Below, one piece after another: positions 1 through 64,000 of a DNA stretch of 64,000 bases. Positions within the stretch are counted from its first letter, which is position 1. The number at the start of each line of letters is the position of its first letter. Where the stretch lies: the IMG/VR virus record IMGVR_UViG_3300024259_000010, positions 62,001 to 126,000 of that record, one strand, 5' to 3'. The position numbers were made by a program, and so were the translations under genes. The notes beneath the pieces are model-generated. The model was given only the letters and a program-made list of their open reading frames with translations, did not search any database and had not been told where the DNA came from.

Positions 1-2844
1 TTTAAATGAAATTGTATACGTAGGTTCACCTTCCGAGTCAGGATATCTAAATGGAGCCCATCCAAATTTAGGTGGTACCATGATACCACCATCATTGGCT
101 TCAGCAGGAGCAGATGTTAATGGTACCCCAGACTCTTTTAAATACCATGTATCAGTATCAAAGGTTAATGTAAAGTTACCAGATACCCATTCAGGTAATC
201 CGCCATTTAAAGCAAACGTGAAGTCTGTAACATGTGTATTGAATGCATAATTATCTAACGTAATGATACGTGGAAATGCACGTATTAAAGAGTTAGCTAC
301 GATATTATTATCTAATTCAATATAACCGTAATAATCTTCTCCAACATCGATCTTTGTTATCTTTACAATCTCTCCAGTACGAGAGATTTCAAAGTCTTCA
401 AGATATGATACACCGTCTTCATCTGGTCTATACATATATTGACCAACTTGTTTTATCTTAATAAAGTCAGCACCAGATCCAGGATCGTATAAAACAAGAG
501 AACCATTAGTATCTCTAAGATAACTGTCAGTTGAATATTTTTGATTTATATTATCGGGATAAGTCTCAAATTCATGCTGATCATATGAAATATCAACAGC
601 AGTGAACAGCTCTTTAATAGTAGACCCGAATTTTACATTTAGATTATAAATAGACAATGTCTCAAATCCAATAGTAGCACTAGTTGTCAAATATTCATTA
701 TCTATTCCATCTAAGGTGGGAATAATAGAACCATTGAGCAATAGTGATATTGTGATATCATCATTAAGTCTAATAAACCCAGTTACACTATTTTCAAACT
801 TAAACTGAATGAGTTCGGGAGTGTTTATCCAACCATTAGTTTCAAGTTCAATATCATAAGTATATAACCCATTTTCATCAAATACAGCATCAACACCAGT
901 ATCATTATTATTCTTAAAAACAGTATTATTAAGTTTATTAACAGTAGATGCAACCACAGCAACATTAGTAGGTACTAATGGAGTAGGCAGTTCTTGTGCA
1001 TATGATGCTTTAACTTCAACACTAATAATATATTTCAAAATAGAAGTATTGCGATCACCAGCATCGGCATCAACTATTTCCATACGTTCGGCATTAATTA
1101 CAACATTGTTAATTGACAGTTGTATTTCAGCAGCAGCCTCTGCAACAAAATCTCTATTAATAATCTCTGGTGATTCTAAATCAAATGTTTCACCAAATGG
1201 TATATTATTTATAGTTGATACTTTATTATAGAAAGGATTGTATGTATATGTACTATTATTAAGATCATCAATAAATGCTTGTTGTGTTAGTGGGTTTTCT
1301 TTTTTGCTCTCCAATAATAACACTTCCGCATCACTCATCGGTTTAGCAATATCAGTATCTTTATTATAAAGGTACATAACATCAGGTGTCATTAGAAATG
1401 ATCCATCACGATATCGTCTAATATTTTTAATTTTATAATCATTACCAGATTCAATATCAGAAGTACGTAAAAGTGTTGTAATATCACCAGATGGTACAAT
1501 AGCACCTTTAACATCTCTAAGTTCTTTATAGCATAAATAAATTCTAGATGTAATACCATCTTTAAACTTACTAACTTTCATTCCAACATTAAGATCTTCA
1601 AAGTAGCCAACTAAATCCATAGGTGTGATTAACAATTCATCATTAAACGTATCATAAATAACACGGCGACGTAGATTAGTATAATCCATTCCAACACTAC
1701 CACCAATAATACGTTGATCAATTATCCCAATGTTAATATTATTTCTATTGGTTAACATAGATGAATATTTATCAGTACTTTCAACACCAGTAAGTGGGAA
1801 CTTGGCTGGAATTAATGCACCTGCTAATGGAGAAGTATCGATATCTACCTCACCTTTAGTAGCTAGAATTTCAATCTTGAGTTTATTACCTAACTGATCC
1901 TGTGTCATATATACAAATGGGATAGCTAGTTTGATAGACTTAGTTTCCTGCATAACCGTAACAATAGCTGTTGGCACATCCTCAGAATCTACATCATAAA
2001 TCTTTGAAGATAATGTTTGATGTAACTCAGTCCACGTCTCACCTTTTTCATCTACAAAAGTAGATTGTGAATGTGGTGATGGTTCCATGTATTCAATACT
2101 TGTACTATTGTTATAGTTCTCATAAACTTTGTTTGTATAAATACGAACAGCGTAGAACTCGTCTTCAAATGGATACTCTTTTACAAAAGGAGTAGCTTTG
2201 AAAACTTCTTCTTCATAGTAGGTACGTTCGAATTGATATGTAGGGATTTTAATGGATAGTAATTTAACAGTATCAACACTATAAATCCTACTCTCTAATA
2301 ATTCACTAGCAAGACCGAAGATTGGGTTAGTAACAGTTGTATCGTATACAACGGTAGCCGTGTCGGTATTTACATTGAAACGAATTTCAATTGGGTAATG
2401 TAGTGAGTAAGTATAATTACCAATTAGAAAAATAGTATCTCTAGGGATAATAGCTTTTCTATAAAGTATGTATTGTTCTGCTGTGTCATCATCAGCGTAT
2501 ACCGGTGGGGCTTCACGGAGACTATCCATAGCAACTACAAATTCTAGATTGGTACCAGATGGAGTAGCGAATAATCCAATGTAATCAAAATCTGACATAT
2601 GTTTATATAACGTCTCTGAGTTAGTTGCCCGAACTGGAAACGTATCATCTAATGCTTGAATAGTATCTTTAGTAATGTTAGATGACATAGTGGAGAATGA
2701 ATCTATTAAAAATGATGCGACGTTATTTGGAGTCAGTACACCATTCCCACCAGCTATCTGGCTTTCCATCCCCTGCAATATCTCATGTTGAATCCGGGAT
2801 GGAGCGGCATACAACTCAGTAATTTTTTCATTAGTTTTATTCAT
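1..2844 (-). CDS. Large virion structural (baseplate-like) protein, phiKZ gp87-like; 3' end runs out of window
   Basis: Not in the ORF track because no stop lies in the window. ATG at 2844 after GGA RBS; reads MNKTNEKITELYAAPSRIQHEIL...LYKHMSDFDYIGLFATP; the same frame is open at position 1 (...WAPFRYPDSEGEPTYTISFK). The LYxHMSDxDY motif and position are as recalled for phiKZ-like phages. Confidence 0.75.
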   Translation of the reverse strand, partial: MNKTNEKITELYAAPSRIQHEILQGMESQIAGGNGVLTPNNVASFLIDSFSTMSSNITKDTIQALDDTFPVRATNSETLYKHMSDFDYIGLFATPSGTNLEFVVAMDSLREAPPVYADDDTAEQYILYRKAIIPRDTIFLIGNYTYSLHYPIEIRFNVNTDTATVVYDTTVTNPIFGLASELLESRIYSVDTVKLLSIKIPTYQFERTYYEEEVFKATPFVKEYPFEDEFYAVRIYTNKVYENYNNSTSIEYMEPSPHSQSTFVDEKGETWTELHQTLSSKIYDVDSEDVPTAIVTVMQETKSIKLAIPFVYMTQDQLGNKLKIEILATKGEVDIDTSPLAGALIPAKFPLTGVESTDKYSSMLTNRNNINIGIIDQRIIGGSVGMDYTNLRRRVIYDTFNDELLITPMDLVGYFEDLNVGMKVSKFKDGITSRIYLCYKELRDVKGAIVPSGDITTLLRTSDIESGNDYKIKNIRRYRDGSFLMTPDVMYLYNKDTDIAKPMSDAEVLLLESKKENPLTQQAFIDDLNNSTYTYNPFYNKVSTINNIPFGETFDLESPEIINRDFVAEAAAEIQLSINNVVINAERMEIVDADAGDRNTSILKYIISVEVKASYAQELPTPLVPTNVAVVASTVNKLNNTVFKNNNDTGVDAVFDENGLYTYDIELETNGWINTPELIQFKFENSVTGFIRLNDDITISLLLNGSIIPTLDGIDNEYLTTSATIGFETLSIYNLNVKFGSTIKELFTAVDISYDQHEFETYPDNINQKYSTDSYLRDTNGSLVLYDPGSGADFIKIKQVGQYMYRPDEDGVSYLEDFEISRTGEIVKITKIDVGEDYYGYIELDNNIVANSLIRAFPRIITLDNYAFNTHVTDFTFALNGGLPEWVSGNFTLTFDTDTWYLKESGVPLTSAPAEANDGGIMVPPKFGWAPFRYPDSEGEPTYTISFK

Positions 2845-2855
2845 AAAAAATTCCT

Positions 2856-3911
2856 TTAATAATTAACAAATACTAATCGGATTCTTCCACCCGAAGTATC
2901 TATCCATGGAGACCCTTTGAAGTTCTCATGTGGGTCGTAGGTTCTATCAACATAGGAAAGTTTCTCATTTAACACGGGCTTACGATGGACTCTTCTATAT
3001 CGATTGACTAGCATATTGAAATCCTGTAAAATTGTATACTTACCATATTCGATCTTATTAGCTACGAATGGTACAGTGAATTTACCAGAATCTGTATTAT
3101 AAATTTCAGCTTCTCCATAATTGAATATAGCTCCGAATGGAGCTGATCTAGGAAAGCACCCAGTTGCTTTAGCATACTTTGTGATATATTTCTTTGAAGG
3201 ATCTAATATGAATCTATAAATAGAAACAGTATAGTTCATACGTTGTGCTTCAATATCATCTTGGTAAGCAGGCATCATACCTTTTGTAACATAGCCCATA
3301 TACATCATCCAGAAGAAGAAGATAGCGGCTAGTGGCCCATTTTGAATATCCTTGAAAGTTAAGTTCAAATCATATGTCTTACTTAATTGATCATATCCTG
3401 TAGCGAATGTCTGATCTTCAGAATGGAAACCTGCATCGGTAGTCAATGTTTGTACAACTGGATCTGGAAATCCAGTAACACTCTGTAGTCCATTCATCAA
3501 TGGTACAAAGAACGGATTAGATGGATCAATAAGACCACACTTACTTACATGTGATTTAAAGTCAATGCAGTATTTAGTATCCATCATGCATTTAATTGCA
3601 TAACCCATAGATCTAGGATCTAGAGTATCTAGTGGAGCAAATTCAGCTCTTGATCTTAATGATCCTGATCGTAGACATAGTCGAGGTCTTGTTATAAATG
3701 TTAATCCTGTATGTTCAACATTAGGTGGTAACATGTTTCTGTGATATCTATCAATCCCACTAAAGAAGGTTTGGTATGTATTATAGAACCCGCCGCCACC
3801 GACAGATTTCGATACCATATCTAAATACTTTTTTTTCTCAGCGTCAGTGAGCTGAGCAATACCTTCAGCAGAAACTGGCCTATTTGGAAAATCATTTCTG
3901 TTGGGTGCCAT
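2856..3911 (-). CDS. Virion structural protein (phiKZ gp88-like, tail/baseplate)
   Basis: 351 aa, GGAG RBS; GLTFITRPRLCL and GFPDP motifs; syntenic with the neighbouring structural genes. Confidence 0.65.
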   Translation of the reverse strand: MAPNRNDFPNRPVSAEGIAQLTDAEKKKYLDMVSKSVGGGGFYNTYQTFFSGIDRYHRNMLPPNVEHTGLTFITRPRLCLRSGSLRSRAEFAPLDTLDPRSMGYAIKCMMDTKYCIDFKSHVSKCGLIDPSNPFFVPLMNGLQSVTGFPDPVVQTLTTDAGFHSEDQTFATGYDQLSKTYDLNLTFKDIQNGPLAAIFFFWMMYMGYVTKGMMPAYQDDIEAQRMNYTVSIYRFILDPSKKYITKYAKATGCFPRSAPFGAIFNYGEAEIYNTDSGKFTVPFVANKIEYGKYTILQDFNMLVNRYRRVHRKPVLNEKLSYVDRTYDPHENFKGSPWIDTSGGRIRLVFVNY

Positions 3912-3946
3912 AAAAACTCCTTTTATCTTTTTACTATTTTATCTAA

Positions 3947-3955
3947 CATAGTATG
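3947..3955. promoter_or_regulatory. Candidate bidirectional late promoter (CATAGTATG / CATACTATG)
   Basis: Matches CATnnTATG on both strands, between divergent structural genes; phiKZ late promoters carry TATG at the start site. Confidence 0.45.
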
Positions 3956-3999
3956 ATGAATTTATGTATATTTTAAGTATTTTAAAAAAGGAGTAAAAA

Positions 4000-5283
4000 A
4001 TGAACCCAGCATTAGCAGCAGAAGTTGCAAATAAAGTTGCGCAAGAGGGTAAAAAACATGGAAAAATAAGTGAAAACTTATCTATGTTCTTTATTAGATT
4101 GATGAATCTAGACGGTGAGAACTTCAAATCACTTACTGGTATTTCAAAACAAGTACAGGTATCAAGCATGGCTTACATCGAAGATAGTCTTGTAAACACC
4201 GAAATCGCAGTTCCTCTAATGGGCACTCTAAACCAGATTTATCTTGGTTATGTATTAACTGCATTAAATATTTATAACTCTATCGGTCGCTCTAAGACAC
4301 TACGTGAAGTAGTAGGTCGTGTAGCAAATGAAGATATCTCATTACATATCTCTGAAGAGAATTTGATCGATCAACATTTTGGTAAGGCTAATGTTTCTAC
4401 TGAAGGACATGATGCTGCTAAGATCTATAACATTGAAGATGCTGTTAAGCATTTAGCTACTGGTCGTCTTATTGAATTTGAGTTCAATCTTAATTCTATA
4501 CAGATGTCTGAATTCGGAGGCGGTGGAAAAGATACAACTGTAGCAACGGATGTATCAGATAATTCTAGAGATACACGTTTTGAAAAAGATACAGATGCAA
4601 ATGGTAATGTTATAAGAGGCGATAATATGCATGAAGCCGGTGGTACTCTTAAAGAAAAAGGTGATACTACGAAAACTACTATTAAGTCACTACCAGGAGT
4701 TGTTAAAGTTCCTCTGTATGTTTCAGTCAAACCTGTGTTGTTACCTGAGTCAGTTGCAAAAGCTATCTTTAAGCTTAACTTCCCTATGTCTCTTAAGAGA
4801 CGTTGGATGCAAGTTAAGACACGTGAGATTAGTTTCTTCAAAGATTTCTTATTGTCATTAGACCTTATTAATCTTCACAAGAAAGCATTGCGTGCTGATA
4901 AGAACAATGTACTTTCTCGTTTCTATAACGACAAAGCTAAAAAAGACAGAATGCGTATTAAGTCTGCCATCTTTGGTAACCAGAAAAATAATCTGGCTAG
5001 TTCTATGATTATCATTTCTAAAGAGACATTTGATACTGTTGCAAAAGAAGCTAAACTTAACTTTGCTAATCCTAACGATCGTCAGAAGTTCTTCAATGAA
5101 TCATATTCTATGATGCTTGTTGTTGTTGACGAAATGTATGAGATGTGTGACATCTATTACAATGGTATTACCCAACCTAGTGAGATGCCTTACAAGGCTA
5201 TCAAGCAAGGGAATACTAAGTCCGGAGTTGACATGACTGAAATCATGAAGACTATTGCTAAGGGCTCTGCTCCTAGATTCTAA
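4000..5283 (+). CDS. Internal head / inner-body protein (phiKZ gp89-like)
   Basis: 427 aa, AAGGAG RBS; S/A-x-E candidate prohead-protease sites (ANE, STE); C-terminal GSAPRF; synteny. Confidence 0.6.
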   Translation: MNPALAAEVANKVAQEGKKHGKISENLSMFFIRLMNLDGENFKSLTGISKQVQVSSMAYIEDSLVNTEIAVPLMGTLNQIYLGYVLTALNIYNSIGRSKTLREVVGRVANEDISLHISEENLIDQHFGKANVSTEGHDAAKIYNIEDAVKHLATGRLIEFEFNLNSIQMSEFGGGGKDTTVATDVSDNSRDTRFEKDTDANGNVIRGDNMHEAGGTLKEKGDTTKTTIKSLPGVVKVPLYVSVKPVLLPESVAKAIFKLNFPMSLKRRWMQVKTREISFFKDFLLSLDLINLHKKALRADKNNVLSRFYNDKAKKDRMRIKSAIFGNQKNNLASSMIIISKETFDTVAKEAKLNFANPNDRQKFFNESYSMMLVVVDEMYEMCDIYYNGITQPSEMPYKAIKQGNTKSGVDMTEIMKTIAKGSAPRF

Positions 5284-5307
5284 TTTAAATAAAGGAAATA
5301 AATTATA

Positions 5308-6285
5308 ATGAACGCTAAACAAAAATTAGATAAGAAATTAAATAAGTTACTAGGTTCTAGAGGTGCATTCGTAAAACATTTCACCCTTAAGGATCTAGAA
5401 GCTTATATTGATATTCTTCTCGCATCACATATCAATATTAAAGTTGCTACTCGGAATATCCCTGATAGAATCTTTAATAGACTAGGCCCAGTCTTGTCTG
5501 CAAAATCTAGTGTTAGTAAACCTGGCTTTAAAGAATATAATCTTTATAAGTTAGCGTTAGCTAATCCTGTTAAAATCTTGGAAGACAGAACCGCTATGTC
5601 ATCTTTGGTAAATGCTAATGATGCATACATTGGTATTCTTAATGAACTCAAAGATAATCTTTCAGTGTATTTCACTAGTGATAAGATTAACTTGTTTAAT
5701 ATGAAATTATCACATGTTGTAATCATGAGTGTGTTATATCAGAGTGAACGTTTAAGTACGTTCTCTAAGTACATGTTGTCTATCGTGACATCTTGTATTA
5801 CTGGTTCCACCAAAGAGATTCCACAATACCAACTCCAGTACTGTTCTGATAACTATAAAGAATTAGCTATTACTATTTCTGAACTCATGAACAACTCTGG
5901 TGAAAAGAACTTCGGTAAGATTATTAATAACATCAAGATCAAAGCAGATGACTTTACTTTGATTTCAGATGATTCTAAATCACAAGTTGGTAGAATGAAT
6001 ATCAAAGGTTTAACTTCATCTGAAGATAAACTATTATCACGTGGTGTTCGTGGTCTATACTTACCTCGTAAGATTGGTGAGATGATCAACAATAAGCGTA
6101 ATGATAAACATAACCATCTCAAGAATGAGGAAGAATGGTTACGTGCTCAGATGGCTTTAGTCATTGCTAAGATGGAACGTATTGATGAAGACTCTCCTGA
6201 GTACATCAAACTGAAGAATGTTGTATCTAAGTACAATGATCTTATCAATAAGTACGAAAGAAAACAGAAAAAGTACGAGGATTAA
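5308..6285 (+). CDS. Internal head protein (phiKZ gp90-like)
   Basis: 325 aa, AAGGA RBS, C-terminal coiled coil; follows the gp89-like gene. Confidence 0.55.
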   Translation: MNAKQKLDKKLNKLLGSRGAFVKHFTLKDLEAYIDILLASHINIKVATRNIPDRIFNRLGPVLSAKSSVSKPGFKEYNLYKLALANPVKILEDRTAMSSLVNANDAYIGILNELKDNLSVYFTSDKINLFNMKLSHVVIMSVLYQSERLSTFSKYMLSIVTSCITGSTKEIPQYQLQYCSDNYKELAITISELMNNSGEKNFGKIINNIKIKADDFTLISDDSKSQVGRMNIKGLTSSEDKLLSRGVRGLYLPRKIGEMINNKRNDKHNHLKNEEEWLRAQMALVIAKMERIDEDSPEYIKLKNVVSKYNDLINKYERKQKKYED

Positions 6286-6288
6286 AAT

Positions 6289-7290
6289 ATGAAGCTATTC
6301 AATATAGATCCTAAGAAATTGATTAAGAGTGTTAGAAGAGGCCACTTTGGTCAATACACTGGAATCGGAATCTTTTGTCAAACGGCTGCTGAATTCTTAC
6401 AGTTCATCGAGGATGTAAACTTCGAACCTACTAGAACTGCGGCATATGCTTATCTTAAAAATACAGGTGGTGGATTTAGACCTGGTGATGAAGCGTATGA
6501 AGCAGATGTAGATGAGACTGTTAAATTGTATCCAAAACAATTGAAAACATTATTCTATGCTAATCAGACTAAGATCATGCTTCTCTTTATCAATATTGTA
6601 TTTGAGAACATGCAACGATTGTCTGCTAGAAAATCATCTAAGAAGTATTCTAACATTTCCATCTTCCTTATTAACAATAGTGTACTAGAAGGACTTATTG
6701 ATGTTATGAGTGGTGTTAAACCTATTGCTCATATTAATGTCATGGAAGTTCTACAGCGTGAAGCTGTACATCAAGCTAATATTAAAGATGGTGAGACAAC
6801 TGATTCGTATGTATATTCAGAGAAGCAGTTAGATAAAGATCTTCTTAATGAACTTAGAAATAGAATGTGTGATGTTTATATGCACAGTCGCCGCAACTCT
6901 AATAACATTGTTGATAATCATGTGAATGAAAGAACTGTTATTGATGCTCTTAAGTTAATTGTAAAACCTGTTGTTAAAGAGAAGTGTCCTCAAGACAGTA
7001 TTATATTTGATTATACTACATTTAGTTTCATTAGAGATATCTCTAGAAACCCTTTGATGTATGGTCATCCTGATTTTGAGCTGACTAAAGAAGACGTTCT
7101 CTATTCTACTGATTATATTTCCATGTGGGCTAATCTTCCTCATAGACTACTTGCTAAGCGTAAATGTAAAAACCATAGAATGCTTCTCTGTATCGTAAAC
7201 ATGATCGTATTGGACGTTCTTATGAATAAGAATAACAATTGTAACAACGATGATATAGCACAACCAGTTGAGGCTGTCGGTAGTTGCTAA
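6289..7290 (+). CDS. Hypothetical protein in head-protein operon
   Basis: 333 aa ORF starting 3 nt after the upstream stop; no motif recognised. Confidence 0.6.
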   Translation: MKLFNIDPKKLIKSVRRGHFGQYTGIGIFCQTAAEFLQFIEDVNFEPTRTAAYAYLKNTGGGFRPGDEAYEADVDETVKLYPKQLKTLFYANQTKIMLLFINIVFENMQRLSARKSSKKYSNISIFLINNSVLEGLIDVMSGVKPIAHINVMEVLQREAVHQANIKDGETTDSYVYSEKQLDKDLLNELRNRMCDVYMHSRRNSNNIVDNHVNERTVIDALKLIVKPVVKEKCPQDSIIFDYTTFSFIRDISRNPLMYGHPDFELTKEDVLYSTDYISMWANLPHRLLAKRKCKNHRMLLCIVNMIVLDVLMNKNNNCNNDDIAQPVEAVGSC

Positions 7291-7311
7291 CGTAGATGAT
7301 AAATATATAGA

Positions 7312-7330
7312 CATATATTACCTATATAGA
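7312..7330 (+). promoter_or_regulatory. Early-type promoter motif CATATATTACCTATATAGA
   Basis: Near-identical copies at 17332, 25617, 28985 and 39104; contains TATATTAC, the phiKZ early promoter core. Confidence 0.6.
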
Positions 7331-7432
7331 AGATTAACTATAAAGGAAAGGTGATTAATATGTTTACTGCATTTATCCTATGTCTATAGTCAATCTTAAT
7401 AGATGACTATTTACAAAAAATTGTAATAACGA

Positions 7433-7480
7433 GTGATCCACATATATTTCTAAACAGATATATGTGGGTCACATTTTTTT
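7433..7480 (+). terminator. Rho-independent terminator
   Basis: Stem GTGATCCACATATAT/ATATATGTGGGTCAC followed by T7. Confidence 0.65.
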
Positions 7481-7489
7481 GGAGATTTT

Positions 7490-8404
7490 ATGGAATTAAA
7501 TGATATGATGGATATGTCCATATTAATGGAATGTTCTAGAATTAATGAAGAAATTACCACAGGGTGTGAAGAACTCGATAGCCTCTGTGTAAAAGCAGAT
7601 ACTGTTAAAGGTTTCCTAGAAGAGATTCCGAAATTCGGAACTTCATCTGAACGTCTTAAAGAAATTCATGCGCACTTCACTGATAACAATATGGAGATTG
7701 GACTTTCTCTAAACAAACAAGCTTTCCTTGCTAATGCTACTATTGCATATGAAGAAAAACTTCATAATACGATTATGATGGCAATTAAAAAGATTTTAGA
7801 AAAGTTGAAAGAACTTATTAAAAACATTATTAGAATGAATCTAATTCTTGCTAATAAATTGAAAACTGAAACACGTTATGGTGTCATTGCTAATTTGAGA
7901 AAATATCCTGCTAATACTTTTAAAGGAGCTATTGTTCCTTTCTATAAGAAAGCTACATTGAATCCAGCCTTACAGACAATGAAAGGTATTGATTTCAATA
8001 AGATGGGGTCTAATGATCAATTACAGAATGCTTTACAACCATTACAGGTAAAAACATTTGATACCCTAGGATGGGTTATCAATGGTAATGTTATTTCTAA
8101 AGCACCTAGAAAAGAATTGTCTACAACCATGGTTGAACTTGGTTGGGCTATGGATGATCTCAATAGACTAGCTAATGACACTATTGGTTTATTGACTACT
8201 CCGTTTATTGATGGTAGAAGTGTTATCAAGAAACTTGAAGTTGAAGCCAAGTCTGTTAAAGGTACCGATGAAGCTATTAAGCTTCGTAATAAAATTAAGA
8301 ATATTAAAAGAACTACAAACTTACTACAGGATGTTTCTACCAGTATTGCGTGGTCTATCATTCTTATAATCAATAAGCTAAAAGCAGATTATAAGGGAGT
8401 ATAA
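7490..8404 (+). CDS. Head protein, paralog family (with 31760-32647, 21405-22202 and the N-terminus of 32717-35353)
   Basis: 304 aa; AYE candidate cleavage site followed by amphipathic helix IMMAIKKILEKLKELIKNI, similar to SLEAINSTIKDIIRRMFDLIKRL in 31760-32647. Confidence 0.55.
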   Translation: MELNDMMDMSILMECSRINEEITTGCEELDSLCVKADTVKGFLEEIPKFGTSSERLKEIHAHFTDNNMEIGLSLNKQAFLANATIAYEEKLHNTIMMAIKKILEKLKELIKNIIRMNLILANKLKTETRYGVIANLRKYPANTFKGAIVPFYKKATLNPALQTMKGIDFNKMGSNDQLQNALQPLQVKTFDTLGWVINGNVISKAPRKELSTTMVELGWAMDDLNRLANDTIGLLTTPFIDGRSVIKKLEVEAKSVKGTDEAIKLRNKIKNIKRTTNLLQDVSTSIAWSIILIINKLKADYKGV

Positions 8405-8406
8405 TC

Positions 8407-9942
8407 ATGTCCTTTTTTCCTGGTTTAAATATCGATCTAGAACATGTTGCATATAAAGGATTAACTGCATCAAAATTAGCTAATGAATTAATGGCTTTTT
8501 TTCAAGAGTTTATTGATATAAGAGACAAGGGTCTTAAAGACGGTATTCCACAGGAAACTGTTATTAAAGAAGTTCGTACTAAGTTTACTAGCTTAACGAA
8601 TACTCTTAGATTCAGTAGGATTCTTAGAGAACATACTGGTGTTGATTATGATCTTATGTACAGCGTTAAGAGAATGGGTGGTACCTTTGCAACACAGATA
8701 AGATTCCAACCGGAATTCATCAAAGATACTAGAGACAACTTTGTCCTAGATAATTCTAAAGATGGAACTGGTAGAACTATACAATCTAAAGTAGCTGAGT
8801 TTCATAAAGCATTTGATCGTAAAGAAGGTAAGTTAGATAGATATGCTGTTCAAAATATCCTATCTGATAAATGTGTTATGTGGTTTGATGTTGACTGTGC
8901 ATTCTTTATAAACTTATATCATTCTAAATTTGAAAATCTTGCGGCTTCTGAAATAACTGCGATTGTATTACATGAGGTAGGTCATACTGTATCTGCTGCT
9001 GAGTATTTAAGTATATTCCATAATACAATTATAGACTTTGCTAAACCAGTTGAAGTTAATATAAGTAGTATAGAACAAGCTAAGGTTGAAGTAGCGGCTG
9101 TAAAGAAAGAACTTGCTTTTGCTAAGAGACATGGACATGATAAGAAATCTGTAGATGTATTTGAGAAAGTGATATCTAATTTAGATGACGCCTTTGAGAA
9201 AGATTATATCAAACAGAGGAATATCTGGTTCTTCTTATTAATTGTACCACTTACATTGTTCTTTATTAAACGTAATATTAAAATATGGACTATCAATAAC
9301 ATATGTTCTGAATCCATCGATGATCTTATTAGAAAAAATCCTAAGAAGAAGAGCTCTGATTTAAAGAGAACTTTAAATGATTATTCTAATATTGAATATC
9401 GTGCAGATGCTTATGTATCTATGCATGGATTAGGACCATCACTTATTGTAGCATTATCAAAAGTAACTGATGCTTGTATGGCATCTGGTTATAAAAATAA
9501 CTTAGCTAATCCTGATAATAACTTAATTATATATAACGTACATATGTATCTCACTTCATTATTATCCGGTGTTACTGGTGGTAATAGAGGGACATATGGA
9601 TCAGCGTCAAATAGAATGAAGAATACTAAACGGATTATGCTCGATGCTATGCGTGCTGATGATATACCTAAAGATGTTACTGCTAATATGCTTAAAGAGT
9701 ATGAGAAATTCCTCAAGTTAGAAGATTTCTATAAACGGAAATTATCTAGAACTGTTGAACAGAACCATAGACTATTTAATTTCTTCCATAGATTAAGTTC
9801 AATGAAAGATCTTATTAGTTTTGTATCTAAAGGTAAGATGGATAAAGATTACGAGTTCATACTTTCTTCTGCTAAAAAACTTATATCGAATGATTTGATA
9901 TATTTACAAAAGCGTGTTGAACAACAAGCTAATAATAAATAA
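8407..9942 (+). CDS. Virion-associated protein with zinc metallopeptidase (M48-like) motifs
   Basis: 511 aa; LHEVGH (HExxH), hydrophobic helix IWFFLLIVPLTLFFI, downstream EYRAD. Confidence 0.6.
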   Translation: MSFFPGLNIDLEHVAYKGLTASKLANELMAFFQEFIDIRDKGLKDGIPQETVIKEVRTKFTSLTNTLRFSRILREHTGVDYDLMYSVKRMGGTFATQIRFQPEFIKDTRDNFVLDNSKDGTGRTIQSKVAEFHKAFDRKEGKLDRYAVQNILSDKCVMWFDVDCAFFINLYHSKFENLAASEITAIVLHEVGHTVSAAEYLSIFHNTIIDFAKPVEVNISSIEQAKVEVAAVKKELAFAKRHGHDKKSVDVFEKVISNLDDAFEKDYIKQRNIWFFLLIVPLTLFFIKRNIKIWTINNICSESIDDLIRKNPKKKSSDLKRTLNDYSNIEYRADAYVSMHGLGPSLIVALSKVTDACMASGYKNNLANPDNNLIIYNVHMYLTSLLSGVTGGNRGTYGSASNRMKNTKRIMLDAMRADDIPKDVTANMLKEYEKFLKLEDFYKRKLSRTVEQNHRLFNFFHRLSSMKDLISFVSKGKMDKDYEFILSSAKKLISNDLIYLQKRVEQQANNK

Positions 9943-9946
9943 AAAT

Positions 9947-9984
9947 ATATAGTACTACTATCCTCACGGATAGTAGTACTATAT
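9947..9984. terminator. Bidirectional terminator
   Basis: 17-bp perfect stem ATATAGTACTACTATCC, loop TCAC, between convergent genes. Confidence 0.75.
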
Positions 9985-9992
9985 TATTCAAT

Positions 9993-10430
9993 TTATTCGA
10001 ATTGTTCTTTTGGTAGGTCTTTCTTATCAGTAAGCACTTTAACAAACATTTTCTCAGTTTGGAAGTGAGTAAGAATACCTTGCAGTTGAGCGAAATTAAT
10101 CTTATTGAATTGTACAACAACATTAGCAACAGCTGTTAACAGTTCATAATCAACAACCCAATTAAGGGCATATGCATTAATAGTAGCACCGTTCTTAATA
10201 AGGATGAAGTCTGCATTCTCAAGTTCAGAGAATGTAAACTGATCTTCAGGTGCTTGAGATTTAATAACCTCTTCATGAAACTTCAACACATCATCAATAC
10301 GTGTAGCCATGTCATATGTACACAGACCATGAATAACTCCAACCACTGGAGCTTTCTGATATGTGTTGTTTGTAATAATTTTAATTTCAGAACCAATATT
10401 GTCAATAATAAATTCTTTACTTATGTTCAT
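9993..10430 (-). CDS. Hypothetical protein
   Basis: 145 aa ORF coupled to the chaperonin gene; no GroES motif seen. Confidence 0.6.
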   Translation of the reverse strand: MNISKEFIIDNIGSEIKIITNNTYQKAPVVGVIHGLCTYDMATRIDDVLKFHEEVIKSQAPEDQFTFSELENADFILIKNGATINAYALNWVVDYELLTAVANVVVQFNKINFAQLQGILTHFQTEKMFVKVLTDKKDLPKEQFE

Positions 10431-10432
10431 AA

Positions 10433-12337
10433 TCAGGTGTCCTTATCTTGGTTGATATTAACACCATCAGGAATTAATACCTCATTCGTAAATAGGAACT
10501 TAATTGCAACTTCTCCAAAACGCTTCAAGAATTCAGTGTCGATAGATTTAGGTTGAATGATATTGGAGCTACCTCGCATAATATCATCTCTAGTAAACCA
10601 TCTAACCTCACCTGTAGTAACATCCATACTAGTCATATCTCTATCATAATCACGATTACCATAGATATAGTCTTTGAGTTCTTTTACTCTACTAGTTGGA
10701 AGCTTCTTACCACGTAGCTTCATCCCTAATCTAGTAAACGGATCAAGGTATTGTTCTTTTGGAATTGGAGCCTTGTCGATATATATAAGTTCTAGCATAG
10801 AATGAAAGGCATTCAAAAATATTTTAGCTATGTTTTTTTCTAAAAGATATGTTCCTCTCGAATCACTAACATTTTGAACTAAGCCAAAAGATTCGATATT
10901 TTCTCCATCAAAGTAAACCTTTTTGATCGACTTCTTGAGAGATTTATATCCACCCAAGGTAATCCCTTTGGATAGCGATTCTTTAACAGCTGCTAGCGCA
11001 TCTACAAGAACATCTTTACCTGCTCGATTATCATATCCAGATCCACCAATAACGATATAACCTTGTGCTTTACATTTAACAGCACTGGCAATACGTTTAG
11101 CAACGTCAGCCATATTAGATCCATCGTATACTTTAGCTCTAGAGTTTTTGATATCGTCTAGGAATTCATCAATTAGATAAACAAGAGATTTAGCTGGAGA
11201 AGTTTCTTTCTCCAATTCAGGATGAGAACCATCTACATTATACTCAACAAGATTCTTAATATATAAAGTTTCATTTTCATATTTAAAATCAATGTTGTTA
11301 AATGAGATAGAGGTATCCATCATATCTCTACGTAAATATCCAGTGGTAGCATATAGGGCTTCTAGATCATTAATAACAGGATGTTGCATCATAACTCTAA
11401 AGATAGTGATATCAACACCTTCTTTACGTCTAGTATAAAACAGTTCTGATAACTCAGATACAACTTTGGCATCCCTACCAAATCCAGTTATGATAACGAG
11501 AGGTCTATCTTCTGGTTTTCTATCGTTGATCTTCTTCTTGAGCTGTGTATATTCCAATCCAGTACAAGCAAGTTCACTAGATGTAACAATTAACTCGGAG
11601 TCTTCAGAATTGAATGTAGTACCGACCTCATTATTTAACATCTGATTACAGAGGATGAAAGCATTACATGAATATGAACTATCATCCACTTCAAGTTTAA
11701 ACTTCACATCAGTTTCTTTAATCTCTTTACGAAAGATGATAGTATCCCAAGCATGTTTAGGAAGCGTTGTCATTAACTCTGCTACCAATGAGCTTAGTTC
11801 TCTATCTCCATGTGAACTAGTTAGAGCTTGACTATATGCAATCTTATGTACAAAATCAGTATCACTAAGATCAATATCAATTGAGTAATTATGATCTAAC
11901 TCTTCAAGAACATTGTCACAGAATCTACCATATGCATCTAAGAAAAGCTTACGATTCACATATTGATTCTTATGTAAGTATTCTCTCAGTTGCGATAGTA
12001 GTTTTGTAGTGATCAACATACTTGATGTTGTACCGTCTCCAGCAGCATTATCAATCTTCTTACCAATGTAGGCAAGCATCTTTCTAGTTAACTCTTGGAT
12101 AGGGTTAATGTAAGTTACAGCATTGACGATATTAATACCGTCTGTTGTAAACACTGGTTCAGCTAATGGGTTAGTAGCATCAGGTGGTAACATTGCAAAC
12201 TTCCCATAAGGACCGCAATGGTTTTCTAATAGTTTACCTAGATCTTCTAGGGTCTTACACATAATATCATTAATACTATCTTGGTCGACAATATTACTAG
12301 CACCAATGTTAGTATTTAATACTTTCAAATTATCCAT
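10433..12337 (-). CDS. groEL: Phage GroEL-like chaperonin (divergent)
   Basis: GPYG (GPKG), FTTDG (ITKDG), AGDGTTS (GDGTTT), VDALAA (EDALHA). Start at 12337 (MDNLK, AAGGG RBS) is preferred over 12367. Confidence 0.8.
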   Translation of the reverse strand: MDNLKVLNTNIGASNIVDQDSINDIMCKTLEDLGKLLENHCGPYGKFAMLPPDATNPLAEPVFTTDGINIVNAVTYINPIQELTRKMLAYIGKKIDNAAGDGTTSSMLITTKLLSQLREYLHKNQYVNRKLFLDAYGRFCDNVLEELDHNYSIDIDLSDTDFVHKIAYSQALTSSHGDRELSSLVAELMTTLPKHAWDTIIFRKEIKETDVKFKLEVDDSSYSCNAFILCNQMLNNEVGTTFNSEDSELIVTSSELACTGLEYTQLKKKINDRKPEDRPLVIITGFGRDAKVVSELSELFYTRRKEGVDITIFRVMMQHPVINDLEALYATTGYLRRDMMDTSISFNNIDFKYENETLYIKNLVEYNVDGSHPELEKETSPAKSLVYLIDEFLDDIKNSRAKVYDGSNMADVAKRIASAVKCKAQGYIVIGGSGYDNRAGKDVLVDALAAVKESLSKGITLGGYKSLKKSIKKVYFDGENIESFGLVQNVSDSRGTYLLEKNIAKIFLNAFHSMLELIYIDKAPIPKEQYLDPFTRLGMKLRGKKLPTSRVKELKDYIYGNRDYDRDMTSMDVTTGEVRWFTRDDIMRGSSNIIQPKSIDTEFLKRFGEVAIKFLFTNEVLIPDGVNINQDKDT

Positions 12338-12719
12338 TATTATTTCCCTTGTCAATCTGGTTCTCAACAGCCGCCTTAGCAGCCTGCCTTGTTGTTATGT
12401 ATTCATCAGATATTTCTATGGCACGTTTATCATAAGCTCTGAATGTTACAAAATCTATATCATACAGATCCTTCAAAACCATGCCACAGATATCTTTGAA
12501 ATATACGGTTGTCCCCATTGGGTCTTCGTAAATTGTTCTGAAAGCTAATTCTTCAACTAGTTCCGAAAATATATTACAACCGTATTCTTCAATGTCTGAG
12601 AAATAATCATAAGTACTTGAATCGATAAATTCAGATTTAGATTTTTTATCGAATGAAGTATTTAGATATAGTTGGTATACAAATTTATCCATACCTTCTA
12701 TATCAGGCTTGTTATCCAT
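12330..12719 (-). CDS. Hypothetical protein
   Basis: 129 aa; stop overlaps the chaperonin start. Confidence 0.55.
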   Translation of the reverse strand: MDNKPDIEGMDKFVYQLYLNTSFDKKSKSEFIDSSTYDYFSDIEEYGCNIFSELVEELAFRTIYEDPMGTTVYFKDICGMVLKDLYDIDFVTFRAYDKRAIEISDEYITTRQAAKAAVENQIDKGNNNG

Positions 12720-12751
12720 ATACCTATCAAATATCTCGTGGTATTCTACGC

Positions 12752-14335
12752 CTAGCTCAAAGAGAGGCCCAGCTCGATCAATAACTGATAGGTAAGGTCG
12801 AAAAAAAGTCGTTCAACGTCCCATGCAATATAACCACTCTTTGAATCAACCGCTGTATCACAGTTCTCACAATTATGTGGACGGTACCCGATTAACACAC
12901 CCGGTGTCGAACGAATGAATTCAATAATCTTAGTATGGAACTCTTCATTACTATCATCATAACCTAGGGATTCTAGAATAGATGGATAAGCTTTCTTATC
13001 TTTAGTCGTAGTAACTTCTTTACCATCTTCCATAAGAGCGATCTCTTCGATCCAAGGAATATAGTTTCTATTAAAGTCAATAATAAATCTATTCAACAGT
13101 TCTCTGTTGCGGATATTATTAACATTATTAGTAGCAGCTACCATACTTGCAATAGTACTCTTAGCAAATTCAGAGTATTCTAACATTGAAGGTACATGAA
13201 GTTTGTACTTAATATCATTGTGCTCTAAAGCTGTAGATGAGTTAAGTAAGTTATCACGATATTCAGTAAGTTCTTCCGGTGTGATATCTTTCTTATCATC
13301 ATGGATAAACTCTAATGCAGCAGCAGAAACAACTTTGTTATTCAACAAGAATGTTTTCTGAATATCAAGAGTATACTTATTATCATGCTTACATTCCAAA
13401 CACTTGAGACCAATTTCAATCGGTTCTTTGTAGATCAATGAAGACATAGCCCATAGGATCACATCGTAGTCATGGAAAGAGATATTGCTAAACAACGTAG
13501 TGCTGTTAGACCATCCCTTTAAGTTACTAGATACAATACATACTGGTAGGATGTCCATGAACTTCTGTTTAATGAAGGCATCATGAATAGTGAATCGATA
13601 GTAACCAAGTAGGCGACCAAGTTCGGTATCATCCATATCAACACTGTTGAAGAACATATTCAACTCACCCATAGTCAATGGACGAATAACAATATGGAAT
13701 CCTGAGTTGTACAGATATACTTTCTTAAGACCGCGAAGCTTAGCTGTAAATGCAAGAGCAGCTTGTTCACCTTTAAGATCTTTACCAAATCGTCCACCGT
13801 GTGATGACTTCATTGCAATTGGATCTAGATCTGTAGTTTCAAGCTTCTTGAAAATTTCATTTACAGATTGGGCAGCAGCTGTTTGTGTTGAAGATCTAAG
13901 AATATCAATTAGGTCTGCAGCATATCCTTCTGGATTCTCCTGGAACTCTTTAGAATTAATAGTCTTAGCCTGAGTTTCTAATTCACTCTGTAGTTTTTCT
14001 TCAGTACCATAAGTGGCTGAAATTTCAAACTTATCTTTTACTTCAGGGTTGTCTTCTTTCTTAGTACCAACATTTGCACCAGGTAGTGAATCAGCAACTA
14101 CTGAATTCTTACTTCCACTTGTTGGTACGATTGGTGACCGTTTAATTTCAGGTTGTACTCCTGATGGTGTAGTTTGGTCTTCAACATGTTCTGGTTCCGT
14201 AGCTGGTTCTACAGGCGGTAAAAGACTTTCAGTGGCTTCTTCTTCTAACTCAGAAGTTTCTTCCGCAACCACTTCTTCCACAACCTCTTCAACTTCTTCT
14301 ACTGGGTCGTTAAACCCTGGATCTTTTTCTGACAT
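12752..14335 (-). CDS. Conserved-type jumbo phage protein with two CxxC motifs (possible baseplate-hub assembly type)
   Basis: 527 aa, GAGG RBS; acidic disordered N-terminus; CLEC and CENC motifs. Confidence 0.5.
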   Translation of the reverse strand: MSEKDPGFNDPVEEVEEVVEEVVAEETSELEEEATESLLPPVEPATEPEHVEDQTTPSGVQPEIKRSPIVPTSGSKNSVVADSLPGANVGTKKEDNPEVKDKFEISATYGTEEKLQSELETQAKTINSKEFQENPEGYAADLIDILRSSTQTAAAQSVNEIFKKLETTDLDPIAMKSSHGGRFGKDLKGEQAALAFTAKLRGLKKVYLYNSGFHIVIRPLTMGELNMFFNSVDMDDTELGRLLGYYRFTIHDAFIKQKFMDILPVCIVSSNLKGWSNSTTLFSNISFHDYDVILWAMSSLIYKEPIEIGLKCLECKHDNKYTLDIQKTFLLNNKVVSAAALEFIHDDKKDITPEELTEYRDNLLNSSTALEHNDIKYKLHVPSMLEYSEFAKSTIASMVAATNNVNNIRNRELLNRFIIDFNRNYIPWIEEIALMEDGKEVTTTKDKKAYPSILESLGYDDSNEEFHTKIIEFIRSTPGVLIGYRPHNCENCDTAVDSKSGYIAWDVERLFFDLTYQLLIELGLSLS

Positions 14336-14350
14336 AGTATTTCCTCAATC

Positions 14351-15148
14351 CTATTTCTTTTTCTTTATATAAATAAAACTTAATATGGGGAATGATGAAA
14401 CAGTGTTCATCGCATCCTCATATGTGTAATAAAATCTGACAACCCCACCGACAATTCCGATGTTGATATATAGTTTAGCATCTTTTTGTTTCTTAACAAA
14501 CTCGCTTATACTTACAGATGTTATTCCTTCAAACTGTGGTAACTTAAATGGTTTATATCCTGTAAAATCAAACTCAAGAATATTAACATTAGATTTAATA
14601 AAAGGTGTCCAATCTACTTCATGTTTAACCCAACTATTGGGATTACCATAAAGATCTATAAAACTATTAAACATATCTTCAATATAATCACGCTCAATAT
14701 GAGACATCTTAAAGACAACTGGGAATTGTACAACGGTATCTACCTTCTTTACTTTACGTGTTTTGTTAACATATAAATATGTTCCACAATCAGATATATG
14801 TAGTACTTCAGTAATTCCTTTTTTATCTTTATGTTCACGTATTAAAGCTTGTACTTCAAATATATTTACAGCACATCCTCTAGTGTCACCTAATTTATCT
14901 ATTGGTAAATACACACTAAGCATCTTAATGAAATCAATGTTCTTCTGATCCACCGAATGAATAGTATCTTCAATAGTTGGACGTACAATCAATAACTCTG
15001 ATGGTTCCAATGTTGAATACACTGCTCTATTCGGTGTGTCATTAAACATATAAATGTAACGTTGTTTTCTACAAAACAAAGAAGAAAAATATTGTTTCCA
15101 TAATTTCTTAAATGGTTTATCATCAATGTCGTATTTTAGATCATCCAT
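14351..15148 (-). CDS. Hypothetical protein coupled to DNA polymerase
   Basis: 265 aa; start overlaps the polymerase stop by 8 nt. Confidence 0.6.
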   Translation of the reverse strand: MDDLKYDIDDKPFKKLWKQYFSSLFCRKQRYIYMFNDTPNRAVYSTLEPSELLIVRPTIEDTIHSVDQKNIDFIKMLSVYLPIDKLGDTRGCAVNIFEVQALIREHKDKKGITEVLHISDCGTYLYVNKTRKVKKVDTVVQFPVVFKMSHIERDYIEDMFNSFIDLYGNPNSWVKHEVDWTPFIKSNVNILEFDFTGYKPFKLPQFEGITSVSISEFVKKQKDAKLYINIGIVGGVVRFYYTYEDAMNTVSSFPILSFIYIKKKK

Positions 15149-17240
15149 AAATATCCTTTAACATTAACTTTTGTTTTGAGTAACCAACACCCATGTTTAA
15201 ACTATCTAGTGTTAGATATACAGGGTTAACATTATAGTAAGCAAGATGTCTTGTATCAATCAATGGTAGTAACTCATCTGGTACTTTATTTTGAGTTGCT
15301 TCAATAAAGAACGATGAAGGCCATTTCTTATTTATCTCAATGAACTGTTTAAACTTATCATGGATAACTGGGTCCATTTCTTTTAGTTGTGCAAAATATA
15401 GTTCCGTTGGTTTAATTATTTTCAACAAACGTAATTTATCCGGAGGACGGATCTCACCATATTTCTCACCAAAGATAAAGTTCCAAGCCTTCGTATAAAA
15501 GAATGCTGTTCTATCAGCATCATCGTAGTCATCTGCATTACCAAATGAAACAATAGGAAGGAATTGTAATTCACCCTTTTTAAGAGATGTATCAATCTTG
15601 GTTTCAAATGCAACTGTCTTGTCGATAATATCAGTAGCAGAGATAGCCCCACTCATGACGGGTTTAAGAATATCATTAATCAAAAGATTACTAGCAAACT
15701 CTTTCGCTTCCATTGACGCACTGACACCTCGGATACTTGCACCCTTAATATCAGGTTTCATCTCATTCAGGAATACTCCTTCTTGAACCTTAATAATACC
15801 AGCATACACTTTCTTAATGTCAAACAAAAGAAGGGATGGATAAAGGAATTCATTCTTCATCTTAATATCTGCAATATCATCTCCAGTTGCCCCAATACCA
15901 ATAATGTATTTACCCATCGTATCTGCATTAGCTTCAGATAACCAATATGTTACTAAGGCCGCAATGTTGTAACTACCATGAACAATCTCTTCTCCACCTG
16001 TAAACCAAACTGCCCAGTCTTTCGCTGTATAGATAACAGAGTCTGTATCCGACACAACAACTGCTTGTCTCTGCATAGAACTTCTATGCAATGCATGTTG
16101 GAAATTAATATCGTGGAAAACAAATGTATCAAATAGATTATTAAATACGTCTAGATGTTTAGAAACATTTCTATGTACTTGTACACACATCTTCGCTGCT
16201 TCTGGAAACTCTTCAACAATGTCTTTAATATTAACATCTTTTAATTCATTAGACACGACCGTTGTAACGATAGCCATAATGTCACCATTGCATTTATAAT
16301 ACATATCAGGTGTTATATCAGAATCTATCTTACCATTAGGTTTTGTATTAAATACATTACTAACTAGAGGTTTGAATATTTCTTCATTTTCCATTAACAA
16401 ATGTTTTAAGTTATTGTGATAATATATGAAATCAATAATGTGTTGTGGTAACTGCATTAAATAATCGATTACGTATGTTTCTTCTAACTTAATACTTCTA
16501 TCGTACAATTGTATCTGTTGATTCAAATATCGTAACAGTGTTCCAAATTCAATATGCTTAAGACCATATTTATTTATTGTTGTGTTAATAGATTTAGCTG
16601 AAGGACCATAGTTCATAACAATTGAAATTAAGTTAGTAACTTCTTCAATATTAAACAATGGTAGATTACCACCTAAGAATTGTTCACAACATGTGAATGA
16701 ATTTGAGATCAACATACGAGCAGTTGATGTAACTGCGTTATAAGATCCTTTGTCATAGAAAAGATTTGATGCTGATCCATAACCACCAGGTAATGCATTA
16801 AGTTTTACTTTAATAGCATTCTGCTCTGCTTTATATTTAGCAGCCAGTTCTTTATTACCATCTGCTACAGCTTTAAACATTTTCTTCTTAACTGATGATC
16901 TGAACTTTAATCCATCTTTAACCAATGCTGATACAAATGATCGTTTCTTAGTAACGGGTACATACAAACTACCACTTGGTGATACAATAGCATCTTTTAA
17001 TATATTTGCAAACTCAGTAAACTTTAGAGTTTGTTGTTCAAGTTTTCCATCAGCGACTGTTCTAACAACATCAATGTTTGGTAGACTAACATTATCTTCA
17101 ATTTGTTTATTCACAAATGTTGTCGCCTCATCCTTTGATATATTCTTAGATGTCATAAGGAATCTAACCATGTTTTGAACATAGGTTTCACACAAAGATG
17201 ATCTATCAATTTTACTTACTGACCGCTTCTTTCTTTTCAT
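15141..17240 (-). CDS. Family B DNA polymerase, split subunit (phiKZ gp82-like)
   Basis: 699 aa; motif B KVKLNALPG, motif C SDTDSVIY, KKVYAG and IKG; no exonuclease domain evident. Confidence 0.85.
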   Translation of the reverse strand: MKRKKRSVSKIDRSSLCETYVQNMVRFLMTSKNISKDEATTFVNKQIEDNVSLPNIDVVRTVADGKLEQQTLKFTEFANILKDAIVSPSGSLYVPVTKKRSFVSALVKDGLKFRSSVKKKMFKAVADGNKELAAKYKAEQNAIKVKLNALPGGYGSASNLFYDKGSYNAVTSTARMLISNSFTCCEQFLGGNLPLFNIEEVTNLISIVMNYGPSAKSINTTINKYGLKHIEFGTLLRYLNQQIQLYDRSIKLEETYVIDYLMQLPQHIIDFIYYHNNLKHLLMENEEIFKPLVSNVFNTKPNGKIDSDITPDMYYKCNGDIMAIVTTVVSNELKDVNIKDIVEEFPEAAKMCVQVHRNVSKHLDVFNNLFDTFVFHDINFQHALHRSSMQRQAVVVSDTDSVIYTAKDWAVWFTGGEEIVHGSYNIAALVTYWLSEANADTMGKYIIGIGATGDDIADIKMKNEFLYPSLLLFDIKKVYAGIIKVQEGVFLNEMKPDIKGASIRGVSASMEAKEFASNLLINDILKPVMSGAISATDIIDKTVAFETKIDTSLKKGELQFLPIVSFGNADDYDDADRTAFFYTKAWNFIFGEKYGEIRPPDKLRLLKIIKPTELYFAQLKEMDPVIHDKFKQFIEINKKWPSSFFIEATQNKVPDELLPLIDTRHLAYYNVNPVYLTLDSLNMGVGYSKQKLMLKDIYG

Positions 17241-17331
17241 AAAATTTATACCTCATTTGTTTCTTCAAACAATGTCCTCAATGAGTATTTTTTAAACAAT
17301 AGGGTATCCGTGTTATTCAATAAATTATAGG

Positions 17332-17350
17332 CATATATTACTTATATAGA
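17332..17350 (+). promoter_or_regulatory. Early-type promoter motif CATATATTACTTATATAGA
   Basis: Repeated motif lying upstream of three small ORFs. Confidence 0.65.
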
Positions 17351-17381
17351 TAAACTGATTTAATAATGAAAAGGAAAGCTT

Positions 17382-17486
17382 ATGCGAAAGAAGATTCTAA
17401 CGAAGTCACAAAAGGAAGCGCTTATTCGTAAATTGGATAGAAGTATTCAAGAAACCGAACAAGCTCGTAAAGATACCAGAAAATAA
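17382..17486 (+). CDS. Small basic protein, 34 aa (MRKKILTKSQKEALIRKLDRSIQETEQARKDTRK)
   Basis: Read manually; AAGGA RBS; directly after the early motif. Confidence 0.6.
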   Translation: MRKKILTKSQKEALIRKLDRSIQETEQARKDTRK

Positions 17487-17503
17487 ATAACCGGGAGTAT
17501 CAG

Positions 17504-17659
17504 ATGGAAAAAAATTGGAAAGAACGCTTTGCTGGTAACAAAGACATGGTGATTGTAGCAGCTGAGGGTGCAATCGAAGGTGCAAAAGATGCCGCTATTA
17601 TTTTAGGTGGTATTGGTATTTTCTTTGCCTGCGTTAAGTATTGCAAAGATAATAATTAG
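17504..17659 (+). CDS. Small membrane protein, 51 aa
   Basis: GGAG RBS; MEKNWKERFAGNKDMVIVAAEGAIEGAKDAAIILGGIGIFFACVKYCKDNN with a C-terminal hydrophobic helix. Confidence 0.65.
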   Translation: MEKNWKERFAGNKDMVIVAAEGAIEGAKDAAIILGGIGIFFACVKYCKDNN

Positions 17660-17738
17660 ATAACTACACCAGTGATGAGATATTCACTGGTTAATAATTT
17701 TTCGCGAAACAAAATACTAAATCCTAAAGGAGGATATT

Positions 17739-17906
17739 ATGGCTGAAGAAGAAGAAGCATTGGTTGTAGAAGGTGAACAAAAAGAAGGTGTCAATTGGCG
17801 CGGTGTCGCCCACGACACATATACTGGAGTAAAGGAAGGCGGCAAGATTGTACTTGGTACACTCGCTGTTGTCGGTCTTTGTAAATATATCTTCGGTGGT
17901 GATTAA
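17739..17906 (+). CDS. Small membrane protein, 55 aa, probable paralog of 17504-17659
   Basis: AAGGAGG RBS; MAEEEEALVVEGEQKEGVNWRGVAHDTYTGVKEGGKIVLGTLAVVGLCKYIFGGD. Confidence 0.7.
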   Translation: MAEEEEALVVEGEQKEGVNWRGVAHDTYTGVKEGGKIVLGTLAVVGLCKYIFGGD

Positions 17907-17914
17907 TCACTGTT

Positions 17915-17949
17915 AAAATATAACCCTGTAAAAGGGGTTATATTTTTTT
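17915..17949 (+). terminator. Rho-independent terminator
   Basis: Stem AAAATATAACCC/GGGTTATATTTT followed by a T run. Confidence 0.7.
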
Positions 17950-18064
17950 GCCCACATTTGAATGACGGCTACGCCTATGCTTATATCAGGGGGTGTAAAT
18001 TTATGTATTATAATTTAATCATCAATTAAAATAAAAAGAATAGAAAATACGATAGTGTTTGACT

Positions 18065-18170
18065 CGCGTGCGCGTATAGTACAGAGTACTTAATACTACG
18101 TATATTAAATATAACTATATATTATACGTAGTATATATATATTTATATATATGTTATATACTTGCACGCG
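18065..18170. repeat. Nested inverted repeats with (TA)n core and CGCG-rich flanks
   Basis: CGCGTGCgcGTATA (18065-18078) pairs with TATACttGCACGCG (18157-18170); perfect ATACTACGTATA (18093-18104) pairs with TATACGTAGTAT (18123-18134). Confidence 0.7.
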
Positions 18171-18264
18171 CCTGCGCGCGAACTAACGCTCCGCGTTCTC
18201 TCCCCCTCTATAAAATAGGTAAATTGATTATTTTTTTAATTTTTAATAAATGAACACCTATTGA

Positions 18265-18273
18265 CATTATATG
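18265..18273 (+). promoter_or_regulatory. Late-type promoter motif CATTATATG
   Basis: CATnnTATG about 36 nt upstream of the operon carrying a virion RNAP subunit. Confidence 0.4.
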
Positions 18274-18309
18274 GACAAAACTATATTATTTAAATAAAGG
18301 ATTTACAAT

Positions 18310-19302
18310 ATGGATACATTAGACTACTATAAAGAAGTTATAGATATTATATTGAAATCATCTGAGAGCATCACCGAGTACATGATACTTAAGTATGGCG
18401 TTGATGGTGTTAATGATTTTGAAAACTATGATTTACGTAATGTGTATACTGAATGTCTTAAACTGTTACTTGAAGAACTACATCAGATAGGTATTGAATT
18501 TAATGAAACTACTGATCTAGAATACAACTCTGTGGTTACAAGAGTAGCAATTCTATTACGATATATGTTTGACAAGAAAGAACTCAATATACATATTAAT
18601 TCATCCGAGACTATAAAGACAGCTGTTCATGATTACATCAATGATGGTAATTACAATGAAGATCTGTTTATCACTGGATTAATCGAAACACTGTTTGAAG
18701 TAAATAAGCTATCTCTAAATTGGGAGTTCTTACACCGCAATAGATTTACATTTAAAAATACTGACAAGTTGCTTAAGCATGTATCAGTAATCATGGATAA
18801 GGATTTGTATATAACAGATGATCATGCAGATAAAATCTCTAGATACATTGTTGCAATTGTTAACCATGTTAATTTCGTAAGAGAGACAGTACAGTTTGTA
18901 TTAAGTAACTATGTAGCTGTTCTTGATTACTCAATGTCTGATTTTGATTTCAAATTATATGATGTAGATTTAAATAGAATACCTGTGGAATACATTGATA
19001 TTTATTTAGATGAAAGTGATCCTCATCCAGTATGTACTAAACGTGATGGTGATATAGATTTCATTACTTCTCATAAGAAAGCTAAAGATCATCATTTTAA
19101 TTATTATATTGAGAATGGTAATAAGACACCTACGTTCAAACAGATTGTAGTATTGTTTGCTGAGTATTTAAGACCTCATTTATCTATTGAACAGAACATG
19201 GAAATGTTTACAGTTCTGACAAACAAAGCCTCTTTTAAAGAATCTGATGTAACCATATTAAAAGATTTGGTTAATTTATATTTTGAAAAGAAGAAAGGTT
19301 GA
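18310..19302 (+). CDS. Hypothetical protein
   Basis: 330 aa, AAGGA RBS. Confidence 0.65.
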   Translation: MDTLDYYKEVIDIILKSSESITEYMILKYGVDGVNDFENYDLRNVYTECLKLLLEELHQIGIEFNETTDLEYNSVVTRVAILLRYMFDKKELNIHINSSETIKTAVHDYINDGNYNEDLFITGLIETLFEVNKLSLNWEFLHRNRFTFKNTDKLLKHVSVIMDKDLYITDDHADKISRYIVAIVNHVNFVRETVQFVLSNYVAVLDYSMSDFDFKLYDVDLNRIPVEYIDIYLDESDPHPVCTKRDGDIDFITSHKKAKDHHFNYYIENGNKTPTFKQIVVLFAEYLRPHLSIEQNMEMFTVLTNKASFKESDVTILKDLVNLYFEKKKG

Positions 19303-19305
19303 TAG

Positions 19306-20604
19306 ATGTTTATTAAATACATTAAGCCTAGAATGGAAAGATTGTTAGAACGTGCATTCTTATTAAACACATTCACATACTTATATGATCGGCCTGTTGT
19401 AGGAGTTGATGATCCTAATCAAGAAGATATTTTTTTTCTTAAAAAAGACATGACTCCAGCTACTGCTAGATATGGATACTATGTGGGAGAAACCTTAGTA
19501 GAGATCCCAGTATCAAAACATAACACAGGTGCACCGTTTTCTATTTACAATCATATCAAAATTAAGAATGGTGACATAGCTAACTATACTTCAGAATCAG
19601 AAATTGATACAACCATTGGTAGATTTATTTCAAACTACATAGTAGTAGTATCTATTGTAGGAGATAAGATCCCATACCACAATGACATATGGGATATTAA
19701 GAATCTTCAAAATCAATACTCACAATTGATATTGGATGGTAAAGCACCAGCTACTGATTATAGAAAATATATTGACCATGGGTATTTCTTAGCTCATTTT
19801 TCTGAACTATGTGTTCCTACACTAACTGAAAAAGCAATGACTACAGATCCTCAAATACCTATTCGTAAAGCTGAGCTACTAGAGTTACATAAAGATGAAT
19901 TAAGTGATCCTAAAGTAGTGGCTGCAATCGAAGAAGAGCTTATCAATATGGATAAAGCTTGGATCAAAGGCGATCCTGCTGAAGGGTTCTATGGAGCATC
20001 TAAGAAATCGTACAATGTCCAACGTAAGAAAATGCACATCATGGTTGGTGGAGTTGAAGACTTCAATCCAGATGGTGGAACTATTACTATATCGCATTCA
20101 TTAAGTGAAGGTATTAATGCAAAAGCATTTGCCGCTGTTGCTAATGAGATTAGAAAAGGTCATTATGATCGTGGTAAAGAAACCGCTAAAGGTGGTGAGA
20201 TGACCAAGTTCATTTTCAGAGCTTTCCAAGATATTAAAATTACTGAAGATGATTGTAAAACTAAACGTGGTATCCCAGTTGTATTTGGTGATATACTTAA
20301 CATAGAAGATTTTATAAGTCGTATGATATTAGTTGGTCCTGACAAGAGAGAGGTTGAGATCACTAGAGAAAATATGAAATCTTATATCGGTAAGACTGTT
20401 ATATTACGATCACCTATGACATGTGCATCTGAATTAGGACTATGTTATCACTGCAGTGGTCTTAACTTTAAAAAATTAAATATCGCTAACCCTGGTGTAA
20501 GAGCTATTGAAATTAGTTCTAAGTTTATGTATGCTTCTATGTTATCAATGCATGGAACAGCCATTCAAACTAATCAGATAAATCCAGAAGAATTCATTGT
20601 TTAA
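19306..20604 (+). CDS. Virion RNA polymerase beta' C-terminal subunit (phiKZ gp80-like)
   Basis: Bridge-helix-like RGKETAKGG, ITEDDCKT, LRSPMTC...CYHCSG zinc site, trigger-loop-like SMLSMHG. Confidence 0.85.
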   Translation: MFIKYIKPRMERLLERAFLLNTFTYLYDRPVVGVDDPNQEDIFFLKKDMTPATARYGYYVGETLVEIPVSKHNTGAPFSIYNHIKIKNGDIANYTSESEIDTTIGRFISNYIVVVSIVGDKIPYHNDIWDIKNLQNQYSQLILDGKAPATDYRKYIDHGYFLAHFSELCVPTLTEKAMTTDPQIPIRKAELLELHKDELSDPKVVAAIEEELINMDKAWIKGDPAEGFYGASKKSYNVQRKKMHIMVGGVEDFNPDGGTITISHSLSEGINAKAFAAVANEIRKGHYDRGKETAKGGEMTKFIFRAFQDIKITEDDCKTKRGIPVVFGDILNIEDFISRMILVGPDKREVEITRENMKSYIGKTVILRSPMTCASELGLCYHCSGLNFKKLNIANPGVRAIEISSKFMYASMLSMHGTAIQTNQINPEEFIV

Positions 20605-20627
20605 AAATTAATTAAAGGAGAAATATT

Positions 20628-21353
20628 ATGGCTAAAAAGAAAAAGAAGAAACCAGCTCAGGAGAGTACCAATATGGAAAATGTAGGAAATGAAGAAAGCA
20701 CTGAAGTAACCGAATCTGTAGAAGTTTCAGAGGAGGTTGTGGATGAAACATCTGAAACAAATGAAGAAGCATCGGTTGAAGAAACTGTTGCTAGTGAACA
20801 AGTCTCTGACGAGGAACAATCGGAAGAAGCTCCATCTGAAGAAACTGCTGAAACACCAGAAGAAGCTAAGACGGATATTGTAGAAATTGCATCAGAACTT
20901 GGTGATAAACTTTCTACTATGCCTCCAGTTGAAAAGGTTGAAGTTGTTGTTGCTAGTGAGAATGATAAGATTCGTGCTAAGTTAAGCGCATACGTTACAG
21001 CATTCCGTAAAGGTGGACAGGTTGTTAAATCCAAAGATACTATCAATAAATTCGCTGTGGAATTAACACGTATCCTTATGCTCATCCATAAGACACAAGA
21101 TGTTAAAGTACTTGATACTTATCTTGAGTTCATGGTTGAAGCACGTGATTGTAACTGTGATGTTGTTTATGCAATGGATCATATCATTAAGAATGGAACA
21201 CGTGAACGTAATTCTATTATGATCATGCATAGTACATTCAGTATTTTGGCACGTTCTGTTAAAAAGAATACACCATTTGCCATTAAAGATGAAGTTGTTC
21301 GTAAAGACCTTAACAATAAAGCTATCGTTAATTACATCTTTGCAAAGAAGTAA
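20628..21353 (+). CDS. Hypothetical (probably virion) protein with acidic N-terminus
   Basis: 241 aa, AAGGAG RBS; Glu-rich first ~85 aa. Confidence 0.6.
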   Translation: MAKKKKKKPAQESTNMENVGNEESTEVTESVEVSEEVVDETSETNEEASVEETVASEQVSDEEQSEEAPSEETAETPEEAKTDIVEIASELGDKLSTMPPVEKVEVVVASENDKIRAKLSAYVTAFRKGGQVVKSKDTINKFAVELTRILMLIHKTQDVKVLDTYLEFMVEARDCNCDVVYAMDHIIKNGTRERNSIMIMHSTFSILARSVKKNTPFAIKDEVVRKDLNNKAIVNYIFAKK

Positions 21354-21361
21354 AATAAATA

Positions 21362-21395
21362 AACTAGTACTGTGGATCACTCCACAGTACTAGTT
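21362..21395. terminator. Bidirectional terminator
   Basis: 15-bp perfect stem AACTAGTACTGTGGA, loop TCAC, between convergent genes. Confidence 0.75.
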
Positions 21396-21404
21396 ATTAA
21401 TTCT

Positions 21405-22202
21405 TTATTTTTTGAATTGCTTTAATACATTCAAATATAAGATAGGTAGTTCAGCTGCTTTGTTACATAGATCAGCAGTTAAATCAAATACAGCATTAAG
21501 CTTTTTAATATCAGTAATGTCATTATCTTTCATCATAGATATAAAACTATAAATATTAATATCATCAAACTCATTTCTAAAATCAATAGCAATAAGATTA
21601 ACAATACCTTTTACAGTATTACCAGCTTCAATAAGTTCTTCACTTGATGTCCACTGTAGAGCTTGTATATTATCCTCTCCATATGAGATGTACTCATCCT
21701 TCAATAATTCATAATTTACGATAGAATAACCCAATGATTCTAAGGTGTTATTTATCGATAGAGTATCATTTTCTGATTTGAGCAATCTTTCACATATGAT
21801 ATCTTTTAGTGATTTAAACTCAGTAAATGTAAGTAACATATCTTCTAATAATGTTTTACGATAGAATAGTACTACATCATCTTTAATTTCAAGATCTTCA
21901 GCTTTGATGGAATCGATGGAAGCAAATACTTCTTTCTGTGATTCTACCATTGATGTAATACATGAATTAATGTCAGTGAAGTACTGATGAACTTTATTAT
22001 ACAGTGCATCTTTACATAATGCTTGTAAGTCTTCAACTGAGCTTTCAGTCTGTAACACATGTTGTAATAACTTATGTGAAGATGAATCAGGAGTTGACAC
22101 CATAGCAATACAAGCTACATTGGTCATAGATTTCATTTCTTCAGTTATAGTTTCAACTCGGTTACGTAAGTTTGTTATTGTGCCATGTTGTTCTATATTC
22201 AT
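21405..22202 (-). CDS. Probable head-protein paralog
   Basis: 265 aa; segment LESLGYSIVN...IQALQW resembles FDTLGWVING...MVELGW of 7490-8404. Confidence 0.5.
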   Translation of the reverse strand: MNIEQHGTITNLRNRVETITEEMKSMTNVACIAMVSTPDSSSHKLLQHVLQTESSVEDLQALCKDALYNKVHQYFTDINSCITSMVESQKEVFASIDSIKAEDLEIKDDVVLFYRKTLLEDMLLTFTEFKSLKDIICERLLKSENDTLSINNTLESLGYSIVNYELLKDEYISYGEDNIQALQWTSSEELIEAGNTVKGIVNLIAIDFRNEFDDINIYSFISMMKDNDITDIKKLNAVFDLTADLCNKAAELPILYLNVLKQFKK

Positions 22203-22213
22203 TTTTAATTTTC

Positions 22214-23032
22214 CTATAACGAGTATTGTATAATGCTTGCAATTCGTTGGAGGTCTAATGATGCTGCTTTGCTAAACGCAGTAACCTGATCTCTATAGAC
22301 ATCAGTCAGACCTTCCCATTTTTCTAGTTGATTTTTAACAGCTGGTATTTCAATACCGTGTTTAATATGTCCAATATCCAAATTCTCAATTAGATTATTG
22401 TAACAATATATTTTTGTGGCAGTAACAGCTATTTCAGCAAATCTGTCAACAGCTTCACTATTTAGATTAGTCATCTCTGTATCATATGCAACTCTACATG
22501 TAAGTGTCCAATCAATATGTGCTCTAGGAGATGGATGTAATCTAATCATACCACCATGTAACAATTGTACATGAGGTGTAGTAGGCGATCCACCAATACC
22601 AGACTTAGATGTAAGCATAGTCTGTTGAGCTTTATCTAATGCAGATAAATGCACTCTTGGATCATGCTGATATAGAATAGTTGATTGTACTGCCCCAGTG
22701 TATGAGAAATAAGCCGGTCTGTTTCTAGGTGTGTATTGTAAACGATGTACTTCAATAATTTCACGATTGTCTCTAGCTTCAGGTGGAATTCTATAAACAG
22801 TAAAAGGAGCTTCATCCTTAACCATTTCATTCCAATCCTTCTTCAGATCAATCTGTACTGTTGTACCACCACATAAGTTACAGTCAACAAGTACAATCTC
22901 TTCAATAACTTTCTGGTGAATATCGTTAGCCATACCTAAATTATCATCGAATGCTATCTTCAAGACAAACTTAGGTAATGTGTTTAGGATTCTAGTTAAT
23001 GATGTATCTACTGCATTATTCATGTTCACCAC
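22214..23032 (-). CDS. Conserved virion structural protein (phiKZ gp139-like)
   Basis: 272 aa; VLVDCNLCGG motif as recalled for phiKZ-like phages. Confidence 0.55.
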   Translation of the reverse strand: MVNMNNAVDTSLTRILNTLPKFVLKIAFDDNLGMANDIHQKVIEEIVLVDCNLCGGTTVQIDLKKDWNEMVKDEAPFTVYRIPPEARDNREIIEVHRLQYTPRNRPAYFSYTGAVQSTILYQHDPRVHLSALDKAQQTMLTSKSGIGGSPTTPHVQLLHGGMIRLHPSPRAHIDWTLTCRVAYDTEMTNLNSEAVDRFAEIAVTATKIYCYNNLIENLDIGHIKHGIEIPAVKNQLEKWEGLTDVYRDQVTAFSKAASLDLQRIASIIQYSL

Positions 23033-23465
23033 CTATTGGAATTATTTCACCATCGAGAATCTTTTCACCGGTTGTTGAGAACTCAGCTTCAACAGCTTCC
23101 GCAGCCTTCTCCATGTTAACACTATTTTCAACTGGTTTACCACCACCATTGAGGCTAATCATATGTAATAGCTGAGTAACAGACTTAGCAATCTCTTGTG
23201 AATTAGATTCACCTTTCTGCATGAGTTGTACTTTAACATTATCGAGAGCACTCTTTTCTTTACCTTTCAGTAGTCCATCAAGACTATTGATAACGGCCAT
23301 AAAACTTTCTCGGTCTTCAGCAGAACTATCTTTAATACTGAACTTGAATTCACTAACAGCTGTGTGCAGTGTAGCGATAAGTTCATTTCTGATAACGGCT
23401 GTTGATGCAAGACTAGTGTCTAAATTGTCAAAAGCTCTCTCCATTGGACTTGCTTGTTCAGTCAT
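23016..23465 (-). CDS. Hypothetical helical protein
   Basis: 149 aa, AAGGA RBS, overlaps the downstream gene. Confidence 0.6.
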   Translation of the reverse strand: MTEQASPMERAFDNLDTSLASTAVIRNELIATLHTAVSEFKFSIKDSSAEDRESFMAVINSLDGLLKGKEKSALDNVKVQLMQKGESNSQEIAKSVTQLLHMISLNGGGKPVENSVNMEKAAEAVEAEFSTTGEKILDGEIIPIGGEHE

Positions 23466-23499
23466 TTATATATCCTTTCAATTAAATTCTATTTATATA

Positions 23500-23508
23500 C
23501 ATAAAATG
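23500..23508 (-). promoter_or_regulatory. Late-type promoter motif CATTTTATG
   Basis: The same 9-mer lies ~35 nt upstream of three minus-strand genes (also 47022 and 52528). Confidence 0.5.
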
Positions 23509-23604
23509 TTCAGTTTAATTTATATAATTATAAGGGTATTGCCGATTTATTAAAAAACTAATAATGCAATTATATGACGATCTAACTAGAAAAGGAGAAA
23601 TATC

Positions 23605-24084
23605 ATGGACGAAAATAAATTGTTTACACTCGGTAAAGAATTGGGCGAAGTCGCCGGTACTATTAATACAGCTATGGCTGACAAGAAGATTTCACTTGTA
23701 GATGGAATCGCCATCGGCAAAGAAATTGCACAACTTGGAATCTTTGCTGTTAAACATCGCGAGCTTTTAGTTGAAAGCTTTGGTAATGGAATTAGCGTTG
23801 ATGAACGCAATGACCTGAATGCAGGGTTTAAAGAAGGTTATGAAGATCCTACTGGTGAAACTGAAAACCTTGTTGAACTTATGTTTGAAGCTGCATTATC
23901 CATTGCAACTGGTATCTCGATCTTTGTTGATGTGAAGCGTGCTAAAGAACTTAAGGAAGAAGCTGAAAAAGAAGCAGCTGCTGCATCTGATGATGTAACT
24001 GAAGCTCCAGCTATTCCTGAAGAAGGTGATACTGCTGATGCAGCTGACTCTGTGGATGAACCTACAGAACCCCCCAGTGAGTAA
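23605..24084 (+). CDS. Hypothetical protein, possibly membrane-associated
   Basis: 159 aa, AAGGAG RBS; hydrophobic segments and an acidic tail. Confidence 0.6.
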   Translation: MDENKLFTLGKELGEVAGTINTAMADKKISLVDGIAIGKEIAQLGIFAVKHRELLVESFGNGISVDERNDLNAGFKEGYEDPTGETENLVELMFEAALSIATGISIFVDVKRAKELKEEAEKEAAAASDDVTEAPAIPEEGDTADAADSVDEPTEPPSE

Positions 24085-24102
24085 GTAGTTGAATATCCTA
24101 TT

Positions 24103-24142
24103 ATGTAAGGTACTAAGGGTTAATTCCCTTAGTACCTTACAT
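24103..24142 (+). terminator. Terminator hairpin
   Basis: 17-bp perfect stem ATGTAAGGTACTAAGGG with T-rich tail. Confidence 0.7.
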
Positions 24143-24181
24143 GTTTCTTTTTAACCATATTATGCAAACGAAAGGAATTAT

Positions 24182-24358
24182 ATGAGTATTAAATCTATTG
24201 CGACTATTATGTCAGCAACTGTTAAGATTATAGATAATATCAAGGAAGCTTGGAGACTTTATAATATCGAACAGACTGCCAGAAAGAAATCAAAGAAGGC
24301 TAATTCTAAATTAGGCTCATTAAGAGAACGGAATAAAAAAGCCAATGAAGATAAATAG
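24182..24358 (+). CDS. Small basic protein, 58 aa (possible i-spanin-like)
   Basis: Read manually; AAGGA RBS; MSIKSIATIMSATVKIIDNIKEAW...; overlaps the lipoprotein gene; CATATTATG at 24156. Confidence 0.5.
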   Translation: MSIKSIATIMSATVKIIDNIKEAWRLYNIEQTARKKSKKANSKLGSLRERNKKANEDK

Positions 24359-24569
24359 TATCATACTAGTGTTGATAGCTCTCCTATTCACAGGTTGTGT
24401 TAGTCCCATAACTAATGACAACAGTGAAGCACTACTAAACAGTGAACGTATTATTTGGTTATCTGATAACTTGTCAACTAACGAGTTCCAAGTCTTTGCA
24501 GACTATATGGAAGAAGAAGTAATACCTACTGTTATACAATTAGAAAAGAAGGTTGATCAATACCGATGA
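24345..24569 (+). CDS. Small lipoprotein (o-spanin-like)
   Basis: Signal peptide and lipobox MKINSIILVLIALLFTG-C. Confidence 0.6.
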   Translation: MKINSIILVLIALLFTGCVSPITNDNSEALLNSERIIWLSDNLSTNEFQVFADYMEEEVIPTVIQLEKKVDQYR

Positions 24570-24769
24570 CATTGAAACAAGTAGAGAATTCAAAATACGC
24601 ATCGCGTAAATTCTTACTATCTGTTTCCGTATTTATATGCACTACAATATTTGCATTTATGGGTAAAGTTAGTGGTAGTGACATAACAATAATTTACTCA
24701 ATCGTACTAGGTGGACATCATGCTTCTAATTTATTAGAGGGCAAAATTAAACCAAAAAAAGATGACTAA
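24566..24769 (+). CDS. Putative holin
   Basis: 67 aa; SRKF followed by two hydrophobic helices and a basic C-terminus; ATGA overlap. Confidence 0.55.
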   Translation: MTLKQVENSKYASRKFLLSVSVFICTTIFAFMGKVSGSDITIIYSIVLGGHHASNLLEGKIKPKKDD

Positions 24770-24915
24770 TAACTTTTTAATGGTACTGATTATTATATAG
24801 ATTAAGTAGGTTTGTTTTTAAAAGCGGGTGGAAGTGGAATTTCATAAATCTAAAATAAAACTATCTAAATCTGGAAGTTATTCTGACCCGTAACTTCCAC
24901 TGTCATACGACGCTG

Positions 24916-24957
24916 ATATGCTATAGGCTGTTGTGGCCTATAGCATATTATTTTTTT
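24916..24957 (+). terminator. Rho-independent terminator
   Basis: 13-bp stem ATATGCTATAGGC followed by T7. Confidence 0.7.
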
Positions 24958-25029
24958 GTCTTTCATTTTAGTTCAGATATATACTACTTATTTAGATTAA
25001 CTAATTTAAATAAATAAGAAAGGTATAAT

Positions 25030-25503
25030 ATGAAAATTGAGGAATTAATAACACATAAAGATATAATCAGTCGTTCATTGAAAGATGTGCCACATTTGGT
25101 ATACGTAGCTGATATAAGAATAGTTGATGGAGAGGTCCTGCTTTTCGATCGCATCATAGCTTCAGGTGTCGAGAAAGGAACTGCGAAGTTGCTCATCAAG
25201 AATGCTACCATCAATTTTGATGGAGTATGTTTACCGGGTCCAATTGAACTCGTAGCTGAAACATTAGAATGTTCAAATTCTATTCTTAAGGATGTACGTT
25301 CTACACAGCAATGTGCAGCAAAAGCTTCAGAATATGCCCAGAGTATTGGACATGAAAACCCATTCATAATTGTATGGATTTACACCAAGGAAAAGAAATG
25401 GGTTACATCCAGTTCTACCTGTACAACACCAACGTTACTACAGATCATGTATAATGATATTTCCAATACGGAATTAGAAGATACTACAGATCTTGAATTG
25501 TGA
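25030..25503 (+). CDS. Hypothetical protein (probably early)
   Basis: 157 aa, AAGG RBS; variant early motif at ~24976-24996; terminator-like GGGGC/GCCCC + T run at 25512-25542. Confidence 0.6.
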   Translation: MKIEELITHKDIISRSLKDVPHLVYVADIRIVDGEVLLFDRIIASGVEKGTAKLLIKNATINFDGVCLPGPIELVAETLECSNSILKDVRSTQQCAAKASEYAQSIGHENPFIIVWIYTKEKKWVTSSSTCTTPTLLQIMYNDISNTELEDTTDLEL

Positions 25504-25616
25504 TTAAATATGGGGCCGTAAAACGCCCCTAATTTTTTTTTTAATTAATTAAAATTGACATTATATACGTAGACCGGGGGATAGATATTTGATAAATATT
25601 TCAACCTGTATATAGA

Positions 25617-25626
25617 CATATATTAC
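25617..25626 (+). promoter_or_regulatory. Early-type promoter core CATATATTAC
   Basis: Repeated motif upstream of the topoisomerase B subunit gene. Confidence 0.55.
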
Positions 25627-25711
25627 TTTATTGTACAATATAATTTATAAATAGGAGTTAAGTATGAATATCAATTTCACGAGCGTTAATTTTTGGAAAG
25701 GTAGATAATTT

Positions 25712-28168
25712 ATGGCTAAGAAAAAATACTCAGATTCTTCCATTGTTTCATTGGAGGGTCTAGAACATATTAGACATCGTCCTGGTATGTATGGAGTAGA
25801 TCCATTTACTAAGCAAGGTATACATCTACTTGTAAAAGAAATACTGGACAATAGTGTCGATGAAGCCAGAATGGACCCTAATAATAAACATGTGATTAAA
25901 GTATGTTTCATTAAGAAGGGAAAAGGATTCCAATGTATCGTCCATGATAAAGGACGTGGTGTTCCATTGAACAAGATTGTCCCTGTGTTTACAAAACCTG
26001 GTACGTCTGGTAAATGGGGTGACTCTTATGATGCATCTGGTGGTACACATGGTGTTGGTGCTAAAGCAACAGTTGCTATGAGTTCCATGTTTTGTGCTAT
26101 CTCTTCAGTAGCAGGTCAAGGACGTGCAGTTCTTACTGTGAAAGATACTGATGTAACAAATCATAAAGTTGCTAAAAGCAAGAAGATTAAAGAGTCTGGT
26201 ACAACAGTTGTGTTTGAACCAGATCCTGAGATCATGCCGAACGTAATGGACTTCTTCGATGAAGATAATGCATATGATGACTTAAGATCATTGATGGAAT
26301 TCATTTCTGTATTCGTTCCAAATATTTCATTTGAGATATCAACATATTCAGTACCAGTTAAATACAAAGATCTATTAGGTGATATGAATGATATTCATAC
26401 GATGCTTAATACTCTCCCAGTTGAAATAATTGCAAATACTGAACATGTGTTAGAACGTGAACAATACTTACTTAAACAGATTGGATCTAACTCTAGAGTT
26501 ATTTGGAATGGTGGAACGGTTATACAAGAACCTATCTCTATTAAGATAACATCTGGTAAAAATAAAGATAAAGAAGAAGTCTTTAAGAAGATGAGTTATG
26601 AAGTTAATTTCTTTATGACTACAGATCATCTAATGCGACCACCGGGAACACTTGGTGCAGTAAACATGATCAACATCAATGATAAACAATCTGTACATAA
26701 CACTGGGTTAGACTTTGCTATTAAGAATAGTTTGATAGATTTTATGGAAGAAAAATATAAAGAGTTCTTTACTGACTTTTATACATTACCTATCCATAAG
26801 ATATCTATTGTCAATTGGCAACACGCTACATTCACAGGACAGCATAAACATCGGTTTACTAACAATGACTTCTCACATGGGTTTAAGAAATCTCTATCTG
26901 AACATTTTGCTCTCAAAGGCAAAGAGTATTGGAAAGAGTTATATGACCTTATCTCAGAAGATATCATTGCCAAGTATGATCGTAAAAATAAGCTTGACTT
27001 AAATCTAGCTAAGTCTGATAAGAACCTTGCGTTCGAGTTAAATACATTAGGTTGTTTCTATGAGTGTCGTTCATCTGACAGTAGTATTACAGAATTGATT
27101 ATCTGTGAAGGAGCTTCAGCTGGTGGTTGGGCTAAACAAGGACGTGATGCTGATACACAAGCTATCTTCCTATTGAAGGGTAAGCCGGTAAATGCATTAC
27201 AACTAGGTTTCCAAGCATCTATGAAGAATAAGATCTTTAATGATCTGGTTAAAGTATTAGGTACCACTCCTGGTGATACTGAACTTGAAGATCTTAGATT
27301 TGGTAAGATAGTTATTCTTGCTGATGCGGATAGTGATGGTTATCATATCTCAGCTTTGATTATCGGGATCTTGAATGAAATCAATCCACAAATATTATTG
27401 ACAGGTAAGGTTGCAATTGCAAGCCCACCATTATACATTGTGAAGATTAGAAACAATTCATTATTCGTACGTGATAAACAAGGATTGCTTGAGATTAAAT
27501 CAGAAGGTTATAAAGCAGTATTTGATATCAAACTTGTAACGGATGGGAACATAGCAAAAGCATATTCACTAAGATCAGATTATTATAAATCGTTCTGTCA
27601 TATGGTTGAGCATATCGGTTCTATCTTTAATAAAGTTGGTAATAAACTAAATATTGACGCTATTATCCTAGAGCAACTTACTCACTGTATTGATGATATT
27701 GAAACTTTGAACCCTACTGCCATATGTAAGAAATTGGGACTTAAGAGCTGTACATTTGAAAAAGGTTCCAATTCATTAATTCTAGATATTGGTGAAACAG
27801 ATATCGCCGTTCCATTAAATGGTTTGGTTGAGGATGTTAAGAAGTTTATTATACCTGAGTTAAAGATGATTAATTATGATCGAATTGACTTCATGGTATC
27901 TACACGACTATCACCACTATATCAAAATGAATTAATGAGTATTACAGAACTGTACTCTATATTTGAGAAAGTTAATAGGGAGTATGGTATCACACGAATG
28001 AAAGGTCTAGGTGAGATGGATAAGAATCATCTTAAGATGACATGTCTTGATCCTGCAACTAGAACATACATTAATGTGATAGCGCCAAGCTCAGTGGAAG
28101 CTATTTACAATCTATTAGGTGTTAACACTAAAGCTAGGAAAGAACTAGTTAATAGAAATGTTAAATAA
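25712..28168 (+). CDS. gyrB: Type IIA topoisomerase B subunit (GyrB/ParE-like)
   Basis: RPGMY, EILDNSVDE, DKGRGVP, GTHGVG (GHKL ATPase); EGASA, LKGK, DADSDG, KGLGEM (TOPRIM). Confidence 0.92.
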   Translation: MAKKKYSDSSIVSLEGLEHIRHRPGMYGVDPFTKQGIHLLVKEILDNSVDEARMDPNNKHVIKVCFIKKGKGFQCIVHDKGRGVPLNKIVPVFTKPGTSGKWGDSYDASGGTHGVGAKATVAMSSMFCAISSVAGQGRAVLTVKDTDVTNHKVAKSKKIKESGTTVVFEPDPEIMPNVMDFFDEDNAYDDLRSLMEFISVFVPNISFEISTYSVPVKYKDLLGDMNDIHTMLNTLPVEIIANTEHVLEREQYLLKQIGSNSRVIWNGGTVIQEPISIKITSGKNKDKEEVFKKMSYEVNFFMTTDHLMRPPGTLGAVNMININDKQSVHNTGLDFAIKNSLIDFMEEKYKEFFTDFYTLPIHKISIVNWQHATFTGQHKHRFTNNDFSHGFKKSLSEHFALKGKEYWKELYDLISEDIIAKYDRKNKLDLNLAKSDKNLAFELNTLGCFYECRSSDSSITELIICEGASAGGWAKQGRDADTQAIFLLKGKPVNALQLGFQASMKNKIFNDLVKVLGTTPGDTELEDLRFGKIVILADADSDGYHISALIIGILNEINPQILLTGKVAIASPPLYIVKIRNNSLFVRDKQGLLEIKSEGYKAVFDIKLVTDGNIAKAYSLRSDYYKSFCHMVEHIGSIFNKVGNKLNIDAIILEQLTHCIDDIETLNPTAICKKLGLKSCTFEKGSNSLILDIGETDIAVPLNGLVEDVKKFIIPELKMINYDRIDFMVSTRLSPLYQNELMSITELYSIFEKVNREYGITRMKGLGEMDKNHLKMTCLDPATRTYINVIAPSSVEAIYNLLGVNTKARKELVNRNVK

Positions 28169-28176
28169 TTGAATAA

Positions 28177-28212
28177 ACATGGGGTATGAAATACTACCCC
28201 ATGTGATTTTTT
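28177..28212 (+). terminator. Terminator hairpin
   Basis: ACATGGGGTA/TACCCCATGT followed by T6. Confidence 0.6.
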
Positions 28213-28227
28213 AAAGGTAAAATATAT

Positions 28228-28983
28228 ATGGAACCTGAAAGCGTAATTAAAGTACCAGATAAAAACATATTTATCAATGATACAATCTTTAATATACATG
28301 AACGACTTTGTGGCAATTGTACCAACAGATTCCTTATAGAAGCATATCTATATATGATTATAAATATTCGAGAGATTGGATATAATGAAAAATTAAAACA
28401 AGTTGATCAACATTATGTTGATACAATAAAAATGATTATTCAAATGATTATAGATAGACTCACGGAATTAAACAATGGTACAATCTATGGATTTTTTATA
28501 GGTGATAATAATATCCAAAGTTATGCATCACTATTAAACTGTATTAAGTATAAAGATCATCCACTTGATGTAATACTTATGTTTTTGATTATTATAAATT
28601 ATAAGTTTAATGTATTCCTGTCAAAAGATTTAAATATAAAATCTGATGTGTGGGAAGAAATTAATATTTATAAGATATTAGTTCGCAGATCATCTGTTAT
28701 GCAAGAATCAAAAGTGGTGAACAACACTGCAGTTTTTGATAGAGTATTAGATGATGAGATGAGAATCGATAAACTTTACATGAAGAACTGGTTGATAACT
28801 AATCTGTATAATAATAGATTGTTTAACAACTTGAACAATAGAGATTATCTAGTGAACCATACCGCACTAGTATCGTTTATGTTATATTTTGTCACATATG
28901 TGTATTCCACGCAATATAGATATATAGATGAAGTGTATACGTTTCTTGATAAACATATACATGAAGTCTTATCGGATAAATAA
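28228..28983 (+). CDS. Hypothetical protein
   Basis: 251 aa, very AT-rich, AAGG RBS. Confidence 0.55.
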   Translation: MEPESVIKVPDKNIFINDTIFNIHERLCGNCTNRFLIEAYLYMIINIREIGYNEKLKQVDQHYVDTIKMIIQMIIDRLTELNNGTIYGFFIGDNNIQSYASLLNCIKYKDHPLDVILMFLIIINYKFNVFLSKDLNIKSDVWEEINIYKILVRRSSVMQESKVVNNTAVFDRVLDDEMRIDKLYMKNWLITNLYNNRLFNNLNNRDYLVNHTALVSFMLYFVTYVYSTQYRYIDEVYTFLDKHIHEVLSDK

Positions 28984-28984
28984 G

Positions 28985-29003
28985 CATATATTATTTATAT
29001 AGA
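28985..29003 (+). promoter_or_regulatory. Early-type promoter motif CATATATTATTTATATAGA
   Basis: One mismatch to the 17332 copy. Confidence 0.55.
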
Positions 29004-29023
29004 ATCTAAGCAGAAGGGTCAGA

Positions 29024-29452
29024 ATGATAAAAGAGATGTTAAAGACGTTAGATGATATCGATACGTCACAACAACCAGAAGAGGATCATCCAATCGGTGG
29101 AACTGAAGTGTTCACTGAGGATGACATATTTAAGACAGATAATATATTATCACGTCTAATGAGAGCTGTTTTTGTAAAAGAGAAAATAACTATTCAAGAG
29201 ATTACATTTAAGCAACGAGAGTTCCTAATAACAATGGATACCGATCCTGCTAAATTCTCTACAGCAAGAACAAACCTTATCGCAGCATTATGCCGAACAT
29301 CAGTTTCATTTAATAAATTCTATGAAGCTATCGTAAACATACTTGGTTACAAGATGGATATAACGGTAACACTAACAAAGAACGGTAAATCTAAATCGTT
29401 CACATATAGTGAGATTGTTCCATCTCAAAGTAACGCAGATAGAAATGTATAA
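29024..29452 (+). CDS. Small protein, possible HTH-like DNA-binding protein
   Basis: 142 aa; helical pattern ending ILGYKMDITVT, reminiscent of XRE-type domains. Confidence 0.45.
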   Translation: MIKEMLKTLDDIDTSQQPEEDHPIGGTEVFTEDDIFKTDNILSRLMRAVFVKEKITIQEITFKQREFLITMDTDPAKFSTARTNLIAALCRTSVSFNKFYEAIVNILGYKMDITVTLTKNGKSKSFTYSEIVPSQSNADRNV

Positions 29453-29461
29453 AGGAGTGAT

Positions 29462-31708
29462 ATGGAAGGTGTAGAACATAATTCAGACACTGTCCAAGCC
29501 GATGCTATTATTGAAGACTATTTGACTGAATACGGTATACACACCCATCGTACTAAGATCACTAATGTGATTGATGGGTTGAAGCCAGTCAATAGACGAA
29601 TACTATTAGTTCAGGATACGACAACACCTCGCAAGGTGGCTGCCATAACAGGTAGTGTCATGGAAAAGTATCACCCACATGGTGATGCAGCTATAACAGA
29701 TTCTATTGTTAGAATGGCACAGCCGTTTAATATTAAGATAACGTTATTGCACAGTACATCAAACATTGGCGACTATGGTGGTGAAACCGCTGCAGCTGGT
29801 CGATATTTAGATGTAGGAGCTTCACAGTTTGCAATTGATTGTTATAGTAAAGGTATTGACAAGAAGACCTTTGAGTATCAACAAACAGAGATTGGTGATG
29901 GTAATGTAGAACCTAAGTTCTTTATTCCTAAATTACCAATGGCTTTACTTGTTGCAAACTTTGGTATTGGATTAGCGTATAAATCAGAACCCGTTACATT
30001 AAATATGGGTGATGTATGTAAGCTAGTAAACAAATATCTAAAACTTAAAACACAATATGGAAAAGCATTATCTTACGAGTTGTTGTATACAAAGCTTGCT
30101 AAGTATTGTATTCCAGATTTTCCAATCAACGTATTACTACGAAATAAACAACAGTTGTTAAATAGTTATGAACAGGGTTCATTCTCCGTATCAACTTTAG
30201 TAGATGGTACTATGGATATATCCCCACATTCAATTACAATTAGAACTATGCCTTATGGTGTTAAACCAAAAGAGATATGGGCTAAATTGGGATTAATGCG
30301 TAAAGATAAAGCAACTAACTTTGTTAATTCAAATATTCAACGTATTGAGGATTATGGTAATGGACCAGATGAAACACAGATTGTATTATCATTAAAACGA
30401 GGTATTTCCCCATTCTCTATACTAACTGAATTAAAACACTTGATTGGATTTACAAAACGTTGGACACCCAATTACTTGTATTCAATGCCTGACAATAGTC
30501 TTAACTATCTCAATCCAATTACTGTAATGGAAGCTTGGTATGAAGAACGTACTAAATCTATCAAAGCAGAACTTAGAATTGGACAACGGCGTAACTTGGA
30601 AGAGATACGTAAAGTAACAGCACTGATTAAAATTGGTGATAATATTTTAGACGTTGTTAAGATACTACGAAATGCTACCTCAGTAGAAGATGCGTATCCA
30701 TTGCTTATGAAAAAGTATGAGTTGACTAAAGCTCAGACTATGACTATCATGAAGTATCAATTAGCTAACATTCCAAAGAAATCCAAAGAGGAACTCGCGG
30801 TAATGTTAGCCAATGTTAAAGAAGCAAATAATGAATTGCAATCTAAATTCTTTAATATTGATAAGCAGATATCTCAAGATGCTGAGACACTCATGACTAG
30901 GTATCCGGTGTATGCAAAACGTTCCTGTAATACTTCAAAAACCATTGGTTACATAGCTACTATGGGAGGGGTAATTCAGTTCAGTTCATATGAAGAGTTA
31001 TTCTCTTTATTAACAGAATTTACAAAACAAACTGTAAAAATGGAATTATATCCACATAGGCCTAAGCATAAATATCTAATGCATGAGTCAACAGTTATGT
31101 CTAACGATACAATATCATTACCTAAAGAGAATGTAGGTACTCGTATTGTAGCATGTAAGAATATGTTAAAGTATACTATCGTGTTAGATAAGAAACGTTG
31201 TGTGTTCCGTATGAACAAGATTGTACATGCTAATCTAGGTAAGAGTAAATTGTTCTATACCAATGATCGTATTATCTCCATATCTAAAACAGGTGATGTT
31301 CAATCTTTGAATGCATCTGATATACCACTTAGAAATAATATTAATAGTAGAGGTGTTAATTCAAATCATGCATTCATTGGTAGTTTACCAGATGATGAAT
31401 TCTGGGTTGCGTATTCAATTGAGAAAAACATTATAGTATTCCAAAAGGTACAAATTGGTGGAAGGATTATGCTACCACCAGGAACAATAACTAAGACTCA
31501 TATATTTGGAATATTCCCAACGACAGGTGTAGCTGGGTTTAGTATATCAGATGACTGTGTTAGTAAGAGTGCTATTAGACATATCTTAGTTGAAGATACC
31601 TCAGTATTCAATACTGATAAAGTTGTAATTAAAATTAATAGTAAAGTTAATAATGATTATGATGTTAAGATCAGTAACATTGCAGGTCTATATAGAATCA
31701 ACAAATAA
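29462..31708 (+). CDS. gyrA: Type IIA topoisomerase A subunit (GyrA/ParC-like)
   Basis: DGLKPVNRRIL, YHPHGD, catalytic AAGRY, IPDFP. Confidence 0.92.
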   Translation: MEGVEHNSDTVQADAIIEDYLTEYGIHTHRTKITNVIDGLKPVNRRILLVQDTTTPRKVAAITGSVMEKYHPHGDAAITDSIVRMAQPFNIKITLLHSTSNIGDYGGETAAAGRYLDVGASQFAIDCYSKGIDKKTFEYQQTEIGDGNVEPKFFIPKLPMALLVANFGIGLAYKSEPVTLNMGDVCKLVNKYLKLKTQYGKALSYELLYTKLAKYCIPDFPINVLLRNKQQLLNSYEQGSFSVSTLVDGTMDISPHSITIRTMPYGVKPKEIWAKLGLMRKDKATNFVNSNIQRIEDYGNGPDETQIVLSLKRGISPFSILTELKHLIGFTKRWTPNYLYSMPDNSLNYLNPITVMEAWYEERTKSIKAELRIGQRRNLEEIRKVTALIKIGDNILDVVKILRNATSVEDAYPLLMKKYELTKAQTMTIMKYQLANIPKKSKEELAVMLANVKEANNELQSKFFNIDKQISQDAETLMTRYPVYAKRSCNTSKTIGYIATMGGVIQFSSYEELFSLLTEFTKQTVKMELYPHRPKHKYLMHESTVMSNDTISLPKENVGTRIVACKNMLKYTIVLDKKRCVFRMNKIVHANLGKSKLFYTNDRIISISKTGDVQSLNASDIPLRNNINSRGVNSNHAFIGSLPDDEFWVAYSIEKNIIVFQKVQIGGRIMLPPGTITKTHIFGIFPTTGVAGFSISDDCVSKSAIRHILVEDTSVFNTDKVVIKINSKVNNDYDVKISNIAGLYRINK

Positions 31709-31721
31709 AATATTAAAGATA

Positions 31722-31750
31722 ACACGGTACTGCATTACGCAGTACCGTGT
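31722..31750. terminator. Bidirectional terminator
   Basis: 12-bp stem ACACGGTACTGC between convergent genes. Confidence 0.7.
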
Positions 31751-31759
31751 ATTCTTTTT

Positions 31760-32647
31760 TTATTTTTTTACAACCTGTCCAAGTAACTTACCATATGTTA
31801 ATGTAACATGTACTGAGTACATATATGAAGCATACATTAGACTATTGAAATTTTTTAATGTTTCCACTGGATCTAATTCAGGATGTTCATATCCAAACTC
31901 ACCAAGCTTAATACGTTTTAATAAATTCTCAATATGTAGTAACTTCTTATATATAACTCTTGAGAACTCAACATTAGTTTCACAGTCTTGTATGAACTCA
32001 GATATGTTACTATTATCGTAGAACATTTTTCTTCCACGTTTCTTCATATCTAAATTCAAAATATGTGGAGTTACGTTTTTAGTCACAAAAAACCCAAGTT
32101 CTTCACGGGTATTTACCCAAGTATTCTTAGACATCTTCTGGTTGAAGATACATATGTTGGATGCTAATTTATTGTGATAGTTCTCTAATTCCTGATTACT
32201 GATAATGGACTTTTTATCATCCATAGATATAGCCATAGTAAAATAATATTTACCAGTTGATCTAAATTTAACACTTTCAAAACGTTTTAATTTTTTAAGA
32301 GTAAATTCATTCTTATCAATAATACGTTTAAAGTTAGATTTGATATTCATAACTAATCTTTTGATCAGATCGAACATACGTCTAATAATATCTTTAATAG
32401 TTGAATTAATTGCTTCAAGAGATTCTTGAATATCCTCTAGTACATCCTCATTATCATTAGATAAGTTTATAACTCCATCTAATTCAGATCTAACTAATTC
32501 AGATACTGTTTCGGTGACACCATATTCTCCAATAACAGAATGTAAACTAGATAGATTACTAGAGGTTACTCTGAGATCTAATATATCATTGTACATCCGT
32601 TCTATATGTAAAGAATATGATTGATATTCTCTATTGGTATCTAACAT
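31760..32647 (-). CDS. Head-protein paralog
   Basis: 295 aa; SLE candidate cleavage site plus amphipathic helix; IGEYGVTETVSELVRSEL resembles VSQFGIDDSMVSLLKGEL of 32717-35353. Confidence 0.55.
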   Translation of the reverse strand: MLDTNREYQSYSLHIERMYNDILDLRVTSSNLSSLHSVIGEYGVTETVSELVRSELDGVINLSNDNEDVLEDIQESLEAINSTIKDIIRRMFDLIKRLVMNIKSNFKRIIDKNEFTLKKLKRFESVKFRSTGKYYFTMAISMDDKKSIISNQELENYHNKLASNICIFNQKMSKNTWVNTREELGFFVTKNVTPHILNLDMKKRGRKMFYDNSNISEFIQDCETNVEFSRVIYKKLLHIENLLKRIKLGEFGYEHPELDPVETLKNFNSLMYASYMYSVHVTLTYGKLLGQVVKK

Positions 32648-32668
32648 GATTTTTTCCTAAGAAAATAA

Positions 32669-32707
32669 ATATAACTAGTGTGATAATTAATATCACACTA
32701 GTTATAT
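32669..32707 (-). terminator. Terminator hairpin
   Basis: 17-bp perfect stem ATATAACTAGTGTGATA. Confidence 0.7.
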
Positions 32708-32716
32708 CATTTATGA

Positions 32717-35353
32717 TTAGTAATATTGCCCTGTGGTAGGCACTTCTTCAGACTCATCATCTTCAACGACTTCTTCGTCGTCTTCTGGAACAGCTACTTC
32801 TTCTTCAGAAGTAATTTCCTCAGATGTTTCTTCATCAGATTCTTCATCAGATTCATCTTCTTCTGTTGATTCTTCTTCTGTAGACTCTTCTTCTTCCGAA
32901 GTTTCCTCTTCAGTAGTTTCTTCCTCAGTAGATTCTTCTTCCGAAGTTTCTTCATCAGATTCTTCAGTAGTGTCGTCATTTGCTTCAGAGATTACATTGT
33001 CAGCATCTTCGGCAAACTCTTCACCAGGTTCCGCTTGTTCCTCATCAGACTCTTCCTCAGTAACTTCATTTTCATCAACTGATTCTTCTTCCTCAACGGT
33101 TTCAGATTCTTCAATTTCTAATGGAGCAGGTTCTTCACTTTCAGATGCTTCAGTCTCTTCAACTACTTCCTCTTCTTCAGTAGACTCTTCCTCAGTAGAT
33201 CCCTCATCGGACTCTTCTTCAGTATACTCTTCTTCTTCTTCGGCTGTAATCTCTTCTGAACCCTCTTCTTCTTCAGGAACGATTTCAACTTCTTCACCAT
33301 CTTCAGATGGAGCTTCAATTTCTTCATCATCCGCTGGGACAGCTACTTCTTCATCTTCACTATCTTCAAGAATTTCTTCACCATCTTCTTCAACCTGAGT
33401 TTCTTCAGAATCATCATCTAAGTCTGCAGCTTCACTAGGAGTCTCTTCTTCCGAAGGAGCTTCAGTTTCTTCCACAGTCTCTTCTTCAGTTGTTTCCTCT
33501 TCCACGACTTCTTCCTCGGAAGTAACTTCTTCCTCTTCAGAGCCTTCTTCTACAACTTCTTCTTCGATGATTTCTTCTTCAGAACCTTCTTCTTCAACCA
33601 CTTCTTCTTCAGAAGTAACTTCTTCAGCAGGTTCTTCATCTGGAACTACTTCAGTTTCTTCTTCAGCGGGCATATCTTCAACGACTTCTTCGTCGTCTTC
33701 TGGAACAGCCACTTCTTCTTCTTCAGAGGTAGTTTCTTCAGTTTGAACTTCTTCATCAGCCTCAGCTTCTTCTTCTACCTCTTCACCTTCTTCTTGAGCA
33801 GGTGTTTCTTCGATAGGTTCATCTGAATCAGTTTCAACAGTGTTTTCTTCTTCGTCTTCTGCAGTGATTTCACCAGGACCATCGTCAGTGGTTACTTCTT
33901 CCACAGGATCAACTTCTTCGAATTCACCTGGTTTATGAGTATCAGTCCCGTCACCATCATTGGCTTCAATAACTTCTTCTTCTTCCTCTTCTGGGACGGC
34001 TGTATCAGCATCTTCGTCAGCTTCCTCTTCAGGTTCTAACTCAGAGGAACATTTGCCTTCAATATCTGTTTCTTCAGATTCTTCTTCTTCAGAAGGTTCA
34101 TCATCAACAACAGGTACATCACCCTCTTCAACAACTTCGTCTTCAGATTCTTCTGGTACTTCAGTGTCCATAGCTTCAGAGACTTCCGCTTCACCTTCTT
34201 CAGGGATAGCAACTTCACCATCATCAGCATCTGAATCACCGGTATGAACTTCATCAGCGTCTTCTTCTTCAACTTCATCAGCTTCTTCAGTGTTATTCTC
34301 ACAAGCTTCAGGTGCACCAGCAGCGGCTACTTCTTCTTCCAATGAATCCTCGGTTTCTTCTTCGGTGGATTCTTCTTCACCTTCTTCAACCACTTCTTCA
34401 TCAGCATCTTCAGTTGTTACTTCAGCAACAGTATTGTTTTCAACTTTATCAAGAACGTTAATACAAGATTCAAGATAAGTTACAACTGATGTATTGATAG
34501 CAATGATTTTCTTAGAAAGTTCTGACATAGCTGTGGATAGTTCAATGTAACCTTCAGCTTTATCTTCACGTAGATCAGTAAGAGCTTCAATTTTAGTCAA
34601 TTTACCACTGATGTCTGAGTTAAGCTTAGAAATGTTAGCACATGTTTCAAGAACAAGTTTAGCAGATGTTAATGCATCCTGTACCATTCCAATATCTTTT
34701 ACAGATTTTTCCATCAGAACAATATCACTAACTTTAAGTTCAACTAAAGCTTTAACAGCATCAGCATCACCATCGAAGCTATTACTTGCAAGCATTTCAG
34801 CAACAGGTGAGAATAAGCTAAATGCGCTTACAGCTTCTTCAGCAAATTTCATAACATCCGAAGAAGGACAAGAAACTGCAGTTACATCAGCACCCCATTT
34901 AGGATCAGTGATCTTAGCTACAGTAGTAATGATGTCGTTCAGCTTAGCAGACAGTGAAGTCTGTAAGTTAGAGTACTCAGCTAATACCGATTCAATACTA
35001 TTCTTGAGAACCATTGCAGAATCTTCAATCTTCTTGTCAACAGTTTCAATAGAGTTATTGATTTCAGTAACGGTGGACTCAACATCTTTTTCTTCAAATG
35101 AAGGAGCAATGTCTTTAAGTTCACCTTTGAGTAATGATACCATGCTGTCATCGATACCGAATTGGCTAACAACACGTACGATGTCAGTTAGATTGTTTTT
35201 AGCGCTAGCCATTTTTTTCAACATGACAAAATGAGATTCGTGTTTGGTGACAGCATCAAACAGTTTGTTTTCAGCATTGATAATTTCCGATACAGAAATA
35301 CCTGCTAACTGGGTCTGTTCTCCAGAGGATAGATTGGTTATTCCTAATTTCAT
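32717..35353 (-). CDS. Very acidic head/scaffold-like protein
   Basis: 878 aa; ~310-aa helical N-domain followed by ~560 aa of Glu/Asp-rich low-complexity sequence; AAGGA RBS. Confidence 0.7.
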   Translation of the reverse strand: MKLGITNLSSGEQTQLAGISVSEIINAENKLFDAVTKHESHFVMLKKMASAKNNLTDIVRVVSQFGIDDSMVSLLKGELKDIAPSFEEKDVESTVTEINNSIETVDKKIEDSAMVLKNSIESVLAEYSNLQTSLSAKLNDIITTVAKITDPKWGADVTAVSCPSSDVMKFAEEAVSAFSLFSPVAEMLASNSFDGDADAVKALVELKVSDIVLMEKSVKDIGMVQDALTSAKLVLETCANISKLNSDISGKLTKIEALTDLREDKAEGYIELSTAMSELSKKIIAINTSVVTYLESCINVLDKVENNTVAEVTTEDADEEVVEEGEEESTEEETEDSLEEEVAAAGAPEACENNTEEADEVEEEDADEVHTGDSDADDGEVAIPEEGEAEVSEAMDTEVPEESEDEVVEEGDVPVVDDEPSEEEESEETDIEGKCSSELEPEEEADEDADTAVPEEEEEEVIEANDGDGTDTHKPGEFEEVDPVEEVTTDDGPGEITAEDEEENTVETDSDEPIEETPAQEEGEEVEEEAEADEEVQTEETTSEEEEVAVPEDDEEVVEDMPAEEETEVVPDEEPAEEVTSEEEVVEEEGSEEEIIEEEVVEEGSEEEEVTSEEEVVEEETTEEETVEETEAPSEEETPSEAADLDDDSEETQVEEDGEEILEDSEDEEVAVPADDEEIEAPSEDGEEVEIVPEEEEGSEEITAEEEEEYTEEESDEGSTEEESTEEEEVVEETEASESEEPAPLEIEESETVEEEESVDENEVTEEESDEEQAEPGEEFAEDADNVISEANDDTTEESDEETSEEESTEEETTEEETSEEEESTEEESTEEDESDEESDEETSEEITSEEEVAVPEDDEEVVEDDESEEVPTTGQYY
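32759..33721. repeat. 48-bp direct repeat inside the acidic protein gene (32759-32806 and 33674-33721)
   Basis: ATCTTCAACGACTTCTTCGTCGTCTTCTGGAACAGC[T/C]ACTTCTTCTTC occurs twice and encodes EEEVAVPEDDEEVVED. Confidence 0.75.
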
Positions 35354-35496
35354 AATAATTCCTTATTTTATTAGTGATATACACTAGATTAGTTTACACT
35401 ATATAATGTTTATATTCTTCCATAAATATATTTGTTTTAAATCATTCATATCGTTCATAGTATAGACTAAAATAATATTTAAATAAGAGGTTCTAC

Positions 35497-36186
35497 ATGG
35501 AAACTTCAGAAAAAAGAAAGAAAGCTGAAGCATATATCTTACAGTCAATAGCGACATTAGATAAACATGCTTCCGGTGATAACATAAAGAGATATAAAGC
35601 AATGTTTGCTTCTATGTCTGATACACAATTTGATAAGTACATGAAAACATTACGTGATAATAAAACATGTATTTATATGTATATGCCTAATATGACGAAA
35701 CGTCCTAAAATAGGTGACCTACTTACTATTGCTAAGAAATTAGGTATTAAGATGTTCCATAGGATTAAGATTTACGATACTGCTACTAATAAGTATTACT
35801 TAACTAATGAGACATATCCTATATTTAGACTACCAATACGAAGACTACAACAGTTCTTAGAAAAGAAAATTTCTATTCCACATGGTGATAGTAAAATCGA
35901 TTCATTAACTGGTCAAGTAGCATTTGATGATAGAGCTGCTAAGATTACTAATCCTGAAATTCAGGCATTACAATCTAAAGGTCTTGATAATACGTTACAT
36001 GAATTCGTATCTATCCGTGGTGGTAACATTGAAGCTTATGGTGGTGAGTTTAAACGACAGGCTGAAGAAACCGGTGTTGTACTATTACAGGATATCACAG
36101 GTGGTAGTAAAACACGTTCAGCTGTTGTAACTCAGTTATTTTTAGAAGGATTAATGTTGGAAACTAATTTAGCAGGAGATCTATAA
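35497..36186 (+). CDS. Virion RNA polymerase beta C-terminal subunit (phiKZ gp149-like)
   Basis: 229 aa; DSLTGQV...KITNPEIQAL...TLHEFVSIRGG parallels the RpoB C-terminal LTQQP/GEMEVWAL/TLQEMLT region. Confidence 0.75.
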   Translation: METSEKRKKAEAYILQSIATLDKHASGDNIKRYKAMFASMSDTQFDKYMKTLRDNKTCIYMYMPNMTKRPKIGDLLTIAKKLGIKMFHRIKIYDTATNKYYLTNETYPIFRLPIRRLQQFLEKKISIPHGDSKIDSLTGQVAFDDRAAKITNPEIQALQSKGLDNTLHEFVSIRGGNIEAYGGEFKRQAEETGVVLLQDITGGSKTRSAVVTQLFLEGLMLETNLAGDL

Positions 36187-38195
36187 TGGCTAAACCAATT
36201 TTTATTACTGCAACTGAGCGACCTACTGAGAAACCAGTTAATCTTGGTAACGACTTATTATCTGTAAAAGAAGTAAGTACTTTAAGTTCTGGTATTAAAC
36301 AAGTACTTGAGTCTAAAACAGGTATTGCGATTAAATCTGACTTAGATCTAATTAAGGCTAAAATAGCTGTACTTAAAGGGGTTAATAAAGATCCAGTTAC
36401 GGCTATTGGAACAGATGAGACCAGTGTTATTCAGGTATCTGATCAAGAAGCTGTTGAAACATTAGAAGAGTTAGAAAAACAGTTAGCATTAGGTGAAGCT
36501 AATAAAGAAGCGTGTCCTGACTTAGGTTTTGACTGTGGATGGTTTGATGCTTCAGGATTATTAAAAAAGATCAACCTAAAGAAATATGCTAAGTCAGCAG
36601 CTGATTCACTTAAGAGTGTGTTTGATATGGCCAAGTCATGGGGAGCATCTGCTAAGAAGACTGCTTCAGATTTATTCGGTACTGTTATTTCATGTACTAA
36701 ATATCTTGCATCCCAGACTATTAAAGGCATTAATAAATTATCTAAGAATATTGCCAAGTTTGGTAACTTAGATATGCTTAAGCAATTAAGTGATGCTATT
36801 AATAAGAATACTAAAACAGATCCAAGTAGTTTCTTTGATGTATCTAAGTTATTTGGAGATACTGTTAAAAATAGTGATACTAAAAGTTTATCATTAACAA
36901 GTATATATGCAGCGCTTACTTCACTAGCTATTAAACCTAAAGCATTATTGTCCCCATTTGATAAATTAATATCATCATTTAGTTCAACAAAGAAGTCTAA
37001 GCATAAATCTCCTTCCAAGAGAAATGTAGTATCTACTGCAAAAATTGGAAGTATGACTGCGCCTAATACTACTACTAATGGAATGAATGAAACGTTTACC
37101 ACATTTACTGAAACATCGGTAGATGAGAATCGTTCTAATATTATCAATGAAGCAATTGCATCTTATGATGAAACATTTGGAACTGGTCCATTAACAGTTA
37201 CAATGAATGCAGATAATGAGATAAACTCTATAGCTAATGAAGATGGTATTATTATTGCATATCTAAATGGTAATGACGTATGGGTATATACTGTTGATTC
37301 AAATGGTAATCCATATACATTAGATAATAACGGTAAGCCTGTTGTGTTATATGATGCAAATGGTGTGATCATACCTCCACCTGAACCAGTTGAAGTTTAT
37401 AATGAGAATGGTTTGTTAATAACCCCATCGCCTACTACATCTGTTATAAAAGGTTTTGATGTAGCTGGTAATCCTATATCAGTACCTGCACTAGTGCCAA
37501 TATCTGGATTCAATTCAGATGGAGATCCTATTGTAGGTTATACTAATGGATCATTACCACCTTTGTTAGAAGTAGATATCAATGGATCACCAAAATCATT
37601 AACGACTGATCCTGTAACAGGTGAAACTATACCTGGTCCTGTGACCGGTATAAATGTTGTCAATGGCGTGTTGCCAAGTCCTGGTGCAACTGGTGTCACT
37701 ATGGATAGTTTAAATATGGCGGCTTCAACAAGTGTGTTTATTGCTAATGGGAATATACCTGCATTGGTTGTAGATAAGACAGTTGAATCAGTTATTAAGC
37801 AAGATCCTAAAGTATTAGACAATGGTGGATCGGAAGTTCCAATTGTATCTGTTATTAAAAATAATACTGTTGGTAACAATGCTGCTAAGATTGCTAAACT
37901 TGCAAGTAAAGATCACTTCACTCAACTTATTGAATCTAATGATCCTGTATCTGTAGATACTTATAAAGAAGAGTTGGTTGCTAAGCAAGATGCTAATAAT
38001 TGGTATATAGGTGAAAATACAAGACCTGTTGAAAAGGTTACTGTTATAGATCCTAATGAACTACTAGTATCATTACAGGTAACTGATAGGAGACGATCTA
38101 TGTCATTACAAGGATTATCTGCTACCGAGAGGTCTATTGCAATAAATAGACACTTTAAGAATGAATATACTAAAGTACACAATACGTTTAAATAA
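36186..38195 (+). CDS. Putative virion protein with Pro-rich DxNG repeats
   Basis: 669 aa; repeated DSNGNP, DNNGKP, DANG, DVAGNP, DINGSP turns. Confidence 0.55.
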   Translation: MAKPIFITATERPTEKPVNLGNDLLSVKEVSTLSSGIKQVLESKTGIAIKSDLDLIKAKIAVLKGVNKDPVTAIGTDETSVIQVSDQEAVETLEELEKQLALGEANKEACPDLGFDCGWFDASGLLKKINLKKYAKSAADSLKSVFDMAKSWGASAKKTASDLFGTVISCTKYLASQTIKGINKLSKNIAKFGNLDMLKQLSDAINKNTKTDPSSFFDVSKLFGDTVKNSDTKSLSLTSIYAALTSLAIKPKALLSPFDKLISSFSSTKKSKHKSPSKRNVVSTAKIGSMTAPNTTTNGMNETFTTFTETSVDENRSNIINEAIASYDETFGTGPLTVTMNADNEINSIANEDGIIIAYLNGNDVWVYTVDSNGNPYTLDNNGKPVVLYDANGVIIPPPEPVEVYNENGLLITPSPTTSVIKGFDVAGNPISVPALVPISGFNSDGDPIVGYTNGSLPPLLEVDINGSPKSLTTDPVTGETIPGPVTGINVVNGVLPSPGATGVTMDSLNMAASTSVFIANGNIPALVVDKTVESVIKQDPKVLDNGGSEVPIVSVIKNNTVGNNAAKIAKLASKDHFTQLIESNDPVSVDTYKEELVAKQDANNWYIGENTRPVEKVTVIDPNELLVSLQVTDRRRSMSLQGLSATERSIAINRHFKNEYTKVHNTFK

Positions 38196-38197
38196 TT

Positions 38198-38992
38198 ATG
38201 AGAACTATAAACTGTCACTTGATATACCATTTGGGAGATTGTATAGCAGCTCTCCATTTCTTAATTAATTGCACTAGGATAAATCCAGTTAGGTTTAATT
38301 TCTCTTGTAGAGAAGACTACCATGGTCAGCTACAGGAGATTATTGAGTTTCATACTGATGTTATTACTTTAGTACCATTAAATGCCCCTGTTATGGAGGC
38401 TACGTTCGATGAGGACTCTATTGATTTATGGATAAGTGCTTCAGGGGTTAATTGGTTTGAACCATCTAAAATGTTAAATGGATTCATTGATCAATCAACA
38501 TACTTCTTATTCCATTGGATTGAAGTTGCTGAGCAGATGAATATTATATGTCCATTTAGAAACAAATACGATATTATACATAACCAAGAAGTGTTATTAG
38601 AACCATTAGACTTCACCGATAAGTTTGATTATTTATTCATCAATAGTAATCCAGCTAGTGGACAATGTTCCGAATACACTGTTGAACGTTCTGATGATTT
38701 TATAGAGAGGTTGCAACATAACTCACGAAGTGTTATAACAACTAGAAAAGTTGGTGACATTCCATGTACAACAGATTACAATTTATCTATTGTAGATATT
38801 GGTAAATTATCCATATCAAACGTTAGTAATATATTTGCTATTAATACAGGTCCTATTCATTTATGTATGAATAAATGGTCCATACCTAAATTAGATAGAT
38901 TTTTTATTTGGGCATCTATGGAGACATTTAAATACGGTCCTAATTTTAGATCTGAGAAATATTTATCACACTTTATTGATAATGAACTTTAA
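38198..38992 (+). CDS. Glycosyltransferase-like protein (GT9/heptosyltransferase-type fold)
   Basis: N-terminal HLGD and C-terminal NTGPIHL resemble GT9 xGD and DSGpxHl motifs. Confidence 0.55.
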   Translation: MRTINCHLIYHLGDCIAALHFLINCTRINPVRFNFSCREDYHGQLQEIIEFHTDVITLVPLNAPVMEATFDEDSIDLWISASGVNWFEPSKMLNGFIDQSTYFLFHWIEVAEQMNIICPFRNKYDIIHNQEVLLEPLDFTDKFDYLFINSNPASGQCSEYTVERSDDFIERLQHNSRSVITTRKVGDIPCTTDYNLSIVDIGKLSISNVSNIFAINTGPIHLCMNKWSIPKLDRFFIWASMETFKYGPNFRSEKYLSHFIDNEL

Positions 38993-38997
38993 ATAAT

Positions 38998-39043
38998 ATA
39001 GGTAGAAGTGAGCATCAGCTCACTTCTACCTATGTCTTTTTTT
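38998..39043 (+). terminator. Rho-independent terminator
   Basis: 16-bp perfect stem ATAGGTAGAAGTGAGC followed by T7. Confidence 0.75.
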
Positions 39044-39103
39044 AATTAGATATCACATATTATACTCTTTGTTTTTTATTAGTTATTCCAACTAATTTTC
39101 AAA

Positions 39104-39122
39104 CATATATTACCTTAATAGA
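39104..39122 (+). promoter_or_regulatory. Early-type promoter motif CATATATTACCTTAATAGA
   Basis: Repeated motif at the head of the operon containing the non-virion RNAP subunit. Confidence 0.65.
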
Positions 39123-39166
39123 TATTGTGAACATAAGCAATAAAAATTTTCAAGGAAGGTAGTAAT

Positions 39167-40309
39167 ATGGAGAATAAACATATCGTATATGAGAAGAGAG
39201 AAATGGAGGCTCTTCCAATTGAGAAAGAAGGACTCTATAATGAGTTACTTGTTTCCAATGGAACAAGTAATCCAATATACTTTATTAATCAAGATAACAC
39301 TAGAGCAATTGTTCACCCCGATCAAAATTTAAGAAATGGTAAGGTAACTTTATTTAACCGAGTCGCTGCTGGTACTGAACAGAAAAGATATGTACCAGGG
39401 CAAATGGGTAAAGTAGAAAAACCATTATCTACCAAGATAGCAACAATTGATAGATCGGAAATTGAAAAAGGTTTCTGTTATGTTGAGAAATTTAATATAG
39501 TTTTAGCAAATATGGATATTGGAGAATCTCTTAAACATCCTAAGAATGTTAAAGAATATACAGAAGTTTTAGCTGATGTGAATTCCTCATTATGTGGAAC
39601 TAACTCATTAACTATTACAGTAGCCATTAATGATCCTCTTGGTAGAGTTTCTAAAATGTATGCATGTATAGGTGGTAATGTTTGCGCAGTAGTATGCACC
39701 GCTCAAACAACCAGAGATAGTCTAACTAGAATAATAGTATCTACTTGTAGTAACGGTAGTGTAAAAGAACAAGAAGATACTGACATTGAAGAAATCCATA
39801 AAACGGGTTTCTTTGCTTGTAATAGTTTTGACACTCTTATAACATTGGGATTAGATCCAAATATAGCTCTTAGCGAATACGGTAAGAAGCAAGCTAGGCG
39901 GGAAGCACAGGTATTAGAAGGTTTCAGAGAGAGTATAAATGATGATCATGAAGTAGCTACAAAAGAATTAACTACTAAAGTAAAAGATCTATCTGCAAAA
40001 ATTGATGAAAAAGATATACAGCTTCGTAAAGCAAAAACTGATAAATTAGCATTAGAGGGTGATCTTGAGGTCAAGGAAGGCATCATCAATCGTTATAAAG
40101 CATCTGCAGAATGGGATGCTGTAAAAATTAAAGATAGGATGGCAGAAGGTATAAATAGATCTAAATCGGAAGAGCAATATTATAAGACTCGCCGAGCACA
40201 GGATTCATGGAAAACCGATGTTGTTAAAACTGTCGGAGGTACGATAGCTGTTGTAGCAAGTGCATGTGTGGGAGCAGCTATTAAAGAATATTTAAACAAA
40301 AGAACATAA
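39167..40309 (+). CDS. Coiled-coil protein with C-terminal membrane anchor
   Basis: 380 aa; long coiled coil followed by VGGTIAVVASACVGAAI. Confidence 0.6.
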   Translation: MENKHIVYEKREMEALPIEKEGLYNELLVSNGTSNPIYFINQDNTRAIVHPDQNLRNGKVTLFNRVAAGTEQKRYVPGQMGKVEKPLSTKIATIDRSEIEKGFCYVEKFNIVLANMDIGESLKHPKNVKEYTEVLADVNSSLCGTNSLTITVAINDPLGRVSKMYACIGGNVCAVVCTAQTTRDSLTRIIVSTCSNGSVKEQEDTDIEEIHKTGFFACNSFDTLITLGLDPNIALSEYGKKQARREAQVLEGFRESINDDHEVATKELTTKVKDLSAKIDEKDIQLRKAKTDKLALEGDLEVKEGIINRYKASAEWDAVKIKDRMAEGINRSKSEEQYYKTRRAQDSWKTDVVKTVGGTIAVVASACVGAAIKEYLNKRT

Positions 40310-40323
40310 GGGGTCAATCATCT

Positions 40324-41853
40324 ATGTGGCATACACGTATTAAGCAGGTTACTGACAAGATACCTAGATTCAACGATTACCTATTAAAGGATTTCAGATC
40401 CGATAAGATAGACAACATTCCAGATGTATTAGAAAATCTATTTAGACAGACTATTACAGTTCTTGATAATTACATTGGACCAGATAAGCCTAAATTGAAA
40501 TACATAGGCTATAGAGAACTCACACCAGATGAACGAGTTGCTGGAATAAGAAACCGTGCTGGTTATGCACGTAATTATTCTATTAGAGAATCACTATGTC
40601 GGAATATTGAATTCATATTTGAGTTTCAAAATGAAAAGTATTCTATGTACATCGATGTTCCCTATGTAGATAATTACGCAGTGACTATTGAAGGTGTACC
40701 ATTTTACCCTATCTTTACTATCGTGGAACGCGGTGGTGTATACAGAAGTGATAATCTTGTAGTATTACAAGTGATGCGTGCTAAGTTAAGATTCTGGCGT
40801 GACAATGTTGAGAAATTTGTTACGATAGAGGGAGAGACTTATACCGCATGTAATATTACAGCTAAGTTACATCAAGCGTCACGTGCTAAACAAAAGAAAC
40901 CACCACTGATCTTACATCATCTTTCCAATCATGGATTGATTAGGACATTAGAAATGTTAGGAGTTGAGAAAACAATATCATTAGTACAACAACCCATAGT
41001 CGATAAAGAGTATGGTCATATTCGAGTACGAGATGATATATTTATCAGAGTCCATTTAGCAACTTTTGAAAAGAATGCAAAGCGTGTTGTAGTAAGTCTA
41101 CTTCATATCTTTAACTTCTGGAAGAAGTTTACCTTTGAGCAATTATTTGATACTAAGTATTATGTATTTGCCACGGGTAAGTGGAACTATCCTAACGTAA
41201 CAAACATTCACCTGTTGTATGATAATGCGATGGAATATATCAATATGAATAAAACCATTATTGATCCAGCGTCTAAGAAACAACATAGTTATGTAGGCAT
41301 TGTGTACGATGACCTTGACGGATTAATGACATACATGTTTAACAATATAGATTACCTTATTGTAGAATACAGTCAAAACAGTAACAACCTCTTCACCAAG
41401 AAAATAGCAGTTTCTGATCAGATGCTATCTTCCATGATTAAGAAGTTTAATACAAAGTTACTCGATGAGATTGTTAATACCAAGGTTGGTCTTAGACATG
41501 AAACCATTAAGAAGTTAATGTATCCGCAGTCTTATATTCAATGGGTTAACAAGAGCCCTATGTTTAGAGGACAACCTACTATTCATAATGATAACTTCCT
41601 ATTAAGTATAGGAAAAACAAAATTCAGAACAACCGCTAACACAGAGATGACTAATGATAGAGTTGGAAACAACTTATCATTTGGATTATTGAAAGCTGAT
41701 CCAAGCTTTATTGTAGTAGAATCGATTACTGTTTATCCGAGTAGTAATCCAGTTATTGCAGGGTCAATTAATCCATACTTACAAATCGATGATGGTGGCT
41801 ACATTATACGTCCTGATTGGGTCGACGAGATCGAGGACATTTTTGACAAGTAA
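40324..41853 (+). CDS. Non-virion RNA polymerase beta N-terminal subunit (phiKZ gp123-like)
   Basis: 509 aa; LKYIGYRELTPDE, IDVPYV and GSINPY as recalled for this family; lies in an early operon. Confidence 0.65.
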   Translation: MWHTRIKQVTDKIPRFNDYLLKDFRSDKIDNIPDVLENLFRQTITVLDNYIGPDKPKLKYIGYRELTPDERVAGIRNRAGYARNYSIRESLCRNIEFIFEFQNEKYSMYIDVPYVDNYAVTIEGVPFYPIFTIVERGGVYRSDNLVVLQVMRAKLRFWRDNVEKFVTIEGETYTACNITAKLHQASRAKQKKPPLILHHLSNHGLIRTLEMLGVEKTISLVQQPIVDKEYGHIRVRDDIFIRVHLATFEKNAKRVVVSLLHIFNFWKKFTFEQLFDTKYYVFATGKWNYPNVTNIHLLYDNAMEYINMNKTIIDPASKKQHSYVGIVYDDLDGLMTYMFNNIDYLIVEYSQNSNNLFTKKIAVSDQMLSSMIKKFNTKLLDEIVNTKVGLRHETIKKLMYPQSYIQWVNKSPMFRGQPTIHNDNFLLSIGKTKFRTTANTEMTNDRVGNNLSFGLLKADPSFIVVESITVYPSSNPVIAGSINPYLQIDDGGYIIRPDWVDEIEDIFDK

Positions 41854-41879
41854 CCAGTATTAATAAATAAGGAATATAA

Positions 41880-43382
41880 ATGAACGGATATCAAATCGCT
41901 ATTGAAAGACAACTTCCAAATGTCTTAAGTTATTTAATTCAACAACGACAGATTGATCAACAAGCGGCTAATAATGTATTTGGTGCGAAAGATCAATGGA
42001 TGTCTGGTCTAATTCAGAATATGCCAAGGCATGAAATATCTGAAGTTGACTTACAGAATCTTATTGCAAATTATGTATTGCAGATGATTCAGAACATGAA
42101 CAGACCGCAAAGTACATTTGGCATGGGTATGCAACAACCACAACCTATGGTAGCATCCGGATGGGGACAGCCTCAACAAAATACAAATGTATTCGGACAT
42201 CAAGCCAATGGTGGTATGGGTGGTGGAGGCGGATTCAATGGGTTTAATCAACCAATGACTGCACCAACAGCACCAGTAAGTGATGCTCCTATATTTGGTT
42301 CAAGTAAACCAGTTACAACACCTATGTCTGTACCAACTGAGACGCATGAAAACCATGTTGAACGTGTTGAGCAAAACATCGAACCTGTTGTTACACCAGT
42401 TAGAGAATACAACCCTACGTGGGATCATGATAAAGAAAATGTTATCGTGGAAACTAAGGAAGTTGACAACTTGTCAATTACTAAGTTCTTATTCCCAAGT
42501 GATGAGGTTGAGAAAACATTTAACCTATTGCTAATTGACTATGCACATCCTGTTGCATCTAAGTTAGCATTGCACGACATTGTTTCACTTGGCACAAATA
42601 ACTCACGATACATTGCCAAGATTAATTATAAACGTACAATCGTTGAAGAAGTATCAACAAAAGAAATGACTCCTATCATCAAATACTTGAACGAGTTAAC
42701 TGAGAAAGAGAACGTATCTGCTGTCAATAAAATGAAAGCAGTATATAAGTATCTGAATACGTTACCTCGTGGTATGTTTGTCATCTTTGAGAAGATTCTG
42801 ATTGAGCGGTTTAACCTGTGTCTTAAGACCAAATATTTACAGGTACGTGAAAACATGAACATCAACATTAATATCACATCTCTAGATTCCATTATTGATT
42901 TCTTACCCGAGAAGAATTGTATGGACATCGAAAAGATTATTACTGTTGAAGGATATGCAAACGCATTGGAGTTCGCATTAACATATACATTGGACGTTCT
43001 CAAGACTATCCGTATGAATGCTTCACAAGAAGCTATCGTCGAAGGTCTGAGAATTAGTGGTGATATGAATAACATTGCCGATATTGGTAAACTGTTAAAC
43101 AATCCTACGCAAGAAGATATTGATACGATCCTTGAAACTAAAGCTGTAATGACATTTGATGCTATTACGTTTGTAACAAATATGGATCTTGAAACATCTG
43201 CAAGTATGTGTGATATATTGAATGGTAAAAAGTACTCTATTTATAATAAGTGTACTTCAGCCATCGATAAGGTGTTGACGAAATATGCAACGTCTCCATA
43301 TCCGTATCAGATTCTTGATACGAATGGTAGATCAATTCATTTCTGTTTCACAGCAGACCACACATTTGTGTACTCAGAGTAA
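41880..43382 (+). CDS. Hypothetical protein with Q/G/N/M-rich low-complexity region
   Basis: 500 aa, AAGGA RBS. Confidence 0.65.
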   Translation: MNGYQIAIERQLPNVLSYLIQQRQIDQQAANNVFGAKDQWMSGLIQNMPRHEISEVDLQNLIANYVLQMIQNMNRPQSTFGMGMQQPQPMVASGWGQPQQNTNVFGHQANGGMGGGGGFNGFNQPMTAPTAPVSDAPIFGSSKPVTTPMSVPTETHENHVERVEQNIEPVVTPVREYNPTWDHDKENVIVETKEVDNLSITKFLFPSDEVEKTFNLLLIDYAHPVASKLALHDIVSLGTNNSRYIAKINYKRTIVEEVSTKEMTPIIKYLNELTEKENVSAVNKMKAVYKYLNTLPRGMFVIFEKILIERFNLCLKTKYLQVRENMNININITSLDSIIDFLPEKNCMDIEKIITVEGYANALEFALTYTLDVLKTIRMNASQEAIVEGLRISGDMNNIADIGKLLNNPTQEDIDTILETKAVMTFDAITFVTNMDLETSASMCDILNGKKYSIYNKCTSAIDKVLTKYATSPYPYQILDTNGRSIHFCFTADHTFVYSE

Positions 43383-43390
43383 ACTGAATA

Positions 43391-43436
43391 ATATAGCACT
43401 ACTACCCGCAAGGGTAGTAGTGCTATATATTTTTTT
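43391..43436. terminator. Bidirectional terminator
   Basis: 17-bp perfect stem, GCAA loop, T tail. Confidence 0.8.
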
Positions 43437-43437
43437 A

Positions 43438-44394
43438 TTACGGGGTAGTATTGGTTAATACAGTATCACCTGCAATAACACTAGATCCATTTGTAATCAC
43501 TAATGGTAATCTAACTGTACTACCTGGATTAGAAAGGTCAATAGCTGTCATACAACGATGGATACATAATTGTGTACCAACTGCTTCGGTGTATAGATCA
43601 GATCCAGCATTTACAGCTTGTCCATCAATGTTAAGCACATCGACTACCATGTCTTCACCAGAATAGAACCCTACTTCACTTATGTAAGCATAACGTCTAT
43701 TGTTATCTCTAAGAACAAGAACATACTCTTGAATATCATTAGCAGTAACAATAGCTTCACATTCATAACTAACTTCAATATGATGTGTAATTTCACCATA
43801 GTCAGTAGACTTCTTAAGTTTGGCTTCTAGTTCTTCAGGAGTCAAAGTGTCAGGATTAAAATGATTCGCAGTAACATATACATCTCCCTGTGTAGAATAG
43901 TAATCAGTCTTAAGACCTGTATCCACAGCTACCTTTTGTGTATCTACTCCATCAAACACTGTAATCTTTTTCAGGTAATATGCAGCATATTCTATACCAT
44001 CCACTTCAATTACTTTACGCATACGGAAATCATCAAGTGATGTATCGCCACCTTCTTGGTCAACCCGAACAACACGTAAAGGAATTGCTTTATGTATATC
44101 TAAGTTTTCAGCACTTGGTCTATATGGTGATGTTGGTGATAAGTAATCTAAATCAGTTCCACTAACACCTTCAAGTTCTTCCACATATGCTCCACTAATA
44201 CCAACCCCAAAGTATCTAATCTTCGGGATACCGACAGGTGGAACAATTCCATGCACTTCATATTTTTTATTTATTGTATGGTCTAAGTTAATCAGTGATC
44301 CGGTCTCATTTGACAAATCTTTCTGATTGATCAGCTGTACACGCAATCCAGTTATTGTATTAACTGTATGCATATTGCTATATATGCTCGTCAT
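43438..44394 (-). CDS. Virion baseplate-type protein (phiKZ gp127-like)
   Basis: 318 aa; YFGVG, IPLRVV, FRMRK, YAAYYLKK, ISEVGFYSGED. Confidence 0.6.
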   Translation of the reverse strand: MTSIYSNMHTVNTITGLRVQLINQKDLSNETGSLINLDHTINKKYEVHGIVPPVGIPKIRYFGVGISGAYVEELEGVSGTDLDYLSPTSPYRPSAENLDIHKAIPLRVVRVDQEGGDTSLDDFRMRKVIEVDGIEYAAYYLKKITVFDGVDTQKVAVDTGLKTDYYSTQGDVYVTANHFNPDTLTPEELEAKLKKSTDYGEITHHIEVSYECEAIVTANDIQEYVLVLRDNNRRYAYISEVGFYSGEDMVVDVLNIDGQAVNAGSDLYTEAVGTQLCIHRCMTAIDLSNPGSTVRLPLVITNGSSVIAGDTVLTNTTP

Positions 44395-44406
44395 ATCATT
44401 CTCCTA

Positions 44407-46986
44407 TTATTCATAAATTATTCTACCCCACTTTGAGTTTATTCTAATGTCATTAATATATTTACCAAATGTATCTACCGGATCATGTAACACAGCTTTA
44501 TATAAAACATTATTAGCAACTCCTTCAGTTATTGATATAACTGATATCCGAGATTCATCGTCTACATAAGCGGATGCTCCACTACGATCCTGTTGATATG
44601 TTGGATTAACATATGATGGAGAACAATCAGTTGATCGTATATAATATTTATAATAAATGAATTTTTTTAAGTCACCATTATTATCAATTAACACCATTCT
44701 ATTAATATTATTAGATGCATCTAAAATAGGTGCTGATATACTATTCAGTACATCTATGTTGGATTCTTCAAATATACCATTATAGATATCATAAAGTCCT
44801 TTATTATAAAGGGAAATAAATGAGAAAGAATGTAATTTAACAATCTCATGTATTTCAGTATCACCAGAAATATACTCATCTACCATTTCAATATCATCAT
44901 AATCTCTAAATACAAATAATTTATATCTTCCTAGTTCAGAAGATATGATTTTATTACTATCTATAATGATCAAAGATTTACTCAGTCCACCACTGTGGTC
45001 AACATTTGGTACAGTATCTTGTACTTCAACATTTACAGGACTTCCAGTGAATACATTATCTATTAATCTAATAGATCCATCTATTAACTTTACTACTAAT
45101 CTATCTTTACTAGCACTACTATACATGTCAACAGGAGAATTTGTTAAATCCAAATAACCAGTTGCCAATATTGAATCTGCAGTATATGATACTTTAAGAA
45201 TAGTATTACTACCAGATACGATCATAGCAAACGCTGGTTCATCATATATCTTTGATACTTTAACATATGTTGCTGGTGTAGACGGTGCTGGTAAGCCACT
45301 ATCGTACCCATAGAAAAGAGCATATGTTCTAGCAGAGTATAACGATAGATATTCACCATTCCTACGATATAGATATACCTTTGTTGTAGTAATGACGATT
45401 AATTGATCATCTTCATACGAAACCAGATCTAAAATATCACCTTGTACATCTAAGAAAGATCCTAATCCTAATTCATAAAATCTGCCAATATCATTATTAC
45501 ATACATAATAAGTCCTATCTCCAAGTTGTCTACACATATAGACATTATCTATGAGACCAATATCTATCTCACCAACATTTTCCAATAACATGGAATCATT
45601 GACATTATGTTCAGAATTTTGAAAGACTAATGTTAATTTTTTATTTAGTGTAGGTACGGTATGTGATAAATTTTCTACATGATCTGGGACTGGGAACTCC
45701 TCAGAATCACCCCAGTTATCTGGAGCTTTGCTATATTGTTGTTCACCATAGTAATACATATTTCGAATACCTTGTGTATATATACGTAGTTTTAATGCAG
45801 AAGATACATCATCCAAAGCACCATTATTCATATTTATAATATTCACTTCATATCCGGTTGCTTCTACAATATCTACAGGCGCGCCTGAAAATCCTTCCCA
45901 TCCAACAAATGCAGAGAATTGAGGATGTGGAGCAATTGGCATCTCAGGTGGATAATCAGTAGACATACCAATGTTCATATCTGCAGGAAACTTTACTAAT
46001 TGCCCTCTAGTACCTGGAGCAAAGAAACGTCTTGTATGATCATTGTCTACTATGTAGACATCTGAATATGGTTCACCATACATATATTGAAGTATCTGAA
46101 CATCTGCAGTGTCTGAATCACCTTCTTTGGACACTTCACATCTTTCAAAATAACTAGGCAGTAATTGTGGTATGGTAGTACCATCAGTGTCAATAGTTGA
46201 GAAGTAGTCTGTATTCTGATAGTAATGTTCATGGTTGAACTTTAATAGTCCACCGCTTGCAATACCATCTATCTCAACATCATCCACATCCCACTCATCA
46301 TAATAACAATGTTGTTCCAATACGATCTCAACCACTGGAATATCACCATCGTCAAATTCCATAAGAGGAGAATTAGCTTTACCAAATACATAGTTAGGCG
46401 AATTATCATGTGTGAAGAATAAAGCATTGGATGTAGAGCTACCACTAATCGGTGCCATTTCCAAATGTCTAGTGTGTTTCAATACAGTGATTTTTCTTTC
46501 TGTGTTTAACTCACTCTCATGTGGAGTATTAACAGTTAAGTAATTTGTAGATGCTGAAAGTAAGTTAGCAGTAGGTTTGTCATTATTTGAAACATCTCCT
46601 ACATACATTGTAGTAAAGAATATATTCTGAGAATAATCTACAATTACTTTGGCTGGATCAGTAGTGGTGTTCACAATTTGAGTTGCAGCACCAGATGGAT
46701 ATATAATAACATCATCTGTATTATCTGCATTAAACGTATCACCCTCTAATGTATTACTGGATTGAGCACCAATGAATTTTCTAAGATATGGTTTAGTACT
46801 CCCCTCAGTATATAGCGTGGCGTTCATTGACATATCACACAGACAAAAATCTTTTAATGCACTCAAACCGTATTCTGTAATAAGTGCCATGAATGGTTCT
46901 TGTGTTCCGAAATCAGCAACTTCTCCAACAAGCTTACCTACTCGCACAGAAGCACCTATATTAAACATAGGTATTTGTTTATACAT
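44407..46986 (-). CDS. Putative tail fibre / baseplate appendage protein
   Basis: 859 aa; N-terminal LITEYGL similar to FITESGL of 49162-52494; beta-rich, propeller-like C-terminus; late motif at 47022-47030. Confidence 0.5.
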   Translation of the reverse strand: MYKQIPMFNIGASVRVGKLVGEVADFGTQEPFMALITEYGLSALKDFCLCDMSMNATLYTEGSTKPYLRKFIGAQSSNTLEGDTFNADNTDDVIIYPSGAATQIVNTTTDPAKVIVDYSQNIFFTTMYVGDVSNNDKPTANLLSASTNYLTVNTPHESELNTERKITVLKHTRHLEMAPISGSSTSNALFFTHDNSPNYVFGKANSPLMEFDDGDIPVVEIVLEQHCYYDEWDVDDVEIDGIASGGLLKFNHEHYYQNTDYFSTIDTDGTTIPQLLPSYFERCEVSKEGDSDTADVQILQYMYGEPYSDVYIVDNDHTRRFFAPGTRGQLVKFPADMNIGMSTDYPPEMPIAPHPQFSAFVGWEGFSGAPVDIVEATGYEVNIINMNNGALDDVSSALKLRIYTQGIRNMYYYGEQQYSKAPDNWGDSEEFPVPDHVENLSHTVPTLNKKLTLVFQNSEHNVNDSMLLENVGEIDIGLIDNVYMCRQLGDRTYYVCNNDIGRFYELGLGSFLDVQGDILDLVSYEDDQLIVITTTKVYLYRRNGEYLSLYSARTYALFYGYDSGLPAPSTPATYVKVSKIYDEPAFAMIVSGSNTILKVSYTADSILATGYLDLTNSPVDMYSSASKDRLVVKLIDGSIRLIDNVFTGSPVNVEVQDTVPNVDHSGGLSKSLIIIDSNKIISSELGRYKLFVFRDYDDIEMVDEYISGDTEIHEIVKLHSFSFISLYNKGLYDIYNGIFEESNIDVLNSISAPILDASNNINRMVLIDNNGDLKKFIYYKYYIRSTDCSPSYVNPTYQQDRSGASAYVDDESRISVISITEGVANNVLYKAVLHDPVDTFGKYINDIRINSKWGRIIYE

Positions 46987-47064
46987 AATTCAAATCTCCT
47001 GTTAGTTAATTAAATTCTATACATAAAATGGGGGATATCATTATTTTAGAATAAAGTAATAAGA

Positions 47065-47096
47065 CTAGTATGGTGTCCAATTGGACACCATACTAG
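47065..47096. terminator. 32-bp perfect palindrome (terminator)
   Basis: CTAGTATGGTGTCCAA|TTGGACACCATACTAG. Confidence 0.7.
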
Positions 47097-47112
47097 CTAT
47101 ATTTATATTTGT

Positions 47113-49092
47113 TTATCCTTGAGCACTAATAGTATCTTTATCACCATCAATATATCGCTGGAGATACATATTCTCTCTTTCACAATTGTCAACTAAATCT
47201 TTATCATAAGAATAGTTATATTCAGGTATAGAAAAATCAGTACCACATACTTCATTTAAATATACGAGATTATCAGATGGTTTCCACAATGGAACAAATG
47301 TAATATTTGGTGCATTATATAATAAATATCTACATATACGTGATTGTAATAATTTATTATATGATAGATAGTCTTCACTTATTGATCCACAAAATGTTCT
47401 AAACTGATTTTTTAATCGACCTTCTAATATAGCATTATAAGAAGGAGAATTTATCACATTATGTAGATCTTTCATATGCATTCGTTTATGCAAATGATCA
47501 CTCAAGTACATTTTATTAAATCGGTATATAACAACATCTTCCGGTTTATGTAATAAAATAAAGAATTTGTAATCTTCTATAAATTTAGGCAACCACCTAT
47601 CTCTATAGTAGAATACTCCATTAGTCACATTACGCCCTTCTAATTTTTTTACACGATTCCATAAAGTATCTCTGTTTTTATAACCATCACGATTGAACAT
47701 AATAGTACTAATAACCGCTTTTTCATTTTTATAAATTTGGTACCTTTTACTAACAAGTTCATTTTCAATGGGTTTAATAGTTTCATTAATACCTTTTCCA
47801 GATACATGGTAAAATGTATCCATATGATATATAGATTCATGTTCCATTCGTTCAGCTACAATAGTCATGTCTTTCAATCTACTGACAGCTGATTCTTTAT
47901 CAACTTCTACTGATACCGGTACATATTTTTTAACTTTATCATATACATAATCAACTATATCTTCATATGAATTAGTAGACGATACTACAAGTTTGTCGTA
48001 ATCACATACGAAATAGTTATTTTCTGATGCACCCACGGAACAGGCTCTTCGATTCATACCAGGTTCACGTCTCCTAGAGAAAGCATATAGAACATTGCAT
48101 TGTATCATGTGCTTAAAATCTATACACGTATCTACTGACTTTAATACACGAACAGCTTCATCATCTGAATATGTTAAAGGCGTAGGATCAGATTCATGCT
48201 TTATAGTTCTAACTTTTTTATCTGGTGAAAATAATCCATATAAAACATTAACTAATATATCTCCTCCTGAATCTTTATCACCGGCTTGAATTATCAGCAA
48301 AAAATCTTTCACTTTATAATTCACATTTCCATAATACTTAATATTCTTGATAGTTGATCCCCAGAATCCATGGTCGAACATTGCTCGCCCTTTACCTTCT
48401 TTAGATATTAATGTTTTATTCTCGGTTGGGTTAAAATAACCAGCTAATGCACCATAGCCAGATTGTATAGTAATCAAGTTCTTTGCTTTATATAGATAGT
48501 AGAAATCTCTATCCGGTGATATAGATGATCGTAATGTAACACTATGTCCTAGTTTGGTAAATGCTATGATCAACTTATCCATAGTATCAATATCAGCTTG
48601 TAACCGGTCTTTAGAAAACGATTTTGCCGTGGGGTAATGTAATCCTATAACAATAGTTACTTTTTTTAGATTGATATCACGTAACTTATGTTTTATCAAT
48701 CTCATGTAATTCTTAAAATCATCTTTCACTGTTACTAATTGATCGCTGAGACGTAATGCTATAACAACCTCATCATCTTCAGGTACATCATAATCCTTGC
48801 AATGATCATTTAAAATTTCAACAAATTTTTCTTCAGAATATAATTCTTTATTATCAATACACCAGTTTAAATATTTGTACATGAATGTGTCTTCATGTTT
48901 TTGATCATTGAGAATATTCCATTCAGCGGTATTGTTTCTCTTATACGCATCTGATAGTCTATAAGCTGTTCTATCTGTATTTATAAGACGTATGTCACAT
49001 ATATCTTTAAATCTAGGATGTTCCATATCTAGATATTCAATAACATCACCCACAGATCCACAATCATCTAAATTATAACAAAAATCACTCAT
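47113..49092 (-). CDS. Multidomain glycosyltransferase-like (GT11-type) / degenerate sulfotransferase-like protein
   Basis: 659 aa; IALRLSD (cf. HxRxGD) and PDRDFYYLYKAKNLITIQSGYG; second domain begins IIQAGDKDSGGD (cf. GxxRSGST). Confidence 0.45.
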   Translation of the reverse strand: MSDFCYNLDDCGSVGDVIEYLDMEHPRFKDICDIRLINTDRTAYRLSDAYKRNNTAEWNILNDQKHEDTFMYKYLNWCIDNKELYSEEKFVEILNDHCKDYDVPEDDEVVIALRLSDQLVTVKDDFKNYMRLIKHKLRDINLKKVTIVIGLHYPTAKSFSKDRLQADIDTMDKLIIAFTKLGHSVTLRSSISPDRDFYYLYKAKNLITIQSGYGALAGYFNPTENKTLISKEGKGRAMFDHGFWGSTIKNIKYYGNVNYKVKDFLLIIQAGDKDSGGDILVNVLYGLFSPDKKVRTIKHESDPTPLTYSDDEAVRVLKSVDTCIDFKHMIQCNVLYAFSRRREPGMNRRACSVGASENNYFVCDYDKLVVSSTNSYEDIVDYVYDKVKKYVPVSVEVDKESAVSRLKDMTIVAERMEHESIYHMDTFYHVSGKGINETIKPIENELVSKRYQIYKNEKAVISTIMFNRDGYKNRDTLWNRVKKLEGRNVTNGVFYYRDRWLPKFIEDYKFFILLHKPEDVVIYRFNKMYLSDHLHKRMHMKDLHNVINSPSYNAILEGRLKNQFRTFCGSISEDYLSYNKLLQSRICRYLLYNAPNITFVPLWKPSDNLVYLNEVCGTDFSIPEYNYSYDKDLVDNCERENMYLQRYIDGDKDTISAQG

Positions 49093-49119
49093 AATTACTT
49101 ATTCCTTTTTTAAAGAAAA

Positions 49120-49153
49120 AATACATAGTAGGGTTTTACCCCCACTATGTATT
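49120..49153 (-). terminator. Terminator hairpin
   Basis: AATACATAGT..GGG/CCC..ACTATGTATT with an A run on the left. Confidence 0.6.
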
Positions 49154-49161
49154 GATTTAAC

Positions 49162-52100
49162 CTACCCGCGATTCCATATATTCTCAATAACAATATTGCT
49201 CAATATACTATCGGCGACTGGTTCAGGAGTATTTAAAACAAATGCCCATGAAACAGCTTCAACGTAGTTATCTGCGATAGGGATAATCATACCAGTATGG
49301 AAATTATCCATATTGTTAAATACAATTGATCCTACTACCTTAGATTTTTCAACACTATTCAATGTCCGTGCCGTATGATAAAATATTTTATCAACAGCCT
49401 TACCAGCATATACATATACATTATCACTGATAACACCTATTACTTTAATTGCAAAAGAAGATGCCAGATTATAGGAATCTGATCTTACACCAAATTCATG
49501 ATCTGTGATAATAAGTCTACCATTACCATCCCTCATACATAATTCATAACCATTGTTAATAAGTTCTCTATAACCATAAGTGTTACCACGTTCAATTGTA
49601 GCTGTTCCAATAGGGTCGTCCCAGTTAATACTAGAGATGTCAATGTTATCAGATCTATAACCAAGCTCACTATATGCAACACTGAGTCTATCACCTAATA
49701 GAGCAGATGATATATTAGTTACATTAGCACTTACATTATCACATAAATGTAATGGAGCATCTAATGTTGAAAATGATATAGCATCACATAGACAAGAGAT
49801 AATGGATAACTGATTGGTAATTGCATATAATCTAGTACCATCGTGTGCAAGTCTAGGTATTGTTAATAAGATATCATCTCTAACTACATTTACATTTGCA
49901 GTACCTTCTATTTCAAGTTCACCAACAGTGTCTTCCAAATCCATAGTATCATTAACAGTTGAATATACTTCAAGGGTTAACGAATCTTGATCAGTAGCAT
50001 GGTTATTATAACCTCGTGAAACTACAAAACTATCAGTTCCAGGAATTGTACAGAATGTAGTCCACGGTTGAGATGTTCCATCTATAGAGTGCAATATGTC
50101 TATAGTACCAGCATCATATGACACCAGGTATCGCCATGTATCAGTTGCTACAACAAACTTAAATGTATCATTATCAGTTTCGTAAACTATAGCTATATCT
50201 AGAACAGTAGTAGCACCAGTTTCGGGAGTGTAATCCATACCAGGTACTTTAAATCTATTAGAAGAAACATTATCTCCAGATATATTTACAATTGCTGCTA
50301 CATTGTTTGGTTCTGATAACAGATTAGCTTCAGTCCATGATATAAATTCAACAAATCCATCATCCTGCATTACTGCTGAGATTGTATCTGTAAATTTATA
50401 GAATCTAACAGCTTTAGATACAACACTGAGTTCCTTAGCTGCATTATGGAATGATGCTAAGTTGGTAGATATCTGTGTGGAGTACTCATGATCAACATAA
50501 CGCATAGGACTTGCTGTATTGGCACTATCAAATAATACAGATGTGGTTGTATTCAATTTACAGAATGCATCCAATCTAGATAAGATAGTTCCTTTTTCCA
50601 ATTTGTCCAATGTTAAGTTGAAATTATGAATAACACCAGATGGATATTCGATAAATCCTACATTATGTAGTTCGATAGCAGTAGTGCCAGAACTAACTAC
50701 AACTGTTTGTTTCCAAAGTAGTTCTGTATCAGTAACTTGGAAAAGTGTTACAACACCATTATCCTCAACTGCTACAAATCCTGGATTCAAAGCCTCATAG
50801 TCAATACTATTTAACAGTACCATAGAAGAGATAGCAGACGTTGGCGTATTAGATAATAATCGATTATCATCAATATAAGTAAACGTAGCTCCACCTTCCA
50901 GTAGTAACATAACTGTTTGAGAATTATCTGAAGCAACCAAATAGGTATTAACTCCAAGTGATACCACTTTCGATAATTCACCAATAGGTTTAGATGTTGT
51001 ATATGGATCTAAATCAGAAGTTGTGTCTGCTGCACCACTAAGGATATTCCATTTCGTTATATCATATGTTCCACTGATAATAACAATATTGTCTTCATCG
51101 ATTTTATCAAAATCAATTGCAACGGGACTACCTGCGGTTGCTAGATAATTTACTGTATTAAAAGCCGGTGGGTATAGAGTAAATACCCCAGTTGCATGAT
51201 CTATGTTGTAAGCGATTATATTACCGGAAACAAGAACTAAGCATACACCATTATCAGCAGTATGTCCAGTAGGTTCAAAATAAAGTATCTTTTCAATATC
51301 TGGACCAGTGCTAAGCTCGGTATCTAATAGGACAATATTACCATTAGCAACACTGTATGATTTTAGATCATTGCCAGATCCAGTAACATACATCGTATCA
51401 GTCACCCGTGTCATATCTTTAACAACATCTGTAGTAACTAAGGTGGCTTTATCTTTTACTTCATAGATGTTAGAATTATTAGCTTCGAGATCACGTGTCT
51501 TATTAGATACGATAAGGCTTAACCCAGTGTATCTAGAAAACTTTCCTTCAAGGATTGTATTCTCAACAGTAGGTGGAATTGTGACACCAGTAAGAGGATT
51601 GATATATGAATAATAACCTTCTTTGAACTCTCTATTATGCACAGCACATGCAGTTTTGATAGTCCCATTGTAACCACTAATAGTACTAGAGATACCATCA
51701 ATTGGATCGCATGATATTTTTCTAACCAATGTTACTTTAACATAAGGTGCTTCACCATTCTGGAAGGTCAAAGTAACATTACGTCTACCGAACAATGTAC
51801 TGTATGAACCACTATCGCAATCACCAACCACTGATTGTCCATCAATAGTAAGATCTGGAGCAATTTGACTATCATCAAGTGTGTTGGTCCAACCGATCTC
51901 AGTAAAAGTAATCGGTGCAGTTACAGGATCGAAGAACACACTTCTTGTATTAGTGATAGTGACCATTTCATTAGATGGGTCTAATGACTTCTTATTGAAG
52001 ATACCATCCCCACCAGTATCGTAATTACTTGAAACTAATTTAGGGTTTTCAAGTTTTTCAAAATACTCCTCCGCTATCCAACCATTACCATGAAACTCCG

Positions 52101-52494
52101 CAGTAGACCCTGTAGCATAAAATACATAACTACCACCACCACTAGCACCAGCGTTGTAACCAGTTAGTTGAATAGTCTGGTGATCTTCTGTTAACAATAC
52201 ATAGTTACCATCCTTTGTACCATCTGGAGGATTTCCAGAAGGAGTGTAGTTAGTAAGAGTTACAAATGCTTCACCTGCATTTTTAGAAATAGTTACTGGG
52301 TTAGGTGCAAGTGTTTCACCAGTACCCAACATAACGTAATTTGTCATGTTAGCAAACCAGTCTTCACGTATTTTCTCTAAGCCCGATTCTGTGATAAAGT
52401 TATGATCTTCTTCTGTTATCCAGGTGACTTTACCATTGACATGTTTGCCAACTTGAAAGATTACCCCAATGTCTCTTGAATTTTTAATATTCAT
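49162..52494 (-). CDS. Putative tail fibre / receptor-binding protein
   Basis: 1110 aa; N-terminal HNFITESGL...YVMLGTG...TEIG typical of baseplate-attachment domains; beta-propeller-like body; late motif at 52528-52536. Confidence 0.55.
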   Translation of the reverse strand: MNIKNSRDIGVIFQVGKHVNGKVTWITEEDHNFITESGLEKIREDWFANMTNYVMLGTGETLAPNPVTISKNAGEAFVTLTNYTPSGNPPDGTKDGNYVLLTEDHQTIQLTGYNAGASGGGSYVFYATGSTAEFHGNGWIAEEYFEKLENPKLVSSNYDTGGDGIFNKKSLDPSNEMVTITNTRSVFFDPVTAPITFTEIGWTNTLDDSQIAPDLTIDGQSVVGDCDSGSYSTLFGRRNVTLTFQNGEAPYVKVTLVRKISCDPIDGISSTISGYNGTIKTACAVHNREFKEGYYSYINPLTGVTIPPTVENTILEGKFSRYTGLSLIVSNKTRDLEANNSNIYEVKDKATLVTTDVVKDMTRVTDTMYVTGSGNDLKSYSVANGNIVLLDTELSTGPDIEKILYFEPTGHTADNGVCLVLVSGNIIAYNIDHATGVFTLYPPAFNTVNYLATAGSPVAIDFDKIDEDNIVIISGTYDITKWNILSGAADTTSDLDPYTTSKPIGELSKVVSLGVNTYLVASDNSQTVMLLLEGGATFTYIDDNRLLSNTPTSAISSMVLLNSIDYEALNPGFVAVEDNGVVTLFQVTDTELLWKQTVVVSSGTTAIELHNVGFIEYPSGVIHNFNLTLDKLEKGTILSRLDAFCKLNTTTSVLFDSANTASPMRYVDHEYSTQISTNLASFHNAAKELSVVSKAVRFYKFTDTISAVMQDDGFVEFISWTEANLLSEPNNVAAIVNISGDNVSSNRFKVPGMDYTPETGATTVLDIAIVYETDNDTFKFVVATDTWRYLVSYDAGTIDILHSIDGTSQPWTTFCTIPGTDSFVVSRGYNNHATDQDSLTLEVYSTVNDTMDLEDTVGELEIEGTANVNVVRDDILLTIPRLAHDGTRLYAITNQLSIISCLCDAISFSTLDAPLHLCDNVSANVTNISSALLGDRLSVAYSELGYRSDNIDISSINWDDPIGTATIERGNTYGYRELINNGYELCMRDGNGRLIITDHEFGVRSDSYNLASSFAIKVIGVISDNVYVYAGKAVDKIFYHTARTLNSVEKSKVVGSIVFNNMDNFHTGMIIPIADNYVEAVSWAFVLNTPEPVADSILSNIVIENIWNRG

Positions 52495-52570
52495 ATTAAA
52501 CTTCCTTTATTTAAAAAATTGTTTACACATAAAATGGGTAACTTATATTTTTTTATATTATATGTTAAAG

Positions 52571-52606
52571 CATACATAGAGTGGGTATATACCCACTCTA
52601 TGTATG
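52571..52606. terminator. 36-bp perfect palindrome (terminator of the rSAM gene)
   Basis: CATACATAGAGTGGGTAT|ATACCCACTCTATGTATG. Confidence 0.7.
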
Positions 52607-52617
52607 ATATTTTAGTT

Positions 52618-53982
52618 TTATTTATCTTTGTTCTTATAGCGTTCTGGTACAGGCTTATTTATAAGTTTGTACAAATGATCTCTATCTAAATCTGTCACTA
52701 ATCTCATAGCAGTTTTCATGCGTAATTTATTACCCACGCATTTCATTTCAACATTATCATCAACATCATTTGTTTCAGAATGAGTTTTATTATGTTGTGG
52801 ACATGTTCCAGCACATACACCTCGTATATCACAATCTAAACAATTTGGATTCCAACCACTTCCGGTTGTTAACCACGGTGCACGTAGTTTAGGATCGATA
52901 CCAGTTTCAGCATCACCGATTTTACAATCTGTTACACATTGACATGCATGTATTTCACCATTGAATCCAATAGTTATATAATTTCTACCAGCACCACATG
53001 CCATCATTTTAGGTCGTGGTGTTAAAAAATTCCTAAGGTAATTATTTGTTAAATCAGGCCACTTGATAGATTTATCTTTATGTGTTTTACTCAAGAACCA
53101 GTCTACAGCTATATCTAATTGTTGTTCTAAATTAGAAGACCACTCTTTAAGTTGTTCTGGTGTATACCCAGGGATAATTGCTTCTCTTAAGTGAAATGTG
53201 ACACCAAGACCATTCTTGAGAAGGTTATTAAAGAATATTAACTTATCGCGCATGATAAGTGGTCCACCTTGCCCATAGTCCCCAGTACAACTCCATTGTA
53301 TCCTTCTTATTAATCTAGGGTGTGTCTTTTTGAGTCTATACATCATATCAAAAAGTTTATCATATGATCCTTTGCCATTACCAAATATCCTAGTCCTATC
53401 ATGAATCTCTTTAGGACCATCACATGATACTTTAATAGATATACCATTATCATTGAACCAGTCAGCGATTATTTCATCGCCTTCCCAATCTTTAATATGT
53501 TTAGATATTTTATCCTCAAGCAATAACCCATTTGTTGTCACATGGAATTTAGTCTTATCATATGTAGATTTGATATACTGTTGGACTTCATATACCGTTT
53601 TAAAGTTTACAAGAGCCTCACCCCCCATATATGTAATGGAAATACTTTTATACTTATCTGCTGGCAATTGTTTATCAAAGAAATATTTAATTTCCTCAAA
53701 ATTCATATTATTAGTATTAATTGCATCGTTTTCTATAAGATTATCCATAGCATAGCAATACGTACATCTCATGTTACATAATTTAGTTGTAGTTATAGCA
53801 ACAGACATTGTCTCGTCACTAATTTTTGTAGGTTTTGTATAGTTTGGTATATCTCTAGTAGGCTTAGTATGAGTTACTATATTCTCTGCATTTTTTTGAT
53901 TAGCTGCAATCATATAACTGTGATTTAGATTGTTCATTACAATTTTTTTATCACTTCCCATGACATCATATATTTTCAACAT
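52618..53982 (-). CDS. Radical SAM/SPASM-domain maturase
   Basis: CNMRCTYC (CxxxCxxC), MGGEAL, TTNG, SCDGP..IHD..R, SPASM CGAG...GEIHAC...CLDCDIRGVCAGTC...C; AAGGAG RBS. Confidence 0.92.
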   Translation of the reverse strand: MLKIYDVMGSDKKIVMNNLNHSYMIAANQKNAENIVTHTKPTRDIPNYTKPTKISDETMSVAITTTKLCNMRCTYCYAMDNLIENDAINTNNMNFEEIKYFFDKQLPADKYKSISITYMGGEALVNFKTVYEVQQYIKSTYDKTKFHVTTNGLLLEDKISKHIKDWEGDEIIADWFNDNGISIKVSCDGPKEIHDRTRIFGNGKGSYDKLFDMMYRLKKTHPRLIRRIQWSCTGDYGQGGPLIMRDKLIFFNNLLKNGLGVTFHLREAIIPGYTPEQLKEWSSNLEQQLDIAVDWFLSKTHKDKSIKWPDLTNNYLRNFLTPRPKMMACGAGRNYITIGFNGEIHACQCVTDCKIGDAETGIDPKLRAPWLTTGSGWNPNCLDCDIRGVCAGTCPQHNKTHSETNDVDDNVEMKCVGNKLRMKTAMRLVTDLDRDHLYKLINKPVPERYKNKDK

Positions 53983-54021
53983 ATTAGTTTTTTACTCCTT
54001 ATTACTTATTATTAAAAATCC

Positions 54022-54041
54022 TGGGGGTATTACTACCCCCA
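54022..54041 (-). terminator. Short GC hairpin (weak terminator/attenuator) between Cys-rich gene and rSAM gene
   Basis: TGGGGGTA-ttac-TACCCCCA; T5 follows on the minus strand after 3 nt. Confidence 0.5.
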
Positions 54042-54050
54042 TTTATTTAG

Positions 54051-57000
54051 TTATTCTCCACCTGAACCCTGATTTTCGGAACCGTGACAACCACCAGTAC
54101 AAGTTTGATCCTCTGGATCACATTGTGCTTGATCCTCATTGTCATCACATGCAAGATCGGCACATCCTTGATCTTCACCTGGATCACATGTTGTCTCATT
54201 TTCAGATTGACAACCTTGTTCTTCCTCTGCCCCACTACAACCTTGTTCTTCAGCAGGATCGCAATCGAAGTCCATAGCCTCTTCGTCATCACATGTTGTA
54301 ACTTTGGTATCACCACAATCTACAGTCAGTCCTGCATCAGTACAAGTAACAGTTGGTGCATTTTCAGAGCAACCAGCTATTTCATCACACGTACAATCTA
54401 ACCCAATCTTTTCACCATTATTTCCACATCCACCACTAGGAATAGGTTCTTCACACAAATCATTACCCTCGTAGCAATCCCCAGGTCCTGCATTATATTC
54501 ATAACAAATTGGGCAACTGATTTCAACGTTCAAACATATTGGAGATGATATAGTATCATTAACACATAGAACATCTTCTAAAGTACATGTAACACCTGAT
54601 ACACAATCAACATCCATATAATCTTCACCTGCATCACATTGAACACCGTAAATAATCTGTAACGATTTTTCTAATGACCCTGAAGGTATATTGTACTCAT
54701 CACCACATAAAGAACCATCGATCTCCATATTGATATCTAACGTTGGTCTATTTACATAACCATCGGAACATAGATTACCTTCTACTACAGATGTAGTATT
54801 AAACAAATCATATTCCTTAACATTAGTGTTTATCAAACTAGCTTCCACAAGTTTTGTATATAATTCAGTTGAATCAGCAGTTCCCTTAATAAGGTTCCCA
54901 ACAATAATTTTTAATACAGATTGTACAGTACTTCCAGGTATTTCATATGTAATAGTTTCTTGGTAGTTAGCTGGTAATAAAGCTGCACTTACTAGCTTAG
55001 TATAAAGATCAAGTTGGTCTTTAGAACTACGTAAAATAGCACCTACAATAATATCGATAGATGATTCAGTAACGGATGGCGCTATGCTGTACCCATCTGT
55101 ACACATATTACCTTCTATTGAATATTCTAACTCAATTGCTTCTTTAACACTATAACTATCAGTACATAACTTACCATCTTCAAGAGCTGGTATTATATAC
55201 GTAGCATCTTCAGAAGTAGGACCATTTAAATGTGAACTAACAAGTTTCCAATATATCTCATTGGAACCAGTAATACTTTTAATAATATTACCCATTTCAA
55301 TTTTGTTAAATAATTTGGTCACACTAGCTAGATCATACTCTACCTGTCCATCAAGATTACTCTTATAGTGATGATATATAATAAACGGAGGAGGAGGAGG
55401 ATCTTCACGTGGTACTACAATAAAGGTAGGATCGTCATCTATTGGTACAATAGGATCAGCAGGTTCAGTTCCTAGAATAGGACCAATTTTAGGTGCAATG
55501 AATTTAATACTAGCATCCGAAGGTATAGCAAGTTCAAACTGTGCAGTATCATCGTAGATAATAGAACCAAGGATTTCATGATCCTTTACTAGTGAACTAG
55601 TATCAAAGAACGTGATATCATAAGTACACATCTGTACGAACAACTGTCGCATGAGCTTTTGTTCTTCTGCAGTTAGATCACCAAACTGTACATAGTCGGA
55701 TTCTTTGATTGGTAACATCTGTACTAGAATCTCTTCCATCAAATCACCAAAGGCAATCTTAGGATTGTCAGCAGCATTCAATGAATCAGTTAAGTTCCGC
55801 AAAGAATCATTTGTATCAAACCATTCTTCATATGTAGTGATAGAACCAAATGTGTCATACTCAATATCAACAATCCCTATTTCTAGTAACTGGTAATATA
55901 AATAATCAAATGACCTATTATATACTTTATCTGAATTGGTCCTGACCTTAATAAAGTCAGATAGCTTATCGCCATATGTTGTATCCATCCAAGAAACAAG
56001 CTCTTCTTTACTAGAGAAGTTATGACCCTGTTGTACAAGTGTACGAGTAGTCAAATCAGGTGATGGATTATTCTTAGCATCGATATTCGTTAGACGAATA
56101 ACTTCATCTGCATCTGGAGTAGCCCCATCTGGTAAACCTAAAAGATATCCCTGTAAGTTTGGTTGGAAGATATAATCAATATTAATAGTAGATACATCAT
56201 TACTTGCACCATGAATCTCCAATAGAAATTCTTTTGTGATTTCAGCAAGGTTTAACTTAAACGGTCTTCTGACTGAGAACTTAGTAGGTATTTTAGATGG
56301 ACCTGGATATGTAACGTATGCTCCAATAAAGTTATTAGCATTCTGATTTGTAATCAAAACGCGAGACTTATCGAAGATAACATCCTTATCAATAAAGTTA
56401 TCAATATTATCAGGTGTTAATAATACTGTAGGTGCTTCAGCACTATATAAACAATATTGGAACAATGCAAATGCTTCTTTTATAGTTAATGGTAAACCAC
56501 CAGAGACACGATCTGATCGAACATTAATAAGATTATCATAATCCACAGTACATGATGTATTCTGGTTAGATAACATATATGTGAATGACTCTAAAGCATA
56601 CTTGATATATTCAAGCCCGATCTGATAACTAACATTAGTTCTAACAAACTGTACAAGTTTAGTTGGAAGTGTTGAGTTCTCAATTCTTGATAATTTATAA
56701 TCTTGTTCATCTAATAGATCAGGTCCAATATCAGGTTCAATACCATCATTAACTTCCTGAGCATAAGTAGTTGCTAACGTTTGTTGCATTGCTTCGATAT
56801 TACCAATATTAATATAGTCTTTAGTAATATCTTTAGATAAAACTTGTGATGTAGGTACACATCGAGATTCCGAACCAGATGTTTCAATAGCAACATATTT
56901 AGATACGAGAGTGATGTTATAATCTTTAAGTAGATTATTAGCAAGGATCTCAAGAGTTTCAATAGTACCTTTATGATTAAGAAGATATCTAATATTCTTA

Positions 57001-58037
57001 TACATAAACATCTGTTGTTTATCGTTCAATACATCGCGGTAATCACCAATACCTTTAGATTTCAGATATGCCCAAATAAGATCAGTGTGAACTGATGCTG
57101 TATGCATATTATCAATACGCTGTTGTAATACTACATTTGGTAACAATGTCCACAAGATGGTCCAATAAATAATATGACCATACTTTTCAAACTCCATGTA
57201 TTCAGGTACATTCCATCTTTCATTGAATACGATTAAGAATGATTGTAGTGCTTGTACAATAGAACCAAGTTCACTGTACTCTAAGAACTGAGGCTGTAGT
57301 TCAGTACCCTTTGCTGAATAACCAATTAATTCAAAATCATTAACTTGTATTAGATTGTTTTCCATATCAAAACAAATCTTACTATTGTTATATGCTTTAG
57401 TGTATTCATCAAACTTGTCTATATTAGAAATGTAAGTTTCCCATGCAGGAAGATTAGTCTGCTTAAGAATCAGCTCTTCATCTGCATCCAATACATCCAT
57501 ATGGATATGTTCTAATATTGTAACTGGGTAGAAAATATTCTTAATCAAATCTGCTTGATCAGGATAACGTTCGAGTAGATCAGTAAAACCATCTCTGTTG
57601 TAATAATAGAAATAACTAGTCTTACGCAATCTAGAGTCATTTAAAGTACTCTTAGTAAGGGGTATAGTACCATTTAGTCTGTGGGTTTCACCGGCTTCAA
57701 CACTACCACCTAGATCAGTATAATCATCAATAGTGAGCAAGTCTTGCACACGCATTACCATAGGTGTGTTGTTCAATCCAGCTGGATCTTCAGCATGGTT
57801 ATATGAAGCAAGTTCTGGATATAACAAATCACCATCTACTGTAAGATTGGCAATATCCGCAGTATTAAAAAATTCACCCTGTAAATTAATAACATAGGGA
57901 TTATGAGCATCTTTAATCTCATCTATTGTCAATGCTTCTAATTTATTTTTATAGTACTGTTTCATATACGGATTGTATACAGAAATAGTCTGCAGAAATC
58001 CATAAATTTCTTGAATAAAGATAGACATATTGTTCAT
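54051..58037 (-). CDS. Large virion baseplate-type protein (phiKZ gp128-like) with repeat region and Cys/acidic C-terminal tail
   Basis: 1328 aa; divergent from portal; HTDLIWAYLKSKG and FMYKNIRYLLNHKGT are baseplate-wedge-like; Pro linker, repeats, then 25 Cys in the last 195 aa. Confidence 0.7.
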   Translation of the reverse strand: MNNMSIFIQEIYGFLQTISVYNPYMKQYYKNKLEALTIDEIKDAHNPYVINLQGEFFNTADIANLTVDGDLLYPELASYNHAEDPAGLNNTPMVMRVQDLLTIDDYTDLGGSVEAGETHRLNGTIPLTKSTLNDSRLRKTSYFYYYNRDGFTDLLERYPDQADLIKNIFYPVTILEHIHMDVLDADEELILKQTNLPAWETYISNIDKFDEYTKAYNNSKICFDMENNLIQVNDFELIGYSAKGTELQPQFLEYSELGSIVQALQSFLIVFNERWNVPEYMEFEKYGHIIYWTILWTLLPNVVLQQRIDNMHTASVHTDLIWAYLKSKGIGDYRDVLNDKQQMFMYKNIRYLLNHKGTIETLEILANNLLKDYNITLVSKYVAIETSGSESRCVPTSQVLSKDITKDYINIGNIEAMQQTLATTYAQEVNDGIEPDIGPDLLDEQDYKLSRIENSTLPTKLVQFVRTNVSYQIGLEYIKYALESFTYMLSNQNTSCTVDYDNLINVRSDRVSGGLPLTIKEAFALFQYCLYSAEAPTVLLTPDNIDNFIDKDVIFDKSRVLITNQNANNFIGAYVTYPGPSKIPTKFSVRRPFKLNLAEITKEFLLEIHGASNDVSTINIDYIFQPNLQGYLLGLPDGATPDADEVIRLTNIDAKNNPSPDLTTRTLVQQGHNFSSKEELVSWMDTTYGDKLSDFIKVRTNSDKVYNRSFDYLYYQLLEIGIVDIEYDTFGSITTYEEWFDTNDSLRNLTDSLNAADNPKIAFGDLMEEILVQMLPIKESDYVQFGDLTAEEQKLMRQLFVQMCTYDITFFDTSSLVKDHEILGSIIYDDTAQFELAIPSDASIKFIAPKIGPILGTEPADPIVPIDDDPTFIVVPREDPPPPPFIIYHHYKSNLDGQVEYDLASVTKLFNKIEMGNIIKSITGSNEIYWKLVSSHLNGPTSEDATYIIPALEDGKLCTDSYSVKEAIELEYSIEGNMCTDGYSIAPSVTESSIDIIVGAILRSSKDQLDLYTKLVSAALLPANYQETITYEIPGSTVQSVLKIIVGNLIKGTADSTELYTKLVEASLINTNVKEYDLFNTTSVVEGNLCSDGYVNRPTLDINMEIDGSLCGDEYNIPSGSLEKSLQIIYGVQCDAGEDYMDVDCVSGVTCTLEDVLCVNDTISSPICLNVEISCPICYEYNAGPGDCYEGNDLCEEPIPSGGCGNNGEKIGLDCTCDEIAGCSENAPTVTCTDAGLTVDCGDTKVTTCDDEEAMDFDCDPAEEQGCSGAEEEQGCQSENETTCDPGEDQGCADLACDDNEDQAQCDPEDQTCTGGCHGSENQGSGGE

Positions 58038-58115
58038 AATTAAAACCTTTCATTGTTAGTATTTTAATTCATATAATAGGTTACGATAATTAATTATTGA
58101 TTTAATAAAGTCACT

Positions 58116-58124
58116 CATGATATG
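58116..58124 (+). promoter_or_regulatory. Late-type promoter motif CATGATATG
   Basis: CATnnTATG ~34 nt upstream of the portal start. Confidence 0.45.
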
Positions 58125-58157
58125 AATGAATTTTAAAATCTTATAAGGAGTAGTTAC

Positions 58158-60761
58158 ATGAGAAATGATTCTATAGCAGTTAGAACAAAAGAAAGGTTAT
58201 TGTCCCTACTTGGGATTGAGTCCTCTTTGAATAAAGAGAATACAAATAATCTTGTGGAGAAATTAAAGAGACCTGGGCAGTTTAGTAATGTTGAAGAACA
58301 GTTACTACGGTCATCTATAAACAATACACAATCGCATTCTATTGATAATCTTAAACACGATATGTTAGCAATATCCACTGATGTTAATAAGAAGATTGAT
58401 CATAACAAATCGTTCCAGTCAATGGTACCTGAGATAGGTAAAGCCAAGACAGTACTAGTACCATCTATTCTATCACCTAGTGATATGTTTAGTAATTATG
58501 TAACATGTGATCTAGATACTGATAAACTAGATGAAGTTACTAAATCAAAAATTATAGAAATCATTAATGTCCGTATGAATGATAGATTGAAGATCGGTAA
58601 TCTATTATCTGAATGGATCGGTGATGCATTGTTCGACTACGGTGCAGTTCCTGTTATGACTCTTCCTAAGAAAGCCATTTCATTGTTAGTTACGAGTATT
58701 GCACATCAGGAAGATGAAAATGCTCAACAAGCTACATCAGATACCCTTGGTATTAATCCTAAGAAGAGAATTGATGAGAATGAACAAAAGGATGGAATGA
58801 CTTCTGTTAGTTATGAAATCGCTATTGACAAAGTTGACTTATATGGTAGAACGGATGACTCTGTTGAAATCTCAACTGAAGATCAGAAAGTAATTGACAA
58901 AGCTGGTGATATTGATTTTGTAGATATTGAAATAGATACTGAAGATTATGAAGCCGGAATGATGACTACTGATTATTCAGATGCTGAGAAGATTGAAGAG
59001 AGAGAGGCTGTATTAAAAAAGGTTAATAATAGTCAATCTGATCTTATTAAATCATCTACTGAACTTATCAAAGAAAACTTTAGTCTATCTATTGACACTA
59101 GAAAAATAAACAATGTTAAGACTAAAGAAAGTAATATTAATAAAAAAGTTCAAGAGAAGATGGATGCTTTAATGCAAACATCTGGTTCCGAAAAGATTTA
59201 TACTATTTCTGATGTAGGCTACCCCTCTGAAGATGATGAGCCTTATATTCAGAAGCTTCCTACTAATGCAGTTATTCCTATCTTTGTTCCTGGTGCACCA
59301 AGTTCACATATTGGTTACTTTGTAATCATTGACCAGTTTGGTAATCCTATCGATGAGTCTTATTCATATGTAAGTGAGAACCATACTCTTGGTACTCCAT
59401 ATCTTGCAACAATGAATGATATCTCAAATAGAGACTTAGGGGCATCAGCTAAGAAGTATAATATTCTTTCTACTGTTTTTGAATTAACATTGAAAAAGAC
59501 GATTGAAGAATCTATCAAGTCTATAGGTGTTGATGCAGCAAGCTTTCCTGATGACAAGAGACTCTATTCTTGCCTATTCAATAGAGCACTTCACAAGCAG
59601 CGTGTAACCTTATTATACGTACCTACAACTCATATGACTTACTATGCATATGATTACAGACCCGATGGTACTGGTAAAGGATTAATGGAAGATAGTTCCT
59701 TCATCATTAGAATGAGAACTTCATTCATGATTGCTGAAGTTTTATCTGCTCTTAATAATGCTACTGATAGACATAAGATCTCATTTGATCTTGGTGATAA
59801 TAAAGGTACTAACGTAGAGCAAGTCATGGGTCTATTGAAAGATAGTTTCATTACTAAGTATATGTATAACCTTGATCATAATCCAATGAATGTTATGCGC
59901 GATATTATTGCACGTAGTGTATCTATCGTTCCAAAAGAAATTGGTGGTATTACAAATCTTAATCTTGATACTGAAACTACTCAAGGACAAGCTGGTAATA
60001 GTAAACCTGAAGTAGCTGATAACTTAACTGATATGATCATTACATCGACTAAGGTTCCAGCTTCTATCTTCAATGCATTGAATGATGCTGAGTTCTCAAG
60101 GTCAGTGGCTACAAACAACTTACTCTTCGCAAACTTCATCAGATTCCTTCAAGGTATTACATGTAATAAAACTGAAAACATTGTTAAAGGATATGTCCGT
60201 AACTCTTATTCAGTATTGAAAGAAATTATCGAAGTGCTTAAAGAAAACAATTGTGATGTTGATACTACTGAAAAGCTTAAGCTTATGTTAGACCACATCG
60301 TTTCAAATATCTTTGTGACACTACCATCACCTGACATCTCTCCTGATAAGGCTAGATATGCAGAGCTGGAAGAAGTTATCAAAACTATTGATGCTATTGC
60401 TGAGAAACTAATCCCTGATGATATGATCGTCCTTGAAGATGATAAGTCAGCAGAAACACTTAAAGCTATTCGTGCTAGTATTGTTGTTGATCTAGTTAAG
60501 GAAGCAGTACATAAGATTGGTGCTGGTGGTATTATCGATACGACTATGTTCGATGATGATAATATGGATATATTAAAATTAGAAAAATATAATCATATCT
60601 TCCATAACTTCTCTGCTGCTATTGCAGCACTACAGAATTCACTTAAACCAGGTGCGCCTGCTGAAGGTGGAGAGACTGATGAGACAACTGATGATGGTGA
60701 TGATGATGTACCATCTGCTTCATGGGAAAGCCTAGAAGAAAAAGACGACACTACTGAATAG
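58158..60761 (+). CDS. Portal protein (phiKZ gp129-like)
   Basis: 867 aa; VPSILSPSD, VIPIFVPG...HIGYFVIIDQFGNP, YYAYDYRPDGTGKGL, EFSRSV...NLL. Confidence 0.75.
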   Translation: MRNDSIAVRTKERLLSLLGIESSLNKENTNNLVEKLKRPGQFSNVEEQLLRSSINNTQSHSIDNLKHDMLAISTDVNKKIDHNKSFQSMVPEIGKAKTVLVPSILSPSDMFSNYVTCDLDTDKLDEVTKSKIIEIINVRMNDRLKIGNLLSEWIGDALFDYGAVPVMTLPKKAISLLVTSIAHQEDENAQQATSDTLGINPKKRIDENEQKDGMTSVSYEIAIDKVDLYGRTDDSVEISTEDQKVIDKAGDIDFVDIEIDTEDYEAGMMTTDYSDAEKIEEREAVLKKVNNSQSDLIKSSTELIKENFSLSIDTRKINNVKTKESNINKKVQEKMDALMQTSGSEKIYTISDVGYPSEDDEPYIQKLPTNAVIPIFVPGAPSSHIGYFVIIDQFGNPIDESYSYVSENHTLGTPYLATMNDISNRDLGASAKKYNILSTVFELTLKKTIEESIKSIGVDAASFPDDKRLYSCLFNRALHKQRVTLLYVPTTHMTYYAYDYRPDGTGKGLMEDSSFIIRMRTSFMIAEVLSALNNATDRHKISFDLGDNKGTNVEQVMGLLKDSFITKYMYNLDHNPMNVMRDIIARSVSIVPKEIGGITNLNLDTETTQGQAGNSKPEVADNLTDMIITSTKVPASIFNALNDAEFSRSVATNNLLFANFIRFLQGITCNKTENIVKGYVRNSYSVLKEIIEVLKENNCDVDTTEKLKLMLDHIVSNIFVTLPSPDISPDKARYAELEEVIKTIDAIAEKLIPDDMIVLEDDKSAETLKAIRASIVVDLVKEAVHKIGAGGIIDTTMFDDDNMDILKLEKYNHIFHNFSAAIAALQNSLKPGAPAEGGETDETTDDGDDDVPSASWESLEEKDDTTE

Positions 60762-60780
60762 AGTTGCACTGAACAAATAA

Positions 60781-60822
60781 ATATACTACTACAGGTTGCT
60801 TGCGCAACCTGTAGTAGTATAT
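60781..60822. terminator. Bidirectional terminator
   Basis: 19-bp perfect stem ATATACTACTACAGGTTGC, loop TTGC (GCAA on minus). Confidence 0.8.
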
Positions 60823-60835
60823 ATTTTAATATCTT

Positions 60836-61684
60836 TTATTCAGCAACTAAGCTATCAACTTCACGCTGGATACCAGATTTAGCAAGGTTCTCGTTAACTT
60901 CTTCCAAGTATGGAGTACGTTCACCAGAGTATCTGATCTTAGCATCTTGCATAATGGTAGCGATTTCAACACCCATTTCACGGGTACGCTTATTATGTTG
61001 GAGATGACCAGAGAAGGTAACAGTACGATCCATAGTTTTAGAAGTTGCAATATTTCTTTCAAGTCCTAAAGAACCACCAGGGTCGGTCGGGAACATGTTA
61101 GAAATGAATGCAGCATCAACGATGTTCTTAGCCAGCTGGCTAGGATCATATTGGATAGCCAATACAGACATGGAGTAAGTAGAAGATAAGAACTGTAAGT
61201 TCTCGTCATCAAACCGACCCATAGATGCATTGGTATCCGGATCTTGAATGTCCTTCATCCACTGTACGAAGAGGTTCCAGATCAAGTTACCAGTTACTTC
61301 CGTAAAGGTAAATGAAGGATTAACCGCTGCGCGTTTAGACTGAGTAGGAACCTGCAGCTGCTGTCCATCATGGCCAACAGGAGTTTCACTAGTCTCCAGT
61401 GAATAAGTTACATCAATTCCGCTAACTGATTTAGCATGAGTTTCGATAAGTGTTTTAATAGTTTCACCAACTACGTTATTACCAGTGTTGGTATACATAG
61501 ATGGTGTATGCATTACAATAAATACAGTTGGAGTGAATACTAACGGAGTAGCAGCGTCCAAGGACACTTCACGTAACCCAACACCCAGGTTTGACCCATG
61601 GTCTAGGTTAGCTCCGATTTGGTTTTCACCCAAACCTAATGCAGTTGCTTCTTGTAACAGATGGTCTTTAAATTGATCGCTCAT
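60836..61684 (-). CDS. Tail tube protein (phiKZ gp30-like)
   Basis: 282 aa directly downstream of the sheath; LIETHAKSVSG, W..DIQDPDT, NMFP. Confidence 0.75.
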   Translation of the reverse strand: MSDQFKDHLLQEATALGLGENQIGANLDHGSNLGVGLREVSLDAATPLVFTPTVFIVMHTPSMYTNTGNNVVGETIKTLIETHAKSVSGIDVTYSLETSETPVGHDGQQLQVPTQSKRAAVNPSFTFTEVTGNLIWNLFVQWMKDIQDPDTNASMGRFDDENLQFLSSTYSMSVLAIQYDPSQLAKNIVDAAFISNMFPTDPGGSLGLERNIATSKTMDRTVTFSGHLQHNKRTREMGVEIATIMQDAKIRYSGERTPYLEEVNENLAKSGIQREVDSLVAE

Positions 61685-61689
61685 AGTGA

Positions 61690-64000
61690 TTACCCTTCAA
61701 ATCCGGTACGTCTGCAAATAATATCGAGATTCCATACACGCTGTGCAGGACCGCCAGTAAGTATGATCTGTACGTGATGTACAAAACCGAGTTGTGCTTC
61801 TTCTTCTGTCTGATACATGGATACTTCGAATCCGTAACGTCCAGCAAGCATATGCCCGAGTTTCTGTTCTAGATCATTAATGACCATAGCATATGTAGCC
61901 TGTACATTAACATCGTCTACTCCAGCATACTTAGCCCATACAGGCAGAGTCAACTGTTTGATGTAGATAATGGTATTAACAAAACTATCGAGTGCAAGCA
62001 CACTAGTATCGTTAGCATATACAGATTTCAAACCTGGGAAATGTAAGTGTGTCATATCGTAGTACTGACAGTAGTTTACATTATTACCCCACAAGCTACG
62101 CTTGGTTGGTTTGTCATATGGGAACCATGAAAGCTCACGGAACTGATCTACTTCAGAGTACGGCAATCCGTTAGGCTGCTGTTTGATGTAGGTCAAGTTA
62201 TGATACTCAGCAATCTTAATTGCATACCAGATAGTGTGAGGAACATCTTTCTTGTAGTACTCGCCATTCAAGACGCCATACTGCCCGAAGATAGATCCAC
62301 GACATGCACCAGTACCAAACAGTTCTGATTCAGGATTCAAGACAATCTTAGCAGTCAGCATATCACCAGTAGCGATAGACATAGCTTCATCTTGATCTGA
62401 TCCAGACCATGTGGACATAACAATTTTGATATCATCACGGAATGACAAGAATGCAATAAGCTCATCTTTAAGAGCAACGCTATATCCAGTATCAATAATA
62501 GTATTGAATGGGAATTTAGCTTTGTCTTCAATCTGAGGATTAAAGGTTCTGTCATAGAATTTCTCAATGAGTGCTTCAATTCTATTAGTACCGAGAGGTC
62601 CACCAGTATCGTCATCCAAAGATGCGCCATCAATATCAGTATCACCATCACTACCATCAGTTAAGTAATCTGGGGTAGAGGAAACGAATTCGCTCATTCC
62701 AGCTTCTCTTACAATCGCAGGAGTATTGAAACCATAATCAAGATTATCACCAAGTACTATTTCAGCATAACCAGAATAAGTAATAAGAACATCTTCTGCC
62801 CATGAAATTTCATAAGTACCAGCATTGTCAATAACGTCAGTTACGAAAACTTGTGTCCCGTCAATGAGTAATTCCATTCCGATATCCGGAGATACTTCAG
62901 TGGCAGTAAACTGTGAAACATCACCAGGGACATCAACAGTACAACCAGTCTCTGCGATATTAGCAACTGTCATAGTAACATTAGCACCACCATTAAGAGC
63001 AATAACTATATCAACCGAAGTACCATCTATTTCACCAGTAGTTCCAACAGGAGCATCCCACGTTAGTAAGATATTCGAGCCGTCAACTTCAACAGTATTG
63101 ATAGTAGTAGTTTCAGCATTGCCAAATGTAACAACATCGTCAATCTGTGGAGATGGAGCATGTGGTGTAAACAGATTCTTAGAAACAGTTTCAGTTACAT
63201 TACCAGTATGTTCAAAGGCATCAACAATATTGAATGCATCCACATCATTAGGATTCTCTTCATCGAAGTCACCAAGTGCAACCTCGTTATATGAGGTAGG
63301 ATCTTCAGACTTAACAATAATTTTACCGTTAAGGATATTGATCTTATATGCTTTGGTATCATCTTCTTCATAACCAACAATCGGGTTAGAGATCGAATGC
63401 CATGGATCAGCTGGTGTCTGTAAGATTTCAGCTCCACCAAGTTCTTTTTTGACGCTCAAAATAGAATCATCAAAGAATTTAGAATACATATCATCTTGAA
63501 TTTCTTTTACATAAGCAGGGTAGAAATGTGCATTGACAGGAGAAACATATGAAGCATCGAAATAACGACCAAACATATTTTCAAAGTCAACATTAATACC
63601 ATCTTCAACGGTACCGTCAATAGTAGCAAATTCAAATGAGTAAGGACTGTATTTAGTTTTTACAAAACTAAATGTGCTAAATCCATAATCTTTTTGAACA
63701 AACCCTAATTCAAGGAACGAAGATTTACTAGAATTAATTCTATCATATGCAGCTTCAATGTCAGAAGTATTGTTCCATAAACGGAATCCAAGATCATTAC
63801 CATACTTACCTTCATTAGTAACATCAAATGCCATAACAGGAACAGTGTTACCACTATTAGTAGCCTGTATGTTAGCGATCGATTCACCGACTTCAAGTTT
63901 TCTATAAGTATAAGTATAATCAACTGATCCAGAAGTTGGAATGTTACACTCTAAAACATAAGAGGCTTTGGCCATAAGCTTTGTACCAGTACCATCATTG
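61690..64000 (-). CDS. Contractile tail sheath protein (phiKZ gp29-like); 5' end outside window
   Basis: Frame is open upstream of the 63975 ATG (NDGTGTKL-MAK); YGNDLGFRLW, DGSDG, IDTGYS, PESELFGT, FPGLKSVY..DTSVL. Confidence 0.8.
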   Translation of the reverse strand, partial: NDGTGTKLMAKASYVLECNIPTSGSVDYTYTYRKLEVGESIANIQATNSGNTVPVMAFDVTNEGKYGNDLGFRLWNNTSDIEAAYDRINSSKSSFLELGFVQKDYGFSTFSFVKTKYSPYSFEFATIDGTVEDGINVDFENMFGRYFDASYVSPVNAHFYPAYVKEIQDDMYSKFFDDSILSVKKELGGAEILQTPADPWHSISNPIVGYEEDDTKAYKINILNGKIIVKSEDPTSYNEVALGDFDEENPNDVDAFNIVDAFEHTGNVTETVSKNLFTPHAPSPQIDDVVTFGNAETTTINTVEVDGSNILLTWDAPVGTTGEIDGTSVDIVIALNGGANVTMTVANIAETGCTVDVPGDVSQFTATEVSPDIGMELLIDGTQVFVTDVIDNAGTYEISWAEDVLITYSGYAEIVLGDNLDYGFNTPAIVREAGMSEFVSSTPDYLTDGSDGDTDIDGASLDDDTGGPLGTNRIEALIEKFYDRTFNPQIEDKAKFPFNTIIDTGYSVALKDELIAFLSFRDDIKIVMSTWSGSDQDEAMSIATGDMLTAKIVLNPESELFGTGACRGSIFGQYGVLNGEYYKKDVPHTIWYAIKIAEYHNLTYIKQQPNGLPYSEVDQFRELSWFPYDKPTKRSLWGNNVNYCQYYDMTHLHFPGLKSVYANDTSVLALDSFVNTIIYIKQLTLPVWAKYAGVDDVNVQATYAMVINDLEQKLGHMLAGRYGFEVSMYQTEEEAQLGFVHHVQIILTGGPAQRVWNLDIICRRTGFEG

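What the first reader, a model, noticed from the sequence alone, without database searches (positions are those of the whole stretch)
17950..18260. Non-coding region with nested inverted repeats, (TA)n core and CG-rich flanks: candidate replication origin or structured element
Seen: ~310 nt without an ORF in a densely coding genome. It has a 12-bp perfect inner inverted repeat, a 14-bp outer one with 2 mismatches, long alternating purine-pyrimidine runs (CGCGTGCGCGTATA, TATATATATA, TGCGCGCG) that are atypical for this AT-rich DNA, and AGGGGG/CCCCCT at the edges. It lies near the DNA polymerase gene. Inference: a cruciform/unwinding element such as an origin, packaging or tethering site, or an ncRNA.
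Basis: partly seen in the sequence, partly recalled or inferred. Interest (0 to 1): 0.6.

Follow-up and report, generated by a model that had tools for sequence, protein, structure and literature searches.

The report
Meltable palindrome with CG clamps
A single-copy non-coding element of a 236-kb phiKZ-like jumbo phage is the easiest-to-melt DNA in its genome. It is bracketed by the genome's only CG-rich alternating tracts and recurs at the same place in distant relatives, which makes it a candidate replication origin, a feature not yet mapped in this phage group.

Summary
Window 17907-18309 is a 403-nt ORF-free gap in a 235,833-bp phiKZ-like jumbo phage from seawater metagenomes. A TA-rich imperfect palindrome (18065-18170) is flanked by the only two CpG-rich alternating purine-pyrimidine tracts in the genome. 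Six of the genome's 63 CGCG words lie here.

New results:
- The TA core is the least stable duplex of the whole genome at 40, 60 and 80 bp.
- The closest relative (polymerase 67% identical, 25% GC) has the same clamp / TA core / clamp layout with a different core sequence.
- In five of eight near-complete genomes, from two sub-clades whose polymerases are only 31-36% identical, the genome-wide stability minimum ranks 1 or 2. In each it lies 60-570 nt upstream of the same operon, which holds a gene at the phiKZ gp79 position and a phiKZ gp80-type virion RNA polymerase subunit. It is often accompanied by that genome's longest palindrome.
- phiKZ itself lacks the feature.

The element sits between an early-operon terminator and a candidate late promoter. 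It holds no early promoter, conserved ORF, tRNA or Rfam match.

Best reading, with function inferred and not shown: a DNA-level unwinding or cruciform element, most likely a replication origin (about 0.4). Rivals are a late-operon regulatory or insulator module, a programmed break or packaging site, a structured RNA, and low-complexity spacer.

The parts
15141..17240 (-). Divergent family-B DNA polymerase gene (context). Its start lies 825 nt from the element.
   Evidence: PF20286, E=1.9e-92. About 25% identical to polymerases of phiKZ-like phages.
17305..17354 (+). Early-class promoter that drives two small ORFs (17504-17659 and 17739-17906).
   Evidence: PWM built from the genome's ATATATTAC sites scores 45.1 bits here. 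All 40 strong sites are on the + strand.
17915..17950 (+). Intrinsic terminator closing the early mini-operon: a 12-bp perfect stem followed by a T run.
   Evidence: Inverted repeat I16 and the sequence itself. The relative has three tandem terminator-like hairpins at the same place.
17951..17988 (.). Conserved block A. Its 23-nt core (17966-17988) is single-copy in the genome.
   Evidence: 22 of 23 positions match the 67% relative. No other copy in the genome with up to 6 mismatches. Absent from the more distant relatives. Function unknown.
18031..18046 (.). Conserved block B, a 16-nt A-rich word about 20 nt before the left clamp.
   Evidence: 15 of 16 positions match the relative.
18062..18078 (.). 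Left CG clamp. The alternating purine-pyrimidine tract CGCGTGCGCGTATA is at 18065-18078.
   Evidence: One of only two such tracts in 235,833 bp. Also forms the outer inverted-repeat arm.
18079..18163 (.). TA-rich core, an imperfect palindrome and the least stable duplex of the genome.
   Evidence: Rank 1 genome-wide at 40, 60 and 80 bp, with windows starting at 18110, 18100 and 18080. Nested inverted repeats. Fold z-scores -3.5 to -4.4.
18083..18097 (.). Degenerate CTTAA-centred palindrome (AGAGTACTTAATACT).
   Evidence: Matches the centre of the perfect palindrome in G001's element apart from one missing base. G001, G002 and G004 each have exactly one CTTAAG-centred perfect palindrome, always at this locus. 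Absent from the closest relative, so this is only a lead.
18093..18134 (.). Inner inverted repeat: 12 bp perfect (18093-18104 / 18123-18134), extending to 19-nt arms at 89%.
18164..18180 (.). Right CG clamp (GCACGCGCCTGCGCGCG).
   Evidence: Contains the second of the genome's two CpG-rich alternating tracts. Partner of the left clamp in all predicted folds.
18185..18197 (.). Small GC hairpin with a 5-bp stem and 3-nt loop.
   Evidence: Predicted in all folds. Not present in the relative.
18264..18273 (+). Candidate second-class (late-type) promoter word ACATTATATG for the downstream operon.
   Evidence: All 4 genomic copies lie 35-46 nt upstream of ORF starts. Of 13 CATTATATG copies, 8 lie 8-90 nt upstream. 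Conserved in the relative. Resembles the phiKZ late TATG motif described in PMC7598289.
18310..19302 (+). 330-aa all-helical protein of unknown function, positioned where phiKZ gp79 lies.
   Evidence: No Pfam or PHROG family. Syntenic homologues occur across the clade. The AF2 model (pLDDT 85) has no PDB fold match.
19306..20604 (+). Virion RNA polymerase beta'-like subunit, homologous to phiKZ gp80.
   Evidence: phrog_2962, E=5e-96. tblastn hit to phiKZ gp80 at 3e-39, annotated as a structural head protein.

Best explanation
The element is a single-copy signal that acts on the DNA, not through an RNA or a protein product. About 85 bp of TA-rich, imperfectly palindromic DNA melts or extrudes a cruciform more easily than any other stretch of the phage genome. 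It is bounded on both sides by short CG-rich alternating tracts.

Proposed mechanism (inferred, not shown):
- The clamps confine unwinding to the core, and perhaps bind a factor or flip to Z-DNA.
- Negative supercoiling, and/or a protein bound at the clamps or at the conserved flanking blocks A and B, opens the core.
- The phage helicase and polymerase load there.

On this reading the element is the replication origin, or one of the origins, of this jumbo phage. It lies in a gap expected to be transcriptionally quiet, between an early-operon terminator and the candidate late promoter of a virion RNA polymerase operon, 825 nt from the DNA polymerase gene.

What is shown: the anatomy, the uniqueness, the stability minimum and the conserved position. 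What is inferred: opening, loading and initiation.
For: 1. The core ranks 1 of the whole 235,833-bp genome for duplex instability at 40, 60 and 80 bp.
2. The flanks are the only two CpG-rich alternating tracts in a CpG-depleted genome. Six of 63 CGCG words lie in one 200-nt bin.
3. The 67% relative (25% GC) keeps the layout: clamp, a 120-nt core that is 93% AT, then a clamp containing (CG)7. The core sequence is different. All 10 CGCG words in that 6.5-kb contig lie inside the element, and the fold z-scores are -4.7 and -4.9.
4. In G000, G001, G002, G004 and G006 the genome-wide least stable window ranks 1 or 2 and lies 60-570 nt upstream of the homologous operon. These genomes span two sub-clades with 31-36% polymerase identity. 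The same holds locally in L007, L013 and L091.
5. G001's element is a roughly 105-bp AT palindrome (z = -7.6) next to that genome's longest CG alternating tract. It lies in a divergent intergenic region, where a terminator role is unlikely.
6. In G002 and G004 the genome's longest perfect palindrome is at this locus. G004 and G006 also carry iteron-like direct repeats next to the AT-rich stretch.
7. The element is single-copy. It contains no early promoter, conserved ORF, tRNA or Rfam family.
8. phiKZ, used as an outgroup control, shows no such minimum at the equivalent gap (ranks 28-175). The signal is therefore not a generic property of that promoter region.
Against: - No replication data of any kind were available. 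Only assembled contigs of DNA runs could be laid on the locus.
- Cumulative GC skew follows gene orientation and shows no turning point at the locus.
- Relatives at 46-48% polymerase identity have only 84-130 nt between the polymerase and the gp79-position gene, with no clamps or long palindrome. G008, G009 and phiKZ lack the feature. The extended element is therefore not universal.
- No sequence motif is shared across all the elements beyond A/T-rich words.
- No initiator protein was identified. The adjacent 330-aa protein has no recognisable fold.
- Large phages can replicate mainly by recombination-dependent initiation, which would make a fixed origin dispensable (general knowledge of T4).
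- The hairpin energy is not extreme for this genome.
Confidence: 0.4

Rival explanations
1. The element is an upstream regulatory or insulator module of the late virion RNA polymerase operon. The palindromes and clamps would be binding sites for a phage regulator, or would form a boundary keeping early transcription out of a late operon. The AT-rich core would be a bent or easily opened upstream element of the late promoter.
For: - In every lineage that has the element, it lies upstream of the same operon.
- It sits between an early terminator (three terminators in the relative) and a conserved late-type promoter word.
- It is unclear how phiKZ-type late promoters achieve specificity beyond the TATG motif (PMC7598289).
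- The unique perfect palindromes in G001, G002 and G004 look like operators for a dimeric protein.
Against: - The distance to the operon start varies from about 60 to 570 nt. In the window the clamp ends about 93 nt upstream of the candidate start site. That is loose spacing for an operator or an upstream promoter element.
- Of the many promoter regions in each genome, only this one is the global stability minimum.
- phiKZ and several relatives express the same operon without such an element.
- No shared motif was found.
Confidence: 0.25
2. The element is a programmed break or entry site. The unique palindrome extrudes as a cruciform or hairpin and is cut by a structure-specific nuclease, such as the phage's SbcD/Mre11-like enzyme, a resolvase or the terminase. 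This would create the end that starts recombination-dependent replication or headful packaging, as a pac-type site does.
For: - The element is unique and strongly palindromic, and is the longest palindrome of the genome in G002 and G004.
- The genome encodes an SbcD-like nuclease, 31% identical to phiKZ gp65 at E=2.6e-39.
- Two clusters of short palindromic words flanking a roughly 90-bp AT-rich stretch recall the layout of the phage P1 pac site (recalled from memory, not tested).
Against: - No pile-up of molecule ends could be assessed, because only contigs were laid.
- The window assembly and an independent assembly both run straight through the locus.
- No C5 cytosine methyltransferase was found that could regulate CGCG clusters.
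- The terminase gene was not located near the element.
- The contig break in the relative is explained by low complexity and strain variation: a 79-nt overlap with 2 mismatches.
Confidence: 0.12
3. The element acts as a structured RNA: a non-coding RNA, a processing site of the RNase III type, or a leader made by read-through from the early operon.
For: - As RNA it folds significantly better than shuffled sequence on either strand (z = -3.65 and -3.54).
- A GC-closed multi-hairpin layout recurs in the relative.
- Block A could be an unrecognised promoter.
Against: - No Rfam match.
- No early-promoter match within the element.
- It lies downstream of a strong terminator and upstream of the candidate promoter of the next gene.
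- The two strands fold equally well, as expected for a DNA palindrome.
- G001's version lies between divergent genes.
- No RNA runs exist for this phage.
Confidence: 0.08
4. The element has no function. It is a spacer between transcription units that drifted to TA and CG microsatellite-like sequence by replication slippage. Palindromy would then be a trivial consequence of self-complementary dinucleotide repeats.
For: - (TA)n and (CG)n are self-complementary.
- The core sequence is not conserved between the window and its closest relative.
- The extended element is missing in several relatives.
- Assemblers break at this locus.
Against: - Dinucleotide-preserving shuffles fold significantly worse.
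- CG tracts persist on both flanks in genomes of 34% and 25% GC with CpG observed/expected of 0.5-0.6.
- Blocks A and B and the clamp-proximal words are conserved against a saturated non-coding background.
- The stability minimum keeps the same position across lineages with only 31-36% polymerase identity.
- Strain variants in other seawater runs show just 1-2 changes in 18162-18371 against 8 changes in the next 280 nt of coding sequence.
Confidence: 0.1

Closest known systems
Herpesvirus oriL/oriS-type palindromic origins (comparison from general knowledge)
   Same: Both have an AT-rich palindrome centre that opens, flanked by GC-containing sites. Both are single or few in copy number and lie in an intergenic gap next to the DNA polymerase gene. 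Both are hard to assemble or clone.
   Different: There is no sequence relation. No homologue of the origin-binding helicase was sought or shown. The host, virus realm and flanking words all differ. Replication activity was not tested here.
Phage T4 oriF/oriG and the T7 primary origin (promoter plus downstream DNA unwinding element; general knowledge)
   Same: Both involve an AT-rich unwinding stretch next to phage promoters and to transcription or replication genes. The T7 origin also lies beside an RNA polymerase gene.
   Different: No promoter is seen reading into the core: the early PWM is negative. The element is a long palindrome with CG clamps, which those origins lack.
Bacterial and plasmid origins with a DNA unwinding element plus initiator repeats (oriC, iteron plasmids, lambda ori)
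   Same: The least stable AT-rich segment lies adjacent to repeated or palindromic candidate binding sites. Iteron-like repeats occur in the G004 and G006 versions.
   Different: The window's own element has no clear iterons, only the two clamps and one degenerate palindrome. No initiator gene was identified.
Protelomerase target sites (N15 telRL type, with a CG-alternating centre flanked by TA; recalled from memory)
   Same: Both combine short alternating CG with TATA words inside a large palindrome.
   Different: Here the CG tracts are at the edges and the TA at the centre, which is the reverse arrangement. The palindrome is imperfect. The locus is internal in two independent assemblies. Protelomerase was not searched for.
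Phage P1 pac site (recalled from memory)
   Same: Both have two clusters of short palindromic words bracketing roughly 90 bp of AT-rich DNA.
   Different: The P1 site lies inside the pacA gene and is regulated by Dam methylation. Here the element is intergenic, no C5 methylase was found, and no ends were mapped.

Membership tests
Replication origin (unwinding element plus initiator sites) | AT-rich segment of minimal duplex stability | tested here: met
   Rank 1 genome-wide at 40, 60 and 80 bp. Rank 1-2 at the same locus in G001, G002, G004 and G006.
Replication origin (unwinding element plus initiator sites) | Repeated or palindromic initiator-binding sites beside the unwinding element | tested here: inconclusive
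   There are two CG clamps, blocks A and B, and one degenerate CTTAA palindrome. Iteron-like repeats appear only in G004 and G006. No motif is shared by all versions. No binding protein is known.
Replication origin (unwinding element plus initiator sites) | One or few copies per genome, near replication genes | tested here: met
   Single copy. It lies 825 nt from the polymerase start. In the relatives the polymerase is 3-10 kb away (coordinates).
Replication origin (unwinding element plus initiator sites) | Initiation of DNA synthesis or a copy-number maximum at the site | not testable with these tools
   Only Logan contigs of DNA runs were available, with no raw reads.
Replication origin (unwinding element plus initiator sites) | Strand-composition switch (GC skew) at the site | tested here: not met
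   Cumulative skew follows gene orientation, with its minimum near 4 kb and maximum near 220 kb of the record. This is not decisive for phages.
Intrinsic terminator | GC-rich hairpin followed directly by a T/U run | tested here: not met
   That role is filled by 17915-17950. The large hairpin (18065-18170/18180) is followed by GAACTAACGC. G001's version lies between divergent genes.
Known RNA families (Rfam 15) and tRNA/tmRNA | Covariance-model match at gathering score; ARAGORN hit | tested here: not met
   No matches in the whole window.
Early promoter class of this phage (phiKZ-type virion RNA polymerase promoter) | Match to the conserved motif ending in ATATATTAC | tested here: not met
   The best PWM score in 17900-18320 is -7.8 bits, against more than 15 bits for the 40 true sites.
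Z-DNA-forming element with a dedicated reader protein | Alternating purine-pyrimidine CG-rich tracts; a Z-alpha domain protein | tested here: inconclusive
   The tracts are present: 14 and 8 nt in the window, 17 and 29 nt in the relative. No PF02295 match in the genome. Z-DNA formation itself is not testable here.
Protelomerase resolution site | Near-perfect long palindrome at the junction of the genome ends; protelomerase gene present | tested here: not met
   The palindrome is imperfect (arms 79-89% complementary, offset centres). The locus is internal in two assemblies. The enzyme was not searched for.
Chimalliviridae (nucleus-forming phiKZ-like phages): classification of the host genome | Chimallin shell protein gene | tested here: inconclusive
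   A single-sequence search with phiKZ gp54 found nothing in G000. PF20286 polymerase, a gp80-type RNA polymerase subunit, DUF7484 and a phiKZ-style early promoter are present. The phage is therefore called 'phiKZ-like' only.

The most novel reading that the evidence does not exclude
This could be the first defined replication origin of a clade of phiKZ-like jumbo phages. It would be a supercoil-gated origin in which a cruciform-prone TA palindrome, the most meltable DNA in the genome, is fenced by Z-DNA-capable CG clamps. The position next to the virion RNA polymerase operon and the polymerase gene is conserved across lineages whose proteins have diverged to about 33% identity, while the sequence itself turns over completely. 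A variant of this reading is that the phage's SbcD/Mre11-like nuclease cuts the extruded palindrome to launch recombination-dependent replication.
Probability: 0.3. Interest if true: 0.75.

Novelty: new variant of a known kind. Interest (0 to 1): 0.62.

Why it matters
The library searched here contains no description of where phiKZ-like jumbo phages start DNA replication. This work gives a concrete single-locus candidate and a simple rule that can be computed on other genomes: the genome-wide stability minimum upstream of the gp79/gp80-type operon, often with the genome's longest palindrome and CG tracts. The rule holds in five of eight near-complete genomes of an uncultivated clade and fails in phiKZ. 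That makes it testable in any cultivable member of the clade. If confirmed, it would help with annotation, with designing replicating or engineered jumbo-phage vectors, and with studying how replication is organised in these phages. If the regulatory reading is right instead, the element marks an unusual control region for virion RNA polymerase genes.

Tried and rejected
- **Nucleotide search against GenBank phages** (near and distant modes): no match.
- **Scans of viral contigs** with the 330-aa protein and with block A: only the single 8-kb relative was found.
- **Rfam and tRNA scans**: nothing.
- **Sigma-70 promoter scan**: 7 sites found against 7.5 expected, so uninformative. One 11-of-12 match at 18261-18289 overlaps the late-type word.
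- **Genome-wide DNA-fold scan**: the element is not among the 12 most stable 120-nt windows. 'Strongest hairpin' was therefore rejected as the distinguishing property.
- **CGCG avoidance as a restriction signature**: rejected, because the genome-wide count (63) matches the Markov expectation (58) given CpG depletion.
- **Reads**: nine seawater DNA runs hold the locus, but all are kept only as Logan contigs at depth 2-10. No ends, coverage profile or RNA could be read.
- **Contig break in the relative as a sign of a physical end**: rejected, because the two contigs overlap by 79 nt with 2 mismatches.
- **The clamp word CGCGYRCGCG**: absent from ten other related records and from phiKZ, apart from one chance site.
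- **Block A core and a GCTACGC word as a clade-wide motif**: rejected.
- **Shared k-mers across nine elements**: only A/T-rich words.
- **The 330-aa neighbour as an initiator**: no support from Pfam, PHROGs, the Atlas, or an AF2 model searched with Foldseek against the PDB.
- **Z-alpha domain and C5 methylase**: absent.
- **Not used**: the large profile search (search of protein representatives), complex prediction, and any alternative genetic code.

Full report
**What the window is.** The window is bases 62,001-126,000 of a 235,833-bp IMG/VR virus record with 34% GC, estimated 91% complete. It has no nucleotide relatives among GenBank phages. Seawater metagenome runs hold it.

It encodes the divergent family-B DNA polymerase typical of phiKZ-like phages (PF20286) and a homologue of phiKZ gp80, a virion RNA polymerase subunit. 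It also has a phiKZ-style early promoter word ending in ATATATTAC, with 40 strong copies, all on the + strand. A single-sequence search with phiKZ chimallin found nothing (inconclusive), so I call the phage 'phiKZ-like' and do not claim that it forms a nucleus.

**Check of the observation.** The ORF-free gap is 17907-18309 (403 nt), the largest such gap in the 175 kb of the genome outside the early-gene region.

Three features exceed chance:
- Six of the genome's 63 CGCG words lie in one 200-nt bin.
- The two flanks (18065-18078 and 18173-18180) are the only CpG-rich alternating purine-pyrimidine tracts in the genome.
- The folds are 3.5-4.4 standard deviations better than dinucleotide shuffles.

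Two corrections apply. CGCG is rare genome-wide only because CpG is depleted. The hairpin energy is not extreme, because the genome is full of long perfect terminator hairpins. The AGGGGG/CCCCCT pair is not conserved.

**Anatomy, left to right.**
- An early promoter (17305-17354) drives two small ORFs.
- A clean intrinsic terminator (17915-17950) closes them.
- Conserved block A follows (17951-17988; its 23-nt core is single-copy).
- An A-rich spacer contains conserved block B (18031-18046).
- Then come the left CG clamp, the TA-rich imperfect palindrome (18079-18163, with nested repeats) and the right CG clamp (18164-18180).
- A small GC hairpin lies at 18185-18197.
- The word ACATTATATG (18264-18273) belongs to a second promoter class. 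All four genomic copies lie 35-46 nt upstream of ORF starts. It resembles the phiKZ late TATG motif (PMC7598289).
- The operon starts at 18310.

The element therefore occupies a gap expected to be transcriptionally quiet. It contains no early-promoter match (best -7.8 bits).

**Main new result in the window genome.** With SantaLucia nearest-neighbour energies, the core is the least stable duplex in all 235,833 bp at window sizes of 40, 60 and 80 bp. The most meltable DNA of the genome is thus bracketed by its only two CG-rich alternating tracts.

**Closest relative.** One relative (polymerase 67% identical, 25% GC) is split over two contigs of a single metagenome. Both contigs end inside the element, overlapping by 79 nt with 2 mismatches. 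I joined them in a script for comparison only.

This relative has the same layout: a clamp, a 120-nt core that is 93% AT, and a clamp with (CG)7, which is remarkable at 25% GC. Every CGCG in that 6.5-kb contig lies in the element. The core sequence differs. Blocks A and B, the clamp-proximal words and the late promoter word are conserved. The fold z-scores are -4.7 and -4.9.

**Wider clade.** Relatives at 46-48% polymerase identity have only 84-130 nt between the polymerase and the gp79-position gene, with no clamps. In three of those four loci the short gap is still, at one or more window sizes, the least stable stretch of the fetched locus.

I fetched seven near-complete related genomes and ran the same scan. 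The genome-wide least stable window lies 60-570 nt upstream of the homologous operon in these genomes:
- G000: rank 1.
- G001: rank 1 at all window sizes.
- G002: rank 1 by a wide margin, -54.4 against -64.1 kcal/mol for 60 bp.
- G004: ranks 2, 2, 2 and 1.
- G006: ranks 14, 1, 2 and 1.

In G007 it ranks 5-39. G008 and G009 do not show it. The two sub-clades share only 31-36% polymerase identity, and the operon homology is established. If one takes the chance of the top-ranked region landing there as about 0.01 per genome, four to five of eight cannot be coincidence. The genomes are related, however, so the proper statement is that the property has been maintained while the sequence turned over.

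**The relatives' elements look like origins.**
- G001 has a roughly 105-bp AT palindrome (z = -7.6) abutting that genome's longest CG alternating tract, in a 740-nt divergent intergenic region.
- G002 and G004 carry their genomes' longest perfect palindromes there, with arms of 20 and 22 nt.
- G001, G002 and G004 each have exactly one CTTAAG-centred perfect palindrome, always at this locus. Generic terminators in these genomes are GC-rich hairpins with GATATC-type centres.
- G004 and G006 add iteron-like direct repeats.
- The window has a one-base-deleted version of G001's central word at 18083-18097. The closest relative lacks it, so I treat this as a lead only.
- phiKZ itself shows no minimum at the gp78/gp79 gap (ranks 28-175). 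This serves as a negative control and limits the feature to this environmental clade.

**Interpretation.** A DNA-level unwinding or cruciform-prone element is well supported (about 0.7). Its most likely role is a replication origin (about 0.4). The arguments for this are the minimal stability, the bounding clamps, the single copy, the quiet intergenic position next to replication genes, the conserved position with free sequence, and the palindromes and iteron-like repeats in relatives.

The arguments against are the lack of any replication data, an uninformative skew, the absence of the extended element in some relatives and in phiKZ, no shared motif and no identified initiator. The adjacent 330-aa protein is all-helical with no fold match.

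The rivals are a regulatory or insulator module of the late operon, a programmed break or packaging site, a structured RNA, and non-functional low-complexity spacer. The phage does encode an SbcD-like nuclease, which is relevant to the break-site reading. Each rival is weighed in its own section of this report.

**Comparison with known systems.** The element works most like palindromic viral origins, such as herpesvirus oriL/oriS, and like origins built from an unwinding element plus binding sites. It is not a demonstrated member of any family. It fails the tests for an intrinsic terminator, an Rfam family, the early promoter class and a protelomerase site.

The held literature contains no mapped origin for phiKZ-like or chimalliviruses.

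**Limits.** Only assembled contigs of DNA runs could be laid on the locus, using 4,001 letters in one call.

Noticed in passing
window 7285, 17305, 24951, 25590, 39077 (+) and 35 more sites in the record: All 40 strong copies of the early promoter motif (about 50 nt, ending in ATATATTAC) lie on the + strand of the 236-kb record, and none on the - strand. Cumulative GC skew rises almost monotonically from about 4 kb to 220 kb.
   Followed up: partly
window 18264-18273, and 12 other sites in the record: A second promoter-like word, CATTATATG, occurs on both strands. Eight of 13 copies lie 8-90 nt upstream of ORF starts. It resembles the phiKZ late TATG motif.
   Followed up: partly
L004 tail and L005 head (relative from metagenome 3300001533): The relative's assembly breaks inside the element. 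The two contigs overlap by 79 nt with 2 mismatches, which suggests strain variation in the TA core. Another relative's contig (P0004, no DNA available) also ends 245 nt upstream of its polymerase gene.
   Followed up: partly
G000:C1:198124-199173 (outside the window): An SbcD/Mre11-like nuclease gene, 31% identical to phiKZ gp65 ('palindrome specific endonuclease' subunit). It could act on the unique palindrome.
   Followed up: no
L106:2977-2995 (G007, 318-kb relative): One of only two CpG-rich alternating tracts in this 318-kb genome lies about 250 nt from the locally least stable stretch at the same locus. It appears to be inside the N-terminal coding region of the RNA polymerase subunit gene.
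   Followed up: no
G002 and G004 (L118-L141): CTTAAG is strongly depleted in these two genomes (16-17 sites in 238 kb, against 38-86 in the other genomes). It is nevertheless kept at the centre of the genome's longest palindrome at the element.
   Followed up: no
G004:199300-199640 (L139): Three or four TTGTTAAGAA-type direct repeats spaced about 26-30 nt apart, and a tRNA-like gene, sit inside the 1.1-kb divergent intergenic region that holds the element.
   Followed up: no
L007:4530-4600 and 4905-4940: The 50% relative has, in the same gap, a CG cluster next to the polymerase start and a G-rich hairpin whose core (GGCGTAGCC) is the reverse complement of the window's block A core. This may be chance (p about 0.01).
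   Followed up: partly
window 10433-12367 (-): A 644-aa protein with an N-terminal Cpn60/TCP-1 chaperonin match (E=2.7e-14), conserved in synteny downstream of the polymerase in the relatives.
   Followed up: no
window 32717-35353 (-): The 878-aa ORF region has unusual composition: GC up to 0.43, GC skew -0.37 and AT skew -0.34, compared with a window average of about 0.33 GC.
   Followed up: no
window 60761 and many intergenic sites: The genome carries many long perfect hairpins with stems of 14-25 bp, presumably terminators. Several are more stable than the element studied here.
   Followed up: partly

What the first reader, a model, noticed from the sequence alone, without database searches (positions are those of the whole stretch)
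43438..58037. Accessory tail-decoration block of hairpin-bounded cassettes between two core baseplate genes
Seen: rSAM, 1110-aa fibre-like, 659-aa glycosyltransferase-like and 859-aa fibre-like genes lie between two core-type structural genes, separated by hairpins (54022, 52571, 49120, 47065). The hairpins flanking the 1110-aa gene share ATACATAG...GGG/CCC...CTATGTAT, and both fibre genes have CATTTTATG upstream. As I recall, the flanking genes are neighbours in phiKZ (unverified). Inference: a swappable host-range module that brings its own modifying enzymes.
Basis: partly seen in the sequence, partly recalled or inferred. Interest (0 to 1): 0.6.

Follow-up and report, generated by a model that had tools for sequence, protein, structure and literature searches.

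The report
Lineage-specific baseplate add-on with modifying enzymes

Summary
The window belongs to a 236-kb uncultivated marine chimallivirus (phiKZ-like jumbo phage).

- **Flanking genes:** they match phiKZ gp128 (baseplate wedge) and gp139 (DUF7208 "spoke").
- **Synteny:** in the five nearest IMG/VR relatives these two genes are directly adjacent. The four genes between them, plus a ~460-residue C-terminal extension of the wedge protein, are therefore lineage-specific.
- **Hairpins:** they are intrinsic terminators. The genome has 153 intergenic hairpins, so they do not mark cassette borders.
- **CATTTTATG:** this is the phiKZ-type TATG late promoter, found upstream of about 30 genes.
- **phiKZ recollection:** it was wrong. 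In phiKZ, gp128 and gp139 lie 13 kb apart.
- **Swapping:** there is no evidence for it. Four other seawater samples show the same junctions.
- **659-aa protein:** it has a fucosyltransferase-superfamily domain and a degenerate sulfotransferase-like domain.
- **1110-aa and 859-aa proteins:** both are orphans, so "fibre-like" remains unproven.

The most interesting lead concerns the radical SAM enzyme. It is a SCIFF/PapB-type thioether maturase encoded 69 nt downstream of the wedge gene. The wedge protein's tail carries 26 Cys and about 56 Asp/Glu in 195 residues. I propose that the enzyme crosslinks this tail of a virion protein. This is inferred, not shown.

The parts
54051..58037 (-). Baseplate wedge gene (1328 aa), homologue of phiKZ gp128 and Goslar gp35. 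The conserved core runs to about residue 815. A lineage-specific extension of ~460 residues follows: a Pro-rich linker near 860-885, then modules with five C-x-D-x-Y motifs, then a Cys/Asp/Glu-rich tail at about 1134-1328.
   Evidence: PDB matches 36za_sR (2e-14) and 9xqs_C PHIKZ128 (9e-8). phrog_3222. Alignment to the nearest relatives ends at query residue ~813-815. Tail composition: 26 Cys, about 56 D/E, 2 K/R. It is the densest Cys stretch in the genome. The extension has no homologue.
54022..54041 (-). Short GC-rich hairpin (8 bp) followed by a T-run, between the wedge gene and the rSAM gene. No TATG promoter lies in this 68-nt gap, so the rSAM gene is probably read through from the wedge promoter.
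   Evidence: Read-through is inferred.
52618..53982 (-). Radical SAM/SPASM enzyme (454 aa) with CX3CX2C at residues 69-76 and a full SPASM cysteine pattern. Closest to thioether-forming Cys-rich-peptide maturases.
   Evidence: Pfam Radical_SAM and Fer4_12. phrog_1802 at 1e-36. NCBIfam hits: PapB 7e-37, nif11 5e-34, QhpD 8e-31, SCIFF 6e-26, CcpM 1e-24, all below their equivalog cut-offs. Sequence.
52571..52606 (-). 16-bp-stem hairpin after the rSAM gene, carrying the ATACATAG arm. Its T-tail on the coding strand is weak.
52528..52536 (-). CATTTTATG: late-promoter-type TATG motif 37 nt upstream of the 1110-aa gene.
   Evidence: phiKZ late promoter consensus TATG: PMC4666361.
49162..52494 (-). 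1110-aa orphan protein, a possible peripheral baseplate or fibre protein. Its N-terminal ~300 aa are weakly paralogous to the 859-aa protein.
   Evidence: No Pfam, PHROG, NCBIfam, PDB or phage hits. N-terminal alignment: 23% identity, z = 3.0. Atlas feature leads to viral hypothetical and beta-propeller-type clusters, all below 0.9.
49120..49153 (-). Terminator hairpin with a T-run after the 1110-aa gene. Its 3' arm CTATGTAT holds a weak TATG motif 35 nt upstream of the 659-aa gene.
47113..49092 (-). 659-aa three-part protein. Residues 10-240 are a fucosyltransferase-superfamily (GT-B) domain with the family's invariant residues kept. Residues 265-440 are a sulfotransferase-like P-loop domain with the family's P-loop and His residues replaced. 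Residues 440-659 are orphan.
   Evidence: 109 homologues. Domain 1 homologues are fused to GT domains. AF2 pLDDT 91 and 88. Foldseek hits FUT8, FUT1 and POFUT1 at 4e-4. VIA hits POFUT2, POFUT1, FUT8 and NodZ at Z 8.2-6.0. Sulfotransferases at 2e-3. Residue check.
47064..47097 (-). 14-15-bp-stem hairpin after the 659-aa gene.
47022..47030 (-). CATTTTATG: late-promoter-type motif 39 nt upstream of the 859-aa gene.
44407..46986 (-). 859-aa orphan protein, weak paralogue of the 1110-aa protein. A population variant replaces 489 nt (45643-46133, about residues 285-448) with 21 nt, in frame.
   Evidence: Only a self-hit among 5.8 billion proteins. No phage or IMG/VR relative. Atlas structural neighbours are beta-propellers at TM 0.3-0.35 on a model with pLDDT 0.38. 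The variant is seen in runs X2 and X4.
43438..44394 (-). DUF7208 protein (318 aa), homologue of phiKZ gp139 and Goslar gp32. In phiKZ this protein forms the dimer filament that ties the wedges to the outer baseplate.
   Evidence: Pfam PF23838 at 6e-25. PDB 9xpg_A PHIKZ139 at 1e-7. The only copy in the genome. Role taken from PMC13250141.
43391..43428 (.). 17-bp-stem bidirectional terminator between the convergent DUF7208 gene and the 500-aa gene.
58158..60761 (+). Portal gene (phiKZ gp129 homologue), divergent from the wedge gene. It anchors the synteny comparison.
   Evidence: PDB 9xpe_M PHIKZ129 at 1e-41. phrog_3004.

Best explanation
The region is the baseplate-periphery locus of a marine phiKZ-like jumbo phage. 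One lineage has expanded it.

Shown:
- The wedge gene (gp128-like) and the spoke gene (gp139-like, DUF7208) are contiguous in the nearest relatives.
- Here they are separated by four lineage-specific genes, and the wedge protein has gained a ~460-residue C-terminal extension.
- The genes are expressed from ordinary phiKZ-type late promoters (TATG motif) and end at ordinary intrinsic terminators.

Inferred:
- The two large orphan paralogues (1110 and 859 aa) are virion proteins of the outer baseplate. They occupy the slot that other chimalliviruses fill with DUF7941 fibre-type proteins.
- The radical SAM/SPASM enzyme is co-transcribed through a leaky hairpin with the wedge gene. It installs Cys-to-Asp/Glu (ranthipeptide/SCIFF-type) thioether crosslinks in the Cys- and acid-rich tail of the wedge protein, making a redox-insensitive knotted appendage on the virion.
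- The 659-aa enzyme uses its fucosyltransferase-like domain to glycosylate a virion protein. The 1110-aa protein encoded just upstream of it is a candidate target.
For: - **Identity of the flanks:**, with roles taken from the phiKZ atlas (PMC13250141) and the Goslar structure preprint.
- **Insertion:** the five nearest relatives show portal<->wedge (708-776 aa)->DUF7208 with gaps of -8 to 52 nt and the same convergent downstream genes. None of the five has a match to this rSAM beyond its core motif region; one, G004, has only a weak hit (E 1e-6, residues 52-158) in a 506-aa ORF elsewhere in its genome. None of 24 wedge homologues has a Cys-dense tail.
- **Promoters and terminators:**
- **rSAM type:**. 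Its nearest homologues are bacterial SCIFF maturases encoded directly downstream of a SCIFF peptide (for L050), and a phage rSAM (L007) downstream of Cxxx-repeat proteins and an 1804-aa FG-GAP protein with a Cys-rich C-tail.
- **Another jumbo phage:** Erwinia phage pEa_SNUABM_9 has two CSG-repeat ORFs 2 kb upstream of its rSAM.
- **Wedge tail:** it is the densest Cys stretch in the genome and ends 69 nt upstream of the rSAM start. That gap has no promoter motif and no room for a separate precursor gene.
- **GT domain:**. A two-domain homologue of the 659-aa protein again lies beside rSAM and SPASM genes and a GT2 gene on a 121-kb contig, whose SPASM-domain protein matches a phage protein family (phrog_7293).
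Against: - There is no proteomic, structural or biochemical evidence that any block protein is in the virion or is modified.
- The 1110-aa and 859-aa proteins have no homologues. They show no similarity to DUF7941 or to the phiKZ gp131-135 N-termini. Their paralogy is marginal (z = 3).
- The rSAM scores far below every NCBIfam equivalog cut-off, and it has only about 60 residues ahead of its core, less than a typical leader-recognition (RRE) domain.
- The tail spacing (Cys every 7-10 residues) matches no defined target family. PF27846 was not hit.
- The complex prediction gave no answer.
- A Cys/acid-rich tail could instead bind metal or form disulfides.
- The nearest relatives share only 26-32% protein identity, so the timing and direction of the change (gain here or loss elsewhere) are not resolved.
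Confidence: 0.6

Rival explanations
1. The block is a mobile, exchangeable host-range cassette set. The palindromic hairpins serve as recombination borders, so whole fibre genes and their enzymes are swapped between phages.
For: The wedge-DUF7208 interval differs between chimallivirus clades: 0, 1-2 or 7 genes. The 859-aa gene has an in-frame domain-scale variant in two seawater samples. The block genes are orphans, as expected for fast-evolving receptor binders.
Against: The hairpins are no different from about 150 others across the genome, and their shared 8-mer is at background frequency. No alternative cassette was found in IMG/VR, GenBank phages or the 5.8-billion-protein set. Four other seawater samples show the same junctions. 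GC content of the block (0.28-0.36) matches the genome. The variant breakpoints at 45643 and 46133 lie inside the gene, not at hairpins.
Confidence: 0.15
2. The radical SAM enzyme and the 659-aa enzyme act on something other than virion proteins. Candidates are a host or phage small molecule, nucleotide or sugar, or host surface glycans. In that case their position in the structural locus is incidental, and the Cys/acid-rich wedge tail is a metal-binding or disulfide-rich domain.
For: Many jumbo phages carry rSAM genes of unknown role outside structural loci. The rSAM is below all family cut-offs. In L044 and L007 the rSAM genes sit among several glycosyltransferase genes, which would also fit a sugar pathway.
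Against: The top 25 NCBIfam hits shown are almost all peptide or protein maturases, and the best five (PapB, nif11, QhpD, SCIFF, CcpM) act on Cys-rich substrates. The nearest homologues lie next to Cys-rich substrates in 4 of the 6 contexts with readable neighbouring DNA. The rSAM and the tail are both present here and both absent in relatives.
Confidence: 0.2
3. The ancestral state included the block, or DUF7941-type genes, and the five nearest relatives lost it. Under this reading the 1110-aa and 859-aa proteins are extremely diverged DUF7941-type proteins with large C-terminal additions.
For: Most chimalliviruses have one or two DUF7941 genes exactly in this interval. Goslar has DUF7941 proteins with added C-terminal binding domains. 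This genome has no recognisable DUF7941 gene anywhere.
Against: Profile-profile comparison of the two N-termini with nine DUF7941 proteins gave nothing (probability 0.2%). The five nearest relatives also lack DUF7941 in the interval.
Confidence: 0.15

Closest known systems
phiKZ / Goslar baseplate locus (gp128 wedge, gp127/126 DUF7941, gp139 spoke; Goslar gp35, gp34-31)
   Same: Divergent portal and wedge genes. The wedge gene is followed on the same strand by small outer-baseplate genes that include one DUF7208 gene. Late TATG promoters are present.
   Different: There are no DUF7941 genes here. Instead there are four unrelated genes: rSAM, 1110 aa, 659 aa and 859 aa. The wedge protein is about 1.7 times longer and has a Cys/acid-rich tail. 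In phiKZ, gp139 has moved 13 kb away.
Ranthipeptide / SCIFF systems (PapA-PapB, SCIFF-ScfB/CteB) and QhpC-QhpD
   Same: An rSAM/SPASM enzyme most similar to these maturases is encoded directly downstream of a Cys- and Asp/Glu-rich sequence, separated from it by a hairpin.
   Different: The candidate substrate is the C-terminal 200 residues of a 1328-aa virion protein, not a 40-60-residue peptide with a leader. There is no transporter or protease. The enzyme is below the family cut-offs. The Cys spacing of 7-10 differs from CX3D or SCIFF. QhpC, a protein subunit crosslinked by QhpD, is the nearest precedent for a structural (non-peptide) target; that comparison rests on my own knowledge.
CXXX-repeat rSAM target systems (NCBIfam TIGR04115, Pfam PF27846)
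   Same: The phage homologue on L007 carries a PF27846 protein near its rSAM, and its large tail-like protein ends in Cxxx repeats. The Erwinia phage pEa_SNUABM_9 has CSG repeats upstream of its rSAM.
   Different: The window's tail does not match PF27846 and has a longer, irregular spacing.
Protein O-fucosyltransferases and FUT8/NodZ (GT65, GT68, GT23)
   Same: The fold of residues 40-250 of the 659-aa protein matches, and the family-invariant Arg and Asp residues (YRLxD, LRLxD, DxD) are conserved.
   Different: Z is only 6-8 and identity is 10-16%. Only about 160-170 residues align. The domain is fused to a degenerate sulfotransferase-like domain and an orphan C-terminal domain. Donor and acceptor are unknown.

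Membership tests
Chimalliviridae (phiKZ-like) baseplate wedge, gp128 family | Sequence homology to phiKZ gp128 and Goslar gp35 | tested here: met
   PDB phmmer hits 36za_sR at 2e-14 and 9xqs_C at 9e-8. tblastn to 83 phage records.
Chimalliviridae (phiKZ-like) baseplate wedge, gp128 family | Position divergent from the portal gene | tested here: met
DUF7208 / phiKZ gp139 spoke protein | Pfam PF23838 above the gathering score | tested here: met
   88.2 bits against a cut-off of 27. PDB PHIKZ139 at 1e-7.
DUF7941 fibre-cloud proteins | PF25613 match in the 1110-aa or 859-aa protein | tested here: not met
   No hit even at E 10. hhalign probability 0.2%. None found in the genome, although that search's control genomes also gave no hits.
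phiKZ gp131-135 tail fibres | Shared gp131-like N-terminal domain | tested here: not met
   hhalign of the two N-termini against gp131/133/134/135 gave probability 0.1%. BLASTP found nothing.
phiKZ gp131-135 tail fibres | C-terminal seven-bladed beta-propeller | tested here: inconclusive
   Only weak leads: Atlas neighbours LVIVD and WD40 at TM 0.3 on a model with pLDDT 0.38, and Pizza propeller at E 0.014. No confident model could be made.
Radical SAM / SPASM peptide maturases | CX3CX2C motif and rSAM domain | tested here: met
   PF04055 at 44.4 bits against a cut-off of 29.5. CNMRCTYC at residues 69-76.
Radical SAM / SPASM peptide maturases | SPASM auxiliary-cluster cysteines (CX9-15GX4C ... 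CX2CX5CX3C ... C) | tested here: met
   CGAGRNYITIGFNGEIHAC and CLDCDIRGVCAGTC read directly from the sequence. The PapB model is covered over positions 4-324 of 330.
PapB / SCIFF ranthipeptide maturases (equivalog level) | Score above the NCBIfam equivalog cut-off | tested here: not met
   127 bits against 340 (PapB). 91 bits against 425 (SCIFF).
PapB / SCIFF ranthipeptide maturases (equivalog level) | Adjacent Cys-rich substrate with acidic acceptor residues | tested here: met
   The wedge tail has 26 Cys and about 56 D/E in 195 aa and ends 69 nt upstream. It is a protein tail, not a leader-bearing peptide.
PapB / SCIFF ranthipeptide maturases (equivalog level) | Thioether crosslinks formed | not testable with these tools
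   Needs mass spectrometry of the co-expressed proteins.
Fucosyltransferase superfamily (GT23/GT65/GT68, GT-B) | Fold similarity of a confident model | tested here: met
   pLDDT 91. POFUT2 at Z 8.2, POFUT1 at 8.1, FUT8 at 7.1, NodZ at 6.3. Foldseek probability 0.99-1.0. The Z values are in the range the tool calls middling.
Fucosyltransferase superfamily (GT23/GT65/GT68, GT-B) | Pfam family match | tested here: not met
   No Pfam hit for the protein. Only 1 of 39 homologues touches Glyco_transf_11 or O-FucT, at E 0.01.
Sulfotransferases | PAPS-binding P-loop and catalytic His | tested here: not met
   The family consensus SPxxTGST / KTH / HGSHRNR reads AGDKDSGGD / KSV / SGKGINE in this protein. 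Fold match is weak, at E 2e-3.
Exchangeable cassette bounded by specific repeats | Border repeats specific to the block | tested here: not met
Exchangeable cassette bounded by specific repeats | Alternative cassettes between the same flanks in relatives | tested here: not met
   None found. Close relatives are lacking, so absence is weak evidence.

The most novel reading that the evidence does not exclude
A jumbo phage matures one of its own virion proteins in the way a RiPP is matured. A SCIFF/PapB-like radical SAM enzyme installs multiple thioether crosslinks in the Cys/Asp/Glu-rich C-terminal appendage of the baseplate wedge protein. Possibly, with the neighbouring POFUT-like enzyme, the virion protein is also glycosylated. 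The same logic (an rSAM gene beside Cys-repeat tails of large tail proteins) recurs in other large phages, namely L007 and Erwinia phage pEa_SNUABM_9. That would make it an unrecognised class of post-translational hardening of phage host-contact structures.
Probability: 0.35. Interest if true: 0.8.

Novelty: new variant of a known kind. Interest (0 to 1): 0.55.

Why it matters
The synteny result is a modest but clean case. It shows which slot of the chimallivirus baseplate locus accepts lineage-specific additions. This is the same slot that holds the DUF7941 fibre genes in Goslar-type phages and a seven-gene array in Xoo-sp14.

The larger point is the enzyme-substrate pairing. Radical SAM/SPASM thioether maturases are known from small secreted peptides and from one enzyme subunit (QhpC). 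A virion structural protein as substrate would extend RiPP-type chemistry to phage particles. It would also explain orphan rSAM genes in jumbo phages and give a directly testable system: co-express two genes and weigh the product.

Tried and rejected
- **Megablast of the whole block against GenBank phages:** no match.
- **The search for related loci with single proteins (wedge, 1110 aa, 859 aa):** no close relatives in IMG/VR. With the domain-1 alignment the tool found no conserved stretch to search with.
- **Word-based homologue searches:** for the 859-aa protein and for the wedge extension, only self-hits.
- **tblastn of the 1110-, 859- and 659-aa proteins against phages:** nothing.
- **PDB sequence searches for the three block proteins, and profile searches for the two 659-aa domains:** nothing significant.
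- **DUF7941 and gp131 N-terminal hypotheses for the two big proteins:** rejected at the sequence-profile level.
- **Complex prediction of the rSAM with wedge residues 1125-1328:** no answer (score 0.00). This is neither support nor evidence against.
- **Logan contig ending at window 52577, inside the hairpin after the rSAM gene:** considered as a sign of a strain breakpoint, then set aside. The contig is 100% identical to the window, so an assembly break at the hairpin or at low coverage is at least as likely, although a longer hairpin at 60781-60822 did not break the same contig.
- **Sigma-70 promoters:** not enriched, 79 found against 91.5 expected.
- **Tandem repeats in the wedge tail DNA:** none of note.
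- **Structure predictions:** The orphan 1110-aa and 859-aa proteins were not folded, because the Atlas model of the 859-aa protein has pLDDT 0.38.


Full report
**What the window is**

The window is bases 62001-126000 of a 235,833-bp IMG/VR virus record, with about 33% G+C. Its portal, wedge and spoke proteins match chains of the solved phiKZ virion:
- PHIKZ129, 1e-41
- PHIKZ128, 9e-8
- PHIKZ139, 1e-7

The best tblastn hits are to phiKZ-like jumbo phages at about 20-27% identity. The octamer TATATTAC lies upstream of 33 genes. From memory, this is the phiKZ early promoter. Near-identical DNA is found only in seawater metagenomes. The genome is therefore an uncultivated marine chimallivirus.

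**Observation check**

The hairpins are not special to this block:
- The genome has 153 intergenic hairpins with perfect or G-U stems of 8 bp or more, in the 10.5% of the sequence that is intergenic.
- 121 of 253 genes have a hairpin within 70 nt downstream.
- Stems of 13-19 bp are common across the window.

The shared arm ATACATAG is also unremarkable:
- It occurs 18 times in the genome against 17 expected.
- Among 84 long intergenic hairpins, 3.4% of pairs share an arm word of 8 or more letters, and several unrelated pairs share 11-17.
- With five hairpins in the block (ten pairs), one such pair is unsurprising.

CATTTTATG occurs five times in the genome, about the chance number. However, all five copies lie 30-40 nt upstream of a start codon. 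Aligning every TATG at -24 to -46 gives a consensus CATTnTATG(T/A)A before about 30 genes, including the wedge, portal, 1110-aa and 859-aa genes. In phiKZ the late promoters of the non-virion RNA polymerase have exactly this TATG core, with the G as the start site (PMC4666361).

**Synteny**

According to the phiKZ atlas (PMC13250141):
- gp128 is the baseplate wedge protein.
- gp139 forms dimers that tie the wedges to the outer, fibre-bearing baseplate.
- gp131-135 are the fibres.

In phiKZ itself, gp128 and gp139 are 13 kb apart, with the portal, gp130 and the fibre genes between them.

The inference nevertheless holds for closer relatives. An alignment of DUF7208 proteins pulled 34 IMG/VR loci. 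The results for the wedge-DUF7208 interval were:

| Group | Loci | Interval content |
|---|---|---|
| Five best matches (26-32% identity; also share the downstream 509-aa gene) | L010-L013, L016 | Nothing. Wedge (708-776 aa) and DUF7208 are separated by -8 to 52 nt, then the same convergent genes as in the window |
| Goslar, RAY, PhiEaH1 and many IMG/VR loci | various | One or two DUF7941 genes |
| Xoo-sp14-like phages | L014, L015 | Xoo-sp14 itself has seven inverted genes; the two IMG/VR loci show several intervening ORFs with DUF7941 modules |
| One further locus | L036 | Seven other genes |

In the window the interval is 9.66 kb with four genes. None of the four is DUF7941-like. The wedge protein aligns to relatives only up to about residue 815 of 1328.

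The block is therefore a lineage-specific occupant of a slot that is variable across the family. Because the nearest relatives are so distant, gain here and loss elsewhere cannot be separated. No alternative cassette between similar flanks was found.

In four other seawater samples, short contigs at 95-100% identity bridge the DUF7208/859 junction (two runs) and the 859/659 junction (three runs) exactly as in the window. The only structural variant is an in-frame replacement of 489 nt by 21 nt inside the 859-aa gene, seen in two runs. Its ends are not at hairpins.

**The genes**

*Radical SAM enzyme.* The 454-aa protein has the CX3CX2C motif and a complete SPASM cysteine pattern. Its best NCBIfam matches are PapB (7e-37, covering the whole model), nif11, QhpD, SCIFF and CcpM maturases. 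All of these act on Cys-rich substrates, and all the matches are below the equivalog cut-offs.

*659-aa protein.* An exhaustive search found 109 relatives and showed three parts.
- Residues 10-240 belong to a family whose members are sometimes fused to GT domains. This protein keeps all of that family's invariant residues (YRLxD, LRLxD, DxD). An AlphaFold2 model (pLDDT 91) matches POFUT2, POFUT1, FUT8 and NodZ at Z 8.2-6.0, with Foldseek probability about 1. 'Glycosyltransferase-like' is therefore supported, specifically the fucosyltransferase superfamily.
- Residues 265-440 belong to a family with a sulfotransferase-like consensus and a weak sulfotransferase fold match. This protein has lost the P-loop and histidines that are nearly invariant in that family.
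- Residues 440-659 are orphan.

*1110-aa and 859-aa proteins.* Neither has a homologue in any library searched. Their first ~300 residues align colinearly at 23% identity, with z = 3.0 and 2 of 300 shuffles as good. Hints of beta-propeller structure are weak. 'Fibre-like' remains a guess based on size, position and late promoters.

**The lead that goes beyond the finding**

The wedge extension ends in about 195 residues with 26 Cys, about 56 Asp/Glu and 2 Lys/Arg. Cysteines fall every 7-10 residues, as in CDPAEEQGCSGAEEEQGCQSENETTCDPGEDQGC. Five C-x-D-x-Y motifs precede this stretch. It is the most Cys-dense stretch in the genome.

The rSAM gene starts 69 nt after the wedge stop codon. It lies behind a short GC hairpin, with no TATG promoter and no room for a separate precursor gene.

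The rSAM's nearest relatives sit next to Cys-rich substrates:
- Bacterial SCIFF maturases lie directly downstream of a SCIFF peptide. P0010 sits in the same YajC/DUF3792 neighbourhood, though no SCIFF gene was called there. L050 has a 48-aa SCIFF-like ORF directly upstream of its rSAM.
- A 572-aa phage rSAM on a 209-kb contig (L007) is preceded by a PF27846 Cxxx-repeat protein, a 258-aa protein with 45 Cys, and an 1804-aa FG-GAP protein with a Cys-rich C-terminus.
- In Erwinia jumbo phage pEa_SNUABM_9, two unannotated ORFs of CSG repeats (20-21 Cys each) lie 2 kb upstream of its rSAM.

Conversely, none of 24 wedge homologues has a Cys-dense tail. None of the five nearest relatives has a match to this rSAM beyond its core motif region; one has a weak hit elsewhere in its genome.

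I therefore propose that the enzyme crosslinks the wedge protein's own tail. The hairpin would act as an attenuator that sets a low ratio of enzyme to structural protein.

The same layout repeats once more in the block. The 1110-aa gene is followed by a hairpin and then the 659-aa enzyme gene, which has only a weak promoter match. A two-domain homologue of the 659-aa protein again lies beside rSAM and SPASM genes and a GT2 gene on a 121-kb contig, whose SPASM-domain protein matches a phage protein family, phrog_7293.

All of this is inference. The complex prediction gave no answer.

**Verdict**

- The 'accessory block between core baseplate genes' idea is supported against the nearest relatives.
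- 'Hairpin-bounded swappable cassettes' is not supported.
- The block is best described as a lineage-specific outer-baseplate expansion with two protein-modifying enzymes. The rSAM-wedge tail pairing is the part worth an experiment.

Read laying was given 5,991 letters. No alternative genetic code was used.

Noticed in passing
window 32717-35353 (- strand): An 878-aa protein has a ~300-residue N-terminal part followed by a ~570-residue run that is almost entirely Glu/Asp with Val/Thr/Ser. This explains the local G+C rise (0.43) and the strong skews seen.
   Followed up: partly
whole genome G000; for example upstream of the gene at window 39167: TATATTAC occurs upstream of 33 genes, mostly outside the structural region, usually 43-60 nt before the start codon. 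From memory it matches the phiKZ early (virion RNA polymerase) promoter.
   Followed up: partly
window 45643-46133 (inside the 859-aa gene): In two other seawater metagenomes (X2, X4), contigs replace these 489 nt with the same 21 nt. This is an in-frame loss of 156 codons between the N-terminal domain and the rest of the protein.
   Followed up: partly
L052 3102-3890 (Erwinia phage pEa_SNUABM_9, MW812341.1 about 174054-174842): Two unannotated plus-strand ORFs of 127 and 131 aa consist largely of CSG-type repeats, with 20-21 Cys each. They lie 2 kb upstream of the phage's rSAM gene and overlap small annotated hypothetical genes.
   Followed up: no
L007 1-11719 (Logan contig, 209 kb): Three consecutive Cys-repeat proteins, one of 1804 aa with FG-GAP repeats, precede a homing endonuclease gene and the closest phage homologue of the window's rSAM. 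GT1-like genes flank them.
   Followed up: partly
L044 198-8871 (JGI contig, 121 kb): A 579-aa homologue of both enzyme-like domains of the 659-aa protein lies between a 238-aa rSAM gene and a GT2 gene. A separate SPASM-domain gene (phrog_7293) lies 5 kb downstream.
   Followed up: partly
window 52577: A Logan contig that is 100% identical to window 52577-63961 ends inside the hairpin after the rSAM gene. A longer hairpin at 60781-60822 did not break the same contig.
   Followed up: partly
window 3911-4000: The divergent genes at 2856-3911 (-) and 4000-5283 (+) share an 88-nt gap with overlapping, mutually complementary TATG motifs. This looks like a back-to-back late promoter pair.
   Followed up: no
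window 24988-25013 and genome position equivalent to window coordinate 124051: An identical 26-nt AT-rich hairpin, TTATTTAGATTAACTAATTTAAATAA, occurs at two distant intergenic sites.
   Followed up: no

Follow-up and report, generated by a model that had tools for sequence, protein, structure and literature searches.

A cysteine-rich baseplate protein tail and an adjacent radical SAM/SPASM enzyme in an uncultured giant phage: a proposed thioether-stapling system

The wedge protein gene and its surroundings

The window analysed here is a stretch of 64,000 nt from a 236-kb phiKZ-like contig (IMG/VR record IMGVR_UViG_3300024259_000010), and the phage is known only from metagenome contigs. On its minus strand, the window encodes a 1328-aa protein (54051-58037), the homologue of the phiKZ gp128 baseplate wedge protein. 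The conserved core comprises residues 1-903 (55329-58037, minus strand) and ends in a Pro-rich linker (about 55380-55433). An alignment profile of the protein hits PHIKZ128 (PDB 9xqs_C) with an E value of 3e-21, together with two other chains annotated as ‘virion structural protein’. The PHIKZ128 chain in the PDB is 724 aa, and gp128 is the wedge protein in the structural atlas of phiKZ (PMC13250141), with one gp128 per wedge and six wedges. The protein also matches phrog_3222, and a tblastn search found virion structural proteins of 142 jumbo-phage records. It is 34% identical to the protein designated P0011 over residues 1 to about 903.

The gene lies beside homologues of the portal, tube and sheath genes. 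The portal homologue (58158-60761, plus strand) is divergently transcribed and fixes the gp128/gp129 synteny, with a match to PHIKZ129 (PDB 9xpe_M, E 1.3e-41) and to phrog_3004.

Residues 904-1133 (54639-55328, minus strand) form a lineage-specific middle module. This contains three helix-like repeats (55239-55301, 54990-55052 and 54846-54908) and four G-x-[LM]-C-x-D-x-Y motifs (55152-55175, 55089-55112, 54756-54779 and 54693-54716). No homologue was found in the relatives past about residue 903, in the phage collection searched or in the PDB. The single-sequence AlphaFold model is uninformative, with a pLDDT of 34.

The C-terminal tail, the proposed substrate, comprises residues 1134-1328 (54054-54638, minus strand; stop codon 54051-54053). 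These 195 aa hold 25 of the 34 Cys of the protein, against 9 in the first 1133 aa, in a background of 26 Asp, 24 Glu and 24 Gly with no Arg. The Cys are spaced mostly 6-11 residues apart, and the last 70 residues (54054-54263) form 8-9-residue units of the type C-D-P-x-E-[DE]-Q-G. The tail is not a DNA tandem repeat and is identical in a second sample (L004). It matches no Pfam or NCBIfam family. The same model is uninformative for the tail.

Eleven of the tail Cys are Cx3[DE], including 7 of the last 10, as stated in the preliminary description, all of whose numbers were reproduced. The Cys density is far beyond chance. However, the Cx3[DE] enrichment in this tail alone is only marginal, with 11 observed against 6.3 expected (shuffle p about 0.023, uncorrected). 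Offsets -3 (11) and +2 (10) score about as high, and 14 of the 25 Cys lack D/E at +4. The motif becomes convincing only through an independent homologue, described below.

The wedge gene is followed, after a spacer of 68 nt, by an intact and co-oriented radical SAM (rSAM)/SPASM gene of 454 aa (52618-53982, minus strand). A consensus scan of the spacer identified a terminator-like hairpin (54022-54041, minus strand) with an 8-bp stem containing 5 G-C pairs, followed by GGATTTTT. It may attenuate read-through so that less enzyme than substrate is made. An AAGGAG ribosome-binding site (53995-54000, minus strand) lies 12 nt before the ATG of the rSAM gene. Downstream is a gene for a 1110-aa protein of no known function (49162-52494, minus strand), which is not Cys-rich.

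The tail is the only Cys-dense ORF segment in the 64-kb window, with no other ORF reaching 8 Cys per 50 aa. A permissive scan for ORFs of at least 30 aa with at least 5 Cys in 30 aa found no credible Cys-rich small ORF near the enzyme. No sulfatase domain was found in the seven neighbouring large proteins scanned (47-64 kb).

Relationships of the radical SAM/SPASM enzyme

The enzyme belongs to the radical SAM superfamily, with a PF04055 score of 44.4 bits against a cut-off of 29.5. The CX3CX2C cluster motif (53755-53778; C69, C73 and C76) and G120-G121-E122 are invariant across 11 family members. The same is true of the seven Cys of the SPASM region (52738-52998; C329, C347, C381, C384, C390, C394 and C415), although the Pfam SPASM model itself did not report a hit. 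The AlphaFold model has a pLDDT of 83.7 and matches CteB, anSME and ChlB over its full length. The N-terminal module (53863-53982) is predicted to have three strands and one helix, and may be a shortened RRE.

The nearest characterised relatives are thioether formers. The top HMM hits are PapB, nif11-rSAM, QhpD and SCIFF maturase, but the enzyme falls far below every curated equivalog cut-off and its chemistry cannot be read from family membership. The best of 60 NCBIfam families is PapB (NF047865), at 127.3 bits against a cut-off of 340. QhpD (TIGR03906) scores 107.2 against 453 and SCIFF maturase ScfB/CteB (TIGR03974) 91.3 against 425. Lower scores were recorded for the anaerobic sulfatase maturase anSME (TIGR03942; 72.8 against 349), the maturase of CXXX-repeat targets (59.2 against 350) and TIGR04463 (50.8 against 525).

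PapB, which matures the freyrasin precursor PapA, acts on repeated Cys-X3-Asp/Glu motifs and tolerates spacings of 0-6 (PMC9413430). PapA is a short leader-core peptide with six regular motifs, while only 11 of the 25 Cys fit the motif in the phage tail. The phage enzyme also has a shorter N-terminal module than PapB.

CteB of Clostridium thermocellum (PDB 5wgg/5why) is the closest solved structure, both by sequence profile (E 9e-54) and by fold (5wgg; Foldseek E 1e-19, TM about 0.66), at about 18% identity. No SCIFF-like small ORF was found in the window. A true SCIFF maturase, P0003 in locus L169, has a PF13165 peptide upstream and falls in the other half of the enzyme tree.

QhpD makes intramolecular Cys-to-Asp/Glu thioethers in QhpC, which stays a structural subunit of quinohemoprotein amine dehydrogenase and is not released as a peptide (PMC13692751). 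QhpC is a small subunit with an N-terminal leader bound by an RRE, whereas the proposed target here is the C-terminal tail of a 1328-aa phage baseplate protein. The neighbours scanned show no dehydrogenase genes.

CrpC of Methanococcus voltae, a member of TIGR04463, has been shown experimentally to install ranthionine cross-links in CrpA, a large Cys-rich protein with C-terminal repeated Cys motifs (PMC13692751). CrpA is a 29-kDa archaeal protein of unknown function with a leader-like N-terminus, and that paper does not mention phages.

Distribution of the tail and enzyme among related phages

A second, distant phage (loci L167/L168) keeps the gene pair. It has sheath, tube, portal, a 1004-aa gp128 homologue (29% identical, E 3e-67), an rSAM enzyme (P0023) and a 988-aa protein in the same order. 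The last 76 aa of its gp128 homologue hold 5 Cys, 4 of them Cx3[DE], with none having D/E at +2 or +3 (p=0.0056). The two gp128-linked enzymes fall in one clade (SH-aLRT 98) although only about 24% identical, so the pairing is old.

The features also disappear together. Eight other gp128-homologue lineages have neither a Cys tail nor an adjacent rSAM gene, and 2/2 against 0/8 gives a Fisher p of about 0.02. The co-occurrence test called for in the preliminary description came out in favour, but only two independent lineages carry the pair, the contexts of the eleven other members of the enzyme's 13-member clade not having been retrieved, and the statistics are thin.

On the wedge tree, the window groups with its two closest relatives, L005 and L007, and L168 is basal. 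L005 and L007 carry a GlcNAc-type glycosyltransferase in the slot of the enzyme and a Cys-poor tail, which implies a joint replacement of tail and enzyme. The 1110-aa protein downstream of the rSAM gene is syntenic with the 1036-aa protein of L005 and the 988-aa protein of L168.

Proposed modification of the baseplate tail

It is proposed that the enzyme takes the tail as its substrate in the cytoplasm of the infected cell, while the tail is still part of the full-length structural protein. A hydrogen would be abstracted from a side-chain carbon of Asp or Glu, mostly four residues after a Cys, and that carbon joined to the Cys sulfur. This is a ranthionine-type thioether, the reaction of PapB, QhpD and CteB. 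The result would be a string of small covalent rings that stays attached to the wedge protein, giving a compact, protease-resistant and reduction-proof appendage at the baseplate periphery. Unlike disulfides, such links can form in the reducing cytoplasm and survive reducing environments.

This reading agrees with the preliminary description and is held with moderate confidence as a whole. That the tail is the substrate is likely, and, if so, a Cys-to-Asp/Glu thioether is the likely bond. It is more probable still that the tail stays on the virion. Each of these is inferred, in the absence of biochemical or virion mass-spectrometry evidence. In addition, the N-terminal module of the enzyme has only three strands and one helix, there is no N-terminal leader next to the core, and recognition of the tail by the enzyme is unexplained. 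A terminator-like hairpin separates the genes.

It is possible, although unlikely, that the tail is the substrate of a different chemistry, such as sulfur-to-alpha-carbon (sactionine) links, Cys-to-formylglycine oxidation as by anaerobic sulfatase maturases, or a carbon-carbon or other radical cross-link. SPASM enzymes of quite different chemistries also score, including anSME, the sactisynthase RumMC (59 bits) and cyclophane formers (47-68 bits), and anSME and ChlB are the next-best fold matches after CteB. Several tail motifs read C-x-P-x-E, which loosely resembles the sulfatase C-x-P-x-R motif. However, the best sequence, profile and fold matches are all non-alpha thioether formers. The family has seven conserved SPASM Cys, as does CrpC; CteB-type enzymes probably also have seven and leave one iron free for the substrate thiolate, whereas anSME appears to have eight. 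The tail has no Arg and so no sulfatase motif, no sulfatase domain was found among the neighbours scanned, and the D/E at +4 is conserved in the second phage.

It is equally unlikely that the tail is an ordinary metal-binding or disulfide-forming acidic appendage and that the enzyme acts on another protein, a small molecule or a host target, the adjacency being only shared history. Cys/Asp/Glu-rich segments can bind metal ions, only two lineages show the pair and the hairpin lies between the genes. Jumbo phages often carry rSAM genes in other contexts, for example the Erwinia and Campylobacter phages. Against this, tail and enzyme were kept together across deep divergence and were lost together. 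The tail has few of the CxC, CC or CxxC pairs typical of metal-thiolate clusters, and no other Cys-rich or precursor-like ORF was found near the enzyme. Relatives of the enzyme in viral contigs sit next to Cys-dense ORFs in most loci.

The release of the tail as a free bioactive peptide, an alternative raised in the preliminary description, is very unlikely: although the layout resembles a precursor with its core at the C-terminus and the enzyme family is otherwise mostly peptide maturases, no protease or exporter domain was recognised among the neighbours scanned, which are syntenic virion genes, no obvious cleavage motif was seen before residue 1134, a 1100-aa structural protein would be an extravagant leader, and the glycosyltransferase of the relatives points to decoration of the virion protein.

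Enzymatic thioether cross-links in whole proteins, as opposed to short peptides, have been shown in very few cases, such as QhpC and CrpA. Among the papers returned by our literature searches, none described a radical SAM enzyme acting on a phage structural protein. If confirmed, the system would add a new kind of covalent reinforcement to virion biology, and would explain why so many phage genomes carry orphan rSAM/SPASM genes. It would also provide leaderless enzymes acting on protein tails and reduction-proof stapled modules that could be useful for phage engineering. The swap between rSAM enzyme and glycosyltransferase suggests a hot-spot for host-range or stability adaptation.

More tentatively, phages may use RiPP-type radical SAM chemistry as a general way to harden or functionalise virion proteins. 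The stapled wedge protein would then represent one variant of a large undescribed class, with the wedge C-terminus an exchangeable platform for post-translational decoration. Of 79 viral loci fetched with relatives of this enzyme, 59 hold an ORF with at least 12 Cys per 50 aa, and in 30 loci that ORF is at least 300 aa. After dereplication this is 21 of 34 enzyme clusters. The Cys-dense segment is often the C-terminus of a protein of 300 to 2600 aa.

CXXX-repeat rSAM target systems (TIGR04114/TIGR04115, PF27846), in which Cys-repeat proteins are paired with SPASM maturases, are abundant in these loci, often at the C-terminus of large proteins. The enzymes of loci L008, L011/L003 and L012 are neighbours of the window's clade in the tree. 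Those targets have a strict period-4 C-[EQ]-x-x repeat at 12-16 Cys per 50 aa. The tail of the wedge protein has at most 8 Cys per 50 aa and gave no hit to the repeat models even at lenient thresholds (Pfam at E up to 10, NCBIfam at E up to 1).

The wedge protein, its tail and the adjacent enzyme

The open reading frame (ORF) at 54051-58037 (minus strand) encodes a protein of 1328 aa, and the ORF at 52618-53982 (minus strand) encodes a protein of 454 aa. The spacer between the two genes is exactly 68 nt. The last 195 residues of the large protein hold 25 of its 34 Cys, in a background of D 26, E 24 and G 24, with no Arg. This Cys density is far beyond chance, at 12.8% in the tail against 0.8% in the first 1133 residues. 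The eleven Cx3[DE] pentamers listed in the preliminary description are all present, including 7 of the last 10 Cys. However, the Cx3[DE] excess within this tail alone is modest, with eleven observed against 6.3 expected (shuffle p about 0.023, with no correction for multiple offsets), and offsets -3 and +2 give 11 and 10. The tail is not an assembly or repeat artefact, as TRF finds no tandem repeat in the DNA and the tail is identical in a second assembly of the same phage from another sample (L004).

The window belongs to a 235,833-bp IMG/VR contig, and a megablast search of the region against 50,697 deposited phage genomes found no near relative. The surrounding genes are phiKZ-type, namely the tail sheath, the tail tube and a divergently transcribed homolog of the PHIKZ129 portal. 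A profile of the large protein and its relatives hits the PDB chain 9xqs_C, ‘PHIKZ128’, at E 3e-21. The 2026 structural atlas of phiKZ identifies gp128 as the baseplate wedge protein, with one gp128 and two gp87 in each of six wedges, and gp128 contacting the outer peripheral gp139 band (PMC13250141). Homology to relatives covers residues 1 to about 903 and ends at a Pro-rich linker. Residues 904-1328 are specific to this lineage and comprise a repeat module, with three helix-like units and four G-x-[LM]-C-x-D-x-Y motifs, followed by the Cys/acidic tail. No match to this part was found in the phage collection, where the C-terminal 449 aa were searched by tblastn, or in the PDB. The structure predicted for these 449 aa without an alignment has a pLDDT of 34 and is unusable.

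The 454-aa protein passes the Pfam radical SAM threshold. Against NCBIfam it hits 60 SPASM-type families, of which PapB is the best at 127 bits, followed by the nif11-peptide maturase, QhpD and the SCIFF maturase, although every score is far below its curated cut-off. An exhaustive phmmer search over 1.84 billion representatives found only 26 relatives at E up to 1e-30, the best at 35% identity. In an alignment with the ten best, CX3CX2C, GGE and seven SPASM Cys are invariant. The AlphaFold model is confident (pLDDT 83.7) and shows an N-terminal module of three strands and one helix, which may be a shortened peptide-recognition element (RRE). The closest solved structure is the thioether synthase CteB, both by profile (E 9e-54) and by fold. 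The GC content of the gene is 0.325 against 0.339 for the window, so it is a resident gene and not a recent transfer. No cultured phage was found to have a close relative of this enzyme, or of the second gp128-linked enzyme described below.

A separate small precursor was rejected, as the only other Cys-enriched small ORFs are 26 kb or more away from the enzyme gene or lie antisense within the portal gene. One of these, a 64-aa ORF at 26779-26973 (minus strand) with 7 Cys in 30 residues, is 26 kb away and probably unrelated. Just downstream of the rSAM stop codon, at 52571-52606, there is a perfect palindromic hairpin with a 16-bp stem, which is terminator-like on the plus strand and precedes the next gene (start at 52494). 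The downstream proteins of 1110 aa and 659 aa have no PDB or Pfam match. The 659-aa ORF (47113-49092, minus strand) also has no PHROG match and no counterpart in the syntenic blocks of two related phage loci (L005 and L168), and is a lineage-specific insertion in the baseplate gene block.

Co-occurrence of the tail and the enzyme

The nearest homologs of the wedge protein are P0011 (L005/L006, a 230-kb contig) and P0012 (locus L007). Both lack the Cys tail, and the wedge C-terminus is instead Pro/Thr/acidic. In both, the slot that holds the rSAM gene in the window (52618-53982) is occupied by a GlcNAc-type glycosyltransferase (PF11397; E 4.5e-54 in L007, weak in L005), at L005:12769-13974 and L007:3875-5527. 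This may be an alternative decoration module at the same position. The rest of the block is syntenic with the window, in the order sheath, tube, portal, wedge, the roughly 1000-aa protein and DUF7208.

A member of the enzyme family, P0023, led to a third phage (L167/L168). There the order is sheath, tube, portal, a 1004-aa wedge homolog (29% identical, E 3e-67), the rSAM gene, a 988-aa protein and DUF7208. That wedge protein ends in an acidic tail of 76 residues with five Cys, four of which have D/E at +4 and none at +2 or +3 (shuffle p=0.0056). This is an independent test of a motif specified in advance and, combined with the value for the window, Fisher's method gives p about 0.001. Six further wedge-homolog lineages from IMG/VR (L172 to L179) have neither a Cys tail nor an rSAM gene. 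The tally is therefore 2/2 against 0/8, although only two lineages were found to carry the pair, and the gene contexts of the closest enzyme relatives (P0013 to P0022 and P0034), which sit on contigs of 1.3-8 kb, do not contribute to it. A degenerate DNA pattern for a motif of the enzyme clade gave 27 loci, none of which encodes a relative, and the wedge profile found nothing in the genome contigs.

On the wedge-protein tree, L168 is basal to a group of the window, L005 and L007 (supports 100/99 and 89/93). On the enzyme tree, the window's enzyme (with P0013) and P0023 (with P0034) form one clade (SH-aLRT 98) inside a 13-member clade (99). The simplest history is one old acquisition of tail plus enzyme, followed by joint replacement of both by a different tail plus a glycosyltransferase in the L005/L007 lineage.

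Proposed modification of the tail

The enzyme is an intact three-cluster SPASM protein, the Cys/acidic C-terminal tail of the baseplate wedge protein is encoded immediately upstream, and the pair has been conserved across deep divergence and lost together. From this it is inferred, in the absence of direct proof of a covalent bond, that during infection the enzyme binds the unfolded tail of the full-length wedge protein. It would coordinate a tail Cys at the open iron of its first auxiliary cluster, use the 5'-deoxyadenosyl radical to abstract hydrogen from the side chain of an Asp or Glu, preferentially at +4, and form a sulfur-to-carbon thioether, repeating this along the tail. It has been reported that PapB does this on Cys-X3-Asp/Glu motifs and tolerates spacings of 0-6 (PMC9413430), while QhpD and CrpC do it on whole proteins (PMC13692751).

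The product would be a chain of small rings at the baseplate periphery, resistant to proteases and reductants. Six copies per virion follows from the phiKZ architecture. A terminator-like hairpin followed by a strong ribosome-binding site lies between the two genes and could lower enzyme expression relative to substrate, although this is speculative. It is similarly speculative that the four C-x-D-x-Y motifs upstream could be extra sites.

Two other readings are considered unlikely, and about equally so: that a different chemistry acts on the same tail, or that the tail is a plain metal-binding or disulfide module and the enzyme has another substrate. Release of the tail as a peptide is considered very unlikely.

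The proposed system would work like QhpD/QhpC, PapB/PapA, CteB/SCIFF and CrpC/CrpA, but it is a member of none of these families, as every equivalog cut-off is missed and the defining partners are absent. The enzyme is a member of the radical SAM and SPASM groupings, and the substrate carrier is a member of the gp128 wedge family. The inferred chemistry and the concept are known. What would be new is the substrate class, a virion baseplate protein, the architecture, with the core fused to the C-terminus of a large structural protein, and the enzyme clade. Full-text literature searches on radical SAM enzymes, thioethers and phage structural proteins returned no paper describing such a system in phages, and the 2026 CrpC paper (PMC13692751) does not mention phages.

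Relatives of the enzyme in other viral genomes

A scan of IMG/VR with the enzyme alignment returned 79 other loci (L008-L086). In 59 of them an ORF has at least 12 Cys per 50 aa, and in 30 of those loci the largest such ORF is at least 300 aa (up to 2593 aa). After dereplication at 50% identity, the 59 of 79 loci become 21 of 34 enzyme clusters. The comparison figures are 5 of 80 metagenome loci, mostly short, non-viral contigs, and 0 of 8 control phage loci. In the ORFs examined, the dense stretch usually lies at the C-terminus of an ORF co-oriented with the enzyme gene.

Most of these targets are period-4 C-[EQ]-x-x repeats with 12-16 Cys per 50 aa, the class covered by TIGR04114 and PF27846. 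Examples are found at L057:6224-10006, L018:5966-8971, L011:2-7783 and L016:920-5234, and several of the contigs are of jumbo-phage size. The tail in the window is a different, sparser pattern that matches none of those models. The carrier proteins are mostly unannotated, although one has an ALK/LTK glycine-rich domain (L035).

In a 209-kb contig (SRR21686420_4154; L003:9201-11719), the rSAM homolog P0002 is 572 aa, and family models match it in two pieces (about residues 81-166 and 196-479). An HNH/NUMOD3 homing-endonuclease-like gene abuts its start. About 9 kb upstream, three Cys-repeat proteins of at least 379 aa, 258 aa and 1804 aa lie in a row.

The cultured jumbo phage Erwinia phage phiEaH2 (JX316028, record positions 62552-65914; L212:5964-9326) has a 68-aa ORF ending in four Cys, each separated by three residues. 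It lies one gene, a 295-aa hypothetical, upstream of two adjacent annotated radical SAM genes, near virion structural genes, and could serve as a model for phage rSAM-peptide systems. Campylobacter phages of 157-210 kb, such as F379, CPt10 and CP21 (MT932329, NC_027996 and NC_019507), carry radical SAM domain genes that match the N-terminal half of the L168 enzyme at about 29% identity.

What the first reader, a model, noticed from the sequence alone, without database searches (positions are those of the whole stretch)
54639..55480. Two interleaved repeat families between the baseplate domain and the Cys-rich tail
Seen: after a Pro-rich linker (DPIVPIDDDPTF...EDPPPPP) come three ~26-aa copies (IEMGNIIKSITGSNEIYWKLVSSHL, IIVGAILRSSKDQLDLYTKLVSAAL, IIVGNLIKGTADSTELYTKLVEASL) and four copies of [ED]GxLCxDxY (EDGKLCTDSY, IEGNMCTDGY, VEGNLCSDGY, IDGSLCGDEY). 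Inference: these may be internal leader/docking sites for the maturase, further modification sites (CxD), or stalk repeats. The rSAM N-terminus is only ~60 aa before the Cys motif, so any RRE domain would be truncated.
Basis: partly seen in the sequence, partly recalled or inferred. Interest (0 to 1): 0.62.

Follow-up and report, generated by a model that had tools for sequence, protein, structure and literature searches.

The report
Duplicated Cys-Asp module on phage baseplate protein
The repeats are real, but they are one roughly 131-residue module duplicated in tandem, with no relatives in any database searched, lying between a jumbo-phage baseplate wedge protein and an acidic cysteine-rich tail that the neighbouring radical-SAM enzyme probably cross-links.

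Summary
In the 1328-aa product of 54051..58037 (-), three 26-aa A copies start at aa 913, 996 and 1044. Four B copies (G-x-[LM]-C-x-D-x-Y) start at aa 954, 975, 1086 and 1107.

They are not two independent families. Aa 912-1011 and aa 1043-1143 align collinearly (33% identity, E 8e-16) as a tandem duplication of an A-B-B-A module. Its last A copy degenerates into the Cys tail.

Aa 138-542 match phiKZ gp128, the baseplate wedge protein. Everything after a Pro-rich linker is extra, and relatives are only 724-856 aa long.

An exhaustive search of 1.84 billion proteins, Pfam, NCBIfam and the ESM Atlas found no relative of the module. This is the only Cys-rich protein in the 236-kb phage.

The gene 68 nt downstream encodes an intact radical-SAM/SPASM enzyme. 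It is closest to the thioether formers PapB, QhpD and CteB, and it has no room for an RRE.

Best reading: the module is the folded, proximal part of a RiPP-like appendage. Its four invariant Cys-x-Asp pairs are probably cross-link sites along with the tail. A docking role for the A copies is untested, because the fold and complex predictions gave nothing usable.

Related viral rSAM genes almost always sit beside Cys-dense proteins. None of those proteins has this module.

The parts
54051..58037 (-). CDS of the 1328-aa protein P0001: baseplate wedge protein with a C-terminal appendage
   Evidence: ORF list and translation. It is the only protein in the 235.8-kb genome with a Cys-rich stretch or A/B motifs.
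56412..57626 (-). aa 138-542: region homologous to phiKZ gp128-type baseplate wedge proteins
   Evidence: tblastn to 83 phiKZ-like jumbo phages. phrog_3222 at E 9e-36. PDB 9xqs_C PHIKZ128 at E 9e-8 and two other virion chains at about E 1e-14. BLASTP to the Moabite gp128-like protein at E 1e-20.
55386..55466 (-). aa 858-884: Pro/Asp-rich linker ending in PPPPP
   Evidence: Read directly. 29% Pro over aa 853-890.
55005..55304 (-). Module copy 1 (aa 912-1011): A1, B1, B2 and the start of A2
   Evidence: BLASTP self-alignment, E 8e-16.
54609..54911 (-). Module copy 2 (aa 1043-1143): A3, B3, B4 and the degenerate A4' that runs into the Cys tail
   Evidence: BLASTP self-alignment, E 8e-16.
55224..55301 (-). 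A1 (aa 913-938)
   Evidence: Regex and coordinates. HMM built from the three A copies.
54975..55052 (-). A2 (aa 996-1021)
54831..54908 (-). A3 (aa 1044-1069)
55152..55178 (-). B1 core motif (aa 954-962), Cys958-x-Asp960
55089..55115 (-). B2 core motif (aa 975-983), Cys979-x-Asp981
54756..54782 (-). B3 core motif (aa 1086-1094), Cys1090-x-Asp1092
54693..54719 (-). B4 core motif (aa 1107-1115), Cys1111-x-Asp1113
54054..54638 (-). Acidic Cys-rich tail (aa 1134-1328): 25 Cys, 12.8% Cys, 25.6% Asp+Glu, net charge -48; its last 70 aa are a loose 8-9-aa repeat of the type C-D-P-x-E-[DE]-Q-G
   Evidence: Composition and per-Cys context. Low hydrophobic content, 15% against 36% in the repeat region.
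54022..54041 (-). Terminator-like hairpin (8-bp stem followed by a T run) between the wedge gene and the rSAM gene; AAGGAG lies 8 nt before the rSAM ATG
52618..53982 (-). Radical-SAM/SPASM enzyme P0002 (454 aa), the putative maturase
   Evidence: Pfam Radical_SAM and Fer4_12. NCBIfam best matches PapB, nif11 maturase, QhpD and SCIFF maturase, all below cutoff. PDB best match CteB, by sequence at E 1.5e-14 and by fold at E 9.5e-15. The CX3CX2C Cys and seven SPASM Cys are invariant in alignment A1.

Best explanation
The A and B repeats are parts of one lineage-specific A-B-B-A module of about 131 residues, duplicated in tandem.

The module forms the proximal half of a roughly 440-residue appendage. 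Its composition suggests it is folded. A Pro-rich linker joins the appendage to the C-terminus of the baseplate wedge protein, a phiKZ gp128 homologue. From the position of gp128 in phiKZ, the appendage should sit at the baseplate wedges, one copy per wedge (inferred).

The adjacent RRE-less radical-SAM/SPASM enzyme, whose nearest characterised kin are PapB, QhpD and CteB, acts on this appendage in the cytoplasm. It joins Cys sulfur to a side-chain carbon of a nearby Asp or Glu, forming ranthionine-type thioether bonds.

Its likely sites are the 25 Cys of the acidic tail, most with Asp or Glu within 0-4 residues. They probably also include the four invariant Cys-x-Asp pairs of the B units. In this reading the B units are the first, regularly presented cross-link sites. 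The A units (a hydrophobic stretch, a loop, then a likely amphipathic helix) are the scaffold that packs and displays them, and may also give the enzyme a surface to hold in place of a leader-RRE contact.

The product would be a covalently stapled, redox-independent structure made inside a reducing cell.

Shown here: the repeat anatomy, the wedge homology, the enzyme family and its intact cluster ligands, the absence of an RRE, gene adjacency, and the uniqueness of the substrate candidate in the genome.

Inferred: that any cross-link is made, which residues take part, and the role of the A units.
For: Repeat anatomy and significance.

G, C, D and Y are the only invariant positions across four B copies that are otherwise about 30-50% identical.

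The same C-x-D pattern recurs in the tail at aa 1232, 1241 and 1292. Of the 25 tail Cys, 23 have Asp or Glu within the next 0-4 residues.

The hydrophobic content of the repeat region (36% ILMFVWY) equals that of the wedge domain (38%). The tail has 15%.

Enzyme. The best NCBIfam matches are all Cys-thioether formers: PapB 7e-37 over the whole profile, nif11 maturase, QhpD and the SCIFF maturase. The closest solved structure is CteB, by sequence and by fold. All ten Cys of the radical-SAM and SPASM clusters are invariant.

The PapB abstract reports Cys-Xn-Asp with n = 0-6 as substrates (PMC9413430). QhpD makes Cys-Asp and Cys-Glu links in a protein subunit, and CrpC modifies a Cys-rich protein partly through domain-domain contact (PMC13692751).

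P0001 is the only Cys-rich ORF in the phage. The two genes are 68 nt apart on the same strand.

Of 80 IMG/VR loci with related rSAM genes, 67 carry a Cys-dense ORF on the same strand. In 21 of them the ORF is 500 aa or longer.

In a second large phage (L006), two P2-gpI-like wedge proteins next to Baseplate_J carry Cys-rich tails, with an rSAM nearby.
Against: There is no direct evidence of any modification.

The rSAM scores far below every curated family cutoff (127 bits against 340 for PapB), so its chemistry is inferred only from its nearest kin.

The B-unit Cys are few and lie in a region that looks folded. They could be buried, form disulfides after lysis, or bind metal.

An i to i+2 Cys-Asp link is a very small ring. 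It is documented here only for PapB on model peptides, and only from an abstract.

The complex prediction gave no signal (no verdict). The single-sequence fold was unusable, with pLDDT 31.

The tail is so acidic that 'Cys followed by Asp or Glu' is partly a composition effect.

A terminator-like hairpin lies between the two genes, so strict co-transcription is not shown.
Confidence: 0.45

Rival explanations
1. The module is an ordinary structural or host-binding domain pair (a spacer, stalk or adhesin at the baseplate periphery) that the enzyme does not touch. Only the acidic tail is modified. The B-unit Cys, Asp and Tyr are fold or ligand-binding residues.
For: Composition like a globular domain. 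An old duplication kept at the protein level only, as in many phage fibre and adhesin domains. No docking signal (no verdict). Other viral rSAM systems put the Cys-rich tail directly after unrelated domains and have no such module.
Against: Cys and Asp at fixed i, i+2 spacing are invariant in all four diverged copies, and the same pattern recurs in the tail. The module exists only in this protein, beside this enzyme. No fibre or adhesin family matches it.
Confidence: 0.3
2. The A copies are internal leader-like recognition sequences, repeated so that an RRE-less maturase can dock next to each pair of B sites and next to the tail.
For: An A copy precedes B1-B2 and B3-B4, and the degenerate A4' leads into the tail. 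The enzyme has no RRE, so it needs some other means of recognition. CrpC uses domain-domain contact with its protein substrate (PMC13692751).
Against: A2 has no Cys-bearing B unit after it. The A copies look like core elements of a folded domain, not free peptides. The complex prediction gave 0.00, which is no verdict. anSME, a close structural neighbour, modifies proteins (from established knowledge, without a leader).
Confidence: 0.15
3. The Cys, Asp and Tyr motifs and the tail bind metal ions or form disulfides after release from the cell. The rSAM has another substrate or another chemistry, for example formylglycine formation as in anSME.
For: anSME-type enzymes are among the closest folds and family hits. 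The tail is acidic and Cys-rich, as metal-binding sequences often are.
Against: The top four family hits and the top structure are all thioether formers. Related viral rSAM genes co-occur with Cys-dense ORFs in 67 of 80 loci. No other candidate substrate exists in the genome.
Confidence: 0.1

Closest known systems
phiKZ gp128 baseplate wedge protein (PDB 9xqs chain C; PMC13250141)
   Same: Sequence homology over aa 138-542. The gene lies divergent from the portal-like gene, as in phage Moabite. Both come from jumbo-phage backgrounds.
   Different: gp128 and its relatives are 724-856 aa and end where this protein's Pro-rich linker begins. None has the repeat module, the Cys tail or an adjacent rSAM.
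Ranthipeptide systems PapA/PapB and SCIFF/CteB, and QhpC/QhpD
   Same: A radical-SAM/SPASM enzyme of the same clade lies next to a substrate with repeated Cys plus Asp/Glu sites (PMC9413430; PMC13692751).
   Different: Here the substrate is the C-terminal appendage of a 1328-aa virion protein, not a short peptide or small subunit. The enzyme has no RRE. Its scores are far below the family cutoffs. In the B units the spacing is C-x-D rather than CX3D.
CrpA/CrpC of Methanococcus voltae (PMC13692751)
   Same: Ranthionine cross-links reported on a large Cys-rich repeat protein by a SPASM enzyme. A folded domain upstream of the repeats contributes to enzyme binding.
   Different: CrpC has an RRE and CrpA has a leader-like N-terminus. 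It is archaeal and cellular, not a phage structural protein, and shows no sequence similarity to the A/B module.
CXXX-repeat radical-SAM target systems (TIGR04114/TIGR04115, PF27846), abundant in viral contigs
   Same: An rSAM/SPASM gene lies beside Cys-rich proteins in phages, often as C-terminal tails of large proteins. One case is a pair of gpI-like baseplate proteins.
   Different: P0001 has no CxxxCxxxC run. Its Cys density peaks at 8 per 50 aa against 12-18 there, its spacers are acidic, and it has the A/B module, which none of the others has.

Membership tests
phiKZ gp128-type baseplate wedge protein | Sequence homology to PHIKZ128 and its relatives | tested here: met
   PDB 9xqs_C at E 9e-8 and two other chains at about E 1e-14. 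83 phage records by tblastn. E 1e-20 to the Moabite homologue.
phiKZ gp128-type baseplate wedge protein | Gene next to, and divergent from, the portal gene | tested here: met
   58158..60761 (+) matches phrog_3004, head and packaging, at E 1e-75. Moabite has the same arrangement, with an annotated portal next to its gp128-like gene.
phiKZ gp128-type baseplate wedge protein | Forms the wedge heterotrimer with two copies of a gp87-like protein | not testable with these tools
   Known for phiKZ from cryo-EM (PMC13250141). No assembly data exist for this phage.
PapB/CteB/QhpD-type thioether-forming rSAM-SPASM maturase (for the neighbouring enzyme) | CX3CX2C radical-SAM motif and a full SPASM Cys set for two auxiliary clusters | tested here: met
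   C69, C73 and C76, plus C329, C347, C381, C384, C390, C394 and C415, are invariant in alignment A1.
PapB/CteB/QhpD-type thioether-forming rSAM-SPASM maturase (for the neighbouring enzyme) | Score above the curated family cutoff | tested here: not met
   PapB 127 bits against 340; SCIFF maturase 91 against 425; QhpD 107 against 453. It is related to these families but is a member of none.
PapB/CteB/QhpD-type thioether-forming rSAM-SPASM maturase (for the neighbouring enzyme) | N-terminal RRE domain that binds a leader peptide | tested here: not met
   Only 68 residues precede the motif, against about 91-111 in relatives, and 3 codons of upstream frame. Family alignments start at profile position 70 or later. 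Residues 1-57 have pLDDT below 50 and no strands (low-confidence model).
PapB/CteB/QhpD-type thioether-forming rSAM-SPASM maturase (for the neighbouring enzyme) | Forms Cys-S to Asp/Glu/Thr carbon thioether links | not testable with these tools
   Needs mass spectrometry of co-expressed proteins.
CXXX-repeat rSAM target (TIGR04114 / PF27846) | Tandem Cys-Xaa-Xaa-Xaa repeats | tested here: not met
   No CxxxCxxxC and only one CxxxC in P0001. No NCBIfam or Pfam hit even at E 10.
RiPP-type precursor (leader plus core) | Core with repeated modifiable residues, encoded next to the maturase | tested here: met
   29 Cys between aa 958 and 1317, with acidic partners. The rSAM gene lies 68 nt downstream.
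RiPP-type precursor (leader plus core) | Dedicated leader recognised by the enzyme and removed by a protease | tested here: inconclusive
   The complex prediction of the enzyme with aa 1036-1180 gave no verdict. No search for a protease was made.

The most novel reading that the evidence does not exclude
A phage baseplate wedge protein carries a RiPP-like appendage that an RRE-less radical-SAM enzyme staples with thioether bonds. The duplicated A-B-B-A modules would act as self-contained 'docking element plus Cys-x-Asp core' cassettes. This would be the first enzymatically thioether-cross-linked virion protein, and the first case of internal, repeated recognition elements for a ranthionine synthase.
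Probability: 0.2. Interest if true: 0.85.

Novelty: new variant of a known kind. Interest (0 to 1): 0.55.

Why it matters
Enzymatic thioether cross-links on large proteins have only just been shown (CrpA/CrpC, 2026). None of my searches of the held paper library found a report of one on a virus particle.

Phages assemble in a reducing cytoplasm where disulfides cannot form. A radical-SAM staple would therefore be a different route to a covalently rigid, protease-resistant baseplate appendage.

This protein offers a compact test case. It has four regularly spaced, invariant Cys-x-Asp sites in a region that looks folded, followed by an irregular acidic Cys tail, with one enzyme that lacks the usual leader-binding domain. 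It could show how such enzymes recognise protein-sized substrates.

The survey made in passing (67 of 80 viral rSAM loci lie beside Cys-dense proteins) suggests the phenomenon is common in phages.

Tried and rejected
1. Relatives of the repeat region.
- Word-indexed search of aa 853-1328 found only the protein itself.
- Exhaustive HMMER of aa 895-1140 against 1.84 billion representatives found the protein itself plus P0014. P0014 is a 5054-aa, Cys-free, highly repetitive protein that matches a short Ser/Leu-rich stretch in six repeats. I judged it spurious.
- IMG/VR pattern scans with the C-terminal part, the wedge part and the rSAM as single queries found nothing.
- Pfam and NCBIfam at E up to 10 gave only sub-threshold noise. 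The ESM Atlas gave no usable hit.

2. AlphaFold2 of aa 880-1180 without an alignment gave mean pLDDT 31. It is unusable and was not searched against fold libraries.

3. The complex prediction of the rSAM (with its alignment, three 4Fe-4S clusters and SAM) with aa 1036-1180 scored 0.00 in both runs. That is no verdict, and I use it neither for nor against binding.

4. An apparent resemblance between the B motif and 'YEGNLGTTSY' in the gpI-like protein of L006 was not confirmed by BLASTP.

5. HMMs built from the A and B copies found no further copies in the protein. By-eye degenerate B-like units at aa 895-912 and 1023-1043 remain unsupported.

6. A regex scan of 1.2 Mb of related loci in six frames found no A or B motif.

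7. Pfam and PHROGs on eight other large Cys-tailed viral proteins gave almost no functional annotation.

8. The whole Logan record behind L002 could not be searched, because it is not held.
Full report
**Setting.** The window is bases 62001-126000 of a 235.8-kb IMG/VR virus record estimated 91% complete. GC is about 33%. The finding lies in a minus-strand ORF, 54051..58037, encoding 1328 aa (P0001). On the same strand, 68 nt downstream, is a 454-aa radical-SAM protein (P0002, 52618..53982). After it comes a 1110-aa orphan (P0003). Divergent on the other side is an 867-aa protein matching phrog_3004, head and packaging.

**The observation.** The span 54639-55480 is aa 853-1133.
- The Pro-rich linker is aa 858-884.
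- The three A copies start at aa 913, 996 and 1044.
- A copies share 10-13 of 26 residues pairwise. B copies share 5-8 of 16, with G, C, D and Y invariant.
- The B pattern turns up at least once in 24 of 20000 shuffles of the protein, and it occurs four times.

The important refinement is that the 'interleaving' is collinear. Aa 912-1011 align with aa 1043-1143 at 33% identity over 101 columns, E 8e-16. So one module of order A-B-B-A was duplicated in tandem. Within each pair the two B units are 21 residues apart. The next A unit starts 21 residues after the second B unit.

The last A copy (aa 1128 onward) is degenerate, already contains Cys1134 and runs into the tail. It rests on the module alignment only, not on the A-copy HMM. 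No DNA-level tandem repeat is detectable, so the duplication is old and has been kept at the protein level.

**The carrier protein.**
- Aa 125-557 match 'virion structural proteins' of 83 phiKZ-like jumbo phages and phrog_3222.
- Aa 258-542 match the solved chain PHIKZ128 (9xqs_C, E 9e-8) and two further virion chains.
- The phiKZ structural atlas identifies gp128 as the baseplate wedge protein. One copy joins two copies of gp87 in each of six wedges, and it contacts the outer baseplate through gp139 (PMC13250141).
- In phage Moabite the gp128-like gene lies divergent from the portal gene, as here. It aligns with P0001 aa 138-529 at E 1e-20.
- Relatives are 724-856 aa. Everything after about aa 852 is therefore an addition.

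**The appendage has three zones.**
- The linker.
- The repeat region, aa 891-1133. It has 36% large hydrophobic residues, the same as the wedge domain, and 1.6% Cys.
- The tail, aa 1134-1328. It has 15% hydrophobic residues, 12.8% Cys, 25.6% Asp+Glu, no Arg and net charge -48.

The tail's last 70 residues form a loose 8-9-residue repeat of the type C-D-P-x-E-[DE]-Q-G. Of the 25 tail Cys, 23 have Asp or Glu within the next 0-4 residues. C-x-D, the B-unit pattern, recurs at aa 1232, 1241 and 1292.

**The enzyme.**
- P0002 has Radical_SAM and Fer4_12 domains.
- Its best NCBIfam matches are the PapB ranthipeptide maturase (E 7e-37, covering the whole profile), the nif11-type maturase, QhpD and the SCIFF maturase. 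All are far below their curated cutoffs.
- Its closest solved relative is CteB, by sequence (E 1.5e-14) and by fold of a modest model (pLDDT 55; Foldseek E 9.5e-15). ChlB and anSME come next.
- The three radical-SAM Cys and seven SPASM Cys are invariant in an alignment with five relatives.
- The CX3CX2C motif starts at residue 69, against about 92-112 in the relatives. The open frame extends only three codons upstream.
- Family alignments begin at profile position 70 or later. The first 57 residues are modelled without strands and at low confidence.

**Is the appendage the substrate?** P0001 is the only ORF in the whole phage with a Cys-rich stretch. Among 80 IMG/VR loci recovered with an alignment of the enzyme and its relatives:
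- 67 carry a same-strand ORF with at least 12 Cys per 50 residues;
- 61 of these have CxxxCxxxC runs;
- in 21 loci the ORF is 500 aa or longer, with the Cys run mostly at its C-terminal end.

The nearest enzyme relative from a long contig (P0006) lies in a 209-kb phage. There the baseplate block reads Phage_base_V, GPW_gp25, Baseplate_J. Two proteins with P2-gpI-like N-termini follow (379 and 1804 aa), both ending in long Cxxx tails. The smaller one carries Pfam's rSAM-target family PF27846.

So Cys-rich tails beside an rSAM gene are a recurrent phage theme, and wedge-associated proteins carry them in two unrelated lineages. P0001 is an outlier in that theme. It has no Cxxx run, lower Cys density and acidic spacers. 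That resembles the Cys plus Asp/Glu logic of PapA and QhpC more than the Cxxx class.

**What are the repeats?** No relative exists.
- The exhaustive search of 1.84 billion representatives returned only the protein itself and one repetitive, Cys-free giant that I judge spurious.
- Family scans and the ESM Atlas gave nothing.
- None of the other viral substrates has an A or B motif.
- Structure prediction without homologues failed, with pLDDT 31. The complex prediction with the enzyme gave no verdict.

The function therefore rests on anatomy. The composition argues for a folded domain rather than a free leader peptide. Invariance of Cys and Asp at i, i+2 in four otherwise diverged units, and the same pattern in the tail, argue that these pairs are under selection for the same reason as the tail sites.

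The chemistry is plausible for this clade. PapB accepts Cys-Xn-Asp with n = 0-6 (abstract of PMC9413430). QhpD makes Cys-Asp and Cys-Glu links in a protein subunit (PMC13692751).

A docking role for the module also has a precedent. CrpC engages its protein substrate partly by domain-domain contact, and removing its RRE does not abolish activity (PMC13692751). That role remains untested here.

**Mechanism proposed, with the inferred steps marked.**
1. The wedge protein is made with its appendage.
2. The RRE-less enzyme, translated from the next gene, binds the appendage (inferred). A hairpin between the genes may lower the enzyme's level relative to the structural protein.
3. The enzyme abstracts hydrogen from an Asp or Glu side-chain carbon and couples it to a nearby Cys sulfur (inferred from kin).
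4. It does this first or most regularly at the four B-unit pairs, and many times in the tail (inferred).
5. The stapled appendage is built into the baseplate at the six wedges (inferred from gp128's place in phiKZ).

Thioether links would give covalent rigidity that does not depend on an oxidising environment.

**Comparison and novelty.** The system works like a ranthipeptide or QhpC/QhpD system, and like CrpA/CrpC at protein scale. Membership fails on tested features: enzyme scores below cutoff, no RRE, and no Cxxx repeats. I rate it a new variant of a known kind. My paper searches found no report of rSAM-modified phage structural proteins. That covers only the held library and the terms used.

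**Verdict.** Interest is moderate to good, mostly because of the system the repeats belong to.

Noticed in passing
L007-L086 (IMG/VR loci): Of 80 viral loci encoding related rSAM/SPASM enzymes, 67 have a same-strand ORF with at least 12 Cys per 50 aa, mostly CxxxC repeats. In 21 loci that ORF is 500-1926 aa long. This looks like a widespread phage system of rSAM enzymes paired with Cys-rich structural proteins. I found no paper on it in the held library.
   Followed up: partly
L006:6836-16188 and L002:10001-11719 (209-kb Logan phage contig): The baseplate block reads Phage_base_V, GPW_gp25, Baseplate_J. Two P2-gpI-like proteins (379 and 1804 aa) follow, both with long Cxxx tails, with an all-Cys-rich 258-aa protein between them. 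An rSAM (P0006, with a roughly 30-aa insert in its core) lies about 3 kb after the last of them, directly after a NUMOD3/Vsr-type homing-endonuclease-like gene. Both gpI-like proteins share a motif just before the tail (D-[SG]-L-x-[IV]-[LV]-T-[ND]-C-T-x-x-C).
   Followed up: partly
L036, L038, L047, L048, L051, L052, L055, L059, L060, L062, L066 and others, ORFs just upstream of the rSAM: Many small (about 180-490 aa) viral Cxxx proteins share a conserved N-terminal domain of about 110 aa (…LKxxVKxEMxRR…YDY…P…EH…). It is followed by 'S-[SG]-C-R-G-x-C-T-G-L-C'. It could be a leader-like docking domain for that subclass and is unrelated to the A/B module.
   Followed up: no
window 54054-54263 (aa 1259-1328 of P0001): There is a third, loose repeat family inside the tail: 8-9-residue units of the type C-D-P-x-E-[DE]-Q-G, seven or eight copies.
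   Followed up: partly
window 54022-54041 (-) and 53988-53993 (-): A terminator-like hairpin (8-bp G+C-rich stem followed by a T run) lies between the wedge gene and the rSAM gene. A strong AAGGAG ribosome-binding site lies 8 nt before the rSAM ATG. This may set a low enzyme-to-substrate ratio.
   Followed up: no
window 52571-52606: A perfect 16-bp-stem palindrome lies in the 123-nt gap between the rSAM gene and the next gene (P0003).
   Followed up: no
window 49162-52494 (-): P0003 (1110 aa), directly downstream of the rSAM, has no Pfam, PHROG or NCBIfam hit and no tblastn match in 50,697 phage records. It is an orphan in the baseplate/tail block and is not Cys-rich.
   Followed up: partly
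window 32001-34000: There is a strong local strand asymmetry (GC skew -0.28, AT skew -0.23) over the 878-aa minus-strand ORF 32717..35353, far beyond the rest of the window.
   Followed up: no
P0014: A 5054-aa, Cys-free protein built of dozens of near-identical units of about 95-140 aa was the only non-self hit to the repeat region. I judge it a repeat-inflated chance match. Its origin is unknown.
   Followed up: partly
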